DNA from: a virus
Lineage: Duplodnaviria; Heunggongvirae; Uroviricota; Caudoviricetes
IMG/VR virus record: IMGVR_UViG_3300044712_000123
Length of the DNA stretch: 64,000 bases
Reading direction: 5' to 3' (one strand)
A model generated the notes under the pieces. That model was not told the origin of the DNA. It searched no databases and was given only the letters and a program-made list of their open reading frames with translations. How positions within the stretch are numbered: the first letter of the stretch is position 1; each line of letters opens with the position of its first letter. This document shows, piece by piece, positions 1 to 64,000 of this stretch. A program made the position numbers and the translations under genes.

Positions 1-723
1 AGTCATGTATGCAGGGCCCATAATACGATAGGTACTGTGCTTCAATGCGTTTGTTACTACGTCTACATTGATATTGCCGTTACGTTCTGCAACGTCTTGA
101 ATCATATTGACTAATGCTAGCTTGGTACTGATAAATGTATTGTAGAATATCTTAATTGATTCGGCTTCGTCCCATGTTCCGATTTCATAGCGTGGATTAT
201 TCTGCATGAAACCGTTGTAGAAGTCAATTAGTTCACTAGCGTCACCAGTAGTGCTACCGTCGTCTGTACCGATTATAACCATTTCTGGATTAACCATGTC
301 CCATTTTACTGTACCCATTGCAATTAAGTAAGGGTTATAAATGAACCGTGCGTTAGTGATACACGGCTCTAGGATGTTGCGAACTGTTCCTGGCAGAACG
401 GTACTGATGAGGACAACTAATTGACTCTTTGTGACATGTTTATTGACTTCGTTAAGAATGTCTGTAACGATAGTATAATCAAAGTCTTTGTTAGGTAGAT
501 GGCTAGTTGGAGTCTCGCCACCGTAAATAGGATCATGGGGTGTTGGTGCTGCGATAAAGATCAAGTCTCTGTCTTTAACGGCTTCTTCAATCGTACTACG
601 CATTGGAAAAGCTGGGTTACGTTCTACAACGTCATAACCAACAACGTCATGTCCTGCGTCAAACATTACTTCTGCACAGTCTTGGCCTAATTTACCCACG
701 CCAATCATTGCTACTTTTTTCAT
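1..723 (-). CDS. UDP-glucose/GDP-mannose dehydrogenase family protein (runs off the left edge)
   Basis: Not in the ORF track. Manual translation from ATG at 723: MKKVAMIGVGKLG (Rossmann GxGxxG), FIAAPTP, ISTVLPGT, YNPYLIAMG, AESIKIFYNTFIS (catalytic Lys region). Frame is open to position 1. Confidence 0.92.
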   Translation of the reverse strand, partial: MKKVAMIGVGKLGQDCAEVMFDAGHDVVGYDVVERNPAFPMRSTIEEAVKDRDLIFIAAPTPHDPIYGGETPTSHLPNKDFDYTIVTDILNEVNKHVTKSQLVVLISTVLPGTVRNILEPCITNARFIYNPYLIAMGTVKWDMVNPEMVIIGTDDGSTTGDASELIDFYNGFMQNNPRYEIGTWDEAESIKIFYNTFISTKLALVNMIQDVAERNGNINVDVVTNALKHSTYRIMGPAYMT

Positions 724-734
724 TCGTTTCTTTC

Positions 735-1514
735 TTAATACAGTGTTTTGTACATTACCGAGACTCTTTCATCGCATTCTGGAAATACTTTAAAACAATC
801 ATGTCTATCTGTTATCTTAAACAGTTTTTCTGTAGAGTCTTTTGCAAATTCGTATGTCTTATCAGATAGATTAAATCCAATATTCTTTAGATATTGATAA
901 TACATCATAGTCGATGGATGCCCGTCTCCAAATTTAATATGATCTGACTTATATTCTTTAGCGTAATCAAACTCATATAATGACTTTGGAAGTCGTTTCA
1001 TGCTGTCTTTATATAGTTCTTGGACATCTTCGTGAGGATTAGCTTTGTCAAAAATATTGCTTTCGGCATCGATTACGAAAGGTGAGCTAGCCATACAGTA
1101 ACTTGTACATGGAAGACTATTTAGATACGTGATTGACATATCCACAAGAGCGTGATCTCTAATTAAATACCCACGTTCATCAGCAAACTCTCTGACCCAT
1201 TCGTCACTATATCTATCCTGATTATAGATATTACCCAATGTTAGCCAACCACCGTTAGTTAACCATCTGTCTTCTCTTGTAGGAGTTGTGAACATGACTA
1301 ATACCAAGTCATCTTCGTTGAATTTATATCGTTGATTAGTTTCTGCAATACGTGAAGTAATCATTAGATTACCTGCTCCGGCACGTGCAAAATTGTATAG
1401 TTCTGCTTGAGGAGTTTCTTGAAAGATTACGTCTGCCCAAGTTGGCCAGTAGTAACTAGTAAAGCTGCAACCAAACGTGAAGACTCTTTTATATTTTGAC
1501 CATTCAAAGTTCAT
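735..1514 (-). CDS. SGNH/GDSL-like hydrolase or acyltransferase
   Basis: FGCSFT (block I-like), NFARAGAGN (block II-like), C-terminal DGHP. Confidence 0.6.
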   Translation of the reverse strand: MNFEWSKYKRVFTFGCSFTSYYWPTWADVIFQETPQAELYNFARAGAGNLMITSRIAETNQRYKFNEDDLVLVMFTTPTREDRWLTNGGWLTLGNIYNQDRYSDEWVREFADERGYLIRDHALVDMSITYLNSLPCTSYCMASSPFVIDAESNIFDKANPHEDVQELYKDSMKRLPKSLYEFDYAKEYKSDHIKFGDGHPSTMMYYQYLKNIGFNLSDKTYEFAKDSTEKLFKITDRHDCFKVFPECDERVSVMYKTLY

Positions 1515-2587
1515 AGAAACATATTTAGTGGGCCCGTATACTCAGTTTCATTTTTCAGTATATCTAAGAACGGTAACACTTCTTTTGGAAGATTATTGAC
1601 ATAACCCATTGCCACACGTTTGTTATGTACAATCTTTGGCCATAGTTTCTTGTATAACTCAGCTAATTCTTCACGGGATAAGACAGAAAGACGTTTAACA
1701 TTCTCAATAATCTTTTCATATCTATTATGATTATCAGGTTCTGTGTCAAAACTATAATCAAAAATCTCGTCATAGTTTACAAAGCCCATACTGTTTAATT
1801 CTCTGTGATGATACTGAGAACCGGCCACTAAGAAGATTTTGTTTAATAGTATCGGAGTCGCGGTCTTTTCGCTAAAGAAAACAATCTCGTCATCACTCTC
1901 TGTAACTAACTGCATAAAGGATTCTTTAAACTGTTCTGGAACTGTTTCTTGATGAAAGTAACTTAGATCATAGTCCAAGAACATTCGTTTAGGAGTCCAA
2001 TATTGATATGGATAATTGCCCCGTTGACTGTCTAGTAAGTCTGGATATAGATGACGGTCTTCGTCAAATGCGTGAATAATGTCTCTCCAGGATATTGCAC
2101 CACGATCAATTAGATTGTGTTTAGCCAATAGATCCATTACTAAGCAACGATGACGCTTGGCTATGTTGTTTGTACAGATATAAAGATAATTGAAATTATT
2201 GTTATTCTCTCCAAAGTTCATGTCTCGCATATCTACATTCTTAGCAAGATTCATGTCCATATTGCCCTGGCTTAATGTCCACATATTATATGTACGAGTG
2301 AACCAGAACTCTGGCATGTATATCATGTTAATACGCTTGTACTTAGGCTCATTAAAGTCAAGTAAAGGAGGCATAGTCTTTGGATACGGAGTAACAATTG
2401 TGACAGGGATATTGTGTTCGTATGCGATATCTAATAACCTCTCATACGCTACAGTTTCAGTAGGCCAGGTATACAATATCTCTTGCAGAAAGTCTAGTAG
2501 AATATGTGATACAACCGAAGGATTATCTTCAATATCCTTGACAAATTCAGGGAAGTTTAGGGTCCAGCGTTGTGTTACTTTAAGCAT
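1511..2587 (-). CDS. GT-B glycosyltransferase-like protein (GT10/fucosyltransferase-like)
   Basis: C-terminal FMQLVTES..FFSEKTATP...GF..Y.EIFDYSFD. Paralog of 2575..3579, 7334..8647 and 51778..52815. Confidence 0.6.
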   Translation of the reverse strand: MLKVTQRWTLNFPEFVKDIEDNPSVVSHILLDFLQEILYTWPTETVAYERLLDIAYEHNIPVTIVTPYPKTMPPLLDFNEPKYKRINMIYMPEFWFTRTYNMWTLSQGNMDMNLAKNVDMRDMNFGENNNNFNYLYICTNNIAKRHRCLVMDLLAKHNLIDRGAISWRDIIHAFDEDRHLYPDLLDSQRGNYPYQYWTPKRMFLDYDLSYFHQETVPEQFKESFMQLVTESDDEIVFFSEKTATPILLNKIFLVAGSQYHHRELNSMGFVNYDEIFDYSFDTEPDNHNRYEKIIENVKRLSVLSREELAELYKKLWPKIVHNKRVAMGYVNNLPKEVLPFLDILKNETEYTGPLNMFL

Positions 2588-3579
2588 TGATTGACTAAGT
2601 TAATATATCTGCCGTCACTGTGCATTGGCTTATACCCTTCAAGCCCAACATAGTTTACACGTTCAACAGCGAGTGGATGAATATAGTTTATATCGTGTAT
2701 AATCTCTTGGGCACGATTGTAATTGTGTATCAATTTAGGCTTAATTAACTCATATAATTGATTATAGTCTTTACCCACGATACTGTTTACATTGTCTGCA
2801 ACCATACTAGCACGTGTTTCCATGTCTGTTATTCTGTCAAAACTATAGTCGAATAACTCTGTGTATAACTCAAATCCTAAGTCAGTTAAACACTGGTTAA
2901 ACCCTTCTTTACCTAATGATATAAAAGGCTTCTTTAAGAAGATAGGGATTAGTGTTTTCTCACTGATAATATTGACTGTTGTGGTAGCTTCACCTACTAC
3001 ATGTAGGAACGATTGATGGAACTGTTCTGGCAATAGAAATGAATCTAATCTAGTAGCAAAATCATCGTCAATGGTTCTGATTCTACCGTCATAATACTTG
3101 AAGGGGTAACCATGATTAGTGACAAAGTTGTGATACGTGACTACACCTTTGTCTATTAGGTTATGTCGTGCTAGATTATCTATTAACGCACAACGGTGAA
3201 CATGCCCTTTGTTGTTTAAACTTATGAAGGGGTATTTGTGTTCAGTTGTAGGTGTGTATTCTTTATACGGGAAATTAGAACGTAGACACATTTCAGTCCA
3301 GCTTATCCAGAATGTAGGCCAGAACTCTATCTGACTATATTCTAATCCCATTGAATCACAGTAATCATTATAGACTTTATCAGGGAAACTACCATGAATC
3401 ATAGTAAATTCAATTTTAAACTCTTTCAATAAGTCATAGAAATGTTTAGGGAAATGACGTTGCTCCCACTCTAACTCATTGAATATAATTACTCGTTTAG
3501 CTTTATACTTTGCTATGTCATTAACGATCTGAGTAACATCGTATCCGTCTACTGGATCATATGTTAATGTATCTTTCAT
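2575..3579 (-). CDS. GT-B glycosyltransferase-like protein (GT10/fucosyltransferase-like)
   Basis: FISLNNKGHVHR...FLHVVGEA..IISEKTLIP...LGFELYTELFDYSFD. Confidence 0.6.
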   Translation of the reverse strand: MKDTLTYDPVDGYDVTQIVNDIAKYKAKRVIIFNELEWEQRHFPKHFYDLLKEFKIEFTMIHGSFPDKVYNDYCDSMGLEYSQIEFWPTFWISWTEMCLRSNFPYKEYTPTTEHKYPFISLNNKGHVHRCALIDNLARHNLIDKGVVTYHNFVTNHGYPFKYYDGRIRTIDDDFATRLDSFLLPEQFHQSFLHVVGEATTTVNIISEKTLIPIFLKKPFISLGKEGFNQCLTDLGFELYTELFDYSFDRITDMETRASMVADNVNSIVGKDYNQLYELIKPKLIHNYNRAQEIIHDINYIHPLAVERVNYVGLEGYKPMHSDGRYINLVNQCLK

Positions 3580-5507
3580 TGTTTGCTAACCCACGCTTTA
3601 CCAAAGTTTCTGCGTCTAGCAAAGAAAATCTGTTCACAGAATCTTTGTAGGCTCATATCTTTATCTTCTGGGAAGTCAAATAGATATGTGCTAGGACTAT
3701 TTAAATCATTATCATGCTGAATATATCCAATAATATCGTGCTTAAAGTTTAATGTTCTTGGATACTCACTGATCTTAGCATGGTCCACAACGAAACTGCG
3801 TTGAATAGTTAATAGTTCTTCCATTATCTCTGGATCAATATCACTATAGTTCTTTCGCATAAAGTCTTCAATTACTCTGAATACATGCTCATGTTTACCG
3901 TCACTGTGCAAGTTAATCATTGTACTGTGAACTAGATTCCAACCGTGAATCTCCATACCCTGAATAGGTTCATGATCGATTCTACCAATCTCTGTCCAGC
4001 GTTGATAATGATCTTTGATACGGTCGTTCTCTTTACTGAACCATTCGTCTTGTCTAATATGTACTAAAAGATTCTCGTAGAATGTCTCATAGGGAATACC
4101 CTTCTTGTATAGATAGCGACTGATAAAGTTAGTCATTCCGTTAATGTGAAACGTATTCATGAACCAACTGAATAATTGCGCTTCAACCATTTTCTCTACA
4201 GGTAAGTCTTTGGTTGAAACAATTACTTCAACACCTTCTTGTAACTCATGCTCATTGTATGTACCCACGAGATAATCGTATACGGTTCTACCCTCTAGTT
4301 TATAGAGTTTTCTTTGTAGTAGGTTCATCTCAGCATTTTCCAATAACTGAGCCTGATAGATAGTAATACCCGTGTGATTACCTGCACGATATAGTTTATA
4401 GAAGTTTTGCTTCCAGGTTTCTAATGTCTCGCCCGGAAGTCCTAGAATCAATTCAGTATACAGTGGGATATTGTGTTCTTCACACATTTCAAAGACTTCT
4501 TCGATCTTGTTAGTATCTAGGTTCTTTCTTTTGATAATCTCTAGTACATTATCGTCCATTGTCTGCACAGAAAGGTTTAAACCGATCTTACTGCCACCTT
4601 CGTAAATCAATTTACGAACGATATCAACAACTTCTTTCTTTTGATTCTTTGCCCAACTGATAGTATATGCCTTAGGGTTGCCATATTCTTTCTGTACACT
4701 GATAAGTTTATCTGCAATTAAGCTATCACGTTCAGCATATATACCGAAATTGGCGTCAGTTAAACTAACAAAGTCGCATTTATTCTTTCCGACCCATTCT
4801 AATTCAGCATAAACTCTTTCTAATGCAAAGGTCTTTACTTTATTATATGTGAGACTTCCCCAGTCGCAAAATGTACATGCATAGGGGCATCCTCTATTAC
4901 TTTCTAGTGTAGCGTTCCAAGTAATCTCGGGATGTTTAGCAATCAGTTTATCGAACACGCCAGTCAAATAGGGGCTGGGAATAACGTCTAATTCACCTAT
5001 ACGTTCTGCATCACCTGTGTCTAGTTTCTTTCCGTTGTCATTAATAATAAGTCCAGGGATACTTTTATAGTTCTTATCACCCATAAATTCTTCTAGAATA
5101 CGCTTGAAACTAATTTCACCTTCAAGTTTAGCACAGATATCAACGTTAGGATGCTTTCTGAATAGATCAGGCTTTTCGATAGGGTATTCGGGGCCGCCAC
5201 CTAAGATTAAGATATTAGGATTAGCTTTCTTTAACTCACGTGCAAGAACTGTGTTATAGCTTCGATTCCAGATATAGGTACTGAAACCAACAACATCGTG
5301 GTCTTTTAGTAACTCAACAACATCTTCGATTTTGTCTCGTCTCCAAACAAATTCTCCTAGCTCATAGTTATCACTGATGTGTTGAAACTGTGAAGCATAA
5401 CTCCATAGGACAGCAGGGCTATACGGGAGATAATATGCATTAAACTCCTTCGGTCCCTGCTGAAAATTTGGATTAACGAAACTAACTATTTTTTTAGGCA
5501 TATCCAC
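3576..5507 (-). CDS. Cobalamin-binding-domain (class B-type) radical SAM enzyme
   Basis: N-terminal B12-binding-like domain (VGFSTYIWN, GGGPE, EGE); RGCPYACTFC (CxxxCxxC); DANFG; ELILGLPGET. Confidence 0.9.
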   Translation of the reverse strand: MDMPKKIVSFVNPNFQQGPKEFNAYYLPYSPAVLWSYASQFQHISDNYELGEFVWRRDKIEDVVELLKDHDVVGFSTYIWNRSYNTVLARELKKANPNILILGGGPEYPIEKPDLFRKHPNVDICAKLEGEISFKRILEEFMGDKNYKSIPGLIINDNGKKLDTGDAERIGELDVIPSPYLTGVFDKLIAKHPEITWNATLESNRGCPYACTFCDWGSLTYNKVKTFALERVYAELEWVGKNKCDFVSLTDANFGIYAERDSLIADKLISVQKEYGNPKAYTISWAKNQKKEVVDIVRKLIYEGGSKIGLNLSVQTMDDNVLEIIKRKNLDTNKIEEVFEMCEEHNIPLYTELILGLPGETLETWKQNFYKLYRAGNHTGITIYQAQLLENAEMNLLQRKLYKLEGRTVYDYLVGTYNEHELQEGVEVIVSTKDLPVEKMVEAQLFSWFMNTFHINGMTNFISRYLYKKGIPYETFYENLLVHIRQDEWFSKENDRIKDHYQRWTEIGRIDHEPIQGMEIHGWNLVHSTMINLHSDGKHEHVFRVIEDFMRKNYSDIDPEIMEELLTIQRSFVVDHAKISEYPRTLNFKHDIIGYIQHDNDLNSPSTYLFDFPEDKDMSLQRFCEQIFFARRRNFGKAWVSKQ

Positions 5508-6363
5508 GCAACTTAATAAACTTTGCTAACTCTTCTCCGATTACTTTGTAACCTTCAAGTGTAGGGTGTGCCCCTTCGCAGTTAGTAAGATATTTAGCTG
5601 GATAATCCATCTTGTGATAGAAGTTATGATATGCACCCCAGTCTTCGGGTTTAATTAGTCCGTCGAGCCAGATTAGTTTCTGAATCATAGCACCATAATC
5701 AGTAGTCTTGTGAATATAATGCTCGTCCCATTTAAACTTATCTTTTAAGTATCCTGAATATTCTTTTAGATAACGCTCTACACCACCTGGACTTTGATTA
5801 AATCCGTTGGCCACGACTAGTTTATAGTTATGTGCCTTACAGAAGTTTTGCAAGTCAAGTAAGGCCATCATTTGACTAGAAGCAACAAACTGTTCACTCC
5901 ATAGTTCTTTACCATATGTTGTCCAGATAGGATCTTCACCGGGGAAAGGCCATGCTGTACGCCACTTATAATGTACGAACTCACCCGTGCTGTAACCATC
6001 GTCTTGACCGTTATTATGCTTAGGGTTCTGATGAAAGAAGTCATAGCGTTCAAAGCCACTCAACATTAGAACGATGATACCTTCGCTGTTGTCAAAGTCT
6101 ACTCTATCACAGAAATGAAGTTGATTAACTGCGGCTCTGTTTCCGATACCACGAGCGCCTAAGTTGATTGGAGTATGATCGGGGAAATAGTCTCTGCACA
6201 ATACATTGACCCAACTGTTCTCATGCTCAATATGACGTAGATAATAGTCATCACGACCGCGAACTTGTACACGGCCACCGTGATCTTTCCATACTTGATC
6301 TGGATAACCACCTTCGCCTTGTGTCCAGCTGCATCCTAATCCGATAATATACTTCTTTGTCAT
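5494..6363 (-). CDS. SGNH/GDSL-like hydrolase or acyltransferase
   Basis: GLGCSWTQG, NLGARGIGN, GAHPTLEGYKVIGEEL (typical SGNH block V context). Confidence 0.7.
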   Translation of the reverse strand: MTKKYIIGLGCSWTQGEGGYPDQVWKDHGGRVQVRGRDDYYLRHIEHENSWVNVLCRDYFPDHTPINLGARGIGNRAAVNQLHFCDRVDFDNSEGIIVLMLSGFERYDFFHQNPKHNNGQDDGYSTGEFVHYKWRTAWPFPGEDPIWTTYGKELWSEQFVASSQMMALLDLQNFCKAHNYKLVVANGFNQSPGGVERYLKEYSGYLKDKFKWDEHYIHKTTDYGAMIQKLIWLDGLIKPEDWGAYHNFYHKMDYPAKYLTNCEGAHPTLEGYKVIGEELAKFIKLRGYA

Positions 6364-7337
6364 TCTACGTCTTTCTCGCCCTTAGCGATTTGTTCACTGA
6401 TCCAGTTGTAAGTCTTAATTAAACCACTCTCTAAATCTTCGTCAGGTACCCAATTAATCATTTCTTTGATTAATTTGTTGTCACTTGTGCGACCCATAAC
6501 GCCTACGGGTCCCGGAATGTTTTTAATTGATACATTCTTGTTGTTTAATTTAGCAATTAACCATACTAGATTGTTAATTGATATCATACGTGTACTTCCA
6601 AGGTTGACGGGGATAGTACAATCGCTTTCCATGATACGTTGAATACCTTCAATGCACTCGTCAATGAATAAGAAGCTACGTGTTTGATTACCCGGACCCC
6701 ATATCTCTACAGTTCCTTTGTCTTCACACAACGCTACTTTGCGACATAGTGCTGCTGGGGCTTTCTCTTTACCATTGTTCCATGATCCACGAGGGCCAAA
6801 GATGTTGTGGAATCGTGCTACTCTAACGTCAATGTTATAGTTACGTGCGTATGTAAGATATAGTCGTTCACTGAATAGTTTTTCCCATCCATATTCACTG
6901 TCTGGGTTCGCAGGGTATGCACTGTCTTCAGCCATTAACGGGTTGAGAGGATCCTCTTGATTATGACTTGGGTACATACATGCACTGCTAGAATAAAAGA
7001 CTTTCTTAATGCCTTTCTTCTTCATAACATCTAATACGTTCAAGTTGATAGTTGCACTGTTGTGCATGATATCAGCATCGTGTTCACCTGTAAAGATATA
7101 GCCGGCTCCGCCCATGTCTGCTGCTAATTGATATACTTCGTCGGTGTCTGCACTAAGTACATGGTCAACGTTACTATGCACACGTAAATCAGCGATGATA
7201 AACTCATCAGCACTTGACTCACCGTACAGTGGATAATGCAGGTCAACACCCACAACGTAATTACCTTGTTCTTTCAGTTTCTCGACTAGGTGGGTCCCAA
7301 TGAACCCACCAGCTCCGCATACTACGATATTTTTCAC
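6360..7337 (-). CDS. NAD-dependent epimerase, GDP-mannose 3,5-epimerase-like
   Basis: GAGGFIG, LAADMGG, SSACMYP, YGWEK (YxxxK), RFHNIFGP, EKAPAALCRK, TRSFLFIDEC: motifs characteristic of GME. Confidence 0.88.
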   Translation of the reverse strand: MKNIVVCGAGGFIGTHLVEKLKEQGNYVVGVDLHYPLYGESSADEFIIADLRVHSNVDHVLSADTDEVYQLAADMGGAGYIFTGEHDADIMHNSATINLNVLDVMKKKGIKKVFYSSSACMYPSHNQEDPLNPLMAEDSAYPANPDSEYGWEKLFSERLYLTYARNYNIDVRVARFHNIFGPRGSWNNGKEKAPAALCRKVALCEDKGTVEIWGPGNQTRSFLFIDECIEGIQRIMESDCTIPVNLGSTRMISINNLVWLIAKLNNKNVSIKNIPGPVGVMGRTSDNKLIKEMINWVPDEDLESGLIKTYNWISEQIAKGEKDVE

Positions 7338-8647
7338 GGGTGTTTGCTCCTAATGATGTTCTTAATCTTTTCCGCAACCACATCACTTGATTTGACTTTA
7401 ACCATTTTAAAGTTATGCTCTAGTATAGGTTTAACTCTGCGTCTAAAGTCTAAGATTTTCTCGTTGTCCCAGCGACCAATCTCACGTAGAATCTCGATTG
7501 TCCTGCGCATTCTAATGTTAGGGTCATCGATTTCATCATAGTCTTCTGGCCAAAATTCACTAAACGTTTGAAAGCCTAACTCTCGTAGAGATTTAAGTGT
7601 TCCTTTAACGCCTAAAATAATAAACGGATGCTTTTCTTTTAATGGCTTAAATGATTTCTCTGTCAACGTGACTTCATTTAAGTCATAATTAGTCTCAGTA
7701 ACTAAGCTAACTAAACTATTCTGATAGAAGTTTCTTGCGGCACCGTCAAAGTCTCCGCACATCTGATGAATGTTTGTTTCTCCGTCTAATACTAACGGTA
7801 GTTTATTCATTAAACTTTGCATTGTTTCATCAGTAACACCCAAGAATCTACGCTTTTCAGGGGATACAACATCTTCGAACTTGAATGATGTGTTCTCTGG
7901 GTCGTTCTTTCCCAAGCTGATATACGATCTATCGACTAGTCCTTCTTTCTCTAAACCCAAGACTAATGAAATTCTGTGACTACGATATCTGCGATTCCAA
8001 GACAAAAATAATTTTTCAGGAACTACCTCAGTATCGTAATTTGGTTCAGGTGGTATGGGTCTCAACGTTAGATTTCTAGCAATACCATTCTGACTTGTAG
8101 GATAAGAGATAAGATGCATTTTGTCTCTTGGGTCAGTGATATTGTGCTTGGCACAGTAAATCTCATATAGATCATTTGCATTCATACACCCAGTAACATA
8201 GATGATTTTGCTCAATGGAATACCATAGAATCCAAAGTAAGAATGCATCAACCCAAGCTGTTGTTCCTGAACAAATGCCTCAGCACTTAGGTCAATTAAG
8301 AAATAACCACCGTTGCTTCTTACTTGATGAATTACGTGCTCAGGTGTATGTGAGAATTCTAGTATACCAGAGTTATACAGATAGTAATTACCCAACGGGA
8401 TGCGCCACATTAATGCATAAGGATAGATGAATACATCTTTATCTTCTAGCATTGATATATGATACAGTTCGTAACCAGGACGATTACAGAAGATTTCATT
8501 CCAAACACTGTCACACCAAAACATTCTACTATCAGTAGTTGTACCTTGCGCAACTGCTGCAAAACTTAGTAAGTTTGGTAGTTCAGTATTTAGGATAGGG
8601 CCCTTCGGCCCTATCCAGCTATAACAAATTTTAATTTTATCTGACAT
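7334..8647 (-). CDS. GT-B glycosyltransferase-like protein (GT10/fucosyltransferase-like)
   Basis: FLSWNRRYRSHR...VSLVTET..LTEKSFKP..HPFII...LGFQTFSEFWPEDYD. Confidence 0.6.
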   Translation of the reverse strand: MSDKIKICYSWIGPKGPILNTELPNLLSFAAVAQGTTTDSRMFWCDSVWNEIFCNRPGYELYHISMLEDKDVFIYPYALMWRIPLGNYYLYNSGILEFSHTPEHVIHQVRSNGGYFLIDLSAEAFVQEQQLGLMHSYFGFYGIPLSKIIYVTGCMNANDLYEIYCAKHNITDPRDKMHLISYPTSQNGIARNLTLRPIPPEPNYDTEVVPEKLFLSWNRRYRSHRISLVLGLEKEGLVDRSYISLGKNDPENTSFKFEDVVSPEKRRFLGVTDETMQSLMNKLPLVLDGETNIHQMCGDFDGAARNFYQNSLVSLVTETNYDLNEVTLTEKSFKPLKEKHPFIILGVKGTLKSLRELGFQTFSEFWPEDYDEIDDPNIRMRRTIEILREIGRWDNEKILDFRRRVKPILEHNFKMVKVKSSDVVAEKIKNIIRSKHP

Positions 8648-8653
8648 AAATTC

Positions 8654-8661
8654 TATTTATT
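8654..8661 (-). promoter_or_regulatory. Putative gp55-type late promoter (AATAAATA)
   Basis: Matches the xxTAAATA motif seen upstream of the structural genes; 6 nt upstream of the ATG at 8647; overlaps the upstream stop codon. Confidence 0.4.
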
Positions 8662-9625
8662 GCTCTAAGAACTTGGGTATGATAATATCTGTGCCGCAAT
8701 GACAGTGCTCTTTTTCGCACATAATTTGCTTGGGTCCTACCCGATTAATATCAGTTAAGATATGCCCTACATACCCACCCATGCCACAGCTTGCTAGACT
8801 CATCTCACCTACAGGGTTGATAAAGATAGCATCACCTACGTTACAGTTCCAACCACTAAAGAAGTTGTTACCAGCAACAATAACTTCATTACTGTTGCAA
8901 ACCTCAGTGCTATCGTCATCATACTTGTTATAACTAACAGTCAACGTTGTACGCTTCATGGGCTTACGCTTTGTCTGCTGAATTTCAGTAGTATGCTCAC
9001 GTAACCATGCTTCTTTAGCAGGGTCTTTATACTGCCAAGGACCAGCGTTGACTGACATTTCATCGAACAATGGAGTCCACTCAACAAAGTAATTGGGCAT
9101 AACTGTCTTTAGATAGTTACCATACTCTACGACTTCCCAGAATCTTTCTTCGTGCATTAGCATCTTAGTAGAAAGATAGTTGACTTTATCGCATAGGAAG
9201 ATACTGTTTTCTTCATAGCGTTTCTTGTCACTGAACTCTACGTGATAGCTTGCGACCACATCATCAAATAGATGATAGTGCTTTTGCCACCAAGCAAGAG
9301 GACGACTCAAATTAGTATTAACTGCTAGAGTAGCGCGAGGTAGTTTCTCGTAGAGCCATTCGCAGATTGGGATAAAGTTCTTCCATGCTGTTGGCTCACC
9401 GCCACTGAAGAAGAACTTAAAGTTCTTGTACCCGGCAGCTTTGTACTTGTTGATAATCGTTTCTAGATTATTAATATAAACGTCTAGGTTATCATTGTTG
9501 AGGTCAGTTCCTCCCCAGTTGCCCGGATTACAGTAGCTACACTTGAAGTTACAGTAGTTGTTAACTTGCCAAGTAACCGCTAGATAGGGCTGGGGAGCCT
9601 CAATCGCTATTAGCTTTTTGCCCAT
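8657..9625 (-). CDS. Radical SAM protein with C-terminal Cys-rich auxiliary-cluster domain
   Basis: CNFKCSYC, FSGGEPT, C-terminal GWNC...ASC...CEKEHCHC. Confidence 0.9.
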   Translation of the reverse strand: MGKKLIAIEAPQPYLAVTWQVNNYCNFKCSYCNPGNWGGTDLNNDNLDVYINNLETIINKYKAAGYKNFKFFFSGGEPTAWKNFIPICEWLYEKLPRATLAVNTNLSRPLAWWQKHYHLFDDVVASYHVEFSDKKRYEENSIFLCDKVNYLSTKMLMHEERFWEVVEYGNYLKTVMPNYFVEWTPLFDEMSVNAGPWQYKDPAKEAWLREHTTEIQQTKRKPMKRTTLTVSYNKYDDDSTEVCNSNEVIVAGNNFFSGWNCNVGDAIFINPVGEMSLASCGMGGYVGHILTDINRVGPKQIMCEKEHCHCGTDIIIPKFLEQ

Positions 9626-10881
9626 TCATATACCTCTTTAATTTCTGGACAAATGTCCTCAAACTTCTCGTCACGGAACTCGTCTAATTCATCATTGAAT
9701 TTCTTGAATTCTAGGATACCACCTTTGTTCTCGTCACCTACAGTTAAATTGTAGATAATCATCTTGAACCCGTTGTAGATATCTTGGTTGTCTTTGTACT
9801 TGTTCTGATATACACGATACAATTCTGCTAGTCTACGCTTGACAGATACAGGAAGAATCATGATGTTTGCATACCATGGGTTAGTTGCTAAGTTGAAACG
9901 TGGGCTTGACTTAGTATCAATAAACCCTTCTTCAACCATATAGTCAAAGAAGTCAGGGAAGTGAAATACGTTCCAGATACTAATCGTAGGGGTGATTTGA
10001 AACTGAGCGTGGGGCACTTGTTCTTTAATAGCTTTCATGTTCTTCACGATACGTTCCCAATCAGTACCCTTACGAATTACCTCCGCAGTGTCTCCCATAG
10101 CATCTAAGCTAGCCCAGATTTTAAGCTGGGGGAACTTCTTCCAATACCCGATCAAGTCTTTGTCTTTGTACTTGAGTGAACTTAGATTAGTTGTATAAGT
10201 CAATTCAACTTGCTCATTCAATCCGTTCTCAATCCAATAGTCTAAGCATTCATAGTGTTCAGGTGTGATAATGATCTCGCCACCTGCGAAGTATACTTCC
10301 AATACGTCTTTCAAGTATGGCTTTAATTTGTTCATAAAGCTCATTTCTTCTGCTTGATTGATAACAATCTTGCGTGTCTTGAAATACTTTTCGTACTCGT
10401 CTACGCCCATTCTGTCAACAAACTCTTGAGCCCATAGACTAGAGCAGCCAGGGCCGCATGAGCGACATTTCATGTTACACATATTGCTGAATCGCAAGTC
10501 CATGTACTTCATCTTGAAGTCTGTAATCTCACCGTTGTCTTTAGTTGTCTCTGCAATTTCTTTGACATACTCTAAGCCTCTGCGCTTGTTATGACTTTGG
10601 CGCATTGTCCATGTGCCCATCAACTCTAAGTCATAGCAACGTTTACATGCTTCTACTGGCTCATCGTTAAGCATTGCGCTACGCATACGCTTATAGTCTT
10701 CGCTGTTCATCATCTGGATGATAGATTCATCCTTCTTGATTTCAGCAACAGGCATGTTGCTGTCAGCAATACAGCATGGCATCACACGGCCATCAGGCCA
10801 TGAATGAAAGTGTACCCATGGCAAAACACAAAAGTGTTTTCCATGCTTTACTAAATTCTCTACTACAATTGGATCTTGCAT
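9610..10881 (-). CDS. Radical SAM protein with N-terminal Twitch/SPASM-like domain
   Basis: FCVLPW..GRVMPCC...CKRC followed by CNMKCRSC and FAGGE. Confidence 0.9.
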   Translation of the reverse strand: MQDPIVVENLVKHGKHFCVLPWVHFHSWPDGRVMPCCIADSNMPVAEIKKDESIIQMMNSEDYKRMRSAMLNDEPVEACKRCYDLELMGTWTMRQSHNKRRGLEYVKEIAETTKDNGEITDFKMKYMDLRFSNMCNMKCRSCGPGCSSLWAQEFVDRMGVDEYEKYFKTRKIVINQAEEMSFMNKLKPYLKDVLEVYFAGGEIIITPEHYECLDYWIENGLNEQVELTYTTNLSSLKYKDKDLIGYWKKFPQLKIWASLDAMGDTAEVIRKGTDWERIVKNMKAIKEQVPHAQFQITPTISIWNVFHFPDFFDYMVEEGFIDTKSSPRFNLATNPWYANIMILPVSVKRRLAELYRVYQNKYKDNQDIYNGFKMIIYNLTVGDENKGGILEFKKFNDELDEFRDEKFEDICPEIKEVYEWAKS

Positions 10882-12128
10882 TATTCTGTTGCGTCTTTCA
10901 ATTTATTTAATTCGGGAAAAGTTTTCCAGAAACTTTCATCTCTGATTCTATCAATACTAGCAGTGTGTTGCAAGAAGATTGGCTTATTCTCGGCCCAAGT
11001 ATGACTGTCACTTGCAAAGTTTACGGCATCAGTAACCAATCGTGATAGACTTGTACCGTCACCCTCGTTACTCTTAGCCCATGCAAGTGCCTTCTCTGCT
11101 GCTTCTATCTTTAGCTCTTTGGGCAATGACTTAGCACTATAATAGCTAGGGTGAACTGCAAGATAGAGACTATGATACCAATCTTCTCTACGAATGATTC
11201 CTTTGTCTTTCAAATACTGATAGAACTCACCGATTGTGCTATAGTTAAAGATACTGAACACGGTGTTCATCTGAAACGAAACATAGTCTAAGTTACGGAA
11301 GCGCAATAGATTAGATTCAACGACTCCCCAATCTGTTCCTGAGCGTAGCCATTCAGCACGTTCACCATAGTGATCCACTGAGCAACTTAGCTCAATCTTC
11401 TTAAAGTGTTTCCACATGTCTAATAAATCGTAGTCTTTAAACTTGATGTTACTAGCGTTTGTATTGTATCTGAGTGTAATGTCAGTACGACCTTTGCGAA
11501 TCATTTCCTCAAGCATAATGTAATGCTCTTCGGTCAATGTAGGCTCGCCACCTGCAAAGTAAGCTAGGTCAATATGCTCGATATGTTCTAGTACTTCTTT
11601 CAATAGTTCGCCCTTGTTGTCGTCAGCATGAATGACAATTGGGTGCTTGGGATCGTGATTGGCTCGCATCTCTGCACCCCATTGGCTACTGAATTCTGAT
11701 CCACATGTTCTGCACTTGAAGTTACAAATGTTACTGAAACGAATATCAAAATAGTGCATCTTGAAGTCAGGGACTGTGCCATCTTCTAGTGTTGTAGGAA
11801 CGATATCATCAAAGTGTTTGGCGAACTGTTCTTTACTATAGTTACGGAACGAATGGGGTCCTGCTTCTTCATGCTTATAACAGAAGTCACAAATCTTGCT
11901 AGGCTTATCAGCTAACATGTCCAAACGCAATTGCTTCATATGGTCATTGTTGAAAGCCTCTTTAAGAGTTGTGTTCTTTGTATTAGCGTAGGGTTCTGTA
12001 TAGTTGTTACTACAGCACGGATAGATGTCACCTTTAGGAGTGACGTTCAAGTGCATCCACGGGAACATGCAGAATGTCTTACTATCGTTTAGTAAGTGGT
12101 CTTTATTAATAATTGGAATTGTTTTCAT
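10881..12128 (-). CDS. Radical SAM protein with N-terminal Twitch/SPASM-like domain
   Basis: FCMFPW..GDIYPCC...CDFC followed by CNFKCRTC and FAGGEP. Confidence 0.9.
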   Translation of the reverse strand: MKTIPIINKDHLLNDSKTFCMFPWMHLNVTPKGDIYPCCSNNYTEPYANTKNTTLKEAFNNDHMKQLRLDMLADKPSKICDFCYKHEEAGPHSFRNYSKEQFAKHFDDIVPTTLEDGTVPDFKMHYFDIRFSNICNFKCRTCGSEFSSQWGAEMRANHDPKHPIVIHADDNKGELLKEVLEHIEHIDLAYFAGGEPTLTEEHYIMLEEMIRKGRTDITLRYNTNASNIKFKDYDLLDMWKHFKKIELSCSVDHYGERAEWLRSGTDWGVVESNLLRFRNLDYVSFQMNTVFSIFNYSTIGEFYQYLKDKGIIRREDWYHSLYLAVHPSYYSAKSLPKELKIEAAEKALAWAKSNEGDGTSLSRLVTDAVNFASDSHTWAENKPIFLQHTASIDRIRDESFWKTFPELNKLKDATE

Positions 12129-13369
12129 GCAGGGAATCTTGCTTTACGTGGATCTAACATTGTTCTTAGTTCCGGGAATACTACAGAGAAGTCTTCGCTT
12201 CTCAACTTGTCTCTAAGTTGAACTTCTTTGATAAAATCAAACTTATGCTCATGCCAAGTGTCTTGTGAGAATACCCAAGGGTTAGCATTTTCTAATTGAG
12301 AAATTGCTTCTTTCTTAAAGCCCTTAGTTTTGAACATCTTCACGGTCTCATCCATCTTGACTTTACCGATCTCTTTTAAATGCATAGGTAAAATGTGTGC
12401 TGCTAGTTCCACTGGAGTTGACATGTTGTATAGAGTATACACTAAATCTTTACGACTGTAAAGACCTTTATCCAACAAGTACGTATAAAATTCCTGTAGT
12501 GTCAAATAGTTAAACACACTCAGTACAGTATTAATCTGAATGTTAATGTATGGAGTCTTCTTAACTGCTAAGAAGTTTTCTTCGATTTTCCCCCAGTCGC
12601 ACCCATGACGAATGTATTCGGCACGTTCACCATAGTGATCGATACTTGCGTAGACTTCAACCTTAGTATCAAAGTGCTTCCATAGATCCAAAATATCTTT
12701 GTCTTTGAACTTGATATTACTCATGTTCGTATTGTATCGTAGCTTGATATCTGTCTTACCCTGACGGATCATTTCTTCTAATAGAATGTAATGTTCCTCA
12801 GTAATCAATGGTTCGCCACCTGCAAAATATGCGCTGGACATGTTCTCAATCTGCCCAACAACGTCATTTAAGAATTCGTCATTACGCTTTGGAACTAAGT
12901 CAAAGATCGGGAATCGCTTTGCTTCTTCCTGTTCCCACAACGTACTAAAGCCGGGACCGCATGTGCGACATTTTTGGTTACAGATATTGCTAAAGCGAAT
13001 ATCAAAGTAACGCATCTTAAAGTTGTTCAGTGTGCCGTCATCATTTGTGTCTGCAAGTGCCTCGTCCGCATACTTTGCAAACTCTTGGTTAAGCATTAGT
13101 CTGGAACTACGAATGCCAGAGTCTTCATGGTCGTGACACTTAGAACATTCTGGATTCTTGATGCCAGCAAGCATGTCTTTTCTAAGCTCATTCATCTTAG
13201 GACTGTTGACAATTTCAGTGAGTGACTGAGTATGTGCATTTCCTACACCCTTTTCACTACCGCATGAGTTTGCAATGCAGCAAGGCGCAGCTACCCCACT
13301 TGGACTTGTATGAATGTGAATCCAAGGGGAAATACAAAATGCTTTGTTATCAGTTAAGTGCTTGCTCAT
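12125..13369 (-). CDS. Radical SAM protein with N-terminal Twitch/SPASM-like domain
   Basis: FCISPW..GVAAPCC...CSKC followed by CNQKCRTC and FAGGEP. Confidence 0.9.
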   Translation of the reverse strand: MSKHLTDNKAFCISPWIHIHTSPSGVAAPCCIANSCGSEKGVGNAHTQSLTEIVNSPKMNELRKDMLAGIKNPECSKCHDHEDSGIRSSRLMLNQEFAKYADEALADTNDDGTLNNFKMRYFDIRFSNICNQKCRTCGPGFSTLWEQEEAKRFPIFDLVPKRNDEFLNDVVGQIENMSSAYFAGGEPLITEEHYILLEEMIRQGKTDIKLRYNTNMSNIKFKDKDILDLWKHFDTKVEVYASIDHYGERAEYIRHGCDWGKIEENFLAVKKTPYINIQINTVLSVFNYLTLQEFYTYLLDKGLYSRKDLVYTLYNMSTPVELAAHILPMHLKEIGKVKMDETVKMFKTKGFKKEAISQLENANPWVFSQDTWHEHKFDFIKEVQLRDKLRSEDFSVVFPELRTMLDPRKARFPA

Positions 13370-14757
13370 TTAGGATTCAATCTATTAACTTCCTGACATA
13401 GACGATAGAAACCCAAGTACTCTGGAAACACAGCAAGCATATCAGTGTCGCGGCGCTCGTCTAGTTCATTGAACCAGTTGTAGAAATCTCTACGACCTTC
13501 AATGAGTTTTGCTTCCGGATAAACTGTTTCACCCATGTAATCAACGACACGTTTGAACTTCTCATACTCAATAGTAGAGAATGCTTCGGCTTTGGTATCG
13601 TCAACGTTTGCTTCCATAAAAGCTAACGCTTCATGCATATAGGGCATGAATTCTTCTTTAGGAAGAATGTTCATATCATATTGTATAGGATCACGCAGAT
13701 AAGGAGTATCAAAGCGAACACGGTGTTGCTTTTCATCTTCATACCATCCATACTGCTTACGCCATTCTAAGAACTTAGCCAAGAAGTCTTTGAACGTAGT
13801 TACACTAAAGATGTTGAACGTAATCATAAACGTGATAGGACTGTTTGTGTTCTGTAGATAGGTATGGAAGTTCTTTTCCCACAACTCTAAGTCAAGACCA
13901 GTACGGATATATTCTGCTTTTGGACCCCATGTATCTAAACTAGTGAATAGCTTGAATGCACGAATCTTTTTGTCGTCACATAATTGCTTGACCGATGTTG
14001 CTAGTTTCTCAACTAATGCAGTCTTTGTGCCCAAGTTACTATTGATGTTAAGCTCTAACCAGGGCATAGGATCATCGTTAATCTCTTTCAACAATTTCCA
14101 TGTACTAGTGTGCATAGTGGGTTCACCACCAGTAACTCGCATGATGTTCAATGTCTTGCGTAGTTCAGGCCACCATTTCCAAAATGCATCAACGTATGGG
14201 TTTTCTTCTTCACGTTGATACAATGTCATCCAGTCAATATCGCAACGGTGATTCGTAACAGTTGTTACTGGGCCATGTTCTTTGATTTCATTAAAAAAAC
14301 GTGTACTATATTTGGGGTGACAATATCCGCACTTAAAATTACACTCGTTCCCGAAGTTGATCTCCAGATACTCAGGGTTGATGTTTTGATTCCAAGCACC
14401 TTTAGCGGTTTGCTCATAACGTTCCTCCGTAAAAATACTAGCATTGCGAATGTGTCTATCGCTAATGTAGTCAGGGCCCATTGCTTCGATATTCCAGCAA
14501 TACTGACACCCGACAGGCTTCTCGCCTTCAAGCATTTGCTTGCGTTCGTCTTTTTTAAACTGTGTATTGTGCAGTGCTGATGGGTTATCAGCCAACTCAC
14601 TCAATGGAATCTTGTGAGGTGCAGGGTGATAGCAACTGTGTGTCTCACCTGATTGCAAATACATAGTAACGTGATGCCACTTAGCCAAACAAAATGTTGG
14701 GCTAACTGCATTCATGATAGGGATTGTACGCTTAATGCGTTCTTGTTCTGTAGACAT
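13366..14757 (-). CDS. Radical SAM protein with N-terminal Twitch/SPASM-like domain (divergent; CYH instead of CC)
   Basis: FCLAKW..GETHSCYH...CQYC followed by CNFKCGYC and TGGEP. Confidence 0.88.
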   Translation of the reverse strand: MSTEQERIKRTIPIMNAVSPTFCLAKWHHVTMYLQSGETHSCYHPAPHKIPLSELADNPSALHNTQFKKDERKQMLEGEKPVGCQYCWNIEAMGPDYISDRHIRNASIFTEERYEQTAKGAWNQNINPEYLEINFGNECNFKCGYCHPKYSTRFFNEIKEHGPVTTVTNHRCDIDWMTLYQREEENPYVDAFWKWWPELRKTLNIMRVTGGEPTMHTSTWKLLKEINDDPMPWLELNINSNLGTKTALVEKLATSVKQLCDDKKIRAFKLFTSLDTWGPKAEYIRTGLDLELWEKNFHTYLQNTNSPITFMITFNIFSVTTFKDFLAKFLEWRKQYGWYEDEKQHRVRFDTPYLRDPIQYDMNILPKEEFMPYMHEALAFMEANVDDTKAEAFSTIEYEKFKRVVDYMGETVYPEAKLIEGRRDFYNWFNELDERRDTDMLAVFPEYLGFYRLCQEVNRLNPK

Positions 14758-15713
14758 TACCAGCCCTCAATTTTACGAATCACATCCATCTCGGTTACAA
14801 GAGGGCCTAGATTGTGTTTGTCTGCGTTATAGTGACGCTTGAAGAACTTAGATTGATCTGGACTTAGAGTGCAGATTGGCAAGCCTAGCTTGTCTTTCAA
14901 GTGCTGACCAATACCTTCACCATCGCTGATTGGATCCAAGTCTTTAACGGTGTCCCACATCTGAAGATAGTTATCGAACCATTGAACATCACGGTGGTCC
15001 CATGTATCTATCAACAAGGTGTAGTATGTTCCCATACGAGCACCATAGATAGCCCACATGCCGTTCTCTACATCTGCACCCACGTTATGCCAGATAGTCA
15101 AGTTGTTTAGGTTACGACTTGCTACGTTGACTTTGAATTCTTCTACAGTAGGCTTTGCTCCACCCACTAGACACATCTTAACACCTTCACGGAAGCCAGC
15201 ACGCCATGCTTGAAACGGTGTCATGTTGGGATATGTTGTCGAGTAGCAATCATACATTGCCCAGTAAATGTTGTCTTTGCTGTCCATACAGAAGTCAGCG
15301 ATACGTGCAATGTCACCGTCTTTCTGATTCTCATGTGTCTTCATGTTCGCAACATATTCTTTTGTCCAGCTACTCATACCACCGTTACCATAACGTAGTC
15401 CGTTGATATTGTTGATAGCCTTCCAGCGAAACTGTGCTTTCTTGTAGATAGGGTCTTTATCACGAAAGTCAAGTTGCATGTCGAAGAATGATTCTTCGGG
15501 CATGTTGTCACCGTCAATTAAAATAAATCGTTCAGTGTCGCTTGCTTCCCCGGCAGCCTTATGAGCCGCGTCAGAACCCTTAACACCGTCAACACGTTTG
15601 GCCCAAGGTACCATGTTCTTAATCTTGAGCCAAAATTCTTCTTTTTGTGGTTCATCATAGCTTAGGTAGATGCAGTCTAAATCTGCTACGTCTACGATAT
15701 CATCTGAGTTCAT
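14757..15713 (-). CDS. GT-A fold glycosyltransferase-like protein
   Basis: YLSYDEP, AHKAA, FILIDGDN (DxD), GLRYGNGG, AWRAGFREGVK. Confidence 0.65.
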   Translation of the reverse strand: MNSDDIVDVADLDCIYLSYDEPQKEEFWLKIKNMVPWAKRVDGVKGSDAAHKAAGEASDTERFILIDGDNMPEESFFDMQLDFRDKDPIYKKAQFRWKAINNINGLRYGNGGMSSWTKEYVANMKTHENQKDGDIARIADFCMDSKDNIYWAMYDCYSTTYPNMTPFQAWRAGFREGVKMCLVGGAKPTVEEFKVNVASRNLNNLTIWHNVGADVENGMWAIYGARMGTYYTLLIDTWDHRDVQWFDNYLQMWDTVKDLDPISDGEGIGQHLKDKLGLPICTLSPDQSKFFKRHYNADKHNLGPLVTEMDVIRKIEGW

Positions 15714-16044
15714 ATGTGTTTAGTTTCCAATATTGTGTCTTTACGTTGTATGGCTTGCTTGGGATAATGCTGATATCGTACTCACTACATAAAGTGCCTT
15801 CACTATCATGTGGCATTAACTTAGAGACAACCATACTAGGAGCAACAGTAGATAACTTACCATCGATAACTCTTACATCAGGTCTAGCCTGCGCAAAAGT
15901 CAATGCATCAATAACAATATAGTTACCCTCAAATTTTTCACAAGTATATGTGACGACCTTACCATTTTCATCATAATACAATCTGAATTCAGGAGGTATG
16001 ATCTTGGGCGCTTCCCAAACGATTATTTGTTCTTGTTCGTCCAT
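15700..16044 (-). CDS. Hypothetical protein
   Basis: 114-aa ORF overlapping both neighbours in the operon. Confidence 0.7.
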   Translation of the reverse strand: MDEQEQIIVWEAPKIIPPEFRLYYDENGKVVTYTCEKFEGNYIVIDALTFAQARPDVRVIDGKLSTVAPSMVVSKLMPHDSEGTLCSEYDISIIPSKPYNVKTQYWKLNTYELR

Positions 16045-16796
16045 TTGTTGCTCTCGTTAATTTTATCACAAAAGTTCTTGATATGATAGTGAAAAGGATA
16101 CTGCTGCGGATACGTATTTACTCTTACAACTGTTGGTGATATTTCATATACTAGTGTATCTGTCCAATCTTCTGTAGGGAGACCGTTAATCCATTGCTTC
16201 ATATGTGTCATTCCCATTTCATCAAACGCAGGTAGTAGCGAATTCTCTACTCCCACAATGTGGCTTGCAATACTATACGCCCAATCAGTTGTAGCACGTT
16301 CTTGAGGGCTACATTTTAAGATAGCTTTATACTCATCCCAATTCTCAAATACATCACGCACAATACCATAGAACTTTTCAGCCGTTTCAGACTTCTTAAA
16401 ATATGTGATACTGTTATAAGTATCGGGTAGATTGTTGTCGTAGATGAATCCTCTGTATGCTTTGATATCAGAGATTTCTCCTTTGAAGTTTCGTATCGTA
16501 CTAGATACGACCAAGTCCCTACTCTCTAACACATCCCACCAGTGCTCAATGCTACGAGGAATATACATGTCAGCCTCTAGTTTGATAGTTAGATCGTAAG
16601 GACTTGCTTCGTAAACTTGCCAGTCATTCTGTAACTTCCAATCAGTATCAGGAGCTTGGTCACTATGGGGTAACATCTCCGTCGTGATGATAGTTACATT
16701 CGCGTTGGGCATAACATTCTTAATGCTACGCTCTAATGTTTGGGCGCACTTAACATAGTCGCCACCTTGTGCCATAATTACAAAGCCCTTAGTCAT
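16023..16796 (-). CDS. GT-A glycosyltransferase-like protein (GT8/mannosyltransferase-like)
   Basis: KGFVIMA, YEASPYDLTIKLEADM (ExD variant of DxD); paralog of 16793..17596. Confidence 0.65.
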   Translation of the reverse strand: MTKGFVIMAQGGDYVKCAQTLERSIKNVMPNANVTIITTEMLPHSDQAPDTDWKLQNDWQVYEASPYDLTIKLEADMYIPRSIEHWWDVLESRDLVVSSTIRNFKGEISDIKAYRGFIYDNNLPDTYNSITYFKKSETAEKFYGIVRDVFENWDEYKAILKCSPQERATTDWAYSIASHIVGVENSLLPAFDEMGMTHMKQWINGLPTEDWTDTLVYEISPTVVRVNTYPQQYPFHYHIKNFCDKINESNKWTNKNK

Positions 16797-17596
16797 GCTA
16801 TTAGCTCCATAAAGTTATCTTTGTTCATAACGTGAAAGTCAGTATCTTTGATAGTTGTATATTCTTTGCGAATCTTTCCACGTTGCCAGTTGTCAAACAT
16901 CACTGTATATTCAGTGTTTAGTTCTTCGTCATTATTGTTATAGACTGATGTGTTCTTACCCACGTGAACTAAGTTCCATGGGATAATGTCTTCTGGTCTA
17001 TCAGCATGTCCATTAGTAATTCTAAGTGCTAGTGTTAGTGCATAGTCATTACGATAGACTCCACCAATAAAGCTATGAATGTTTGCATAGTGATCGTAGT
17101 TCTTTTGTACCATCTCTAAGCATTCAAAAATTTGTTTTGCTCTTTGTGTTTTTCTAAACATTACGACAGTAGCCCACAATGTCTTGTAGCTATACACGCT
17201 CAATACTTCTTGTGCTACACCGGGGTGCATCAAAAAACTAGTTGTGTCGTGACATGCAAAGTCAGTAGGAAGGTCAAAAGTCTTGAGTAGAGTATCACCA
17301 TTAACCATATAGTCAGTATCGAGTAATAGTGTTTCATCATACGGACTAAGTTCATACGCTTGATATCTACCTTTGTTGATCCAAATGTTGTAGTCTCTTA
17401 CATTTGACTTGTCAGCTTCGACAACAATAGTCTTGTCAAAATCGTATGTTACTTTGTTTGGAATAGATGATTCATCTGACACAATCGTTACAGGTAATCT
17501 TAAAAAGTGATTGATGCGTTTAGCTGTGGCTACAGCCATTTCGTAATAGTTGTACTTGGGAGAGTTAAACGCAAATAGTAATGCGCCTCTACTCAT
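16793..17596 (-). CDS. GT-A glycosyltransferase-like protein (GT8/mannosyltransferase-like)
   Basis: RGALLFA, YELSPYDETLLLDTDY (DxD), RNDYA, HVMNK. Confidence 0.7.
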   Translation of the reverse strand: MSRGALLFAFNSPKYNYYEMAVATAKRINHFLRLPVTIVSDESSIPNKVTYDFDKTIVVEADKSNVRDYNIWINKGRYQAYELSPYDETLLLDTDYMVNGDTLLKTFDLPTDFACHDTTSFLMHPGVAQEVLSVYSYKTLWATVVMFRKTQRAKQIFECLEMVQKNYDHYANIHSFIGGVYRNDYALTLALRITNGHADRPEDIIPWNLVHVGKNTSVYNNNDEELNTEYTVMFDNWQRGKIRKEYTTIKDTDFHVMNKDNFMELIA

Positions 17597-17898
17597 CTTT
17601 TACCTTCTAGTTCTTTCCATTCACTGAACCATAGTTGCATAGTGTCGTTGTACGTCTTGTACAACACATCATGTAGTGCAATTCGGTTAACTAGTACGGG
17701 ATTTTCGAACGTGTCGATTAGGACTACTATGTCATCTGTACTAGATGCTAGAAATCCCAATAGTTCGGGTGATGCCTTCCAAAGTCCCCCTTGGTCAGCA
17801 ACAAGTAATTTGCTGCTGTATTTGTCTTTTAGATAGGCTTTGGCCGAGTTATGATTGAAGCGGGCCTTGGCTTCACTTATTAGTTGCTTTGTATCCAT
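17593..17898 (-). CDS. Hypothetical protein, first gene of the modification operon
   Basis: 101-aa ORF with AGGAG RBS and late-promoter motif upstream. Confidence 0.8.
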   Translation of the reverse strand: MDTKQLISEAKARFNHNSAKAYLKDKYSSKLLVADQGGLWKASPELLGFLASSTDDIVVLIDTFENPVLVNRIALHDVLYKTYNDTMQLWFSEWKELEGKR

Positions 17899-17913
17899 GT
17901 ATACTCCTAAGAG

Positions 17914-17921
17914 TATTTAGA
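17914..17921 (-). promoter_or_regulatory. Putative late promoter (TCTAAATA)
   Basis: CTAAATA followed by TAGGAG RBS and the ATG at 17898. Confidence 0.65.
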
Positions 17922-17945
17922 ATGAATACAAAGCAACAATAAAAA

Positions 17946-18899
17946 TTATGAGCCTGTTACTGTTCCAGTAACAGAGATTGAGCCCCAAGAGTTGGCAATG
18001 TTTGTAGTTTCGGGTGCTTGTACAGTCACTGTTGTGGCTGAACCTGTACTTGCAACTAGACCGTTAGGAATTTCATCCCAAATTGTATAGATGGTAATTA
18101 CTGATCCAGTATCAGCGTTTGAACCCTGTGTGCCGTTGCTCTTTGCTACAACCGCAATGTTAGTCCCCAAGTAACCTGCAGGGCCAGTTGAAGCAGTCTG
18201 CGTAAACACAGTTGCGTTCGATATAGTCATCGCATAGTAACCAGAACCTGAACTGATAGTAGGTGCGTTACCGCCGCCACCGATTCTAGTAATTCCGTTG
18301 TATGACGTACCTGCAATAGTAACTGAACCTGATGTAGGTGCAGACATGACAACTGTACCAATATTACTTGCTAAATTATTCAGTAACAAGTTAATACCAG
18401 TACCTGTAGGGTGAGCACATGTTATTTTCAATTGCCCACCGGCGTTGAAAAAATATCTAGCAGCGTCACCTGACGCAAAAGTTACAGTGTGTGTGAAAGT
18501 GATCGCAGATGACCATGTACTTGCGTATGTTGCTGTGTTTGCTGTTGTAGAACCTTGAGTGGCTGCGTTCAAGCGACTGTTATATACAGTTGTTAAGTTT
18601 GTAGGAATAGCAGACAAATATGTAATCGTACCACCAGCAGTAGGTGTTGTAACAGCAGTGATAGTGGTACCCTGATGTGTTGCTGCTGATGCAGTATTTG
18701 CAACCAAAGTTGCCCATTGACCAACTGCTGCCACAGTGTTACCTGCAGCAACGTTTGCTAGTGCAGTTTGACCGTAGCCTGCTGTACTACCACCAGTAGC
18801 CCAAACTGCGTTTAGTGTACCGGAAGTAGTAGTAGGGTTACCCCCTGCTAATGTGTTGAAGTCTGTTGCTTGAACTGTACCGTATTGTGCGTAACTCAT
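17946..18899 (-). CDS. Thr/Ser/Gly/Ala-rich virion structural (tail-fibre-associated) protein
   Basis: Small-residue-rich, beta-like composition; ARYFFNAGG motif; directly downstream of the tail fibre gene. Confidence 0.65.
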   Translation of the reverse strand: MSYAQYGTVQATDFNTLAGGNPTTTSGTLNAVWATGGSTAGYGQTALANVAAGNTVAAVGQWATLVANTASAATHQGTTITAVTTPTAGGTITYLSAIPTNLTTVYNSRLNAATQGSTTANTATYASTWSSAITFTHTVTFASGDAARYFFNAGGQLKITCAHPTGTGINLLLNNLASNIGTVVMSAPTSGSVTIAGTSYNGITRIGGGGNAPTISSGSGYYAMTISNATVFTQTASTGPAGYLGTNIAVVAKSNGTQGSNADTGSVITIYTIWDEIPNGLVASTGSATTVTVQAPETTNIANSWGSISVTGTVTGS

Positions 18900-18911
18900 T
18901 GTATTTCCTTA

Positions 18912-20117
18912 TTATCTGATGATTACGGTAGCTTCGATTGTAGCAACGTCATCAGTTGTTTTATTTACCAACGAACGACCTACTACGTTAAATGCATTTG
19001 CTTCACCTGCTGCTGCGCCACGTGCGACACCATTTCCAGCAGAAACTAAGCGTTGACCTTTAGTTACAGGACCAGTTACCTTTACTTTAACTCGACCGAT
19101 CAATGCGATTGCAGGGTGAGTAGAACTGTCACCTGCACCTTCGTTCATCAAGTAAGCGTATGAGTCAGAAACTACACCAAATACTTCAGTACTAGCGTCT
19201 TCTTTGACTGCGGTAACTTCTTTGTCGCCACCGATTTCGACAACTGTGCCTACTTCATACGCTTTGTCAGCTTCATAACGTTCTGCTAAGTCAGCGTATG
19301 TTGCTTGCCAACGTGCTCCGGCACCCAATGTCCAAATACCACTAACGGTTCCTCCACCTGCAATATTAGACGTTGTGATTCTAGCAGGAGCAATGTTACC
19401 AGTAAATTGTGTAACTGCGTTTGCACCTGTTAGATAATCAAATACGTTACCGTTGTTGTATGTACCTGATGGGTTAAAAGCTGCACCGTTAGCATAGTAG
19501 TAACCATCTGTACGAATACCTAAACCAGCACCGGTAATGAACAAGTTACCACCAGTGACAATAAACGCATTACCTGAAGCCGCACCGTTGACTGTCCAAG
19601 AACCAACAATGTTACCAGGGGTAGCAGGGGCACCAGTTGTAATCAGCGTAGTGTTCAATGTACCGATGTTGGCAGATGTAATATCAGCGTTTGCGATTGT
19701 TGCGTTAGCAGTTACTGTGATTAATCGAGTTGAGACGGTGTCTGCTGTGACTCCGTTGACCGCAGAAAGATTGTTTGAAGATACGTTACCTGTAACAGTT
19801 ACTGCACCGAATGTCGTAGTACCACCTGAGCTAGTAGAAGTCAAAGCAAGCCAATTACTTGCAGTAGCACCGTCAACTGGACAGACTTTCAAGATACTAT
19901 TATTAGTATCATACCACAACTGACCACGGATTGGGTTAGAAGGGACATTTCCGTCAGCGAAGTTTTCCAACATGTGTACGAAGTTCGTGTCTAAACTTTG
20001 TCCGTAACCTGCGTAGTTTCTTCCCGGTAATCCTAGGGTAGTACTAGTCGTATTGATAGTACCGTCAGCGATGGTTGTTAGTACTGTACCATCACTTTTT
20101 ACAATTGTATATGCCAT
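18912..20117 (-). CDS. Tail fibre protein with C-terminal intramolecular chaperone (ADLAE autocleavage, peptidase G2-like)
   Basis: N-terminal GRNYAGYG..NFVHMLENFA..GQLWYD anchor; C-terminal YADLAERYEAD..GTVV..GVVS..IALIGRVKVKV. Confidence 0.8.
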   Translation of the reverse strand: MAYTIVKSDGTVLTTIADGTINTTSTTLGLPGRNYAGYGQSLDTNFVHMLENFADGNVPSNPIRGQLWYDTNNSILKVCPVDGATASNWLALTSTSSGGTTTFGAVTVTGNVSSNNLSAVNGVTADTVSTRLITVTANATIANADITSANIGTLNTTLITTGAPATPGNIVGSWTVNGAASGNAFIVTGGNLFITGAGLGIRTDGYYYANGAAFNPSGTYNNGNVFDYLTGANAVTQFTGNIAPARITTSNIAGGGTVSGIWTLGAGARWQATYADLAERYEADKAYEVGTVVEIGGDKEVTAVKEDASTEVFGVVSDSYAYLMNEGAGDSSTHPAIALIGRVKVKVTGPVTKGQRLVSAGNGVARGAAAGEANAFNVVGRSLVNKTTDDVATIEATVIIR

Positions 20118-20140
20118 TCCAAATCTCTCCGATATTGTCT

Positions 20141-20148
20141 TATTTATC
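20141..20148 (-). promoter_or_regulatory. Putative late promoter (GATAAATA)
   Basis: T4 late-promoter-like octamer in the intergenic gap upstream of the tail fibre gene; GGAG RBS follows. Confidence 0.7.
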
Positions 20149-20769
20149 TTAAATTGTCACTAAGTTAGTCAAGCTCTGAATTCTAACTGTGTAATCTATT
20201 TGAATCTGTCTATTCAGTGATTTTTGAACCGGGTGAAAGATCACATGGGTCAACAATCGAGTGATAACAGATCCGTTATTGTCTGTTCCGTAATTTGCCA
20301 ATAATCCTAATTCATCAAACACATAGTTAGAGTCAGTCTGTGTACTATTATCAAATGCTGATTGTCCTGCGGGCTCGCCGTAATCTAACAGACACTGAAC
20401 TAAGATGTCAGTATAAACTTTACCTACTGTGTGAGAAACTGTCATTTTGTTACGAGTAGGGTCTAGGTTAAAAACACTAGTATCATCAACGATCTTAGCG
20501 TATGTTTGATTATATAGTGCTGCGTTTTGTCCTGTAGTATTAGGAGGCAAATACGTGATAACCCCAGTACTATCAACTGATGCTCCACCGTTGCCAAAAG
20601 CCATTTGGTATATTTCACCAAATCCGCGGCTGCTTAGTGTATCTGCGATTGCTTCAGACATGTTTTCGTAGTTGATGGCGTTCTTTTTGTCTACTAGAAC
20701 TTCCCCTGTGTTGGGGTCGTGGATTTTAAGAAAACCTTCAATTTTGTATGTTAATTGTATGCCTGACAT
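20149..20769 (-). CDS. Putative baseplate/virion structural protein
   Basis: KKNAINYENMS, MAFGNGG, FDELGL, LTHVIFHPVQKSLNR; located between baseplate and fibre genes. Confidence 0.7.
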   Translation of the reverse strand: MSGIQLTYKIEGFLKIHDPNTGEVLVDKKNAINYENMSEAIADTLSSRGFGEIYQMAFGNGGASVDSTGVITYLPPNTTGQNAALYNQTYAKIVDDTSVFNLDPTRNKMTVSHTVGKVYTDILVQCLLDYGEPAGQSAFDNSTQTDSNYVFDELGLLANYGTDNNGSVITRLLTHVIFHPVQKSLNRQIQIDYTVRIQSLTNLVTI

Positions 20770-20918
20770 TAGTTATCGCCTCGTTTCTGAACCAGTACTT
20801 CTTTGGTATTGGGATCTGTAATCTTCAAGTGGGAAGAGAAGTAGAAGCCCCCTGTTTCGTTGGGCTTCTTCTCCGATTCTTGCTTCGATTTTACTGATTT
20901 ATCTTCCGTATTATTCAT
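20769..20918 (-). CDS. Small 49-aa protein (not in ORF track)
   Basis: MNNTEDKSVKSKQESEKKPNETGGFYFSSHLKITDPNTKEVLVQKRGDN; fills the gap, TAATG-coupled to the next gene, late motif 5 nt upstream. Confidence 0.8.
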   Translation of the reverse strand: MNNTEDKSVKSKQESEKKPNETGGFYFSSHLKITDPNTKEVLVQKRGDN

Positions 20919-20923
20919 ACATT

Positions 20924-20931
20924 TATTTATC
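20924..20931 (-). promoter_or_regulatory. Putative late promoter (GATAAATA)
   Basis: Octamer 5 nt upstream of the ATG at 20918. Confidence 0.7.
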
Positions 20932-20933
20932 TT

Positions 20934-23900
20934 TTAGTTACTACCGCCATTTAAGAAAATTGCAGCACTAGTATCACTGATCTGTAACGGATCTCCTAGC
21001 GTTGAATTGTAAACAGTTGAATTCCATACTGTCTCGTACTCAACATCTGTCATTCTGTTACTAGATAATAGTCCAAATACCTCAGCATATTTAGGAATTG
21101 ACGACTGTTCACCTGTGCCCAACTGTCCACGTTGTAGTTCAGATAGAACGTTCAATGTCAAATCTGCTTTACCAAATCTGATATATTCCCCGTTCAAGTA
21201 AATCATGTTACCATAAATTACTGTCAGTACTAGGTTATTCCCTACTTGGCCTGAACCAGTGTAGATTACTACTGGGGCAGCGTCAACTAGTGCTAATCGA
21301 TAAGAAATAGATGGTACTTCTGTTCCAGTAGTAGCATTGAATAGATTGACTTGGATAATCAAGTTCTTATCTAACGGGACACCAATAATTAACGGTTCAG
21401 TTGCTGGATTATATCCTACAGGGATAGCAACGGTCTGCTCGTATGTATTTACCAGTCTCTTAGCGTCATTGACATGAATTTGATCCTGAGTATTGTACAA
21501 TGGTTGAGTCAACCAAGTTCTATTCTCGGCATTAGCTCGGTATACTTCACCGTTGCCAGTAGTACTTACATTTAACTGATAGACCATTTCATTTGGAGTT
21601 GCCGAAGGCATCATACTTGTAATGATTACTTCATCGCTGCTACTAATAGGTACTAGAATACTTAGATAGTTGTCAGGGTTCAAACGCAATGCACTTGAAG
21701 GTACACGATATCCGTTAATAGTTACCCATAGACGATCTACGTTATTTTGCTCCCACTGAGTCACATTAATAGAACCACTTCCAGTAGTCAATGCCAACGT
21801 TTCACCATCCGGTTCTGTTGATAATGTAAAGTTTGTACCGTCTACAATTGAATTTACATAGTACACTGTACCTGCAATAAGCCCACCAAATAGCGAGGCT
21901 CCTTCAGAATAACCTTGTTTAGTAAAGATTACAGGTGTATTGTGAATCAATTGAGTTGCATCTGAACAAGTTATTGCATTGGTTACTGATGAGGTTGCTG
22001 TCGCAGTTGCGGCTGCTAAGATATAAGTTCCCCACTTCCATGCATAACCACCTGAGATGTATGATGATATTTCAGTAATTGGAGTATTTGTTGCTCCGTT
22101 CGCTGAGTTATATGCGCTTGCATACAAATCAAATTGAGTAGTAGTGATTTTATGAACATAGTACACTGAGTTGTTCAACTGCACAGAACCCTGAGTACCA
22201 TCTATCATCACAATATCACCAGTTACAAATCCGTTAGCTGCTGATGTAGTAACTCGTACAGCCGGTTGTCCACCTACGTATGCAACCATTAATCCTGAAC
22301 CAGTTGTCAAGTTAATAATTGTACCAGATTGATCCTGAATCGTGAATTGTGTCGAACTAATAATTGCACGAACAAAGTAAACAGTACCATCAGTAGCAAC
22401 ACTACCAAAGCTAGTTCCCTTGAATTCAATTGGTTGCCCAACAATGAATCCAGTAGTACTACCGCATGTAATATACTCAGTTGTACCGTCTGTTGCAGTA
22501 ACTGTAGAAGTAGCGATAGGTGTGCTTAACGCATTGCTTACGTTTACAATCGAAGCAACAATGTTTCCAGTTAAGCCATACTGAGTGTTAAAGTACTGAC
22601 GTTCAGTTCTATTGTATGTTGTAACTACAATTTTAGCATTTAGCGCAGGAGCACTAGTAAACGTAATAGTGTTTGTACCTGCACTAATAGTGTATGTAGA
22701 ACTAGTTTGACGAATACCGTTGATTTCAACAATACTGCTTGTTCTGTTAGTCAATCCAACATAGTTGGTGAACGCAAATACAGTCTGTGATCCAGTACCG
22801 GTGAACAAGTTTACCTCAGGTAATGTGTAACCATACTGTTCAGGAACAGTTTCACCAAACAATGTATATGTCAAGTAATCAGTTGATTGATTATATGGCA
22901 TGACGTATCCAGGATTATTTGGATCATTAACACCAGCAAAGATTATCTTTGCTGTAATAGAATCCTCAACTACCCCAAATGCATAGTCATTAACCACTAC
23001 CATAGCACCGCCTGTTGCGTCATCTAACTGTACAGTAGCACCACCAAGAGTTTCAGAAATAGTAAACTCATTACCATCATAGATAGACTTTAGGTAGTAT
23101 TTCTTCATTGGTTCGATGATGTTGCCAAACATAGTATTACTGAATACTAGCTGGCTTCCTACCACTAATCCGTTGGTTGAGTTACAAGTCACAGTATCTC
23201 TTACACTGTTAGTGCGAGTTATGTTTAACGCACTACCAAATGTCAACTGATTTCCATTGTAGAATGTTATTGGAGTTGACCAAGGTTGACCAATACCAAC
23301 TTGAATAATAACTGTCATTATTCCAGTAGCATCAGACAATTGGAATGTTGGACCTGCAGTGCCGGTGCCGACGTTAAATGTGTCCGAGATAGTAATCTTA
23401 CCAGTAACCAAGCTAATAGTTTTGACATAGTAAGTAACATCTTCTTGAACTCCACCAAACACTCCACCGTAGAACTTGATAGGGCTGTTCAATATGAATT
23501 TACCTATGTTAGTCACTGTAATAGAATCCGGTCCCGCTTCTGTTCGGGTAGCGATAACTTCGATAGGTTCTGAACCAGGACGAACAACACCCGAGCCACT
23601 GAAGATTGGCGCAGAGTAATCACAGTTTACATAAATTTCACTGAACCCTGTAGATGAGTTATCTCTGATAGGATCTGTACTAGTGTTGGCTTTTACTAAT
23701 TGATCCCCGTTACCAGTTTCATAAACATCAACACGAATCTTATTATACCCCAAAGAATACGGAGTAGAATTCATAGTAATTGTCTGTGCTATCCAGTCGA
23801 TAGTATAATCAGTATTTTTGTATAAGGATACACTTAGACCAGTAGTCGCACTAATACCAAATACTGCTAGCTGTGATGGCGTTTCCACTGTGTTAGCCCA

Positions 23901-26900
23901 TGAGAAGATTTTTTGTACAGTATTCTCTACTACAAGTTCAGTAGAAACAACGTTGTATCCAACGTGTGCATATTTAGTAGCAGCCCAGTCAGTACCTGGA
24001 CGTGTCGCAACCGTCATAGTCAATGTATCTGAAACAACACCCGGCACCATTTCTTCTGGACCATAACCTGCAGTAAATGCATCACCTTGAACGTTATACA
24101 CTGTTGGTTCTGTCACGAACAATGTAGATATAGTCCATGTAGATAGATCAGGGCTAGATAACGTGATATTATTTTCACCTACGACCACGAACTCACCTAG
24201 GTCTGCGTTGTATGTGATTGAATTCAAGTTCTCAGTAGTACCACTAGTATAAGTAGTCCAAACATCACCGTTGACTGATGATTGTATAGTTCCGTTGTCA
24301 CCAACAACAACGAATTTGCCTTGGGCATAAATTACATCGTTTAAGTTAGGATTGCCAGTCCCAGCAGCACTTATATTATTCCAGTTGCTTCCGTTTACAC
24401 TCACAAATCGTACAGAGTTATCACCGACGATAATAATCTTGTCAGTGTTACTAGTAACTGCATTTAGTGCATATGAAGTTAGTACATCAAACTGAGGAAC
24501 CCAATTTAAACCGTCTGTGCTAGTGACAATCAAGTTAGTATCAATTGTATTTGATCCTACTACTCGTTGTCCTGCGCCCACTGCAACAAAGCCGTTGTAA
24601 TTTGGAATTGAAACAGAAGTTACTCCATTCAATACTTGAGGCAGATTGCCGTATGCAATACTCAAATCGTATACTTCAGGCCAGAAGAAGAAGTCTGTAC
24701 TTGCGACAATATTTTGTCCAACCGCAACAGCAACCCCATTATAGTATGCTACACTGTTTAATGAAACTGCATCCGTTTTCAAAGCAGAAAGATCGAATCC
24801 AATATCATCAAACGGGATTGCATCATATGGAGTATATTCGGCACCAGAACTTATCCAAACCCAACTAGCGCCGTCTTCACTTAGTAGCAACGGTGTAGAT
24901 GCGTTTGTAGTTGTCATTATATATTTGGTATCATCACCGATACCAACAGTAATAATATCAGTAGGGTTGATAGGTTGATTAGCTATTCTATCAATATTCC
25001 ATAGAGTTGCCGAAGCACTTAATAATACTGCTGAATATGTTGGTGCATTGGCAGCAGCAACATATGTTGTGCCGTCCCAAATTACTGATTTGATATCAAC
25101 TTCTGCTGGATAGAAAGGTTGATCTTGTAAAATAGTATCGATCGGGAACTGTGCATCCGGAGCAAACGCATTACCTAAATAAGTACTGTTTGGATAAGTG
25201 ATTCCTTCAACTAATTGTGTCAAGTCTAAACCAGGCATGTTGATCGTAGGTTGATAGTAACCTACGATTCTATCCAATGCGTTTAATTTGCTACTGCCAC
25301 TATCTAACAGTTCCCATTTACCAAAAATAAAGTCAGTGTCGTTGTTGCTAATCAAGCATTGATATACTCGATTATTGTACTTGACTACACTTCTGTTGAA
25401 GTAGAACGGTTCTGGTAAGAATGCATAATCACCTTGTTTAGCAACAGTACAAGTAACATCATTTGCAGTAATGTTAATCGCAGAACCAGTAGGAGAAGTT
25501 GCAACTTGAATAGTTGCTTCTGGAGACACCGTAGTAGTAATGCCAACAATATAGTAAGTCTGACCAAGAGTCAGTCCGCCGGCAACTGTACCAGTGAATA
25601 CGATTGGATCGTATAACGCAAAGCCTGTGCTATCTGCAATAGTCAATGTATCTGTAGTCAAGTTACTATCAGTAACTAATGTTGAAGTAACGCCTGTATA
25701 TGTCTGGGCTAATGTGATTCCTGAAACAGGTATCGTTAACAAGTTATTTTCATAAACTTCAACTTGGTTGTTAGAAATAACCTTGAGATAGTACTGATTC
25801 ACTGGGCCTGCTGGAGTACCAGCACGAATAACGTTAGTGATTACTCCATTACTATCAATAGAGTTGACAGTCATAGTTAAATCGTTAACTCCAGTAACAC
25901 CACCTAAATACTCACCCAAGATAACAATTGTATTATCGACTGCGTATCCTGAACCACCGTCAACAATGATTACAGAGTAACCACCAATCATGTAACTAAC
26001 ATCGAATACTGTAGTTGTATCTGTAGGGGTTTGTGTCATTGTCACTGGACCCAACTCATAAGATACTGAAACGTCTGCACCACTTGGTGTAGCAGAAACA
26101 GTAATGTACGGTGAACCTTCAGCAATCATACTACCTGATGTTGTAGTAACAGTTACAGGAGTTAGACTAGATGGGGTGTACGCAACTGTGAATTGCGTAG
26201 AACTATTAATAGAGTGTACATAATACTCGTTGTCTAATTCCAAAGTACCTAACGAGATACCAGAAAATACGATTGGCATGCCAACGTATATTCCACTAGT
26301 ATCTGCGCATACTAAATAATTTCCAACACTAGTAGTTCCTGTAATCTCAAGTTGAATACCAGGAACAGATTCAGTAGAACTAATAACACGTCCGGTATAT
26401 TCAGTTACATAATATGTTGTAGCTGCACTCAAACCACCAATAGCAGTATCAAACACTACCGGCATATTTAAATAGAAACCAGAAGTACCGCCGCTTTCAC
26501 TATCTATAGCAATTACATTTGTTGTTGCATCAATAGTGCGTGTTAGATAGTTACCACTAGTACCAGTAACTCCAACATACTCGCCGGATGTACCGTAGAA
26601 TGTCATTTGTTGACCATTGACTTGTCCAGGTGATACTGGTAAACTGACGTTCAATGTCATCTCACCTGTAGCAGTTGTCAAGTTAACAGTGTCTCGTTGA
26701 CTTGTTGCTAACATTTCATTTGAAGAAGCAAAAGTACAAGTACCTGGATTAAAAACACCACCGTTTAGATATGCTGATATCTTGATTGTGTTACCAGACA
26801 AGATGCTTTGAACATAATATCTAGTTCCGGCAACAATGTTGGTAGAACCGGTTGCAGGATTAATATTACTAAAAATCACAGGATCGTTTACTGCCAATGA

Positions 26901-29900
26901 TACAGTTGTATTGCAAGTAACAATACCAGAACTATCAGTTTCGCTCACTGTAAACTTAGTTGGTTGTTCAATCTTGGATATAGTGAAGTTTTGTAAATCA
27001 ATTACGGATGTTACATAGTAATGCTCATTCTCGACAATTCCACCAAAGACATTGCCTGTAAAATACACAGACAAGCCTGTATAGAATCCACGAGTACCAC
27101 CTGTACCACTAGTGTTTAACGGAATAGTTACCGCATTATTTCCTTGGGTTGTTGCGGTTGCCGTAGTAATTCCTGGGTAATCAATTGTCACTACAGCAAC
27201 GTTATTCAACTCACCGGTGTAGCAAATTAATCCAGCGGCACCGATAGTCGATGTTGTTAGTGTTTGAACTGCTCCAGGAACACCATTTGAAATGGTAGCT
27301 GAGACCGTAAATGAAGTCTTGCTATTAACTGTCTTAACGTAGTAAGTTTGACCGCCAACTAGGCCGCCGCTTACTGCCCCAATGAACTTTACCGGCATAC
27401 CAACATAGAAACCTAATGTAGTGTCTAGTAGATTAATATCTGCAACTGACAATGACTGCCAGTTAGTAGGATATACTTTAATTTCATTAGTACCAGTCAC
27501 GTTAGTATTAATAACTGAACGTTCTTGAGAAGACCAAGATAAAGTTTCGCTATTGCTGATATTTTGAATTTCGAATACTGCTCCCATTGCACTTGCTAAG
27601 ATATTGTCAACCGGAGGAGCTGAACTTTCTAACGATATGCTTGAGCTAGAAATTCGACTGCTATTATCATAGTTACCTGCGTAGAAAGAGCTATAGTACT
27701 CACCGCTTAGCCAATCACTAACCTGACTTTGGTAGCTAGTTCTATCAAATTTCATTTTGATTTGATTTTCTCTGATAGGTGCTGCGCTTGAGATGCATGA
27801 CGCAAACGCACCTAAGTTCAACGTTTGGTTTGCACCTGTTCCTGTTGTGAACAGTGTAATTCTTTGGCGATCCAACAGAGCGTTTGCGTAATTAGAATAC
27901 AATGCGATAATAACAGCAGGGTTAGTTTCAAGGACATTAATATAGTATCGTTGTCCGTTTTCCAATCCACCTACTGCAGTGGTATCTGCACCAACCGCGT
28001 ATGTTACTAAATCACCAGTCTGTAGCGTAGGAGCAAACAATTCAATTGTATTTGATGTTGTGCTTACTTTACTGCTATCGAATGTAACCGTAGTAGCTGG
28101 ATCAATAATAATCTTTGGTAATACTGCATATCCTTGACCAGGATCCTCTACTGTAACACTCAACACACTGTCTAAATTCATTACAGCCTTAAGCACAGCA
28201 GGGCGAGTTGGTTCAGGGTAAATTGAAGTATCAATATAAGCAGTAACCTTAGGAGGTTCTGTGTATGCTCGGCCACCGTTTAGCAATAACACTGCAGGTA
28301 GATTGATGGTAATTTCTTCTCCAGGAAGATGTTGTACAATAGCTGTACCGTTAAGACCACGAGTTAATCCACTAAGAACGTTTAACGATCTATCAACATT
28401 AGCATAGCCAATTTGTTCTTCACCGATTGTAATTATGCCGTTAATAGGGAAACCATATGCGTTGTCTACTGCCATTGCAGTTGAGTTCAACGCTACATAT
28501 GATGCTAAAGTTGTTATGCTATAGTTATCAACACCAGTGATACTGACACCATAGTTTTGATACCATTGATTGTACTCGCTTGTCTGCCAGATTGGATCTG
28601 ACGGCAAGTATTGATTATCTGCGCTAGGGTTTGTATACACTAACTCAGGTGTGATGAATTTTTCATAAGTAGAGTTGTACTTTGCAGGCAAGTCAAAATC
28701 AGTAATGTCACCCTCATATACATCGGTTCCGGTGTATTTGTACAAGAACTCTTTAATAACCACATGATATGGCTTGACTTCGTTTAAATAACCTGACAAG
28801 AAATCTTGATTGTCTGATTGGAATACTTCGATTGGTTTTAACTCACGAATAGTGTGGGCAACATCAACGAATGATGTCTTGTTCAACCAAGGTAGATAGT
28901 TCTGTGATTCAATAGTTTCTGACTGAATGTATTCAAACAATAGAATCAACGCTTTATTTCTAAACAAGTCTAAGTTGTTAGGTAATTCTTCGTTGATTGC
29001 TCTAACGATATAACGAGTTTCTTCACTTGGGTAAGTGTCGTATGGGGTGGTATCGAAGAAATTATCGCCGAAACCAAAACGTGCTGTTTGATAATCCCAC
29101 AATGAACTCTTAAACTGAATAGTACCATTAGTTAAACCAATTCTATTCCATTCACCTGTTGACAACAAGATATAAGTCTCTGCGAAGCCATCACCGTTTG
29201 CTAAAACTGTTGCAATAGTTCCTGTAGGAACATTTAGTGCAGCTAAGTCTGCATAGATAGAAACCTGCACTGCTGACTTGGTATTGTCATTGTATCCAGG
29301 CGCCCACCAGTTAACTACATCCCAATATGCGTTTACATCAAAGAACGGTAGAGGTGAACCTAACCAATTTGGGTTGTTAACTGTAGATGGATTAATTTCA
29401 CCTACCTTGTAAACAAAGGTTGAATTGTATGACTCAATGAATGGATATTGAAGAATAACTTCATTTGCATATTGCAAATAGTTTTTCAACGCAGTTAAAC
29501 GATTCACGAAGAAGCTCTGTCGTGGTCTTGTCAACACTCCATACTGTACTGGTTTAGGTAAGTATGGATCAGGAATAACTGAGCCTGCAATGTTTGTGCC
29601 AGATAAACTATCTAGTAACTTGGCGTACAATGATTCAGGCTCAGTGTTTGCTGAGTTTGAAGCAGGCAAGCCTGGCAAGAAATCATCTGCATAATTTGCA
29701 CGAATCAAACTGTACAAACTATGAGGTACATCTTGTGAAGATCCGTTACCATATCCAATGTGAAGAACAGTGTCAGTGTAATTGACATATTCACCTGAAT
29801 TGTACAATCCAAAAACGTTTGGTAGTAATGGAGCAAAATAACTAATACCAGATGAGATCGGATTAGAAATATACTGTTCGATGATACTATCCGCTAAAGT

Positions 29901-32900
29901 TTTTCCTGTCTTAGTGAAGATAATGTTAGTATTACGTACCCAGAAGAAGTACACCGGAGACAAGCCACCAGTTGAGTTAGTTATATATTCAGTTGTGTAT
30001 GAAGTAATGTCATATGGAGTTCCTGGACCTTGGTATGCTGATGGAACTACATTACTACTAATCCAACTGTAAACTGCTACGTCACTACCAGGGAACAATG
30101 TACCCCAGTACTTACTGTTATAGACTACATCATTTTGATGGTAGTTAATGAAACGTGATCTGCTAGTATCAAACCATATTTCACCAACTTTTTCTGCTCC
30201 CCAGATAGAATCTGATGGTAGAGTTCCTGTAGTATTATATGATGCAGGATCAATGTTAGAGACAACATCAATGTTTTCTCTGACGACACCTAGCAACTTA
30301 CCCTGTAGAGGGTCCATGTAGTCTAGATTAACTAGTGTTGAATTAGTTGATGCACTGTACAACTGTACGTTTTGAATTTTAGACGTATCAACTACTGCCG
30401 ATGAGCTTCGATACACTGACCAATCCTGTACGCCAGATGGATTTGAGTAAAATATTACTTGTCCTTTAGTAGTACCAGAAACAAAGTTAGGAGTACCAAT
30501 CATTACGAATGAGTTGTTGAAGTCGATGGCGTGCCCGTACATTGGTTGAGCACCGTTAACATCAGTGTTAGCATTTGTACTCTGTGCATAAACAAACTTA
30601 CCTGGGTTTAGTAAACTCTCATTGTAGTTGGCTAGGTAATCAAACATGTAGACTGCACCAACGTTTGCAATAGTATCAACCCATTGGGTTGCATTGTTGT
30701 CAAATACAGTATCATTGTCAGATTCATCATCCGAGAAATCAAACGTAGTACCAGAATAGCGTGTTCCGCTAGGAGCTGAAGCAACGAAAGATTCAGATTC
30801 GTTGAAACGAACGTTGTATCCAAATTGAGTTGCACCGTCTGCATGTGGGCATTCTACTGTCTGTGTCAATGTTAGGATGTTGATTCCCAATTCTGCTGGG
30901 GTAGCAGAATCTAAAACAGTGATACTTAGTTTGTCATTTGGTGTAGCTAAGTTAATGTCGATTAGTTGAATAATCAACTTACCTGCAATGGCTGCTGCTT
31001 GTACGTTTGTGATACGTGCTGAATTGATTGCAGCAGCCGCAACACTTGCATTCCCTGTAGGAATACTAACAGCGTATCCGTTTAATAGAATCGTGCGAGT
31101 AGTAGTTACGTTACAGTCAGAAGTACCAATAATTACACCGTACTTGTTACCGCCATTTGTAAATCGATATACGGCACCTTCATGGTTGCTGCTAGATAAT
31201 TCAAACGGCGCGCCAATAATGACTTCACTTGTGTATGTAGTAGAATCCATGCTCGTACCAAACTGCACACCGATTCTAGGGGCTGATGGTGAAGTCAACA
31301 CTTGTGACTTAACAAAGTTGTTACCACTAACGTTAATAATGTCACCTGCGTTTAATCCAGAATAAACAGTTAAAGTACTACCAATCGCTGCATAAGCAGA
31401 ATCATCTAGCAATGTGCCATTGACGCTAACATATAGTGGACTTGTCTGTGCATTTACAGTCATTGTACCTGAGCTATTTGTTAGGTTTAAAGTTGATCCA
31501 TTGCGTGTCAATGACAACGTAATAGTTGAACCAACAACAGTCTTGACATAATATACTCTGTTTAATGATACGCCACCAAATACTGTACCAGTGAAAGTAA
31601 TTGCAGTTCCGTTGGCGCCGCCAACTAAATTAGTAACATTATTCAATGTTATTGCATTACTTGTAATGCTTGATGCAGTCTTAGATGCAGTGTTCGATGG
31701 CGTCCATGACAACCCAAATGATTGCGGTGTGTAGATTTGACTAGTATATTGTGCTTCAAAGTTTTGCACTGTTCTTTCGAACATATATGCATAACCCCAG
31801 TTAGAGATAGTGCTATAATCTTGTTGTGGTGCGCCAACAACTACAGTATCACCGAAGTAATCTGTAGTAATAGATGCACCGAAGTTGTCACCCGAAGTTA
31901 AGCCAGATACAGTGAGGCTAGTTGAAAGCTCATATAAACCTGTAATAGATGACTTGCGGTATACATAAACTTTATTCAAATCAGCCGCAGATATATACAA
32001 CCAATTCTTGTCACCGGAAATAGATAAGGCAGTTCCCCATTTAGTAGAACTATCTTCTGCTGGTATTTCTTGAATTAGATTCAATCTGTCAACTAAAGTA
32101 GTTTGCTCTAGTTCGTAAACATACACCTTAGGTGTTCCGCTTGTTGGTTCACTAATAATGAATGAATTATCGCTATATGCGATAGTTGTACCGAACGAAG
32201 CACCTTTAGTTAGGGTTTGATACAACTCATATTCTTTCATCAATGGATTATATGAATAGCGATATACTGCACCTGCCCCGGCATCACCGATTAATCCACC
32301 AACTTTATTAGTGTATGCAACTGAACTACCAAATGAAACTGAACCATCTTTAGTAGTATTGTAATCGAAACCGTAATTTAAACTCTTGCGATAAACAGCC
32401 CATGAACCATCGTTGTTGGTATCGACCCAGACTTTGTTCTTAATGAATTCGCTGTCTAACAGTGGTAAGGTGCTGATATCCGAAGGAGTATTGACACGTT
32501 GAGATTGGAATTTAAATCCAACACCATAGCCGGTTATTGTTGAAACTTGAGGGTTCAAGTTCAATGTGATAATCACTTTATATGGATCTACTACACTTGA
32601 TACAATATAGTAATTGTCAACACGTGCATCAAAATTCACAATAGCGAATGCTTGATATTGAGATAGATTGTGAGCAGAAGCAAAAGTTACTGTTACTGTG
32701 CCGTTTAGATTATTTTTTGCATATACAACTTGTCCCAATGATGTTGGAGTGAATGTTTGCCATGTGCCTAAATAATCAGCTAGCCATACGTAATCTCTCA
32801 CATATAACTCTGATAGTGGTACAACGTTGTTGCTGTTGTCTTTAGCTGTAGGTAAGTTTGCATAATAATATGCAGACATCTTTACGTCATTTAGATTGAC

Positions 32901-35900
32901 ATAGCCTGCATCTGGAAACAATACGTTAGGTGTTGCAGGTGGAAGAGTGGCCAGCACCTCAGGGTTCTTGATCTGTCTACCATAATTGTAAACTGAGTAC
33001 AAAGGAACTTCTTGCTGAACTCCGGGGATATCATAGTTACCATTGGTCAACCCAACAGTCGAAGGATTACCTGTCAACTGTGTCTCGTTCAATTTGATAT
33101 CAACAAAATTGTTATTTAGGATGCCACCAAACTCACCTGACAAGATAGCCCAATTTTCATAGATATCATAGTCGATACCACCTTGAACCAAGTTTGCTCC
33201 CTTGAACGCCTTAGCAGCAGTCAAAGTTCCTTTTTCTCTAATCATGTTCTTATAGACGTTGACCTGTGTAATGTCTGTCAGGTCTGCAAGAGCCATGTAA
33301 TCACGAGGTCGATATCCAATTAAACTAAAACTCAATTGGTCAGCATCGTTCTCTAGGTTTGCTTTGTTTACATCATAGTATATGGTAGATTCATAAGAAC
33401 GTGTTGAGCTATTAGGCAACAATCCTTTTTGAATTTCATTGTAATTAGTTTCTTTCCACTCACGCTCATCAAACAATTGTTTTGCTTGGATAATCGTAGT
33501 AGCAGTCCAATATTTGTTTTTATATTTGACAATCGCACCTTGAGTGTATTTTGTTTCAGTAGACCACTCAACAATGTTATCTTGGTTCAAGATGAAGCCT
33601 TGAGCATCAACTGTACCGTTCCACTCAGCCGATTTGGCACCTCTTACTGTAATACGAATCTGGCGAAGACCAGTGACTAGATTATAGATAGTGTCGTTGA
33701 ATAATGTTACGTTATCAAAAACAATACCATGTTCAAAATTACTGACGTTGAATTGTCCGTAAGCAACAGTATCACCTTCACTTAATGGAACAACAGTGAA
33801 TGCAGTGCCTTCACGAACGACTGAAAGATTCTCTGATGGAATAGGATACAAGTTTTGATTCAAGACAAAATTTTGCTGTCTCATTGTCAATGGTTGCACA
33901 ATGTAGCTGTCTTTGTTGATTGACAACTCGGTCGCTGCAGGGTTGATGTTCGCAATCGATCCAACTTCCCATCCAATCTGAACCCAGTATAGAAATTCAG
34001 CGATCATTTGACTCCATGTTACTGGAATACCATTTTCTACCTGTGCAAAAACACAACCTTGTTGTTCTAGATATTTACCGTACCCATCTAAGAATTGCGA
34101 CACATCAGTGATAGAGAAAAACTCTGTTCCATATGGAACTAACGCAATTTTATCAGTGTAGTCTTTTGGAATACTAACTGTTTCTTTGTCAATCGTAATA
34201 ACATCAGTATTACCATTTACTTTTGGAATCAATGTTTTGAAATATGCTTCAGTTTGACTGTTTCCATATACAGCATAACCATTCTTAGTGACCTGAATAA
34301 TTACTCCGCTGTAAATGATTCTGTCGAACGGTTGGTTGTCATATAACAAAACACCGTAGCTTTCATCAGGAATCAACAAAGAGCTATTGTTACTGTTTGC
34401 TGATGATTTTTCAACATAGAACTTTAGAAGGTTCTTATCACTGAAGCCAGCGACACGGTAGACCAAACGAACATCAATGTTTGTTAGCAAATCTGCGATA
34501 TTAGTTGTTGCGTCAACGCCAACTTGTTTTTCATAATCAACAATCCAGTTGATATAGCTGGTCTTTGCAGTACCACTACCGTATATTTGAACATCACTTA
34601 AAACTAAGTGGCTACGATTGTTAACCAAGTATTGGTTAAATTCAGTATTATACTTGTAGTTGTCAACGTCAATTGCCAAGTTGAAAAACTCAGCTGGCTT
34701 AGTCAAAGCAAGTATACGCATCAAGTCGAACGGATATGAACTGCTTCTACGATATGAGAATTCAGTTGGACCAACATCTCCCACTTTCCAGTCAGACTGG
34801 AACAAGTAGTCGTTGTAATTACCAACAATTGATGATAGAGGAGGTACTAAGTTACCTTCAGTGTCAACTGGAAGAATGTCTAACAGTTGAGGACGGATTG
34901 CTTGTTCGATTACAATTGGATCACCGTTGTTCCAATTGATACCTTGCGCCAAATCTTCCCATAGAACCAAGTTATCACTTGTGTATGGTGCTGCACCGTA
35001 ACGGGCAGTCCACCAAGACGGTTGATTTTTGAAGCCTAACATTTCCCATGGTGATGTGTTGGGAGTACTTGTATCATAGAAATACAAGTACATTCCTCTC
35101 CAGTAACCTTGGTCTATAGGTGCCTTGTCAATTTTATTTCCACTATTTCGATAGTTGAATGTGTACTCGTTAGTTCTTTGGTAGTACTGTGTTTTGTAGT
35201 CAACACGATTTTGACCTACCCAATTCAAGAATGAACTAGAATAAATTTCTAATATTTCATTGTAGGTATAATCAGTATCACGGAAGAAGCCTGGTAGAAC
35301 CTCATACTCTTGTACGGGAATTACGTTGCTTAACTTCAAGTTGTTGTATACACGTGTTTCGTACTCCAACAAGACCTGATCTCTAAAATCAACCAATGAA
35401 TTAGTTGTAGTATTGTACTGTCCAAACAACTTATTATATGATCCATCGTGTCCTACTATAAAATATGTAGGTTGTTGATAGTTGATATCTTGAATAACCT
35501 GTGGGATAGATGCAGGATACAATCCTAACTTAGTCGGTGTGTTAGGTACATACGAACCGTATGTTTGATTATATTCTTTAATCGTAATCAAGTCGCCGGG
35601 TAACAAGTCAGTAGAGACTGTCAATGAAGGACTGTCAGTACTAACTACATAATCAGTATTTCTGATTAACTGAGTAACTTTGTTGTTGCGTGTAAGATAA
35701 ACTAGCACACCGTAATAATTAGCGGTAGTATAGTCATAAATTCTACTCAACGGATAGATAGATACATCCAATGAGTTGGCAAAACTATATGAATTTGAAA
35801 TGTATGCAGATTTAGATGGCAACATATCAGACCAGAAGAATGGCTGGTCATCTGAATGTGCTGCTGTGATTTGATCCATAGCATCATCTAGCATCTCTGC

Positions 35901-38900
35901 AGGAGACATATACACTGAGTAGTCGGTACTGTTTACTGTATCTACTAACAATGTTTTGAAATTGATGTATTGTTTACTGTTATACATCAAAGAGTTGAAC
36001 AGATTGTGATCCTGCTTGCGCAAGAATGCACCTGGTGCAACTAAAGAAGCACTGTTTTGAATAATTCTATTTCCGTAAGGAACTAAATTACCTAAATCTC
36101 TGAAGTTGTTTGATCCAAACACTGTTCCTACAGTGTCTGGGTTATTAAAGAACATGCTTTGATATTGTCCACGAATATCACCTACGTTAACTGTAGTTAC
36201 TTCCTGATTCAATGGGTTATTGTTCAAGTTGATAGGAATCTGGTAGTATGCATTTGAACTAGTTTGATCGCTCAACAATAGAATTTGAATAACAGTATCA
36301 ACTGCTGGTGCGGTATTCAAAGTAACAGTAGTCGAAGTACTTTCAGCAACATATGTAAACTCAGAAGATGTTTGATAATCATTATTGACAAAAACTTGAA
36401 TTCTTGGCCACTTAGTATACTCAGCAGAGACTAAAGGAATATCACAAGTAAACGTAGCGTCGGTGGTCCCAACGTTGTAATTGAATTCAAAAATTTGATA
36501 TTGTACACTAGGTGATACTGCTGTTTGCCAACCTAGTTGACGAACAAAACTGTCTCGTGCAGTATAGTTATAAACATAACCAATGTTAACATTCTCTGTT
36601 ATTGGAGTTGTTCCTGATACGTAGTTGAAAAGGTCTGAGTTTAAGGTGACATCGAAGCTAATGTCTCCTACGTTGTCAACGCTTGAATATCTGATGGGGA
36701 ATCCTAAAATTGGATCGTCAATTCCTGTTCCAATACCATATCCAAACAATGTTGAGCCTACAAAAGAAGTACCAACATAATAGGCCTTGTCACCTAAACT
36801 AATACCATTAGAATCAAAGATATCAAACAAAGGTGGCTGATTGACTGTAGTTTTTTGTTGAGTCAATTGCCAATTTGTATCATTGAATCGGAAGTCTTTA
36901 CCTTGATTGTTGTATCCTCTAAAGGCAACTGTTTGGTCGTCATTTAAGATAAAACCATCTGCGGCTTCAGTCAATGTTATGATAGGAGTTCCGCCGTCGA
37001 TTGATGAGAAACCACTTACATAAATTTTGTTTCTAACGTTAGCGTCTTGGTCGGCAGCAAAGATGATTCTAGCACCATTAAACAGCGCATAGTTATCAGT
37101 AGTTGTATCAGTTGTGATAATAGATGAGGTTGTTGTGCCTGAAACATTTTTTGTGCCACTCCAAGATACAGTGATAGTTAATACATCAGTTCCAGTGATA
37201 GAAGTGATTGTAGTATTGGTTGGTAACACATTTGTAGAGTCAGCTACATATTGTCCTACTGCAATAGGTCCGATAACATCACTTGCATTGACAGTAATTG
37301 TAGTACTGGTAGCTCCGGTAACGGCTGCAATGATACTGTTATAGCCTGTGTACGATGTAACATCGGGATAATAGTTTTCTTGGCCAGCAACTTGAGTGAA
37401 GGCGTCCGTAGTTCTAAAATCAACAAAGTCTACTGGAGCTTTGCCGATAACACCCGAATCGAATAATCGTAGGTTAGGATAGAACTCAATAATTGGACGC
37501 TTAGCCTTATTCTCAGCAGTGGCATACTTAGTTACTATTGAAGGGTTTCCGTTGTACTGGGCAGTTGCATTAATAACATCAATGTGGAACCAACGGTTAC
37601 TACGTGACCATGCATTCATGTCCATTGAATTTCTTGCAATGGTGATATAGTCCGGAGTTACTGGAACATACAAGGTGCTATCATAATTTTCAACGTCATA
37701 AGGGGTAGTATCATATGGGATATATGATCCAAACGTGAATGGTTCTGGTGCGATCAAATCAGACTCACGAACCAATTGGATAGCTGTACCTACTCCCTCA
37801 ACATAGAAAGGAACGTTTTTGAAACTATCTGGGTAAATTGCCCCTGAGAATACAACCTTAAGACCGTTTGTGAAGACCACGCCAGTTGAAGAGGTATATT
37901 GTTTTCTACCTAAAATTTCAGTTTCAATATTAAGTGTGTTAGTAGTGTTACTATCAACAATCTTAATGACACCTACTTTGTTTGCAGTGGTACCGTCTTG
38001 GTAATATAGCGTGTCTAAAGCTGCACTCAAGAAAGGAATGATGCTTACTGTTCCGGTAACGTTTCTATAAAAGTTGCGACTAATCCATTCAGTACCGTAA
38101 CGAGCAGTAATTTTTTCACTAGTAGGAATTCCTCCACTAGGAACTAATGTTAGTGTAGGATCGATTGAACTTCCGGTATATGTTATTACATAGAAGTTCG
38201 AAGTCTCTAACGGGTCAACTGCACCTGTATTATAAAACATGACAGTCAATCCCTCTAAAGAAGTGATACCGTCAATGTTGCCCACCTGACTCAACAGTTG
38301 ACCGTTAATTTGACTATATGGTGTAGTAGAAACTACGTCAACTTCGTTATTGCCGGGAAAATTGTATTCATCTTGTGCGTTCTTATTAGGAACAGTAAAT
38401 GTAACTACTCCACTTGAAGCACCGTTGTTGATTACACCTAATACATCACGTGTTTGTAAGTTAGGTTGTGTTGGGCTATATCCAGTAACACCCGGTGCAC
38501 CTTGAATCCAAAACTGACTTATTTGATTGACTGTAAATGTGTAAGTACCACCACGCAATAGAGTCAACGTAGGGTTAGTGCTACCTGCTTGGCCATCCAC
38601 AGCAATATTGTATCCGTTAACTGCATCAGTTACTAGATAGCTCGAACCACTAAAAATAGTTTCAGTAGAAATAGTGACACGCTCTGGTCCCTGTGGCAAC
38701 CAGTAATACTGATTAAAGTTAATGATTTTATCTAAGTCAGTGAAGGAATCCCATGAATAGAACTGACTGTTGAACAGACGATTATTATCAGTAGTTAAAC
38801 CACCTTCTACCTTCAATCCGTCAATAATACCAGGGTAACTAATGAAGTCGTTTGCGGTTGTTTGATTTGCTTTGGTAAAGACGACGCCAGGATCTAATTG

Positions 38901-39107
38901 ATAATCAGTTCTTGTCTTTGTGGGTTCAGTCACATAGTAGTTCTTAGCGTTGATACCATACCCAAATTTACTTCCAACATATCCCTCAATACGTTTCGTG
39001 TTCGGTTGAGCGACCACTTGATCCAACGTAGCCTGTAAAAACTGACTGTTGGTTACTGTTTTGAAAATTTCAGGAAGAAAGTTTAGCGTTCTAATTCTTG
39101 TTGCCAT
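20934..39107 (-). CDS. Giant (6057 aa) baseplate wedge/adhesin-like virion protein
   Basis: Uninterrupted 18-kb ORF downstream of gp6; FG-GAP-like propeller repeats, Asp-box (SxDGxxW) repeats, about 13 GxPxxF..GG....YYV repeats, VKPYH wedge-like motif. Confidence 0.85.
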   Translation of the reverse strand: MATRIRTLNFLPEIFKTVTNSQFLQATLDQVVAQPNTKRIEGYVGSKFGYGINAKNYYVTEPTKTRTDYQLDPGVVFTKANQTTANDFISYPGIIDGLKVEGGLTTDNNRLFNSQFYSWDSFTDLDKIINFNQYYWLPQGPERVTISTETIFSGSSYLVTDAVNGYNIAVDGQAGSTNPTLTLLRGGTYTFTVNQISQFWIQGAPGVTGYSPTQPNLQTRDVLGVINNGASSGVVTFTVPNKNAQDEYNFPGNNEVDVVSTTPYSQINGQLLSQVGNIDGITSLEGLTVMFYNTGAVDPLETSNFYVITYTGSSIDPTLTLVPSGGIPTSEKITARYGTEWISRNFYRNVTGTVSIIPFLSAALDTLYYQDGTTANKVGVIKIVDSNTTNTLNIETEILGRKQYTSSTGVVFTNGLKVVFSGAIYPDSFKNVPFYVEGVGTAIQLVRESDLIAPEPFTFGSYIPYDTTPYDVENYDSTLYVPVTPDYITIARNSMDMNAWSRSNRWFHIDVINATAQYNGNPSIVTKYATAENKAKRPIIEFYPNLRLFDSGVIGKAPVDFVDFRTTDAFTQVAGQENYYPDVTSYTGYNSIIAAVTGATSTTITVNASDVIGPIAVGQYVADSTNVLPTNTTITSITGTDVLTITVSWSGTKNVSGTTTSSIITTDTTTDNYALFNGARIIFAADQDANVRNKIYVSGFSSIDGGTPIITLTEAADGFILNDDQTVAFRGYNNQGKDFRFNDTNWQLTQQKTTVNQPPLFDIFDSNGISLGDKAYYVGTSFVGSTLFGYGIGTGIDDPILGFPIRYSSVDNVGDISFDVTLNSDLFNYVSGTTPITENVNIGYVYNYTARDSFVRQLGWQTAVSPSVQYQIFEFNYNVGTTDATFTCDIPLVSAEYTKWPRIQVFVNNDYQTSSEFTYVAESTSTTVTLNTAPAVDTVIQILLLSDQTSSNAYYQIPINLNNNPLNQEVTTVNVGDIRGQYQSMFFNNPDTVGTVFGSNNFRDLGNLVPYGNRIIQNSASLVAPGAFLRKQDHNLFNSLMYNSKQYINFKTLLVDTVNSTDYSVYMSPAEMLDDAMDQITAAHSDDQPFFWSDMLPSKSAYISNSYSFANSLDVSIYPLSRIYDYTTANYYGVLVYLTRNNKVTQLIRNTDYVVSTDSPSLTVSTDLLPGDLITIKEYNQTYGSYVPNTPTKLGLYPASIPQVIQDINYQQPTYFIVGHDGSYNKLFGQYNTTTNSLVDFRDQVLLEYETRVYNNLKLSNVIPVQEYEVLPGFFRDTDYTYNEILEIYSSSFLNWVGQNRVDYKTQYYQRTNEYTFNYRNSGNKIDKAPIDQGYWRGMYLYFYDTSTPNTSPWEMLGFKNQPSWWTARYGAAPYTSDNLVLWEDLAQGINWNNGDPIVIEQAIRPQLLDILPVDTEGNLVPPLSSIVGNYNDYLFQSDWKVGDVGPTEFSYRRSSSYPFDLMRILALTKPAEFFNLAIDVDNYKYNTEFNQYLVNNRSHLVLSDVQIYGSGTAKTSYINWIVDYEKQVGVDATTNIADLLTNIDVRLVYRVAGFSDKNLLKFYVEKSSANSNNSSLLIPDESYGVLLYDNQPFDRIIYSGVIIQVTKNGYAVYGNSQTEAYFKTLIPKVNGNTDVITIDKETVSIPKDYTDKIALVPYGTEFFSITDVSQFLDGYGKYLEQQGCVFAQVENGIPVTWSQMIAEFLYWVQIGWEVGSIANINPAATELSINKDSYIVQPLTMRQQNFVLNQNLYPIPSENLSVVREGTAFTVVPLSEGDTVAYGQFNVSNFEHGIVFDNVTLFNDTIYNLVTGLRQIRITVRGAKSAEWNGTVDAQGFILNQDNIVEWSTETKYTQGAIVKYKNKYWTATTIIQAKQLFDEREWKETNYNEIQKGLLPNSSTRSYESTIYYDVNKANLENDADQLSFSLIGYRPRDYMALADLTDITQVNVYKNMIREKGTLTAAKAFKGANLVQGGIDYDIYENWAILSGEFGGILNNNFVDIKLNETQLTGNPSTVGLTNGNYDIPGVQQEVPLYSVYNYGRQIKNPEVLATLPPATPNVLFPDAGYVNLNDVKMSAYYYANLPTAKDNSNNVVPLSELYVRDYVWLADYLGTWQTFTPTSLGQVVYAKNNLNGTVTVTFASAHNLSQYQAFAIVNFDARVDNYYIVSSVVDPYKVIITLNLNPQVSTITGYGVGFKFQSQRVNTPSDISTLPLLDSEFIKNKVWVDTNNDGSWAVYRKSLNYGFDYNTTKDGSVSFGSSVAYTNKVGGLIGDAGAGAVYRYSYNPLMKEYELYQTLTKGASFGTTIAYSDNSFIISEPTSGTPKVYVYELEQTTLVDRLNLIQEIPAEDSSTKWGTALSISGDKNWLYISAADLNKVYVYRKSSITGLYELSTSLTVSGLTSGDNFGASITTDYFGDTVVVGAPQQDYSTISNWGYAYMFERTVQNFEAQYTSQIYTPQSFGLSWTPSNTASKTASSITSNAITLNNVTNLVGGANGTAITFTGTVFGGVSLNRVYYVKTVVGSTITLSLTRNGSTLNLTNSSGTMTVNAQTSPLYVSVNGTLLDDSAYAAIGSTLTVYSGLNAGDIINVSGNNFVKSQVLTSPSAPRIGVQFGTSMDSTTYTSEVIIGAPFELSSSNHEGAVYRFTNGGNKYGVIIGTSDCNVTTTRTILLNGYAVSIPTGNASVAAAAINSARITNVQAAAIAGKLIIQLIDINLATPNDKLSITVLDSATPAELGINILTLTQTVECPHADGATQFGYNVRFNESESFVASAPSGTRYSGTTFDFSDDESDNDTVFDNNATQWVDTIANVGAVYMFDYLANYNESLLNPGKFVYAQSTNANTDVNGAQPMYGHAIDFNNSFVMIGTPNFVSGTTKGQVIFYSNPSGVQDWSVYRSSSAVVDTSKIQNVQLYSASTNSTLVNLDYMDPLQGKLLGVVRENIDVVSNIDPASYNTTGTLPSDSIWGAEKVGEIWFDTSRSRFINYHQNDVVYNSKYWGTLFPGSDVAVYSWISSNVVPSAYQGPGTPYDITSYTTEYITNSTGGLSPVYFFWVRNTNIIFTKTGKTLADSIIEQYISNPISSGISYFAPLLPNVFGLYNSGEYVNYTDTVLHIGYGNGSSQDVPHSLYSLIRANYADDFLPGLPASNSANTEPESLYAKLLDSLSGTNIAGSVIPDPYLPKPVQYGVLTRPRQSFFVNRLTALKNYLQYANEVILQYPFIESYNSTFVYKVGEINPSTVNNPNWLGSPLPFFDVNAYWDVVNWWAPGYNDNTKSAVQVSIYADLAALNVPTGTIATVLANGDGFAETYILLSTGEWNRIGLTNGTIQFKSSLWDYQTARFGFGDNFFDTTPYDTYPSEETRYIVRAINEELPNNLDLFRNKALILLFEYIQSETIESQNYLPWLNKTSFVDVAHTIRELKPIEVFQSDNQDFLSGYLNEVKPYHVVIKEFLYKYTGTDVYEGDITDFDLPAKYNSTYEKFITPELVYTNPSADNQYLPSDPIWQTSEYNQWYQNYGVSITGVDNYSITTLASYVALNSTAMAVDNAYGFPINGIITIGEEQIGYANVDRSLNVLSGLTRGLNGTAIVQHLPGEEITINLPAVLLLNGGRAYTEPPKVTAYIDTSIYPEPTRPAVLKAVMNLDSVLSVTVEDPGQGYAVLPKIIIDPATTVTFDSSKVSTTSNTIELFAPTLQTGDLVTYAVGADTTAVGGLENGQRYYINVLETNPAVIIALYSNYANALLDRQRITLFTTGTGANQTLNLGAFASCISSAAPIRENQIKMKFDRTSYQSQVSDWLSGEYYSSFYAGNYDNSSRISSSSISLESSAPPVDNILASAMGAVFEIQNISNSETLSWSSQERSVINTNVTGTNEIKVYPTNWQSLSVADINLLDTTLGFYVGMPVKFIGAVSGGLVGGQTYYVKTVNSKTSFTVSATISNGVPGAVQTLTTSTIGAAGLICYTGELNNVAVVTIDYPGITTATATTQGNNAVTIPLNTSGTGGTRGFYTGLSVYFTGNVFGGIVENEHYYVTSVIDLQNFTISKIEQPTKFTVSETDSSGIVTCNTTVSLAVNDPVIFSNINPATGSTNIVAGTRYYVQSILSGNTIKISAYLNGGVFNPGTCTFASSNEMLATSQRDTVNLTTATGEMTLNVSLPVSPGQVNGQQMTFYGTSGEYVGVTGTSGNYLTRTIDATTNVIAIDSESGGTSGFYLNMPVVFDTAIGGLSAATTYYVTEYTGRVISSTESVPGIQLEITGTTSVGNYLVCADTSGIYVGMPIVFSGISLGTLELDNEYYVHSINSSTQFTVAYTPSSLTPVTVTTTSGSMIAEGSPYITVSATPSGADVSVSYELGPVTMTQTPTDTTTVFDVSYMIGGYSVIIVDGGSGYAVDNTIVILGEYLGGVTGVNDLTMTVNSIDSNGVITNVIRAGTPAGPVNQYYLKVISNNQVEVYENNLLTIPVSGITLAQTYTGVTSTLVTDSNLTTDTLTIADSTGFALYDPIVFTGTVAGGLTLGQTYYIVGITTTVSPEATIQVATSPTGSAINITANDVTCTVAKQGDYAFLPEPFYFNRSVVKYNNRVYQCLISNNDTDFIFGKWELLDSGSSKLNALDRIVGYYQPTINMPGLDLTQLVEGITYPNSTYLGNAFAPDAQFPIDTILQDQPFYPAEVDIKSVIWDGTTYVAAANAPTYSAVLLSASATLWNIDRIANQPINPTDIITVGIGDDTKYIMTTTNASTPLLLSEDGASWVWISSGAEYTPYDAIPFDDIGFDLSALKTDAVSLNSVAYYNGVAVAVGQNIVASTDFFFWPEVYDLSIAYGNLPQVLNGVTSVSIPNYNGFVAVGAGQRVVGSNTIDTNLIVTSTDGLNWVPQFDVLTSYALNAVTSNTDKIIIVGDNSVRFVSVNGSNWNNISAAGTGNPNLNDVIYAQGKFVVVGDNGTIQSSVNGDVWTTYTSGTTENLNSITYNADLGEFVVVGENNITLSSPDLSTWTISTLFVTEPTVYNVQGDAFTAGYGPEEMVPGVVSDTLTMTVATRPGTDWAATKYAHVGYNVVSTELVVENTVQKIFSWANTVETPSQLAVFGISATTGLSVSLYKNTDYTIDWIAQTITMNSTPYSLGYNKIRVDVYETGNGDQLVKANTSTDPIRDNSSTGFSEIYVNCDYSAPIFSGSGVVRPGSEPIEVIATRTEAGPDSITVTNIGKFILNSPIKFYGGVFGGVQEDVTYYVKTISLVTGKITISDTFNVGTGTAGPTFQLSDATGIMTVIIQVGIGQPWSTPITFYNGNQLTFGSALNITRTNSVRDTVTCNSTNGLVVGSQLVFSNTMFGNIIEPMKKYYLKSIYDGNEFTISETLGGATVQLDDATGGAMVVVNDYAFGVVEDSITAKIIFAGVNDPNNPGYVMPYNQSTDYLTYTLFGETVPEQYGYTLPEVNLFTGTGSQTVFAFTNYVGLTNRTSSIVEINGIRQTSSTYTISAGTNTITFTSAPALNAKIVVTTYNRTERQYFNTQYGLTGNIVASIVNVSNALSTPIATSTVTATDGTTEYITCGSTTGFIVGQPIEFKGTSFGSVATDGTVYFVRAIISSTQFTIQDQSGTIINLTTGSGLMVAYVGGQPAVRVTTSAANGFVTGDIVMIDGTQGSVQLNNSVYYVHKITTTQFDLYASAYNSANGATNTPITEISSYISGGYAWKWGTYILAAATATATSSVTNAITCSDATQLIHNTPVIFTKQGYSEGASLFGGLIAGTVYYVNSIVDGTNFTLSTEPDGETLALTTGSGSINVTQWEQNNVDRLWVTINGYRVPSSALRLNPDNYLSILVPISSSDEVIITSMMPSATPNEMVYQLNVSTTGNGEVYRANAENRTWLTQPLYNTQDQIHVNDAKRLVNTYEQTVAIPVGYNPATEPLIIGVPLDKNLIIQVNLFNATTGTEVPSISYRLALVDAAPVVIYTGSGQVGNNLVLTVIYGNMIYLNGEYIRFGKADLTLNVLSELQRGQLGTGEQSSIPKYAEVFGLLSSNRMTDVEYETVWNSTVYNSTLGDPLQISDTSAAIFLNGGSN

Positions 39108-39130
39108 TATTACATCTCTAGGTTATATAG

Positions 39131-39138
39131 TACTTATC
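39131..39138 (-). promoter_or_regulatory. Putative late promoter (GATAAGTA)
   Basis: Octamer variant in the gap upstream of the giant gene. Confidence 0.6.
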
Positions 39139-39139
39139 A

Positions 39140-42100
39140 TTACGCAATTTGTAGTTCTGCAGGAGTCAACGCAGAGATGACTACTACGTCATTTGCAGTT
39201 GCCGCATTTACAAAAATTTCATACGGTGTAGATTTGATTTCATAAAGATCACCAAACTTCATCGTTGGATCGTTAGGAACTAATACGGCTGAGCTAATCA
39301 ACTCACCTACTTCTGAGTGTAGGAATGCAGATAACTCAGAGAAATAGAAAGTGTCGCCAAAGTTCCAGTTGTTAATAGCGAAATAATTATTCATAGACGT
39401 TAGAACGGCGCTACGTATTTCACTATCGCTTGCGTTAGTATTTTGATTCTTGATTACTTTGATAGTACCACGCAATTGAGGTGCTGCTTTAGCACCAAAC
39501 AATGGCTTGAATACCACGCTATTCAATACGGTGCTATCACTAATCATTTTGTAATCATTAATCTTACTGTATTCTTGATTCAATTCATTGATCGTAGGAC
39601 GATTTGGTTCAGGAATAGTATTAGTAGTGTCTTGAATCCAATTCTGATATTGAGTATAATATGATTGCGTCACAACATACAAGTCAATGATGTTTGTCGT
39701 AGCGGGATCGATACGGGTTGTGTTGTTACTATTGTGACGATATTGAAATTGCAATCCTTGACGACCGGTCATCATCATATATTGTGTCTGTACAATCAAA
39801 TTGAAATACGGAGTATTGATAGTATCATCCTGTACGCTAATATAGAACTTGTTCTCGCTGTATGCATAGAATAATTGTCCCTCAGGGTACTCATACTTAG
39901 CAATCTCAATTTGAGCTTGAGTTGGGTACTGATATATTACATCAGTTGACGGGATAATTTGGTAGCGTGACAAGTTGACCGCATCTTGGATCAACTGGAA
40001 GAATACGTATATACCAATGTTTGATGATGAGGCATTGAACCCAGTAACTTGCTGGAAGAAATCTGGGTTAGTTATCAATGTTCTGTCATTAATATCGATA
40101 CTAGAAACTTCAACAGTATAATCATCGATGTATCCATCGCTCTGTACTGTTTGACCAATAACGTTTGATTTTATTCCAATTCCAAACGGGTATGTACTGT
40201 TAGGCTGTGTATTAGTTGGCAATACATCAATGTAATCTTGAAGAACTTTTCCGGTAAAAGGATCATAAACTAGCTTACCAGTTTCATAGGTAAAGCGGGT
40301 GTCTGATACACTTCCAAAGAAGTAAGCAAGCGAACGATATGTTATGACATAACGATTATACCCGGTACTTTGGAAGTTAACAAAATAGTTAGGATCGTTG
40401 TAAGTGCTAACACTCCATCGATCTTGTGCAATTGTCAATGAGTTATCAAAAATCAAACTAAAACTTTGATTTAGTTCCATGCGAATCAAACATTCGTTCA
40501 ATACTGTTTGTGGTAATGAGTTACTAAACGCCGGTAATACGCTTGGATTGAGTGTATCTATCAATGCACCTGCAGGGACATATCCGTTGATAGTCACTGG
40601 ACCCGTTCCGTTACTGAACTGACCGTCTCCGTTGTTGTATCCGTCACCTATGACATTTAGTATTGATGTCCAAATAAAAGTTTTATCTGAAGGGGATGCA
40701 ATACCAGCAACTAATCTGTTATTGTTGTCAAAGTAATAGCCAGCAGGAGCAATGAATTTAACCATAGCACCTTTTGTGATATATTTCACGTTATGAGTAG
40801 AGTACGTCCCTAATGCTACCGCAGTTTTAACACTACCGTTCAATGTATAGAAATATCCAGTTTGACTATTATTGTCAACTGTAGAACTTTGCCAGTAGAC
40901 AGTACCGTCTCCTGATGCAGTATTGATTTCGTAACGAGGATAATATTGCGTATAGTATTGTGTTGCTCTAGGTTTTATATTACTAGACAATGCACTGGCT
41001 AAAGTACCTGTCAAAAAGGTAATGATATCAGATTGATTGTTAATAGTTAAGAGTATACTACCATCAGATGAATCTTGATACAACGCACCATCAGTACCAA
41101 TGCAGTTAGTACTTGAATATTTTCCTGTAGGATCAAGTAAATCTAAGTTCTTAGAGACACCAACGCTTGAACGGTTGATAGCTTTTGACTTGATGATAGA
41201 ACTATACAGGGTGTACGGGAAGTTATTATAATCTTCTCCGTTGACCATACGATTCTGTGTATAGTAACGTGATGGGGCACGTTGTTTGATGTTTGCCAAA
41301 GTCTCACGTGCTTGTGCATTTGACACAGGCGTTTGTAATGACAAACCAATTGTCAATGTTTCTTGACGACCTAAACGGCTGATATAGCTGAAAGATATAT
41401 TCAATCCCTGCATTTCTGTAGGATCAATAGTATATGTTAGTGCGTTACCAGAACGAACATATGCTCTATAAGAACCAACAGGGATCTCACTGAAAACACC
41501 ATCTCCAAACACATAACTGACTTGGTCATTGAAACGAGAACTTACTGAGAAGATACGCTTTGCACTTGTTTCAGTTTGCAGATATGCGTCAGCATACACG
41601 TTTTCAACTTGTTTCCATAACAATGGGCTACCATTGTTGGTATTAGTTTGATACAACCAAGTGTCAGTGTTGTTAACACCTTGGATATCAATATCAACTA
41701 CTTGGTTAGCAATTTGCTGTTGCAAGGTAAAATCGAATGTCTGAGTTTGGCCTTGCTTGAAGTAGAAGAAGAAACCAGTATTAGGGCTACCGTAACCTAG
41801 CTTGTCATTACGATACAACATATTAAATTTGTTGCTAGGTGCGGGAGGAATCTCATAGATATAATCAGTACCAACACTAGTTACGCTGCACAATTCAAAG
41901 TTCATATTAGTTCCGTTGACGCTTGAACTAAAAGGAACGATGGGTAAAGTGTTAGGTGGAATTGACATTGTGTATTCGTCAGTTGCGATTCCTAACAACT
42001 GAGCAGAGTTACCCGGACGACCCACTTTCTGAGTGTTGATTAATGTTGCGTTTATAATTGTGTTAAACTGCTCTTTCCAATTTGGGTTAGCAGGATCGTT

Positions 42101-42532
42101 CCACAAAATAGGAACATTGCCTAAATTAAAGCCATTAAGGTCAGTTAAGTTTTGAGTCGTTTGAATACTAGTAACTTTAAGGTACCCTTGTCCTGCTAAG
42201 TTACGCTTAGGTGTATAGCTTACTAAGTTTGCTAACTTGACAACTGAATCTCTACGCTCTGCGGTGTCGATGAAGTTTTCTCGTGCGTTTAAGTCATTAC
42301 GGAACGCAAGACCTTGCCCCATGAACGCAATAACGTCAAGTAAGGCAATAAATTCAGACGACTCAATATAGTCATTATACGTTTCCGGATAGTAGATACG
42401 CAGATAATCGATGAAACTCTTACGCAGAGTTTCATAGTCGTAACTTTTAAAGTCGGCTTGGCTGAAGGTTTGATATATTGCCTTCCAGTCGTTTACCCCG
42501 AATAATGATGATTGTCTTGAACTTGTAGCCAT
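39140..42532 (-). CDS. Baseplate wedge subunit, T4 gp6-like
   Basis: DFKSYDYETLR, ARENFIDTAERRDSV..LA..VSY.P, FGDGVF, YYTQNRMVNGEDY. Confidence 0.88.
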   Translation of the reverse strand: MATSSRQSSLFGVNDWKAIYQTFSQADFKSYDYETLRKSFIDYLRIYYPETYNDYIESSEFIALLDVIAFMGQGLAFRNDLNARENFIDTAERRDSVVKLANLVSYTPKRNLAGQGYLKVTSIQTTQNLTDLNGFNLGNVPILWNDPANPNWKEQFNTIINATLINTQKVGRPGNSAQLLGIATDEYTMSIPPNTLPIVPFSSSVNGTNMNFELCSVTSVGTDYIYEIPPAPSNKFNMLYRNDKLGYGSPNTGFFFYFKQGQTQTFDFTLQQQIANQVVDIDIQGVNNTDTWLYQTNTNNGSPLLWKQVENVYADAYLQTETSAKRIFSVSSRFNDQVSYVFGDGVFSEIPVGSYRAYVRSGNALTYTIDPTEMQGLNISFSYISRLGRQETLTIGLSLQTPVSNAQARETLANIKQRAPSRYYTQNRMVNGEDYNNFPYTLYSSIIKSKAINRSSVGVSKNLDLLDPTGKYSSTNCIGTDGALYQDSSDGSILLTINNQSDIITFLTGTLASALSSNIKPRATQYYTQYYPRYEINTASGDGTVYWQSSTVDNNSQTGYFYTLNGSVKTAVALGTYSTHNVKYITKGAMVKFIAPAGYYFDNNNRLVAGIASPSDKTFIWTSILNVIGDGYNNGDGQFSNGTGPVTINGYVPAGALIDTLNPSVLPAFSNSLPQTVLNECLIRMELNQSFSLIFDNSLTIAQDRWSVSTYNDPNYFVNFQSTGYNRYVITYRSLAYFFGSVSDTRFTYETGKLVYDPFTGKVLQDYIDVLPTNTQPNSTYPFGIGIKSNVIGQTVQSDGYIDDYTVEVSSIDINDRTLITNPDFFQQVTGFNASSSNIGIYVFFQLIQDAVNLSRYQIIPSTDVIYQYPTQAQIEIAKYEYPEGQLFYAYSENKFYISVQDDTINTPYFNLIVQTQYMMMTGRQGLQFQYRHNSNNTTRIDPATTNIIDLYVVTQSYYTQYQNWIQDTTNTIPEPNRPTINELNQEYSKINDYKMISDSTVLNSVVFKPLFGAKAAPQLRGTIKVIKNQNTNASDSEIRSAVLTSMNNYFAINNWNFGDTFYFSELSAFLHSEVGELISSAVLVPNDPTMKFGDLYEIKSTPYEIFVNAATANDVVVISALTPAELQIA

Positions 42533-42549
42533 AAGTGTTCTCTTTTAAG

Positions 42550-42557
42550 TATTTATC
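42550..42557 (-). promoter_or_regulatory. Putative late promoter (GATAAATA)
   Basis: Octamer in the intergenic gap upstream of the gp6-like gene. Confidence 0.7.
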
Positions 42558-42578
42558 ATACTTGGAAAACACGGTTTT

Positions 42579-43028
42579 TTACTGGGCTATTGCTCGATTC
42601 GTTGCGTTATCAAAGAAAACATTCAATGTAGTTGCGTCATTGAAGGGCGTGACTGCTATCTCTACTTCAAGCAAAATTCCGTTATCCTGAGGATACGCCT
42701 TCACTGTGTTTAATATCATTCTAGGGTCTAAACTAGCGATCCTGCGTATCTCGTTTTCTAACTGAAACTGAACATCCAATGTGTTGGGTTCGAACACAAA
42801 AGACCACAGTGATGTGCCATACCCAGGTTGTCCAACTTTTTGCCCTTGCTGAATGTTTAACGCATTGATAAAGTCTTGAATAACCAATTGTTCGTCAACT
42901 GTTTGAAACTTTTTACCATAGACTATTGGTTTTAAAATGCCACCAGTACCGCCGTCAGCTCCGGCAGATAAGTTAGTTGATCTAGGTTTATTAGCGTTGA
43001 TAGTACTGAATCCGATATATGTTGGCAT
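42579..43028 (-). CDS. Baseplate wedge protein, T4 gp25-like
   Basis: LNIQQGQKVGQPGYGTSLWSFVFEP...DPR (gp25/GPW motif variant). Confidence 0.85.
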   Translation of the reverse strand: MPTYIGFSTINANKPRSTNLSAGADGGTGGILKPIVYGKKFQTVDEQLVIQDFINALNIQQGQKVGQPGYGTSLWSFVFEPNTLDVQFQLENEIRRIASLDPRMILNTVKAYPQDNGILLEVEIAVTPFNDATTLNVFFDNATNRAIAQ

Positions 43029-43043
43029 TTTTAATCCTCTGAA

Positions 43044-43051
43044 TATTTATG
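43044..43051 (-). promoter_or_regulatory. Putative late promoter (CATAAATA)
   Basis: Octamer overlapping the upstream stop codon; GAGGA RBS follows. Confidence 0.6.
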
Positions 43052-46000
43052 CACTTTGTTGTGATAGTAGCTCATCAAGTTTGGTCGTTGCAGCGGTAAC
43101 AGCAATTTCTGCAACATCAACTGCTCTTTTCAAATTAGCAAGTTCAGGATCACCCTGTGGTAAAGAGTTCAATGCATTCTGATATTCATTGTTTGCAGTC
43201 TCTGCGTCTAGTGTAGCCTGTGCAATACTACTAGATGCTGCTTCAATTTCTTGATTTAGCAAAGCTGCCTTTTCTTCGGCTTGTACACTTGGTGATTTTA
43301 CTTTCAATGTTCCACTAAAGTTTGGTGACGGAATCTTTGGATTACCTAATACTTTAGACAATTGACCACTTATACTTGATCTGTCAGTAGTGTTAACTGC
43401 GACTGTCGGGAGTTTGACGGGTGCTGCACCACCTGAACCCAGAGCACTGATTGAGGCTGCTAGTTGTGCAGCCGCATCCGCCGGCAACCCAGTAGATGCT
43501 AATGATGTAAGAGAAGTATCCTTAAGTTTTCCTAAAGTTCCCGAAACATCCCCTGCAAGTTTATTAGATGCTCCTAATATGCTATTCGCAATTCCCGTCC
43601 CGCCTGGTAATTTGCTAGTGATGCCTGCGACTGTTTTACCCAGTGAGCTTATTGTGCCTGAAATTCCATTTGTTACAGCACTGAAGGCGTTCTTAGCTAC
43701 AGCAGTTACTGCGCTCAATCCTGGAACATTGTTTGGTGAGCCAGGAGTATTATTAACTACAGACGATATTGTTTGCTGTCCTCCAGGAATTCCTGATAAG
43801 TTTAAATTAACAGAAGAAGCTAGTTTACTTACTGCACCGGTAACAGATCCAACAGCACCAGAAACTGCACTGAGTAGTCCTCCACCCGAAGATGCTTGTG
43901 AACCTGCAGCATTCTTAGCTGCGATAGCAGTCAAATCTTGAGGAACACCTGACTTGAATGGCTTGAAGGCAGCTGTAATAGAAGCAAACGCTCCACCTAC
44001 GATACCCTTTGCAGACTTGAGTAAGCTGTCCCCTGCACTACTTAATGCAGCACCCAATGATCCAAGACCACTTGTTATGTTTCCTGATAAGTTTGCAGCA
44101 AAGTTTCCAGAAGACATTGCCTTTGTGACTGCGGTACCTGCACCGGTAACCGCAGATACTGCGCTACCAGCAAGATTATTACCAACAGTCTTTACAAAAT
44201 TAATAGTTGCTGATATACCTGCGGTCGCGCCTGCCGTTACTAAACCTGCAATCTGATTTGGTGCTTCTTTGCCGGTAATCACTCCTGCATTAGTCAATGC
44301 AGTCTGTGATTTTTTCATATTAGTTACTTGTGCAGCAGCTTGTGCTGTTGGATTTTTCACAAACGATGGTAAGTTTGTTACTCCGTTTGTTCCAGTAAAC
44401 AAGTTAGGCGGCAACGCTTTCTCAATCGATGCTCCTGATTTGATTGCATTTTCTACCAAACTAGCTGATCCTGGCTTTATAATATTTGCAGACTCTAATT
44501 GCGCAGGGGACATTGCCATTGCACCAATTGCTGCAACTTTTCCATCAGAAGTATCTACTATACCTGCGCCTGCCAATACTGCTGATGCTGCAGGGCCTGT
44601 AGCAGCATCTCTAGCAGTAGCTGCAATCATTGCACCGGTTGTGTTACTGTCTAATGCGTCACTGACTGAGCCAACGTTTGGTGCGGTTGATGACGTAGCA
44701 ACTGTTACTGGGCTTTCAGGTTCAGATGGTACTGAATTATTTGCGGCAGCAACGCTAGCACTAGGATCACTAGGAAGAGAACTATCAGCGGCCAAATCAA
44801 CTTTAACATCCACACCTTGACCCCAATTAGCCCAAGGAGCATGTGCCGGTGCTCTACTGACGATACTCATTAATTTACCAGGAGCAGGAGCAAAGCCTAC
44901 AGTAGCATCGAATAATGTATCAGTGTGCGCAATAGTTGTCATTGGATCAACTTCTGCTGGAATCAGTGATGTGGCTCCTGAATTTAAGTTTACTTTACTA
45001 CCATTGATATATGCATCACCGTCAGCTATCAATGCAGAATCCCCTGCAGCAGCAAGACTCATTGATCCTTTAACTTTAATTGTATATGATCCCAATGTAT
45101 AGTTGTTGAACGTGCCACCAATTCTGAATTTTGTGTCAGTTTTACTTGAAACGTTGATATTGTCAGCCGCAATATTTAAATCTTTCATCGCATTGATATT
45201 GATGTTATTATCAGCGTGTAAGTTTAGATCACCTTGAGTTCTGATGTTTACTGAGTTAGTAGCGTACATATCGATTGTACCTTCTTTACCTAACTCAATC
45301 CAAGACTGGCCATTGCTATGCATGATGTTCAAACATTGACCATCATCACTCATCATAATCTGATGACCCAATGCTGTTCTGATTCTTATTAGTTGATCTT
45401 TGCCAATCAAATCACCGTCATCTAACACAATACTATGTCCACCGCGACGACCAATGACCGTCAATTTTTCCGGTGAAGCAGAACTTAAACTATCAGCAAC
45501 AGTGCTATCATCATACCCTCCGCTATAGATAGGACGACCCGGAGAACTAACTCCCCAACCAACTCTCGATGGACTTTCTCGTTGGGCACTACTTGATATA
45601 GGACCTCTAATTGGGTCTCTTAATAATCCCTGTTGATTATAGATAGATGCAACATAGCTATGTACAGGTTTAGCCGCTGCTAAGAATGAATCGCTGTTAG
45701 CTAGTGATCCATTGTTAGTATTCATGTTGCTAACAGGTAACACAGGTGAGCCGCCGTAACTACTAGCTTCGCCTTCGTTTAATATCACGTTACTGCTTGC
45801 ACCAATAGCAGGAACCATATGAAGTGCTTCAGGAGATGGGGCACACCCAATCCAATAGCCGTAATTAGGGTCACCGTTGATAAAGATACAGATAACTTTG
45901 CTACCAATATCCGGTGGACTAAACCACATGCCATAACTACTAGGATTCTGTAGATAACTGCCATACCCCGTAGATGATCCGGTGGCAGCAGTCAGACCAT

Positions 46001-46214
46001 AAAAAGGTGTCATAAAGCTAACAGTAACCCACGTAGAGCTATCATTTGAATCTTCAGATCCAAAATCACCTAAGTATACCTGTAGTCTACCACTACGAGT
46101 TGGATCAACGTTGTCTTTGACAATAGCAAGTACTGGTTCAGATCGTACGGCGCCACCGCCTGCGTCTGGTTTGCTAGCCTTAATTTGACCTTTTGCTTTA
46201 AAATTGTCTTGCAT
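43047..46214 (-). CDS. Baseplate hub/central spike, T4 gp5/VgrG-like
   Basis: OB-fold (VKDNVDPTRSGRLQV..PDIGSKV..F.NGDPN), beta-helix repeats (GDLNLHADNNININA), long Ala/Ser/Gly-rich C-terminus. Confidence 0.8.
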   Translation of the reverse strand: MQDNFKAKGQIKASKPDAGGGAVRSEPVLAIVKDNVDPTRSGRLQVYLGDFGSEDSNDSSTWVTVSFMTPFYGLTAATGSSTGYGSYLQNPSSYGMWFSPPDIGSKVICIFINGDPNYGYWIGCAPSPEALHMVPAIGASSNVILNEGEASSYGGSPVLPVSNMNTNNGSLANSDSFLAAAKPVHSYVASIYNQQGLLRDPIRGPISSSAQRESPSRVGWGVSSPGRPIYSGGYDDSTVADSLSSASPEKLTVIGRRGGHSIVLDDGDLIGKDQLIRIRTALGHQIMMSDDGQCLNIMHSNGQSWIELGKEGTIDMYATNSVNIRTQGDLNLHADNNININAMKDLNIAADNINVSSKTDTKFRIGGTFNNYTLGSYTIKVKGSMSLAAAGDSALIADGDAYINGSKVNLNSGATSLIPAEVDPMTTIAHTDTLFDATVGFAPAPGKLMSIVSRAPAHAPWANWGQGVDVKVDLAADSSLPSDPSASVAAANNSVPSEPESPVTVATSSTAPNVGSVSDALDSNTTGAMIAATARDAATGPAASAVLAGAGIVDTSDGKVAAIGAMAMSPAQLESANIIKPGSASLVENAIKSGASIEKALPPNLFTGTNGVTNLPSFVKNPTAQAAAQVTNMKKSQTALTNAGVITGKEAPNQIAGLVTAGATAGISATINFVKTVGNNLAGSAVSAVTGAGTAVTKAMSSGNFAANLSGNITSGLGSLGAALSSAGDSLLKSAKGIVGGAFASITAAFKPFKSGVPQDLTAIAAKNAAGSQASSGGGLLSAVSGAVGSVTGAVSKLASSVNLNLSGIPGGQQTISSVVNNTPGSPNNVPGLSAVTAVAKNAFSAVTNGISGTISSLGKTVAGITSKLPGGTGIANSILGASNKLAGDVSGTLGKLKDTSLTSLASTGLPADAAAQLAASISALGSGGAAPVKLPTVAVNTTDRSSISGQLSKVLGNPKIPSPNFSGTLKVKSPSVQAEEKAALLNQEIEAASSSIAQATLDAETANNEYQNALNSLPQGDPELANLKRAVDVAEIAVTAATTKLDELLSQQSA

Positions 46215-46216
46215 AA

Positions 46217-48727
46217 TTATTCTCTACCACTTTCTTCCAGTTGCGTTAGATAATCGCTACTTACAGCGTCATCATTGACAACTTCAGTTCCGGTACCTGT
46301 CGGTGATGTTATCTCGCCAACAGGGGATCCGTTATAGAATGCATCTGCGGCATCTGCTTCGTTTAGTGCATCTTGATACGCTATAGCTTCGTCTACTCCT
46401 GTTGCATCATCAGCTTGTACAAATCCAGTGTTGGCGCTTGTGCTAGTGCCTGATTGATTAGGTGATTGTGATGTGCTACTAACTCTAGCCTCTCTTGCTG
46501 CTGAGTTCGCTGCTGCCTCAGCGTCAGATATGCCATCAAACGTATTGATAGTGCAGTTTAATTCCTGTACGAACTTACCTTTACTGAATGTGCTAGTCAC
46601 CTTATTTAACATGTAACTAACTCCCTTGACTTGCGCTGCAATTGAAGGAGGATATTGCTGCATTAGAATACTTTCATTTATAGTCATCAATCCAGTAGAG
46701 TTGTTATAATCAACTGCTTCCTTGAAATCAATTTCAATGAAGACTTGACCTCCATTTGGATTGATAGTATATCCATCAGTTCCATAAAACTGATTATAAA
46801 CATAAGATTCATTAGTTGAGCTTGCCGCAGATTCTGTCATTAGAAAGTCAGGGTCACCTAAAATTACAATTTTAGCTTTGCCCCATGATCCAGGATCAAA
46901 CAAACTTGTCAAGAATTCGTTCTGTGCTCCCATACCATTATCTAATCTACCCTGTTTGATTTGATTTGTCTGCTTGCCGGGTATAGTTGGAATCTGTGCT
47001 GTTCCACCAGATCCTTGACTTCCCTTCTTATCATTCTGAGCGATAACAACGTTAGTAAACGTGTTATCCATCACTTGTTCATACGAAATAATTTCTGAGT
47101 TTTTTCCAGAGTACCAGTATTCATAACGCTTATGTGCCCCGTAATATTTTGGAGTCTTTCCAATAACAGGTGACACTACTACCGGTGTATCATATGGTTG
47201 AATCAAGAAAGTGATGTTATATGCAAAATCACTTGTCTTTGGATCCCAGCCCTTGCATATTACTTGTGACGATATGTTATACCATTTGATAGTTTTTGTC
47301 TGTGAATTTACAATTTCATCTTCTGAATCATCTTCCGGGTCAATGTCAGTAGTGTAAACAGTCTTTAACGCTTTTTCTAAGAAACTACTTTGTGCTATCG
47401 TTAACCCAATGGCCTGTAATATCGGAGTACCATTTCTGAAAGTTAGTTGTCTCTTGGTACTGTTTGGAACTGCCTTTTCTGATAGTGCATCGTTAGAGTC
47501 TTTTGTAGTCTTAGATTTTGCCATTGGCAATTTTGATTTATCTAAATCAGCTTTACTAACAATGGTTTGGTTTCCAATCTGAGCTTTAGCGTCACCTAGC
47601 CATTCAATGTTATACGTAGTAGCCATACCCGGAGATATAGACCCGTTTTTCTCTAACTCTTTCTGGTCGTTATTTAATTTAGTTAGTATACCAATGACAC
47701 CTTTATCAGGGTCGTTTCCTATAAGTGCTTCTTCTACTGTACCTGCAACAACTTTAGCACCACGATCAATAATACCTCGCTTCGTACCAAATGCAACGTT
47801 AGGTGACATTGCCGCAGCAGTAATATTGTACGTTGTAGCCTTACCGTCAATTTTAAATTTTAATGAACGAATATTGATATCCCAAAATCGTTCGAATACA
47901 CCATCACTGTTACCTGCAGGGTTAAAGGTATCACCTGCATACATTTCTTTACCTGTTATAGGGGCTCCGTTTATATCATAACCTTGAAAACGAACTCCCA
48001 AGATAAAGAACTGACGAGTTGGATTTTTTAGCTTAGAAAAATTCTTTGACTTGCTTGCTTGTTGTAGCACATTCGTTGCGTTTCTTAATTTACTGATGAA
48101 CGAAAATCCATATGGTTCTATGATGTTGAACGTCATGTCTTGCGTGTTAGTAGAAGTACCGTTTTCTTTTGTTCCTACTGCTGTAGACATTCTTAAATCA
48201 TCAATGTAAAAATCATAGTTAAAGCCAGGGGCGCGTTTGATACTACCCTCAGGTACTCCTCCTGATTGTGCTACGATAAACGCACCATTTGATTGTACTT
48301 GTGGTTGTGCGGCTGCACTATTCGAAGTAACATCATTGATGGCATTTATTCTTCTTCTTCCTGACTTAACAAAGGCATCATATGCGTCTGGTGTAATCAT
48401 GTACAATGTTAATTGATAAGTGTAACTTGCAAAGTCACCTAATGGATTTCTTGTTCTCTTGCCTGGTTTAGAAGTGGACGGAGAAGCTGCTGGAGTAGAT
48501 GTTTTGCCAGCGACGGTAGTTCCGGCATTTAAAGGAAGCGAAGTACTAGACGATGGAGTACCATCACTTTCATAGTATGTGGTTGGACTAGCTATTTCAG
48601 TGTTTTGATTACCGATATCATCATCTGCACCGCCGCTATTGATGTACTCATAGTTTTGTTGGTCGACTTGTTCTGCTGCCGTAGCTTCTTCTATGACGTT
48701 ACCAAACTCATCTACTGTTGTTGCCAT
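46217..48727 (-). CDS. Baseplate hub protein, gp27/GPD-like
   Basis: NPLGDFASYTY, FNIIEPYGFSF, ILGDPDFL, Y..NKVTSTFSKGKFVQEL; position between gp53-like and gp5-like genes. Confidence 0.65.
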   Translation of the reverse strand: MATTVDEFGNVIEEATAAEQVDQQNYEYINSGGADDDIGNQNTEIASPTTYYESDGTPSSSTSLPLNAGTTVAGKTSTPAASPSTSKPGKRTRNPLGDFASYTYQLTLYMITPDAYDAFVKSGRRRINAINDVTSNSAAAQPQVQSNGAFIVAQSGGVPEGSIKRAPGFNYDFYIDDLRMSTAVGTKENGTSTNTQDMTFNIIEPYGFSFISKLRNATNVLQQASKSKNFSKLKNPTRQFFILGVRFQGYDINGAPITGKEMYAGDTFNPAGNSDGVFERFWDINIRSLKFKIDGKATTYNITAAAMSPNVAFGTKRGIIDRGAKVVAGTVEEALIGNDPDKGVIGILTKLNNDQKELEKNGSISPGMATTYNIEWLGDAKAQIGNQTIVSKADLDKSKLPMAKSKTTKDSNDALSEKAVPNSTKRQLTFRNGTPILQAIGLTIAQSSFLEKALKTVYTTDIDPEDDSEDEIVNSQTKTIKWYNISSQVICKGWDPKTSDFAYNITFLIQPYDTPVVVSPVIGKTPKYYGAHKRYEYWYSGKNSEIISYEQVMDNTFTNVVIAQNDKKGSQGSGGTAQIPTIPGKQTNQIKQGRLDNGMGAQNEFLTSLFDPGSWGKAKIVILGDPDFLMTESAASSTNESYVYNQFYGTDGYTINPNGGQVFIEIDFKEAVDYNNSTGLMTINESILMQQYPPSIAAQVKGVSYMLNKVTSTFSKGKFVQELNCTINTFDGISDAEAAANSAAREARVSSTSQSPNQSGTSTSANTGFVQADDATGVDEAIAYQDALNEADAADAFYNGSPVGEITSPTGTGTEVVNDDAVSSDYLTQLEESGRE

Positions 48728-48728
48728 C

Positions 48729-49040
48729 TTATAGTCCTAACCATTGAGTTAAGTTCTCTGATTTTGGTAGGTAAATACCAACTCCCGTAACAAAATCAAA
48801 ATACGGGTCTTTCAATCTGTTTGGGTTACGTTGGGCAAACACCCACCATAATCTACTATCACCATATAAGTCATATGCTAGTAGATCAGGTCTGTATTCA
48901 TAAACTGTTGTGATTTCCCAATATCTGTCAGAGCCCAACATTGGGATGGGTCGATTTATCATCACATCTAAAAATTTACCGTTGACGATACCTGTATTTT
49001 TATAGGGACTTGTTGATGGATATAAACTATTTGAAGCCAT
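48729..49040 (-). CDS. Baseplate wedge protein, T4 gp53-like (LysM-like)
   Basis: YRPDLLAYDLYGDSRLWWVFAQRN. Confidence 0.85.
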   Translation of the reverse strand: MASNSLYPSTSPYKNTGIVNGKFLDVMINRPIPMLGSDRYWEITTVYEYRPDLLAYDLYGDSRLWWVFAQRNPNRLKDPYFDFVTGVGIYLPKSENLTQWLGL

Positions 49041-50737
49041 TACCAGATACCTCCAGTTGAATTTTGATTTCCGCGTAATAATTTACCTGTCGCATATTCA
49101 GTTAGACTGAATTTGTTACTGATATCATTTCTTGATACTACCGGAACGGCTGATATTTGTATTTGCATTTTCGTAGGAACATATGTTGGTTCAATAGAAC
49201 CTGCAGGAGTTTTCCACTTGACTGCTGTGTTGCCCAGTGGTCCTAGTCTTAACTTTGATATGTTGTATGTATTATTTGGAATGTTCTCCGCAGATTTATT
49301 AACTCCTGCGTTTGTTGTAGTATTCGTTGCTCTTATATAGTCAACATCATTAGGCAAGCTATAGTTGAAGCTAGTGATAACTAAAGGATGGTTGTTGAAT
49401 TGAAATGCACCCATACCATTCAAATAACATAGAGGAGGAGGTGATCCGATGTTTGGTTTCTTATCTTTACCATAGAACATCTTAGTGGCCGAACGGAAGA
49501 AATGAATGACCGCAAGTAAGTAATTTGCTTCAAAGGTATCTTGTGCAGTGAAGTCACATGAGATACTGATTTGATCTACACTACTTCCTTTATACTGATA
49601 AATTTTGTAGTTGCTATGAACTAACTCTGTAGGGTCATAGTTAGCAGCGTAGGTAACCGATACTTGAGGAGTGTATGGGAACAATACACCGTTCGTTGCT
49701 TGAAGCGGCGCGAGAATGCCAGGGTCACCTTCTGCGTTATATAAATATTTTCCACCAGGCGCAATACTTAACACAACTCTCCAGTCTCTTTCTTGCTGCG
49801 AGTTGTCTACATCTTGTTGAGTGGCTTTTGAATTAGTATTCAGCTTTGCACCAGTTAACCCAACTAATGATCCGGTTGAAGGGAAAGATAACTCACCCAA
49901 TCCTGCTTGCGAATCACCCAGTGCAGATAACTCAATTTCATCAGGTGTCAGTTGCGGGAACGGTGTAGAAGTTGATGATGTACCATTATTTTCATAGTAA
50001 ACATTATCATCAGGAGGAGGAGAGAAATATGATGACTCACCAAAGCCGGCTTCTGCGTCACCCAACGCTGCAAGTGCTTCTTCATCGGGCGTTAGTTGTG
50101 GATAAGAAAACTCGTTACTAGCAGTGTCGTCATTTTCATAAAAAGTAGTAAATTCAGGTGAGCTATTATCTATTTGTTCGTCTACTATAATGCCGTCATT
50201 GTCATAAAAGACAGTACTATCCTGTGTTGGATAATTTTGTGCGATAAACGCTGCTGCGTTTGCTCTAGTCTCATCAGTGATGTATGGATTCTGACCAGTC
50301 TGAATTGCTCGGGTAGTAAGTGTGTCAGGTTGATCGGTGAGTGTTACATCAGTTGGGGCGCCAGGCTGGCTACTAGCCGGTTGAGTTACTGAGTTATCGA
50401 GCGGTGGTCCGGCTTCTGCCCTTGATTGTTGTAAAAATGCATTATTTAAGTCAGAATCGATTTCTGCAATGTCTCTTACTAAATTCGATGCAGCTAGGTT
50501 GGCTCCTTGAATTCTAGTGTTGTTTGCGTCAATTCTACTTTGAATAACTGCCATCAATGCCGAATCACCTGCAAGGTCGGCGGCAGCAAGTTGTGCTGAC
50601 AATGTTCGTTGTTGGTCTGAGTAACCCTGTAGACTGGATCTGACCCCAGTCAATTGGGTCAACACTGACTTTTTAACTGAGTCTAAATTATCGATTACTT
50701 GGCCCCACTCAGCCGCTGTTAGTACGTTATCTGCCAT
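49040..50737 (-). CDS. Tail tube initiator/baseplate-tube junction protein (gp48/gp54-like) with N-terminal extension
   Basis: C-terminal FPYTPQ..HSNY..HFFRSATKMFYG..GSPPP..YSLPNDVDY; N-terminal coiled coil and acidic repeats. Confidence 0.65.
   Translation of the reverse strand: MADNVLTAAEWGQVIDNLDSVKKSVLTQLTGVRSSLQGYSDQQRTLSAQLAAADLAGDSALMAVIQSRIDANNTRIQGANLAASNLVRDIAEIDSDLNNAFLQQSRAEAGPPLDNSVTQPASSQPGAPTDVTLTDQPDTLTTRAIQTGQNPYITDETRANAAAFIAQNYPTQDSTVFYDNDGIIVDEQIDNSSPEFTTFYENDDTASNEFSYPQLTPDEEALAALGDAEAGFGESSYFSPPPDDNVYYENNGTSSTSTPFPQLTPDEIELSALGDSQAGLGELSFPSTGSLVGLTGAKLNTNSKATQQDVDNSQQERDWRVVLSIAPGGKYLYNAEGDPGILAPLQATNGVLFPYTPQVSVTYAANYDPTELVHSNYKIYQYKGSSVDQISISCDFTAQDTFEANYLLAVIHFFRSATKMFYGKDKKPNIGSPPPLCYLNGMGAFQFNNHPLVITSFNYSLPNDVDYIRATNTTTNAGVNKSAENIPNNTYNISKLRLGPLGNTAVKWKTPAGSIEPTYVPTKMQIQISAVPVVSRNDISNKFSLTEYATGKLLRGNQNSTGGIW
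49885..50150 (-). repeat. Intragenic tandem repeat (about 2 x 48 codons)
   Basis: FYENDDTASNEFSYPQLTPDEEALAALGDAEAGFGE versus YYENNGTSSTSTPFPQLTPDEIELSALGDSQAGLGE. Confidence 0.8.
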
Positions 50738-50759
50738 AATATGTTGTTATCCTTACTTA

Positions 50760-50776
50760 TATTTATCGTATAAATA
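50760..50776. promoter_or_regulatory. Back-to-back late promoter motifs (GATAAATA on minus at 50760-50767; TATAAATA on plus at 50769-50776)
   Basis: Inverted repeat tatttat-cgt-ataaata between the divergent tail operon and gp55. Confidence 0.65.
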
Positions 50777-50810
50777 ATAGTGCATTTTTACCCTTTCTAT
50801 CCAAAACTAG

Positions 50811-50840
50811 TAGACTTCCTACTACGTTTCCTGCTATACT
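50811..50840 (+). promoter_or_regulatory. Sigma70-type promoter for gp55
   Basis: TAGACT, 18-nt spacer, TATACT with extended -10 TG. Confidence 0.65.
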
Positions 50841-50865
50841 AGCATCAACACAATAACGGAGAATT

Positions 50866-51777
50866 ATGTCCCTACTACCCGCGCCGAAGAAGCCTGTAAA
50901 TTATTTAAACAACAAAGATATTTTAAAAGAGATTCACGAAAGCAAAACAACATACTGTACGTTTGCTGAACCAAATTTTCATCGCTACGATTTTATCGTA
51001 GATATGCCACAAGAATCGATTGAAACATCACTTGAGTACGCAATCAAACCTGAAAATATTCAACAAGCACGAGAAACACGTGCGACTAGGCTTAGTTTAG
51101 AAGCCGGAGTCAAAGACTCAGTTGATCCTCTTTCTATTCCTATCACTGACTTGGTATTCAGAGTTATGACTTGGGATCATGTTCCAGTCGCTCCCAAACA
51201 ACCTCGCAAAACAGTTAAAAAGAAAACTGCAAAAGATATCTTTGAGTTTGTCGAGCCTGATCCAGATGAGATTTTCGCTGACCTAGAAGATGCTGCACCT
51301 ATTAAAGCTGACGTTGACGACATGGTTCATGTCAAGGTCAACTTCCCTCCATTCCAACATTTCAAGTTTGATGAAACTAATACTGCACGTTGTATCGGTA
51401 AGAGTCATTGGAAGGGTGACTTAGAAACCGGTGAGTTCTCTAAGGATCATGGTCAAATCACTAACAAGTTAGCTCGTATGTATATCATGATGTGCGAGAA
51501 ATACGCAATGAAATATAATTGGCGCGGGTATACTTACAACGATGAAATGCGTAATTCAGCAATCTTACAACTGACTTATGTTGGTTTGCGATTCAACGAA
51601 GCAAAATCTGCTAACCCGTTCGCTTATTACACCGCAGCTATTACTAATAGTTTCTGTCGTGTATTGAACACGGAGAAACGTAGCCAAAACATTCGTGATG
51701 ACATTTTAGAAATGAATGGGTTAAACCCAAGTTGGAGCCGTCAGGGTTCCGGCGGAAGCACTGTATACGAGGAATAA
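50866..51777 (+). CDS. Late transcription sigma factor, T4 gp55-like
   Basis: NYLNNKD, NWRGYTYNDEM, RFNEAKSANPFAYYT. Confidence 0.88.
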   Translation: MSLLPAPKKPVNYLNNKDILKEIHESKTTYCTFAEPNFHRYDFIVDMPQESIETSLEYAIKPENIQQARETRATRLSLEAGVKDSVDPLSIPITDLVFRVMTWDHVPVAPKQPRKTVKKKTAKDIFEFVEPDPDEIFADLEDAAPIKADVDDMVHVKVNFPPFQHFKFDETNTARCIGKSHWKGDLETGEFSKDHGQITNKLARMYIMMCEKYAMKYNWRGYTYNDEMRNSAILQLTYVGLRFNEAKSANPFAYYTAAITNSFCRVLNTEKRSQNIRDDILEMNGLNPSWSRQGSGGSTVYEE

Positions 51778-52815
51778 ATGAGTATAATTAACCGAGATGA
51801 TTTTGAGATAGAGTCTCCTTATTGGAGACTTCAAGATTGGAATGACCATGACTATTGGTACACTACCGACTTGAATATTACCAGTAGTGTAGTGCAAATG
51901 ATATGCGCAGACGAGAATCTTTTCTTATTGGTATGCGATGAATTTGAGGCTAAACCTGACATTGTTCAACAAATTGATAACTTACTCATACCAAGACACA
52001 AAGTAATCTTGATTAGTGAGAATCACGATATTGATGGTATGGATTACTGGGCGCACTGCGGTGAGATGGGTGTCAAAAAACAAGCTGGACGATTCCGCAG
52101 ACCATTGAAAACATTAGAAAAGAAACATTATGATAAGGCATTCTTGAACCTAAACCGTCGTTGGAGACTTCACCGACCATGTTTGATCGGACTACTTCAT
52201 TCATTGAATATCTTAGATAAAGGTTTGGTAAGTTTAGGTAGATCAGACGATCATTTAGATTGGGACTCGGTATTCGACACCGTTGCCGATCTTATTAAAG
52301 AAGACGAAGAATTGCACTCGTTGTTTGTGTCAAACAAAGAAGCGATTTGCAATATACCAGATATGTATTTGGACACCCCGGATCTAGTTACAACTAGAGA
52401 TAGAATCCTAGTATCGGATATACCATTTGAGGATACTCTAAAAATGTATCAAGATACATATTTTAGTATAGCTAGTGAAACATTCTTCTTCGATGGTCCC
52501 GGAAGATTTTTGTCCGAGAAGACATTCAAGCCAATTGCATTTAATCACCCTTTTATTTTAGTATCACAACCAAAAAGTTTGGAGTTGCTACGTACATTAG
52601 GCTACAAAACATTTCACCCATACATCAATGAGAGCTATGATTCCGAAACAAATGATGCTACTAGGATGAAGATGATATTGAGGGAGATTGAACGACTCTC
52701 TACATTTACCGATGAAGAAGTAGACGAGTTCATTGATATGGTAAAACCCATAGTCAATCATAACTACTACATCATGTCACAGAAACAAGACAAACAACAC
52801 ATTCACAAAAGATAG
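51778..52815 (+). CDS. GT-B glycosyltransferase-like protein (GT10-like), paralog of the left-hand cluster
   Basis: FLNLNRRWRLHR...FSIASET..FLSEKTFKP..HPFIL..LGYKTFHPYINESYD. Confidence 0.6.
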   Translation: MSIINRDDFEIESPYWRLQDWNDHDYWYTTDLNITSSVVQMICADENLFLLVCDEFEAKPDIVQQIDNLLIPRHKVILISENHDIDGMDYWAHCGEMGVKKQAGRFRRPLKTLEKKHYDKAFLNLNRRWRLHRPCLIGLLHSLNILDKGLVSLGRSDDHLDWDSVFDTVADLIKEDEELHSLFVSNKEAICNIPDMYLDTPDLVTTRDRILVSDIPFEDTLKMYQDTYFSIASETFFFDGPGRFLSEKTFKPIAFNHPFILVSQPKSLELLRTLGYKTFHPYINESYDSETNDATRMKMILREIERLSTFTDEEVDEFIDMVKPIVNHNYYIMSQKQDKQHIHKR

Positions 52816-52828
52816 GGTAACATCTATG

Positions 52829-52857
52829 TTTACTTCTCCTATGTGATTTGTTACAAT
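52829..52857 (+). promoter_or_regulatory. Sigma70-type promoter for gp47/gp46
   Basis: TTTACT, 17-nt spacer, TACAAT with extended -10 TG; ATG at 52864 lies at the expected +1. Confidence 0.65.
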
Positions 52858-52863
52858 AAGAAT

Positions 52864-53880
52864 ATGACTAACCTATTTAAGAAAGCTGCCGTGTTTACTG
52901 ATATCCACTTTGGATTGAAGTCAAACAGTTTGCAGCACAATCAAGACTGTGCCAATTTCGTAGATTGGTTCATTGAAAAGGCAAAGAAAGAAGGTTGCGA
53001 GACCTGCTTCTTCTTGGGCGATTGGAATCACCATCGTGCAAGTATTAACATTCACACATTGCAATTTGGTTTGCAAGCATTGGAGAAACTGAGTGCTTCA
53101 TTCGATACTGTCTACTTTATCCCTGGTAACCACGACTTGTACTATCGTGACCGCCGCGATATACATTCTATTGAGTGGGGGAAACATCTACCGAACGTCA
53201 AGATCATTAACGACTTTTTTCAAGAAGGGGAAGTTGTAATCGCACCTTGGCTTGTGCAAGAAGATTATAAGAAGCTACAAAAGATGAAGGGCAAGTATCT
53301 GTTCGGTCATTTTGAGTTGCCCAACTTCTTCATGAATGCTATGGTTGAAATGCCAGATCACGGTGAACTAAACACAGAACATGTGAATGGATTCGAAAAA
53401 GTATTCAGTGGTCACTTTCACAAGCGACAAGCTAAGAAAAACGTTTGGTATATCGGTAATGCTTTCCCGCATAACTATGCCGATGCAGGTGATGATGCAC
53501 GTGGTATGATGATTCTTGAATGGGATAAAGATCCAGAGTTCTTTAGCTGGCCTCGACAACCAATCTATCGTGTTCACAAACTGTCAGAGATTTTAGAAAA
53601 CCCAGAAGGGATGCTTTTGATCGACAGTCATGTTAGAGTACATCTTGACATTGATATTTCATATGAGGAAGCTAACTTCATTCGTGAGACATTGATTCCA
53701 GAACACAAGCTACGTGAAATGGCATTGATTCCCATGAAGGGTGAAGCTATCGAACAAGGTCAGAACAGTGATGGACTCAAGTTCGAATCAGTTGACCAAA
53801 TCATCATTGACCAAATCAATGCCATCGAATCTAATTCGTTCGATAAGAAAATTTTATTGGACATCTACAACAATCTATGA
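52864..53880 (+). CDS. Recombination nuclease gp47 (Mre11/SbcD-like)
   Basis: Metallophosphoesterase motifs DIHFG, GDWNH, GNHD, GHFH; start moved from GTG 52843 to ATG 52864. Confidence 0.93.
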   Translation: MTNLFKKAAVFTDIHFGLKSNSLQHNQDCANFVDWFIEKAKKEGCETCFFLGDWNHHRASINIHTLQFGLQALEKLSASFDTVYFIPGNHDLYYRDRRDIHSIEWGKHLPNVKIINDFFQEGEVVIAPWLVQEDYKKLQKMKGKYLFGHFELPNFFMNAMVEMPDHGELNTEHVNGFEKVFSGHFHKRQAKKNVWYIGNAFPHNYADAGDDARGMMILEWDKDPEFFSWPRQPIYRVHKLSEILENPEGMLLIDSHVRVHLDIDISYEEANFIRETLIPEHKLREMALIPMKGEAIEQGQNSDGLKFESVDQIIIDQINAIESNSFDKKILLDIYNNL

Positions 53881-55949
53881 TAACTTTACAGAATATTACC
53901 CTACGCAACTTTCTATCTATCGGAGCAGTAACACAAGCAGTTGACTTTGACAAGAAAGACCTAACACTCATCTTAGGTGAGAACATGGACTTAGGTGGTG
54001 ATGGTGCTAGAAACGGTACCGGAAAGACCACGTTGATTCAGGGCTTGAGCTATGCATTGTTTGGTGTGCCCATTAACGACATTCGTAAAGATAACTTAGT
54101 CAATCGTACAAACGGTAAGGGTATGATGGTTACGTTGACGTTCAACGTCAACGGTACTAACTATAAGATTGAACGCGGTCGTAAGCCAAACGTTCTCAAG
54201 TTCTATGTTAACGATGAACAACAAAAGGCAACAGAAGATCAACAGGGTGAGAACAAAGAAACACAAGCTGCCATTGAGCGTGTGATTAACATGTCACCTG
54301 AAATGTTCCGTCACATTGTTGTATTGAACACCTACAGTCAACCATTCCTCGCATTGAAGAACAACGAACAGCGTGAAATCATCGAACAGTTGTTGGGTAT
54401 TACATTGCTTTCTGAGAAGGCAGATGTTGTCAAAGACATGATTCGCACTAGCAAAGATGAAATACAAAGCGAAGAATTCAGAGTCAAGGCTGTTGAAGAA
54501 GCAAACAAGCGTGTCAAGGAACAAATCGATAGCTTGAAACGTAGACAGAAATTGTGGTGGACCAAGCATGACGAAGATTTGTCTAGTCTTGCACTCCAAT
54601 ATGATGAACTACTAAAGATTGACATAGACCGTGAACTACTAGCTCACAAAGAACTAGTAATCTACAACGAAAAGAAGAAGCAAAAAGATGCGTTTGATGC
54701 ATTAGTGGCTCGTTCCACTGCATGGCAACAGAAACATGACAAGGATGTGCAAGCCGCAGGTAAGGCTTACCTGGATAAGAATTTCTTCAACATTGAGCCT
54801 GAACTACTTGCATGGGCAAGTTTGAAAGAATGGCTCAAGGACGAAACAGAACAAAAGCATATCGCCACTGTCATCGATACCCAAACCAAAAGTATCAGTA
54901 AAGAAAAAAAATTAATTTCTAAGCTAGAAACGGAAATTGGGTCACTAGAAGATCACAAGTGTTATGCCTGTGGTCAAGAGTTCCATGACGAACAGCATGA
55001 CAAAGTTCTTACAGCAAAGCGTAATGACTTGGCTACTGCAAAAGAACATCTAGCAGAGTACGAAAAGAATCTAGCTATCAATCAAGCGTTGGTTAAAGAC
55101 ATTGGTACTAAGCCAAAGACTCACTATCCAACAGAAGCTGATGCGATTCGTCACAGTAGCGATCTTGCCAACTTGAAGAAAATCTGGGAAGATAAGCAAA
55201 ATGAAAATAACCCCTTTGATGGACAACTTACTGAGACTCCTAGCATCGTTCTTGGCAAATGCCCAACTACTCATTACGATACCGAAGCCGAGGCAGTCGA
55301 GCATAGAACACAACTATCATCGCTACTATCACAAATTGAGACAAAAGCGCAGGAAGCTGATCCGTATCAAGAACAAGTTTCTGACATGGAGACTCAAGCA
55401 CTTCAAGAGATAAATTTTGATCGCATCAATGAGTTGACAAAAGCAATGGAACACCAAAAGTTCTTGCTTGACTTGTTGACTAGTAAAGATAGTTTCGTTC
55501 GCAAGAAGATCATTGACCAAAACTTGAGTTACTTGAATCAACGTTTGACTCACTATTTGGACAAGATTGGTCTACCGCACAATGTCGTTTTCAAGAACGA
55601 CTTGCAAGTTGAAATTACTGAGTTGGGTCGTGAACTTGACTTTGATAACTTGAGTCGTGGTGAACGTAATCGTTTGATCTTGGGCTTGAGTTTCGCATTC
55701 CGTGATGTTTGGGAGAACTTGTATGCACCGATCAACACATTGTTCATCGATGAATTGATTGACTCAGGTCTTGACACAATGGGTGTTGAGAACAGTCTAG
55801 CAATTCTAAAAGATATGAGTCGCCGTCGTCATAAGTCGATCTGGCTTGTTTCACACAGAGAAGAACTAGCAGGTAGAGTACCTAACGTTCTCAAAGTTGT
55901 GAAAGAAAACGGATTTACTAGCTACAACACAGCTACTGACGTAGAATAA
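53877..55949 (+). CDS. Recombination ATPase gp46 (Rad50/SbcC-like)
   Basis: Walker A GTGKTT, zinc hook CYAC, signature LSRGE, Walker B/D-loop FIDELIDSGLD. Confidence 0.95.
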   Translation: MITLQNITLRNFLSIGAVTQAVDFDKKDLTLILGENMDLGGDGARNGTGKTTLIQGLSYALFGVPINDIRKDNLVNRTNGKGMMVTLTFNVNGTNYKIERGRKPNVLKFYVNDEQQKATEDQQGENKETQAAIERVINMSPEMFRHIVVLNTYSQPFLALKNNEQREIIEQLLGITLLSEKADVVKDMIRTSKDEIQSEEFRVKAVEEANKRVKEQIDSLKRRQKLWWTKHDEDLSSLALQYDELLKIDIDRELLAHKELVIYNEKKKQKDAFDALVARSTAWQQKHDKDVQAAGKAYLDKNFFNIEPELLAWASLKEWLKDETEQKHIATVIDTQTKSISKEKKLISKLETEIGSLEDHKCYACGQEFHDEQHDKVLTAKRNDLATAKEHLAEYEKNLAINQALVKDIGTKPKTHYPTEADAIRHSSDLANLKKIWEDKQNENNPFDGQLTETPSIVLGKCPTTHYDTEAEAVEHRTQLSSLLSQIETKAQEADPYQEQVSDMETQALQEINFDRINELTKAMEHQKFLLDLLTSKDSFVRKKIIDQNLSYLNQRLTHYLDKIGLPHNVVFKNDLQVEITELGRELDFDNLSRGERNRLILGLSFAFRDVWENLYAPINTLFIDELIDSGLDTMGVENSLAILKDMSRRRHKSIWLVSHREELAGRVPNVLKVVKENGFTSYNTATDVE

Positions 55950-55969
55950 TTTACGCTAGATTCTACTGT

Positions 55970-55977
55970 GATAAGTA
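55970..55977 (+). promoter_or_regulatory. Putative late promoter (GATAAGTA)
   Basis: 5 nt upstream of the ATG at 55983. Confidence 0.6.
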
Positions 55978-55982
55978 AGAGT

Positions 55983-56546
55983 ATGACAAGTCCACAGAAA
56001 GCAAAAGGCTCAGGTTTCGAGCGAGAAATCGCAAAATATCTTTCAGATAAGTACGGTGAATCATTCATTCGTGCTCCTGGATCCGGTGCTTATGTGGGTG
56101 GGAAGAATCAATCACGTACAGAATTCTTGCACGAAGGTCAAATTCGTTCTTTCAAGGGCGACATTGTACCCGGTCAAAGTTTCAGTAAAATGAACATTGA
56201 ATGCAAATTCTATGCTGACTTCCCATTTCATCTATTACTTACAGGGGACTGTAAAGTAATCGATACTTGGATCGACCAACTCATGGACGTAGCAGATCCT
56301 GGCGATATTAATCTTCTGTTTATGAAGTTTAATCGCAAGGGTCGCTATGTTTGCGTACAAAGCAAATTTACATGGTTGGCTGACAACTTTGTGTATTACA
56401 CATCAAAAAAGCACGGTGACTGGACAATCTTCGAGTTCGACAGTTTCTTTGCATCAAACACTGAATTACTTAAAACATATTCAACATCAATAGACACCAC
56501 GTCAAAACAATCATCTGATAACCCCATTTTAACAATTAACATCTAA
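55983..56546 (+). CDS. Holliday junction resolvase-like PD-(D/E)XK nuclease
   Basis: KAKGSGFEREIA, RAPGSGA, GDI, IECK; start moved to ATG 55983. Confidence 0.82.
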   Translation: MTSPQKAKGSGFEREIAKYLSDKYGESFIRAPGSGAYVGGKNQSRTEFLHEGQIRSFKGDIVPGQSFSKMNIECKFYADFPFHLLLTGDCKVIDTWIDQLMDVADPGDINLLFMKFNRKGRYVCVQSKFTWLADNFVYYTSKKHGDWTIFEFDSFFASNTELLKTYSTSIDTTSKQSSDNPILTINI

Positions 56547-56559
56547 AGTTTGAAAAATT

Positions 56560-56930
56560 CGTTGGCTCCGTTGGGAGTCCTCCTTGAGACTGTACAGATC
56601 GTGCTGTGCCGTTAGATTCTGGAGTATATATGTTAGCAATAACATAGGAATACCGAGAGGGCAATCGGCAAAGCGAACCCTCAACAAGCTCACACTTATT
56701 TCATTTTTGCGGTGTGAGATGTGCGTTGCGAAGGCGTCAATTGAAATAGCATTGATAGACCTAACTACAGCCTCATTATACTTTACAGAGCAACCGGTAG
56801 CGGATCATGTCACAAAGACGGCAATGATTCGGAGGAAAAATGACTATGGATGACGGGCATGGCAAATGTACCCTTAACCAAAGGTAGTGCTGAACAGCAC
56901 TACCATGGCTTCAAAGCGGCAATACGTATT
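56560..56930 (+). ncRNA. Putative large structured non-coding RNA (family unknown; boundaries approximate)
   Basis: Non-coding gap in a gene-dense genome with at least eight stem-loops; several need G-U pairs on the plus strand; GCAA tetraloop at 56636-56639. Confidence 0.55.
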
Positions 56931-56983
56931 CTTCTCCTTTAATAGTAAAAGAGAATAGTTAGAATAAATTAACCGTAAAAATA

Positions 56984-57025
56984 AAGAACGAACGAAGTGA
57001 GTTCTTAGATGAACGAAGTTCATCT
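56984..57025 (+). other. Two adjacent cGAAg tri-loop hairpins
   Basis: aagaac-GA-ac-GAA-gt-GA-gttctt and agatgaac-GAA-gttcatct. Confidence 0.6.
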
Positions 57026-57074
57026 TTAAAAGAGATACTAGAATAGATAACTCTAAACCTCTTATGACAAATGA

Positions 57075-57097
57075 ATAGGTACATCCAGTGTACCTAT
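57075..57097 (-). terminator. Possible terminator hairpin after the gp51-like ORF
   Basis: Perfect 9-bp stem ataggtaca/tgtacctat 5 nt past the stop; weak U-tract. Confidence 0.4.
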
Positions 57098-57102
57098 ATC
57101 CA

Positions 57103-57279
57103 TTAGAAGAATGGCAATTGAGATTTCTTAGTAATGTCTAGGTTCTCCTCAACAATACTTGCTATGGCTTCTCGCTCTTGGGGAGACATATTGAGTATGT
57201 CTTCATAGGAAGCTCCCCCTCGCATGTACCAAGAAAATTTCAGTGCGTTCTTTTTGATAGTATTGGCTTCTTCATCCAT
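57103..57279 (-). CDS. T4 gp51-like baseplate hub assembly/tail chaperone segment (58 aa from ATG; frame open back to 57339)
   Basis: Not in ORF track. MDEEANTIKKNALKFSWYMRGGASYEDILNMSPQEREAIASIVEENLDITKKSQLPFF; the SYEDILNMSPQER helix resembles gp51/tail chaperone T regions. Confidence 0.75.
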   Translation of the reverse strand: MDEEANTIKKNALKFSWYMRGGASYEDILNMSPQEREAIASIVEENLDITKKSQLPFF

Positions 57280-57326
57280 ACTATCAATTAGCTTCTGTAT
57301 CTGCTCAGGGGCTAGAGTGAGAAGCC

Positions 57327-58151
57327 TTAATCGAAAAAATCTGAAACGTTCAATGCAAGTGACTGCTCATAGTCATGACTACAATTAACACACTTGATTT
57401 TCATTGGTTTGATATTTGCACCTTCACGTAGTTTAATAACTTGGTCTCGAATCGCCGAGAATGTGTTTCTATCACAACCATGTAAAAATTCCGAAATGTA
57501 CTCTTTGTTGTCTACGATTGTATTTGGTAGTTTGATACTTTCGATGGTATTAACTACAATCTCGATGTTCATCTCTGTCAACTTTTTCATTGTAGCAGCC
57601 GACTGCTTTGCTCTAGCATCATCATCTTCTATTAGCTGGATGTTATTGATTTCTCGTTTAATCTCAAATTGTGCTAGGTTACCATTGTTTACATCACGAT
57701 ATGAAAGTGGTCTGAACTTTATTTCTAAATCTCGGATTTTCATGACATTCTCGTAACCCTCTGCTTTGATATCACTCAACAGACTAACTAAGTTTACACC
57801 GTACTTACCAGATTCTTCACATTTTGGGCAGAATGAATCGATTTCTAGATCATTGCCGTTTGTAGCTGCTCTGATGGCAATTAACAACGTGTCTACGTCA
57901 ACTGACGGCAACACCCAAGGATCTTTGATTGATGGAACACAGCTTTTGATAATTTCAATTACTGCATTACCGTTAAACAACGCATCAGGGGTCTTCGCTG
58001 TAATTTCATCAATGGCCGTCATTGGGTATACTGGTAACTCACCGTTATCCGGCATTTCAAGAGTACCCTCAGGGTAATACTTGCCTTTGCTAGGAAGTGT
58101 GATATACAATGCTGGTCTACGGAAATATTGTCTTAGTGGGTTATTGCTCAT
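57327..58151 (-). CDS. Baseplate hub assembly protein, T4 gp26-like (tail assembly chaperone)
   Basis: YITLPSKGKYY, VYPMTAIDE, DVDTLLIAIRAAT, CPKC...CVNC zinc ligands, ends SDFFD. Confidence 0.82.
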   Translation of the reverse strand: MSNNPLRQYFRRPALYITLPSKGKYYPEGTLEMPDNGELPVYPMTAIDEITAKTPDALFNGNAVIEIIKSCVPSIKDPWVLPSVDVDTLLIAIRAATNGNDLEIDSFCPKCEESGKYGVNLVSLLSDIKAEGYENVMKIRDLEIKFRPLSYRDVNNGNLAQFEIKREINNIQLIEDDDARAKQSAATMKKLTEMNIEIVVNTIESIKLPNTIVDNKEYISEFLHGCDRNTFSAIRDQVIKLREGANIKPMKIKCVNCSHDYEQSLALNVSDFFD

Positions 58152-58183
58152 GAGTTTGTCCTTAATTCTTGCAATTTAGAAAC

Positions 58184-58208
58184 GCTAAATACAAGTAAAC
58201 TATTTATT
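58184..58208. promoter_or_regulatory. Face-to-face late promoter motifs (GCTAAATA plus 58184-58191; AATAAATA minus 58201-58208)
   Basis: Both octamers lie in the 66-nt gap between the divergent gp26-like and tape measure genes. Confidence 0.6.
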
Positions 58209-58217
58209 GGCAGAAAT

Positions 58218-61200
58218 ATGGACGAAAATAATAACCAGGAAATGCAGGAAACGCTAAGACAGCTTAAAGAGGGCTTCGACACGTTGACGAGCACCCTCAC
58301 CGGCGTTACGGAAGGTCTCAAAAAGTCTGCTGAACAGACCGGGAAAGCTAACGAACGTCAAGAAAAAGCTGATGTTGAAAGATTTGGTTATACCAAAGAT
58401 AGTACTGGAAAACTAAAGACTCTTGCCGACCAACGTAATGAGATTGAAGCTCAATACGCAGCACAGGTTAAGAAGGCACTTGGTGAAGAAGCAGGTAACG
58501 CTAAGTTACGCCATGATCTGATTACCAAAGAACTGGGTGATTTAGCTAAATTAGTTGATGCTAACGGTAAGTTAAATGAATCTGCTATTAAACTACGTGC
58601 AGAACAAACAACTTCGACTGAGTTATTAAAGAAACAAATCCAAACACAGCTTGATCTTCAAAAAGTTGAGGTTGAAAAACAAAACCTACAAAAGAAAGAA
58701 GTACAAGACCTCGTTAAAAAAGAAGCCGCTGAGAAGAAACAATCTGATCGTCAGAAAAAGTCGTTAGATGACTTTGAAAAGATGGTTAAATCTCCGGGTT
58801 CTACGTTTGACGATATTAGTCAAAAGAATCAATCACTAAGTGATATTTCTGGAAACTTAACTAATAGCCTGTTAAAGATGAATGAAGGTAGTATCGGTGT
58901 AACTATCGGACTACGCTTGTTGGGTGCTACTGCTGATCTTGCAGGCGCTGCTCTTAAAGGAGTAACTGCTGGGTTTACTACAATGGCTAAGTCAATCTAT
59001 GACGGTGAGCGTGGTATGAAAGTTGGAGCTAAAGGGGTTACTGCTTTTACTGAAGAACTTAACAAAGGAGTTCAATCATTTGGTAGTTTCTTAGTTGGTA
59101 TTGGTTCAGCTTCGGTTGCATTATCCATCCTTGCAGCTCCCTTCACAGGTGGACTCTCGTTGTTAGGTTTAGGGTTAGGGGCCGCAGCAATTGCATTGGG
59201 TACTACAGCTAAAGTTGCAGGAGATTTTGCTGTCACATTAGCAAAATTAAACGAGCTAGCAGCAGAACAGAACGATAAGTTATATGAGTCGTTCCAAGAG
59301 TTAGGTAAAGCGTCAATGACCGGCGCCGGTGGCATGACAGAGTTATATAAAAACTTACAAAATGCCAACATGACTGTTAAAGAATTTGATAAGTTCAGAG
59401 GCATACTACAGTCAGCGGGCAAAGACATGAAAATGTTTGGTATTACTGCCGCGGAAGGTATCAAGACATTTGCTGAAACAACAGGAACATTAGTTAAGTC
59501 TAGTTTGGGTAGAACCTTTGAATTGATGGGTATTAGCCAAGCAGAACAAGCAGCACATGCTGAGAAGTATATGGCTCAGCAGACTAGATTTGGATTAATG
59601 CAAGGCAAAACCATCAATGACTTGGCAAAAGGCGCAGGTAAGTACATTGAAGAACTAGACAAATTAGCAACATTGACTGGTGCTACTAGACAAGAACAAG
59701 AAGAAGCACGTAATGCTGTAATGGCAATTGAAGAACTACGTGCAGCAATGATTGACGCAGAACGTCAAGGTGATACTGCAAGACTAGAAGAATTAAAGCG
59801 AGCCGCAGATATGGCTGAACAGCTACAGGCTGCAGGTTTAAGTCGTCAAGCTACTGGTACCGCACAATATTTTGCTGCAGGTAAAGCAGTCATAAGTCAA
59901 GAATCAGTTGAAGCACTTCAAACTTTATCCGGAACATTTGAAAAGATTGAAAAGAACATAGGTACTAATGCAACACGTACTGTCGATGCTGCCAAAGAAG
60001 TATACGAGCAGGCCGGCAAGTACGCTAGTGTTCGTAAGATTGGTGGAACCACTGAGGGACTATACGGTGACTCTTATGGTAAAACAGCCGATTTCTATAA
60101 GAGAGTAAGTCCGGAAGCAATTGCCCAAGCAGAAGCTGCCGCCAAAAAAGAAGGTAAGACATTTGATCTTGATGCTTTCCTATTAGAACAACGTAGGGCT
60201 ACTGATAAGAGAACCACTGAGCAAGTTGATCTAACTCGTGACCAACAACAGTTAGCTCTTAAAATGGATCAAATTGCATTCAAGTATACTGATGCTGCAG
60301 GGGTAAACAAACTAGCGGCAGATAAATTTAAGGAAGCAGTTGACGAACTAGAGAATTTTCTTAATGGTAAAAAAGGCACCGCATCAGCTCCTCCGGCTAG
60401 AGCTCCATCTGTTGGTGCTCCAATGGCTAGTACTGGTGGCGGAGCAGCAACCGGTAACGTTAACATGTCTCGTCAAGGAAAACGAGGTGCTGCCCCGGCA
60501 GAATCTGCAGGTGGCGGTAGAGGTTCTGTAAATCCAAAATCTGTTGGAAGCACTGGAACACTATCATCAGCAGAACTAACATTTGATGATATTGTCAAGT
60601 TTACTGGAGGAACAGGAAGTAGAGATCATTTTGCAAAACTTGATCCTTCTGTTTCAGATGCATTTCAGCAAATGGCTAAAGAATACTATGATGCCACTGG
60701 TGAAAAACTACAAATTAATAGTTCCTTTAGAAGTATAGAAGAACAAGCAAACGTGAACTCAGGTGGCAATCCAAAAGCTGCGCCCGGTAAGAGTAAACAT
60801 AATGTAGGTAGAGCATTAGATTTGAATAGTTTTGACGTTCAAATGCTACAGAAGTTAGACTTGTTGTCCAAATACGGTTTTAACACTATCCCTAACGACC
60901 CACCTCACATTGAAATGGGTGCTAGAACAGGAGGATTGTTTGATGGTCCTTCATCGGGATATAAAGTAGAGTTGCATGGTAGAGAAGCAGTTGTGCCCCT
61001 ACCAAATCCAAATTCAATTATTAATGTAGAAGATACTGCTGTTAGTAAAAAATCTTTAGCTTCCGTGACTCCATCGGCTGCTCAACAGACAGGATCATCA
61101 CCTGCGAACACTGATGACTTATCAAATATTTTTGCAACCATGATGGCAATGATGGAAGACAAGTTCGATTCATTAATCAACAAGATGGGTGATAGTAACG

Positions 61201-61238
61201 ATATACAGGACAGAATATTAAAGAATTCAATGGCCTAA
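58218..61238 (+). CDS. Tape measure protein with C-terminal M15-family peptidoglycan peptidase
   Basis: Long Ala/Gly/Lys/Glu helical protein with a hydrophobic segment; INSSFRS..Q..APGKSKHNVGRALD..DPPHIE; LHGREAVVPL. Confidence 0.82.
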   Translation: MDENNNQEMQETLRQLKEGFDTLTSTLTGVTEGLKKSAEQTGKANERQEKADVERFGYTKDSTGKLKTLADQRNEIEAQYAAQVKKALGEEAGNAKLRHDLITKELGDLAKLVDANGKLNESAIKLRAEQTTSTELLKKQIQTQLDLQKVEVEKQNLQKKEVQDLVKKEAAEKKQSDRQKKSLDDFEKMVKSPGSTFDDISQKNQSLSDISGNLTNSLLKMNEGSIGVTIGLRLLGATADLAGAALKGVTAGFTTMAKSIYDGERGMKVGAKGVTAFTEELNKGVQSFGSFLVGIGSASVALSILAAPFTGGLSLLGLGLGAAAIALGTTAKVAGDFAVTLAKLNELAAEQNDKLYESFQELGKASMTGAGGMTELYKNLQNANMTVKEFDKFRGILQSAGKDMKMFGITAAEGIKTFAETTGTLVKSSLGRTFELMGISQAEQAAHAEKYMAQQTRFGLMQGKTINDLAKGAGKYIEELDKLATLTGATRQEQEEARNAVMAIEELRAAMIDAERQGDTARLEELKRAADMAEQLQAAGLSRQATGTAQYFAAGKAVISQESVEALQTLSGTFEKIEKNIGTNATRTVDAAKEVYEQAGKYASVRKIGGTTEGLYGDSYGKTADFYKRVSPEAIAQAEAAAKKEGKTFDLDAFLLEQRRATDKRTTEQVDLTRDQQQLALKMDQIAFKYTDAAGVNKLAADKFKEAVDELENFLNGKKGTASAPPARAPSVGAPMASTGGGAATGNVNMSRQGKRGAAPAESAGGGRGSVNPKSVGSTGTLSSAELTFDDIVKFTGGTGSRDHFAKLDPSVSDAFQQMAKEYYDATGEKLQINSSFRSIEEQANVNSGGNPKAAPGKSKHNVGRALDLNSFDVQMLQKLDLLSKYGFNTIPNDPPHIEMGARTGGLFDGPSSGYKVELHGREAVVPLPNPNSIINVEDTAVSKKSLASVTPSAAQQTGSSPANTDDLSNIFATMMAMMEDKFDSLINKMGDSNDIQDRILKNSMA

Positions 61239-61239
61239 C

Positions 61240-61247
61240 ACTAAATA
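61240..61247 (+). promoter_or_regulatory. Putative late promoter (ACTAAATA)
   Basis: Octamer in the gap upstream of the portal gene. Confidence 0.65.
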
Positions 61248-61268
61248 GTAAAAGAACACAATCCCCAT

Positions 61269-63050
61269 ATGACATATAAAAAACGTTTTGCAAATAAGAG
61301 TGGCGTAACAAGCCCAATTTCTGGTGGCAACAGCAATGCTGGCGCCTGGAACGGTAGTCCTGGACAGAACGGGTCATCTACTGGAGGATGGAACAGTGAT
61401 GACTTCGGATACAAGAATTATGGTTCACGATTACCAGAAGTCTATACAGGACACCCTAACCGCATCGAACGTTACAATCAGTATGAAATGATGGACGTTG
61501 ATGCTGAAATTAACGCATGTTTAGACATTATCGCTGAGTTCAGTACTCAGAAGAACGAACACAATAAGACACCATTCAACTTAGAATTCAGCGAAGATCC
61601 AACACAGCACGAAGTAGAATTACTAAAAGCACAATTACAACAGTGGTGTAAGCTGAATGAATTCGACACAAGAGCATTCAAAATCTTCCGTAATGCTATC
61701 AAATACGGAGATCAATTGTTCGTCAGAGACCCAGAGAACTTCAAGTTATACTGGATTGATATGACCAAAGTCATCAAAGTTATCGTTAACGAAAGTGAAG
61801 GCAAGAAGCCAGAGCAATACGTTATCAAAGATATTAACATCAATCTACAGAATTTAACAGTAGCAACAAAGACTAACACTGACTTTGCTGCTAATCCTGC
61901 AACAGGCCTAGGTGGTACAGGTGGCGGTGGTCAAGGTGGAGGCTACACAGTTCCATCTATGCCATATAATACAACTGGTTCACGTTTTACTTTGGGTCAA
62001 AGTGAGTCAGCAGTTGATGCTAAACACATTGTTCACTTGAGTTTAACAGAAGGTCTAGATAGATTTTGGCCATTTGGTCAGTCGATCTTAGAGAACATTT
62101 TCAAGATTTACAAACAAAAAGAACTATTAGAAGACGCTGTTCTTATCTATCGTGTTCAACGTGCTCCTGAACGTAGAGTGTTCAAGATTGACGTTGGTAA
62201 CATGCCCAGTCACATGGCTATGGCATTCGTTGAACGTATCAAAAACGAAATTCACCAAAGACGTATTCCATCAGCACACGGTGGCGCATCTGTATTGGAT
62301 GCAACATACAATCCATTGTCAATGAACGAAGATTACTTCTTTCCGGTCACCGCTGATGGCCGTGGGTCGAGCGTTGATCTATTACCCGGAGGTCAAAACT
62401 TAGGTGAGATCGATGACTTACGCTACTTCAACAATAGGTTAGCTCGTGGTTTGCGAGTGCCAAGTAGCTATTTACCAACAGGTCCAGATGATAACCCTAC
62501 TCCATTGAGTGATGGTCGTGTTGGTACTGCAATGATTCAAGAGTTTCGCTTTAACCAATACTGTGAACGTCTACAAAAATATGTTAGTCAAAAACTAGAT
62601 GAAGAATTCAAATTGTTCTTGCGTTGGAGAGGCTTCAATATTGATTCAAGCCTATTCACATTAGAATTCAATCCACCTCAAAACTTTGCATCGTATCGTC
62701 AAGCTGAATTAGATACAGCACGTATCAGTTCATTCAGTGCAATCGAACAGTATCCATATATTTCTAAGCGTTTTGCATTAGAAAGATTCTTGGGATTAAC
62801 CGAAGAAGAAATTTCTAAGAACGAAACACTATGGCGTGAAGAAAACAACAAAGATCAAGACGTTGAACCAGAAGGTAGTGATCTACGTAACATTGGCGTA
62901 TCTGCTGGTGATATGGACTCCGATCAACAAGTGGCTGATGACTTAGAAAATGCTCCTGAAGAGGGAGATATGCCAGAAGTAGCAGGAGCAGTTGGTGATA
63001 CAGCAGGCCCAATGCCAGGTAATCCAGCTCCAGGTGGCACTGGAATGTAA
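61269..63050 (+). CDS. Portal protein, T4 gp20-like
   Basis: LEDAVLIYRVQRAPERRVFKIDVGNMP, EDYFFP, LPGGQNLGEIDDLRYF. Confidence 0.95.
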   Translation: MTYKKRFANKSGVTSPISGGNSNAGAWNGSPGQNGSSTGGWNSDDFGYKNYGSRLPEVYTGHPNRIERYNQYEMMDVDAEINACLDIIAEFSTQKNEHNKTPFNLEFSEDPTQHEVELLKAQLQQWCKLNEFDTRAFKIFRNAIKYGDQLFVRDPENFKLYWIDMTKVIKVIVNESEGKKPEQYVIKDININLQNLTVATKTNTDFAANPATGLGGTGGGGQGGGYTVPSMPYNTTGSRFTLGQSESAVDAKHIVHLSLTEGLDRFWPFGQSILENIFKIYKQKELLEDAVLIYRVQRAPERRVFKIDVGNMPSHMAMAFVERIKNEIHQRRIPSAHGGASVLDATYNPLSMNEDYFFPVTADGRGSSVDLLPGGQNLGEIDDLRYFNNRLARGLRVPSSYLPTGPDDNPTPLSDGRVGTAMIQEFRFNQYCERLQKYVSQKLDEEFKLFLRWRGFNIDSSLFTLEFNPPQNFASYRQAELDTARISSFSAIEQYPYISKRFALERFLGLTEEEISKNETLWREENNKDQDVEPEGSDLRNIGVSAGDMDSDQQVADDLENAPEEGDMPEVAGAVGDTAGPMPGNPAPGGTGM

Positions 63051-63055
63051 CCAGA

Positions 63056-63063
63056 GATAAATA
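63056..63063 (+). promoter_or_regulatory. Putative late promoter (GATAAATA)
   Basis: 5 nt upstream of the ATG at 63069. Confidence 0.65.
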
Positions 63064-63068
63064 AGAAT

Positions 63069-63302
63069 ATGCAATTATTTGAAATGTTTGACGCAGCTAT
63101 TCCAGGTTATCAAGATGTAGCATCTGATAACTCTAAGCCAAAGTGGAAAGAAAGCCGCAAAACTAAATTGACGTTAAGACAAATTCGTAAATTACGTAAG
63201 ATGTTAGACGTTAGAAATTACGAAAAACAAAAGTATTTAAAGAAGGTTCATGAACAGTATGGACCGCAAGCAAACCCCGAAGCAGCACCTGGTGGGTTGT
63301 AA
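63069..63302 (+). CDS. Small basic head-module protein (putative prohead core)
   Basis: 77 aa, RKTKLTLRQIRKLRKM; directly downstream of portal. Confidence 0.7.
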   Translation: MQLFEMFDAAIPGYQDVASDNSKPKWKESRKTKLTLRQIRKLRKMLDVRNYEKQKYLKKVHEQYGPQANPEAAPGGL

Positions 63303-63333
63303 TTTGCATATTCTAGGCAAAAACGCAAAAAAT

Positions 63334-63356
63334 GAGCACTTATTGTGCTCTTTTTT
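63334..63356 (+). terminator. Rho-independent terminator
   Basis: gagcac-ttatt-gtgctc followed by TTTTTT; A-tract on the 5' side. Confidence 0.7.
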
Positions 63357-63365
63357 ATGATAGCC

Positions 63366-63373
63366 ACTAAATA
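63366..63373 (+). promoter_or_regulatory. Putative late promoter (ACTAAATA)
   Basis: Octamer upstream of TAGGAG RBS and the ATG at 63408. Confidence 0.7.
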
Positions 63374-63407
63374 ATTCTACAAAGCCATTCTACTTAGGAG
63401 ATAAACA

Positions 63408-64000
63408 ATGGATAACAAAAAATTTGAAGCGTTGATCGAGTTAATCATCAACGAAAATGAAGAACAAGCAAAAGCATTGTTCCATGATATCGTGGTTGAG
63501 AAATCCCGCGAAATTTATGAATCAATGATGTATGACGAAGGAATGGATGAAGGCATGGGCGGTCAAGTAGGTGATCTACTAGACGAAATCAATGCTGAAG
63601 AATCTGGTGTTGTTGAAGGTGATGACGAAGAAGAATTCGACATTGCTGCTGACGATGACGGTGAAGAAGAAATCGTTGACATCGAAGCTGACGGCGATAT
63701 GGATGGCGGCGAAGAAGACCTAGAAGGTCGTGTCGTTGAAATCGAAGACAAACTAGACCAGTTGATGGCTGAATTCGAAGAAATCATGGGCGGTGACGCA
63801 GGTGATGACGTAGAAGACATGGGCGGTGACGAAGACTTTGGCGCTGAAGAAGGCGAAGAAGATTTTGGCGGCGAAGAAGAAGCTATGATGGAAGCTGTTC
63901 AACTAAAGAAAATCGGTGGCGAAACTTATAACAAGTTTGGTCAAATGGGTGACAATGGTGATCAAACTAAGAGCCCAGGACTACAAGGTTCAGGTCAAGC
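63408..64000 (+). CDS. Highly acidic prohead core/scaffold-like protein (runs off the right edge)
   Basis: Not in ORF track. MDNKKFEALIELIINENEEQAKALFHDIVVEKSREIYE followed by D/E/G-rich tracts; strong RBS; head-module position. Confidence 0.8.
   Translation, partial: MDNKKFEALIELIINENEEQAKALFHDIVVEKSREIYESMMYDEGMDEGMGGQVGDLLDEINAEESGVVEGDDEEEFDIAADDDGEEEIVDIEADGDMDGGEEDLEGRVVEIEDKLDQLMAEFEEIMGGDAGDDVEDMGGDEDFGAEEGEEDFGGEEEAMMEAVQLKKIGGETYNKFGQMGDNGDQTKSPGLQGSGQ

Follow-up and report, generated by a model that had tools for sequence, protein, structure and literature searches.

The gap at positions 56547-57102 of the DNA analysed here (a stretch of 64,000 nucleotides from a Caudoviricetes virus, referred to as the window) carries a conserved gene for a non-coding RNA of ~370 nt that is encoded on the plus strand and is pseudoknotted twice. 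Directly seen are the structure and the strand of the RNA, a mirrored direct repeat and a strand-specific hairpin tail and, in relatives, promoter-like sites of their own and dispersed copies. Judged by the comparison of homologous loci, the element probably serves as an origin of the ColE1 kind, at which replication is primed by RNA. A wider joint reading, for which the chances appear about even, would be that in Rak2/PBECO4-like jumbo phages, ranging from lake viruses to E. coli phages in culture, replication starts at widespread structured primer RNAs, each capturing its own template via a freely variable mirrored repeat of 7-11 nt in the manner of a programmable R-loop switch in cis, some genomes having a single origin and others 3-5 that are spaced apart.

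The window comes from a T4-like jumbo phage. Its genes for a late sigma factor, SbcD, SbcC and a RusA-like Holliday junction resolvase (PDDEXK_15; phrog_244, PF24608; 55983..56546, plus strand), the last of which is replaced by other genes in relatives, are followed by a convergent baseplate hub gene (phrog_150; 57327-58151, minus strand) and the portal gene, and a convergent small ORF without a family match (57103-57279, minus strand) borders the gap on the hub side. The original prediction rightly singled out this region as the only long non-coding stretch: apart from the 556-nt gap no other exceeds 220 nt in the whole window, and a 218-nt gap at 7116 is an artefact of a GTG start. Further features of the window are a TTTTTTC run at the hub-gene end (~57334-57340, minus strand) and a 6057-aa ORF on the minus strand (20934-39107), a further ORF block extending to the left end. 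Within the tail of the resolvase gene lies a conserved GACAC-N-A-N-GTC motif (56493..56503, plus strand), which was counted in 95 of 100 distinct loci of family A, the family of the window RNA, compared to 10 of 69 family-B viral loci and 1 of 79 genome-contig control loci. Its distance to the RNA is variable (commonly 67-92 nt before 56580), and it is repeated outside any ORF ahead of all four copies of the element in the record G011; to call it a leader or antitermination signal would be a guess. The best site found in a promoter search ahead of the window RNA matches at 9 of 12 positions, and a -10-like hexamer precedes the RNA in 66 of 100 loci, the stop codon accounting for part of this signal.

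In IMG/VR the resolvase has 235 relatives, and in all of the best 80, which were examined, the RNA element is located directly 3' of the resolvase gene. A motif scan over half of the collection yielded 119 more family-A loci, and the tool estimate for the whole family is ~250 IMG/VR stretches. The element is single-copy in five of five large related records, from which the copy number of the window was deduced. The helices were derived by mutual information from 92 distinct full-length family-A copies with a mean identity of 75%. Covariation among homologs, which the original prediction had named as a check, was counted in 46 copies picked at <90% identity out of 112: the 106 named pairs are paired in 93.5% of cases and 74 of them show double changes. 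None of 500 shuffles reaches any of these measures and slid controls are paired to 31-45%, these pairing controls being somewhat flattering because overlapping data had served to derive the structure. Folded as a single sequence, the plus strand is unremarkable (z = -1.62, 6 of 100 shuffles equally good) and the minus strand does better (z = -3.03), and therefore the case for the RNA rests on its homologs. Both pseudoknots and the long-range core helices are absent from the single-sequence fold.

The structured RNA body of family A spans 56556..56925 (all parts on the plus strand), as delimited by covariation and weakly hinted at by a contig described below. Its 5' domain (56557..56650, helices 2-6) comprises hairpin A (56564-79), a helix (56580-83/56621-24) enclosing hairpin B (56592-609), and hairpin C (56629-46), which carries a GNRA loop. 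The core domain follows (56651..56799, helices 7-14), with 98.7-100% pairing except for the variable hairpin F (56733-61; 54-87%). Its closing helix (56651-55/56795-99) encloses the hairpins D (56657-82), E (56684-722) and F, and an inner helix is formed by 56725-29/56790-94; the internal loop of hairpin D resembles a C-loop motif. In pseudoknot 1 (56701..56843, helix 11) the loop of hairpin E (56701-07) pairs with 56837-43, with 98.2% pairing and double changes in five of six counted pairs, and in pseudoknot 2 (56771..56835, helix 15) the segment 56771-74 pairs with 56832-35, with 95.3% pairing and double changes in four of four pairs. Hairpin G (56801..56831, helices 16-17) comes after the core domain, and the 3' hairpin H (56878..56908, core stem 56883-904, helix 18, 99.7% paired) is placed between the two copies of the direct repeat. 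A weak closing helix (helix 1, plus strand) would join the RNA 5' end with repeat copy 2; it is paired to 86.6%, and none of its six pairs shows double changes. Many junction residues are invariant in the RNA body. All seven stems that had been named from the window alone are present, the last of them with a corrected length of 9 bp and a 4-nt loop, and the two pseudoknots come in addition. The boundaries predicted at the outset (56547..56960) had to be redrawn: the structured RNA ends near 56925, and the conserved unit extends beyond it to 57025, the end of the hairpin tail, and includes the upstream motif at 56493-56503.

The assignment to the plus strand, likewise predicted, is borne out by an excess of G-U over A-C cells (211 vs 34) and by the GNRA loop, which caps hairpin C in 69 of the 91 copies that could be parsed. 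An overlapping frame of 89 aa is free of stops in just one of 112 copies, namely the window itself, and coding is therefore excluded. In the window no Rfam covariance model reaches its gathering cut-off, and the RNA body has no match at E values up to 10; this includes the models for RNase P, tmRNA, group I/II introns, GOLLD and ROOL. ARAGORN found neither tRNA nor tmRNA in the window, and blastn of the window RNA against cultured phages gave only three chance matches. The expectation of a structured RNA outside the known families, with no tRNA, tmRNA, RNase P or group I intron core, thus holds. What is new is a conserved RNA family without a catalogue entry, only a 5' fragment of one subfamily (B1) being present in Rfam.

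For transcription, eight sequencing runs were examined, all as unstranded contigs. The RNA library X2 (a metatranscriptome) contains a stand-alone 398-nt contig of a relative, which starts at the position of 56556 and ends 31 nt past that of 56922, at a depth of 84 compared to 2-14 for the other pieces listed; since the contigs are unstranded, it weakly hints at a transcript. High-depth pieces in X3 and X10 end at 56923-24, possibly due to assembly breaks, and X10 is probably DNA. In the RNA library X6, the contigs continue through the hairpin tail. GOLLD and ROOL are large, pseudoknotted and often phage-borne RNAs, and a free trans-acting ornate RNA of this type, serving as a scaffold or regulator, is the main rival to a primer; it is rather unlikely, the stand-alone X2 contig and the rich fold with its two pseudoknots being points in its favor.

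The element reaches well beyond family A. At distant resolvase loci the corresponding slot is often occupied by a diverged RNA, which retains the arrangement of parts and has a tail; many other distant resolvase loci have no gap there. A core pattern of a second family, B, was found in 120 viral stretches within 5 of 64 parts of the collection (~1800 stretches overall by tool estimate). Out of 102 distinct flanked stretches with this pattern, L369, L377 and L394 were dropped as non-members, and the remainder consists of subfamily B1 (59), subfamily B2 (27) and small groups. B1 RNAs begin with the Rfam motif Polynucleobacter-1 (RF01718), which forms their 5' 140-155 nt, and carry the mirrored repeats and the tail, whereas the RF01718 model leaves out core, repeats and tail. 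RF01718 matches in 3 of 20 loci and 3 of 5 genomes (gathering cut-off 37 bits), the matching ones being B1 relatives; it has no match in the window, even at E 10, and none in the records G002 and G004. B2 RNAs begin with a domain homologous to the family-A 5' domain (nhmmer E 1.6e-6), and the tails of A and B cross-match. The cultured E. coli phage PBECO4 has a gap of 836 nt in this slot, in which the family-A core words CGTTG and ACAGAGCAACC occur together with a repeat and a GNA tail. Matches to this family C were obtained in 82 phage records, with >80% of the query covered in 36; its copies have no Rfam match, and one match (E 8e-4) connects it to B2. The connection between A, B and C thus appears patchy, resting on HMM matches of 5' domain and tail, the single B2-to-C match, the gene slot and short motifs, and common descent of their cores may be called plausible. 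The family-A core model, run against 50 loci (among them B members, Phosso, PA5oct and ColE1; C copies were not part of this set), gave a single off-target match at E 8.7, family-A HMMs have no match in Phosso, PA5oct or SCTP-2, and a B RNA used as blastn query found nothing in plasmids or phages. The strict B pattern is missing from two of five large records (G007 and G008), G008 showing a diverged structured region by eye. A pattern scan of genome contigs gave 120 stretches, with four full-length HMM members and a weak fifth (L543). One bacterial contig (L628:9640-10300, G014:C8, minus strand) contains a B-type RNA that is complete, its repeats and tail being intact; it neighbors nusA, rimP, an ABC transporter and ribonucleotide reductase, and may be an island or a misassembly. 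In Phosso-like loci (L202:1986-3000, L240-L245), a non-coding stretch of ~1 kb runs divergently from the resolvase and has a similar 3' hairpin, and an RNase H-like gene follows in L202 and L240; there is no statistical link to family A.

The most peculiar feature of the element is a direct repeat around hairpin H, the two copies of which change together. In the window, copy 1 reads GC-AT-GGCAA (56857..56865, plus strand) and copy 2 GCGGCAA (56916..56922, plus strand), copy 1 carrying an insertion of 1-2 nt when compared to copy 2. At positions 56857 and 56916 the bases vary together and stay identical, with G-G in 59 and T-T in 33 of 92 family-A copies. A scripted check found the same base in 108 of 112 copies, two of the four misses being parsing errors (L021 and L024 actually have T/T). 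On the tree, each position changed 13-14 times, with a joint count of 14. None of the columns 56441-57060 is complementary to the repeat position and none comes near it in covariation (G 147 vs 60). Frequent variation in the family-A repeat is limited to this one position; the divergent members L310, L295 and L316 mirror further positions. In subfamily B, where the repeat is a 7-mer, three positions are identical in 59 of 59 B1 loci, with 10, 10 and 8 changes, all mirrored, and two positions are identical in 27 of 27 B2 loci, again with every change mirrored. Altogether the 7-mers are identical in 83 of 88 parsed B loci (of 99), compared to a permutation mean of 14 and a maximum of 28. Likewise, in family C of the cultured phages four variable positions are mirrored in 12 of 12 copies, at spacings of 50-101 nt and with one extra base in copy 1. 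As an example within a single genome, the paralog L570 of G011 has changed C to T in both repeat copies, and its three sister copies retain the C.

Since the copies stay identical and in parallel register, they do not form a normal helix with each other. The reverse complement of the repeat occurs within the locus's own RNA in just 1 of 88 cases, and no partner was found inside the RNA or in the upstream GACAC-N-A-N-GTC motif. From these comparisons, the complementary DNA strand would be the simplest partner that requires identical repeats, and we propose that the copies are mirrored because the RNA of copy 1 would hybridise to the template strand at copy 2. The bases flanking the B repeat differ in a fixed manner (CTC vs TCT), which a simple hybrid does not explain. 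If the RNA acted freely in trans, the repeats could be a like-with-like tertiary contact in parallel register or two sites for one partner. Against this stand the 18 different 7-mers that occur and are tolerated when both copies match (a census that takes the best-anchored pair per locus and is biased upward), and the different matched pairs carried by paralogs in one genome, which argue against one shared protein or target. Direct repeats flanking a hairpin also occur in template jumping, and the RNA could be read as the template of a repeat-jumping reverse transcriptase, or as a ribozyme or RNA-processing element that is RNase P-like, self-cleaving or circularising at the repeats. The many invariant junction residues would suit a ribozyme, and the core helix order may loosely resemble that of the RNase P specificity domain. 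These readings are very unlikely given that the RNA body has no Rfam match at E up to 10, tRNA and tmRNA are missing, no internal guide is complementary to the repeats, the reverse transcriptase domain RVT_1 (PF00078) is found in none of five genomes (two of them family A), which likewise speaks against a retron or DRT ncRNA, and, as a weak point, no repeat-to-repeat joint is among the joints listed for the eight contig runs.

Downstream of repeat copy 2 follows an A/T-rich linker (56923..56983, plus strand; in 112 family-A copies a median of 54 nt, range 28-88, with 49% A and 77% A+T) and then the tail of two abutting hairpins, a tandem-G.A hairpin with a GAA loop (56984-57006, plus strand) and an 8-bp hairpin with a C(GAA)G loop (57007-25, plus strand). 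Among 94 distinct family-A tails, the tandem-G.A hairpin is found on the plus strand in 87 and on the minus strand in none, and a C(GNA)G loop is closed by the longest perfect stem in 82. In 97 tails of subfamily B the tandem-GA hairpin is on the plus strand in 67 and on the minus strand in 14, and loops outside the GNRA type, for instance GATA and GTTA, are among those present. GNA loops confer stability on DNA hairpins rather than on RNA hairpins, and G-U makes up 1.1% of the pairs in the tail compared to 5.7% in the RNA body. The tail therefore appears to obey DNA rules in a strand-specific manner, and it is retained even where the RNA has diverged. The available folding models do not separate RNA from DNA for the tail (-13.0 kcal/mol as RNA vs -8.3 kcal/mol as DNA); a trans-acting RNA could use the hairpins as its 3' tail, since they fold as RNA as well, and would leave the AT-rich DNA and hairpins that accompany each copy downstream to be accounted for. 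As side observations, a conserved ATAAATGAAT motif, possibly a late-type promoter, lies 3' of the hairpin tail (window ~57046-57056), and an additional gene of ~165-200 aa is inserted between tail and small ORF in L027, L038, L073, L074, L076 and L080 (read in L027 and L074), resembling a GIY-YIG nuclease by eye in L074 without a Pfam match.

The gene upstream of the RNA is exchangeable. In the 71 B loci for which upstream sequence exists, the nearest one encodes a SegE GIY-YIG nuclease in 46 cases and a resolvase of the window family in 3, the other 22 loci having different genes there, and in PBECO4 the record annotates endonuclease VII. RNase HI or RNase H-like genes adjoin the element in several lineages, RNase HI being upstream in some; none of five family-A genomes contains RNase HI. 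This exchange, together with stand-alone copies that have promoter-like sites of their own, argues against the RNA as a dedicated partner of the resolvase. The idea of an RNA partner or guide of the upstream nuclease, one of three functions offered originally, draws on the strict adjacency in the 80 best resolvase loci; it is extremely unlikely in view of the resolvase being kept in so few of the wider loci, the many resolvase loci without an adjacent RNA, the stand-alone copies, and the lack of a variable single-stranded guide in the RNA.

G011 has four dispersed copies and G006 one relocated copy, with TTGACA-type promoter sites at each. In the G011 copies (L568-L571), several hundred bases of AT-rich short repeats replace the compact tail and two promoter-like sites lie ahead. 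Beside relocated copies, small related ORFs (65-105 aa) form tandem arrays (L572:2483-3901 and L568:163-1697). In family C, PBECO4 has four copies (at ~38, 94, 195 and 305 kb), CBB five and K64-1 three, with a promoter-like site upstream, except that the stretch of one K64-1 copy starts too late to show it, and promoter-like sites also precede the PA5oct copies. Most G011, PBECO4 and CBB copies are tens to hundreds of kb away from the hub-gene slot. The five CBB copies are all on the plus strand, as expected since 84% of CBB coding is on plus, and are evenly spaced with gaps of 52-84 kb (p 0.001-0.005). Even spacing is also indicated for PBECO4 (p 0.047) and G011 (p 0.05) with four copies each, the PBECO4 and CBB spacings not being independent, and it is not significant for K64-1 and PA5oct (p 0.13-0.68). 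Even spacing suits origins. Paralogs with promoter-like sites of their own would also fit an RNA acting in trans, as would the B-type copy beside nusA, rimP and ribonucleotide reductase in a bacterial contig. A paralog of the hub-slot region is found in PA5oct at the location of ncRNA004, which ends ~50 nt ahead of the shared tail. According to the part of the study cited here, ncRNA004 was defined by RNA-seq (246116-246734, plus strand) and accounts for 0.08/0.03/0.02% of phage reads (PMC7318152). This coincidence counts in favor of the origin reading, and the scarcity of ncRNA004 and its stop ahead of the tail speak against a trans-acting RNA, this evidence being indirect because PA5oct is without the core motif.

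The copy in the hub slot has SbcCD-like genes and, in most cases, a nuclease (PDDEXK_15, SegE GIY-YIG or annotated endonuclease VII) as neighbors, its repeats flank a hairpin and can slip, and its tail is DNA-like, all of which would fit a DNA site that transcription opens for recombination, packaging or the resolution of concatemers, with the repeats as a slipped-strand or R-loop junction for SbcCD or a junction resolvase. Such a site is distinctly unlikely, as most G011, PBECO4 and CBB copies are far from the hub slot, the nuclease is exchangeable, and the tandem-GA hairpin is unable to form on the opposite strand, so that no cruciform can arise.

For an RNA-primed origin, which is favored here, the following sequence of events is proposed. 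RNA polymerase would make the RNA, which would fold during transcription. The core, once folded, and hairpin H would keep repeat copy 1 near the polymerase while it passes copy 2. Copy 1 would then pair with the template strand of copy 2, and the transcript would remain hybridised across the AT-rich linker as an R-loop. The displaced non-template strand could fold the GNA hairpins and load a helicase or primase, and the leading strand would be primed by the RNA end, as the polymerase left it or after trimming by an RNase H from host or phage. Of the original functional suggestions, a ColE1 RNA II-like primer is thus the best supported, by comparative inference only, with an ornate trans RNA as its main rival and the nuclease partner not supported. 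Replication skew (GC, AT, keto, four-fold-site) at the element was not detected in G002 and G004, where the skews track the coding strand and turn ~5.5 kb from the element, and CBB shows no saw-tooth between copies. T4-like recombination-driven replication need not leave a skew. Four HMMs and the core covariance model gave no match in the ColE1 RNA II region, and local resemblances to RNA II seen by eye were not significant.

If the origin reading is true, the element marks replication start sites of a large phage group and provides exact candidate coordinates in cultured phages, Polynucleobacter-1 gains a function, and a structured-RNA-primer system exists outside plasmids. The mirrored repeat gives a sharp genetic prediction, i.e., single changes break function and a matched double change restores it. 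Even if the origin reading fails, a large RNA family remains (by estimate ~250 family-A stretches and ~1800 with the B core pattern). Moreover, like-with-like covariation is discarded by searches for complementary pairs and could flag other RNAs acting on their own DNA. In the literature searched, neither a prior description of the RNA, which large motif catalogues could contain unseen, nor a described replication origin for the Rak2/PBECO4-like jumbo-phage group was found.

Among known RNAs, Polynucleobacter-1 (RF01718) is the closest, as this motif is the 5' part of B1 RNAs in the same slot (Weinberg et al., 2010; PMC2864571); B1 relatives contain RF01718 and the window RNA is not RF01718. 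The table row and the supplement passages of that paper, the only one found on the motif, name no function, and other supplement text may say more. GOLLD and ROOL differ in that they give no Rfam match here and in that the phage RNA is smaller and tied to downstream DNA signals. The structured plasmid motifs ARRPOF, GEBRO and PAGEV, with average lengths of 223-349 nt, are tied to replication regions with the mechanism left open in the part of the source cited (PMC5737381); unlike these plasmid-borne motifs, to which it gives no Rfam match, the element resides in phages. The T4 R-loop origins oriF and oriG resemble the proposed mode of action, with several origins in a T4-like genome, and the AT-rich linker of the element may correspond to their unwinding element. 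As far as the cited account goes, oriF and oriG consist of a promoter, a transcript and a persistent hybrid over an unwinding element (PMC4412123); being described there by promoter and unwinding element only, they are without a conserved pseudoknotted RNA, a mirrored repeat or a hairpin tail.

The layout is that of ColE1 in compact form, i.e., a folded RNA, a mirrored repeat, an AT-rich tract and GNA hairpins on the strand that an R-loop would displace. As in ColE1 RNA II, a long folded RNA is read toward a downstream site and contains a segment identical to a downstream stretch, and in both systems a GA-NN-GNA-NN-GA hairpin motif follows downstream on the RNA-like strand. The record of ColE1 contains two G6 runs (928-933 and 1175-1180) and, on the RNA-like strand, the hairpin GA-GC-GTA-GC-GA (1332-1342); these should correspond to the published elements, the hairpin being ssiA. 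In the cited descriptions, the hybrid forms between an rG stretch of the primer RNA and a dC stretch of its template (PMC4412123), the RNA is trimmed by RNase H and then extended by Pol I, helicase loading being the task of the non-template strand (PMC5043065), and ssiA is a primosome site (PMC3167613). The phage repeat is a variable 7-11-mer with copies 48-101 nt apart, compared to two G6 runs 247 nt apart in ColE1. Furthermore, unlike ColE1, with which it has no detectable homology, the element is phage-borne and at times present in 3-5 copies. It is hence not a member of the ColE1 family and, if the inference holds, works like ColE1 RNA II or a T4 R-loop origin.
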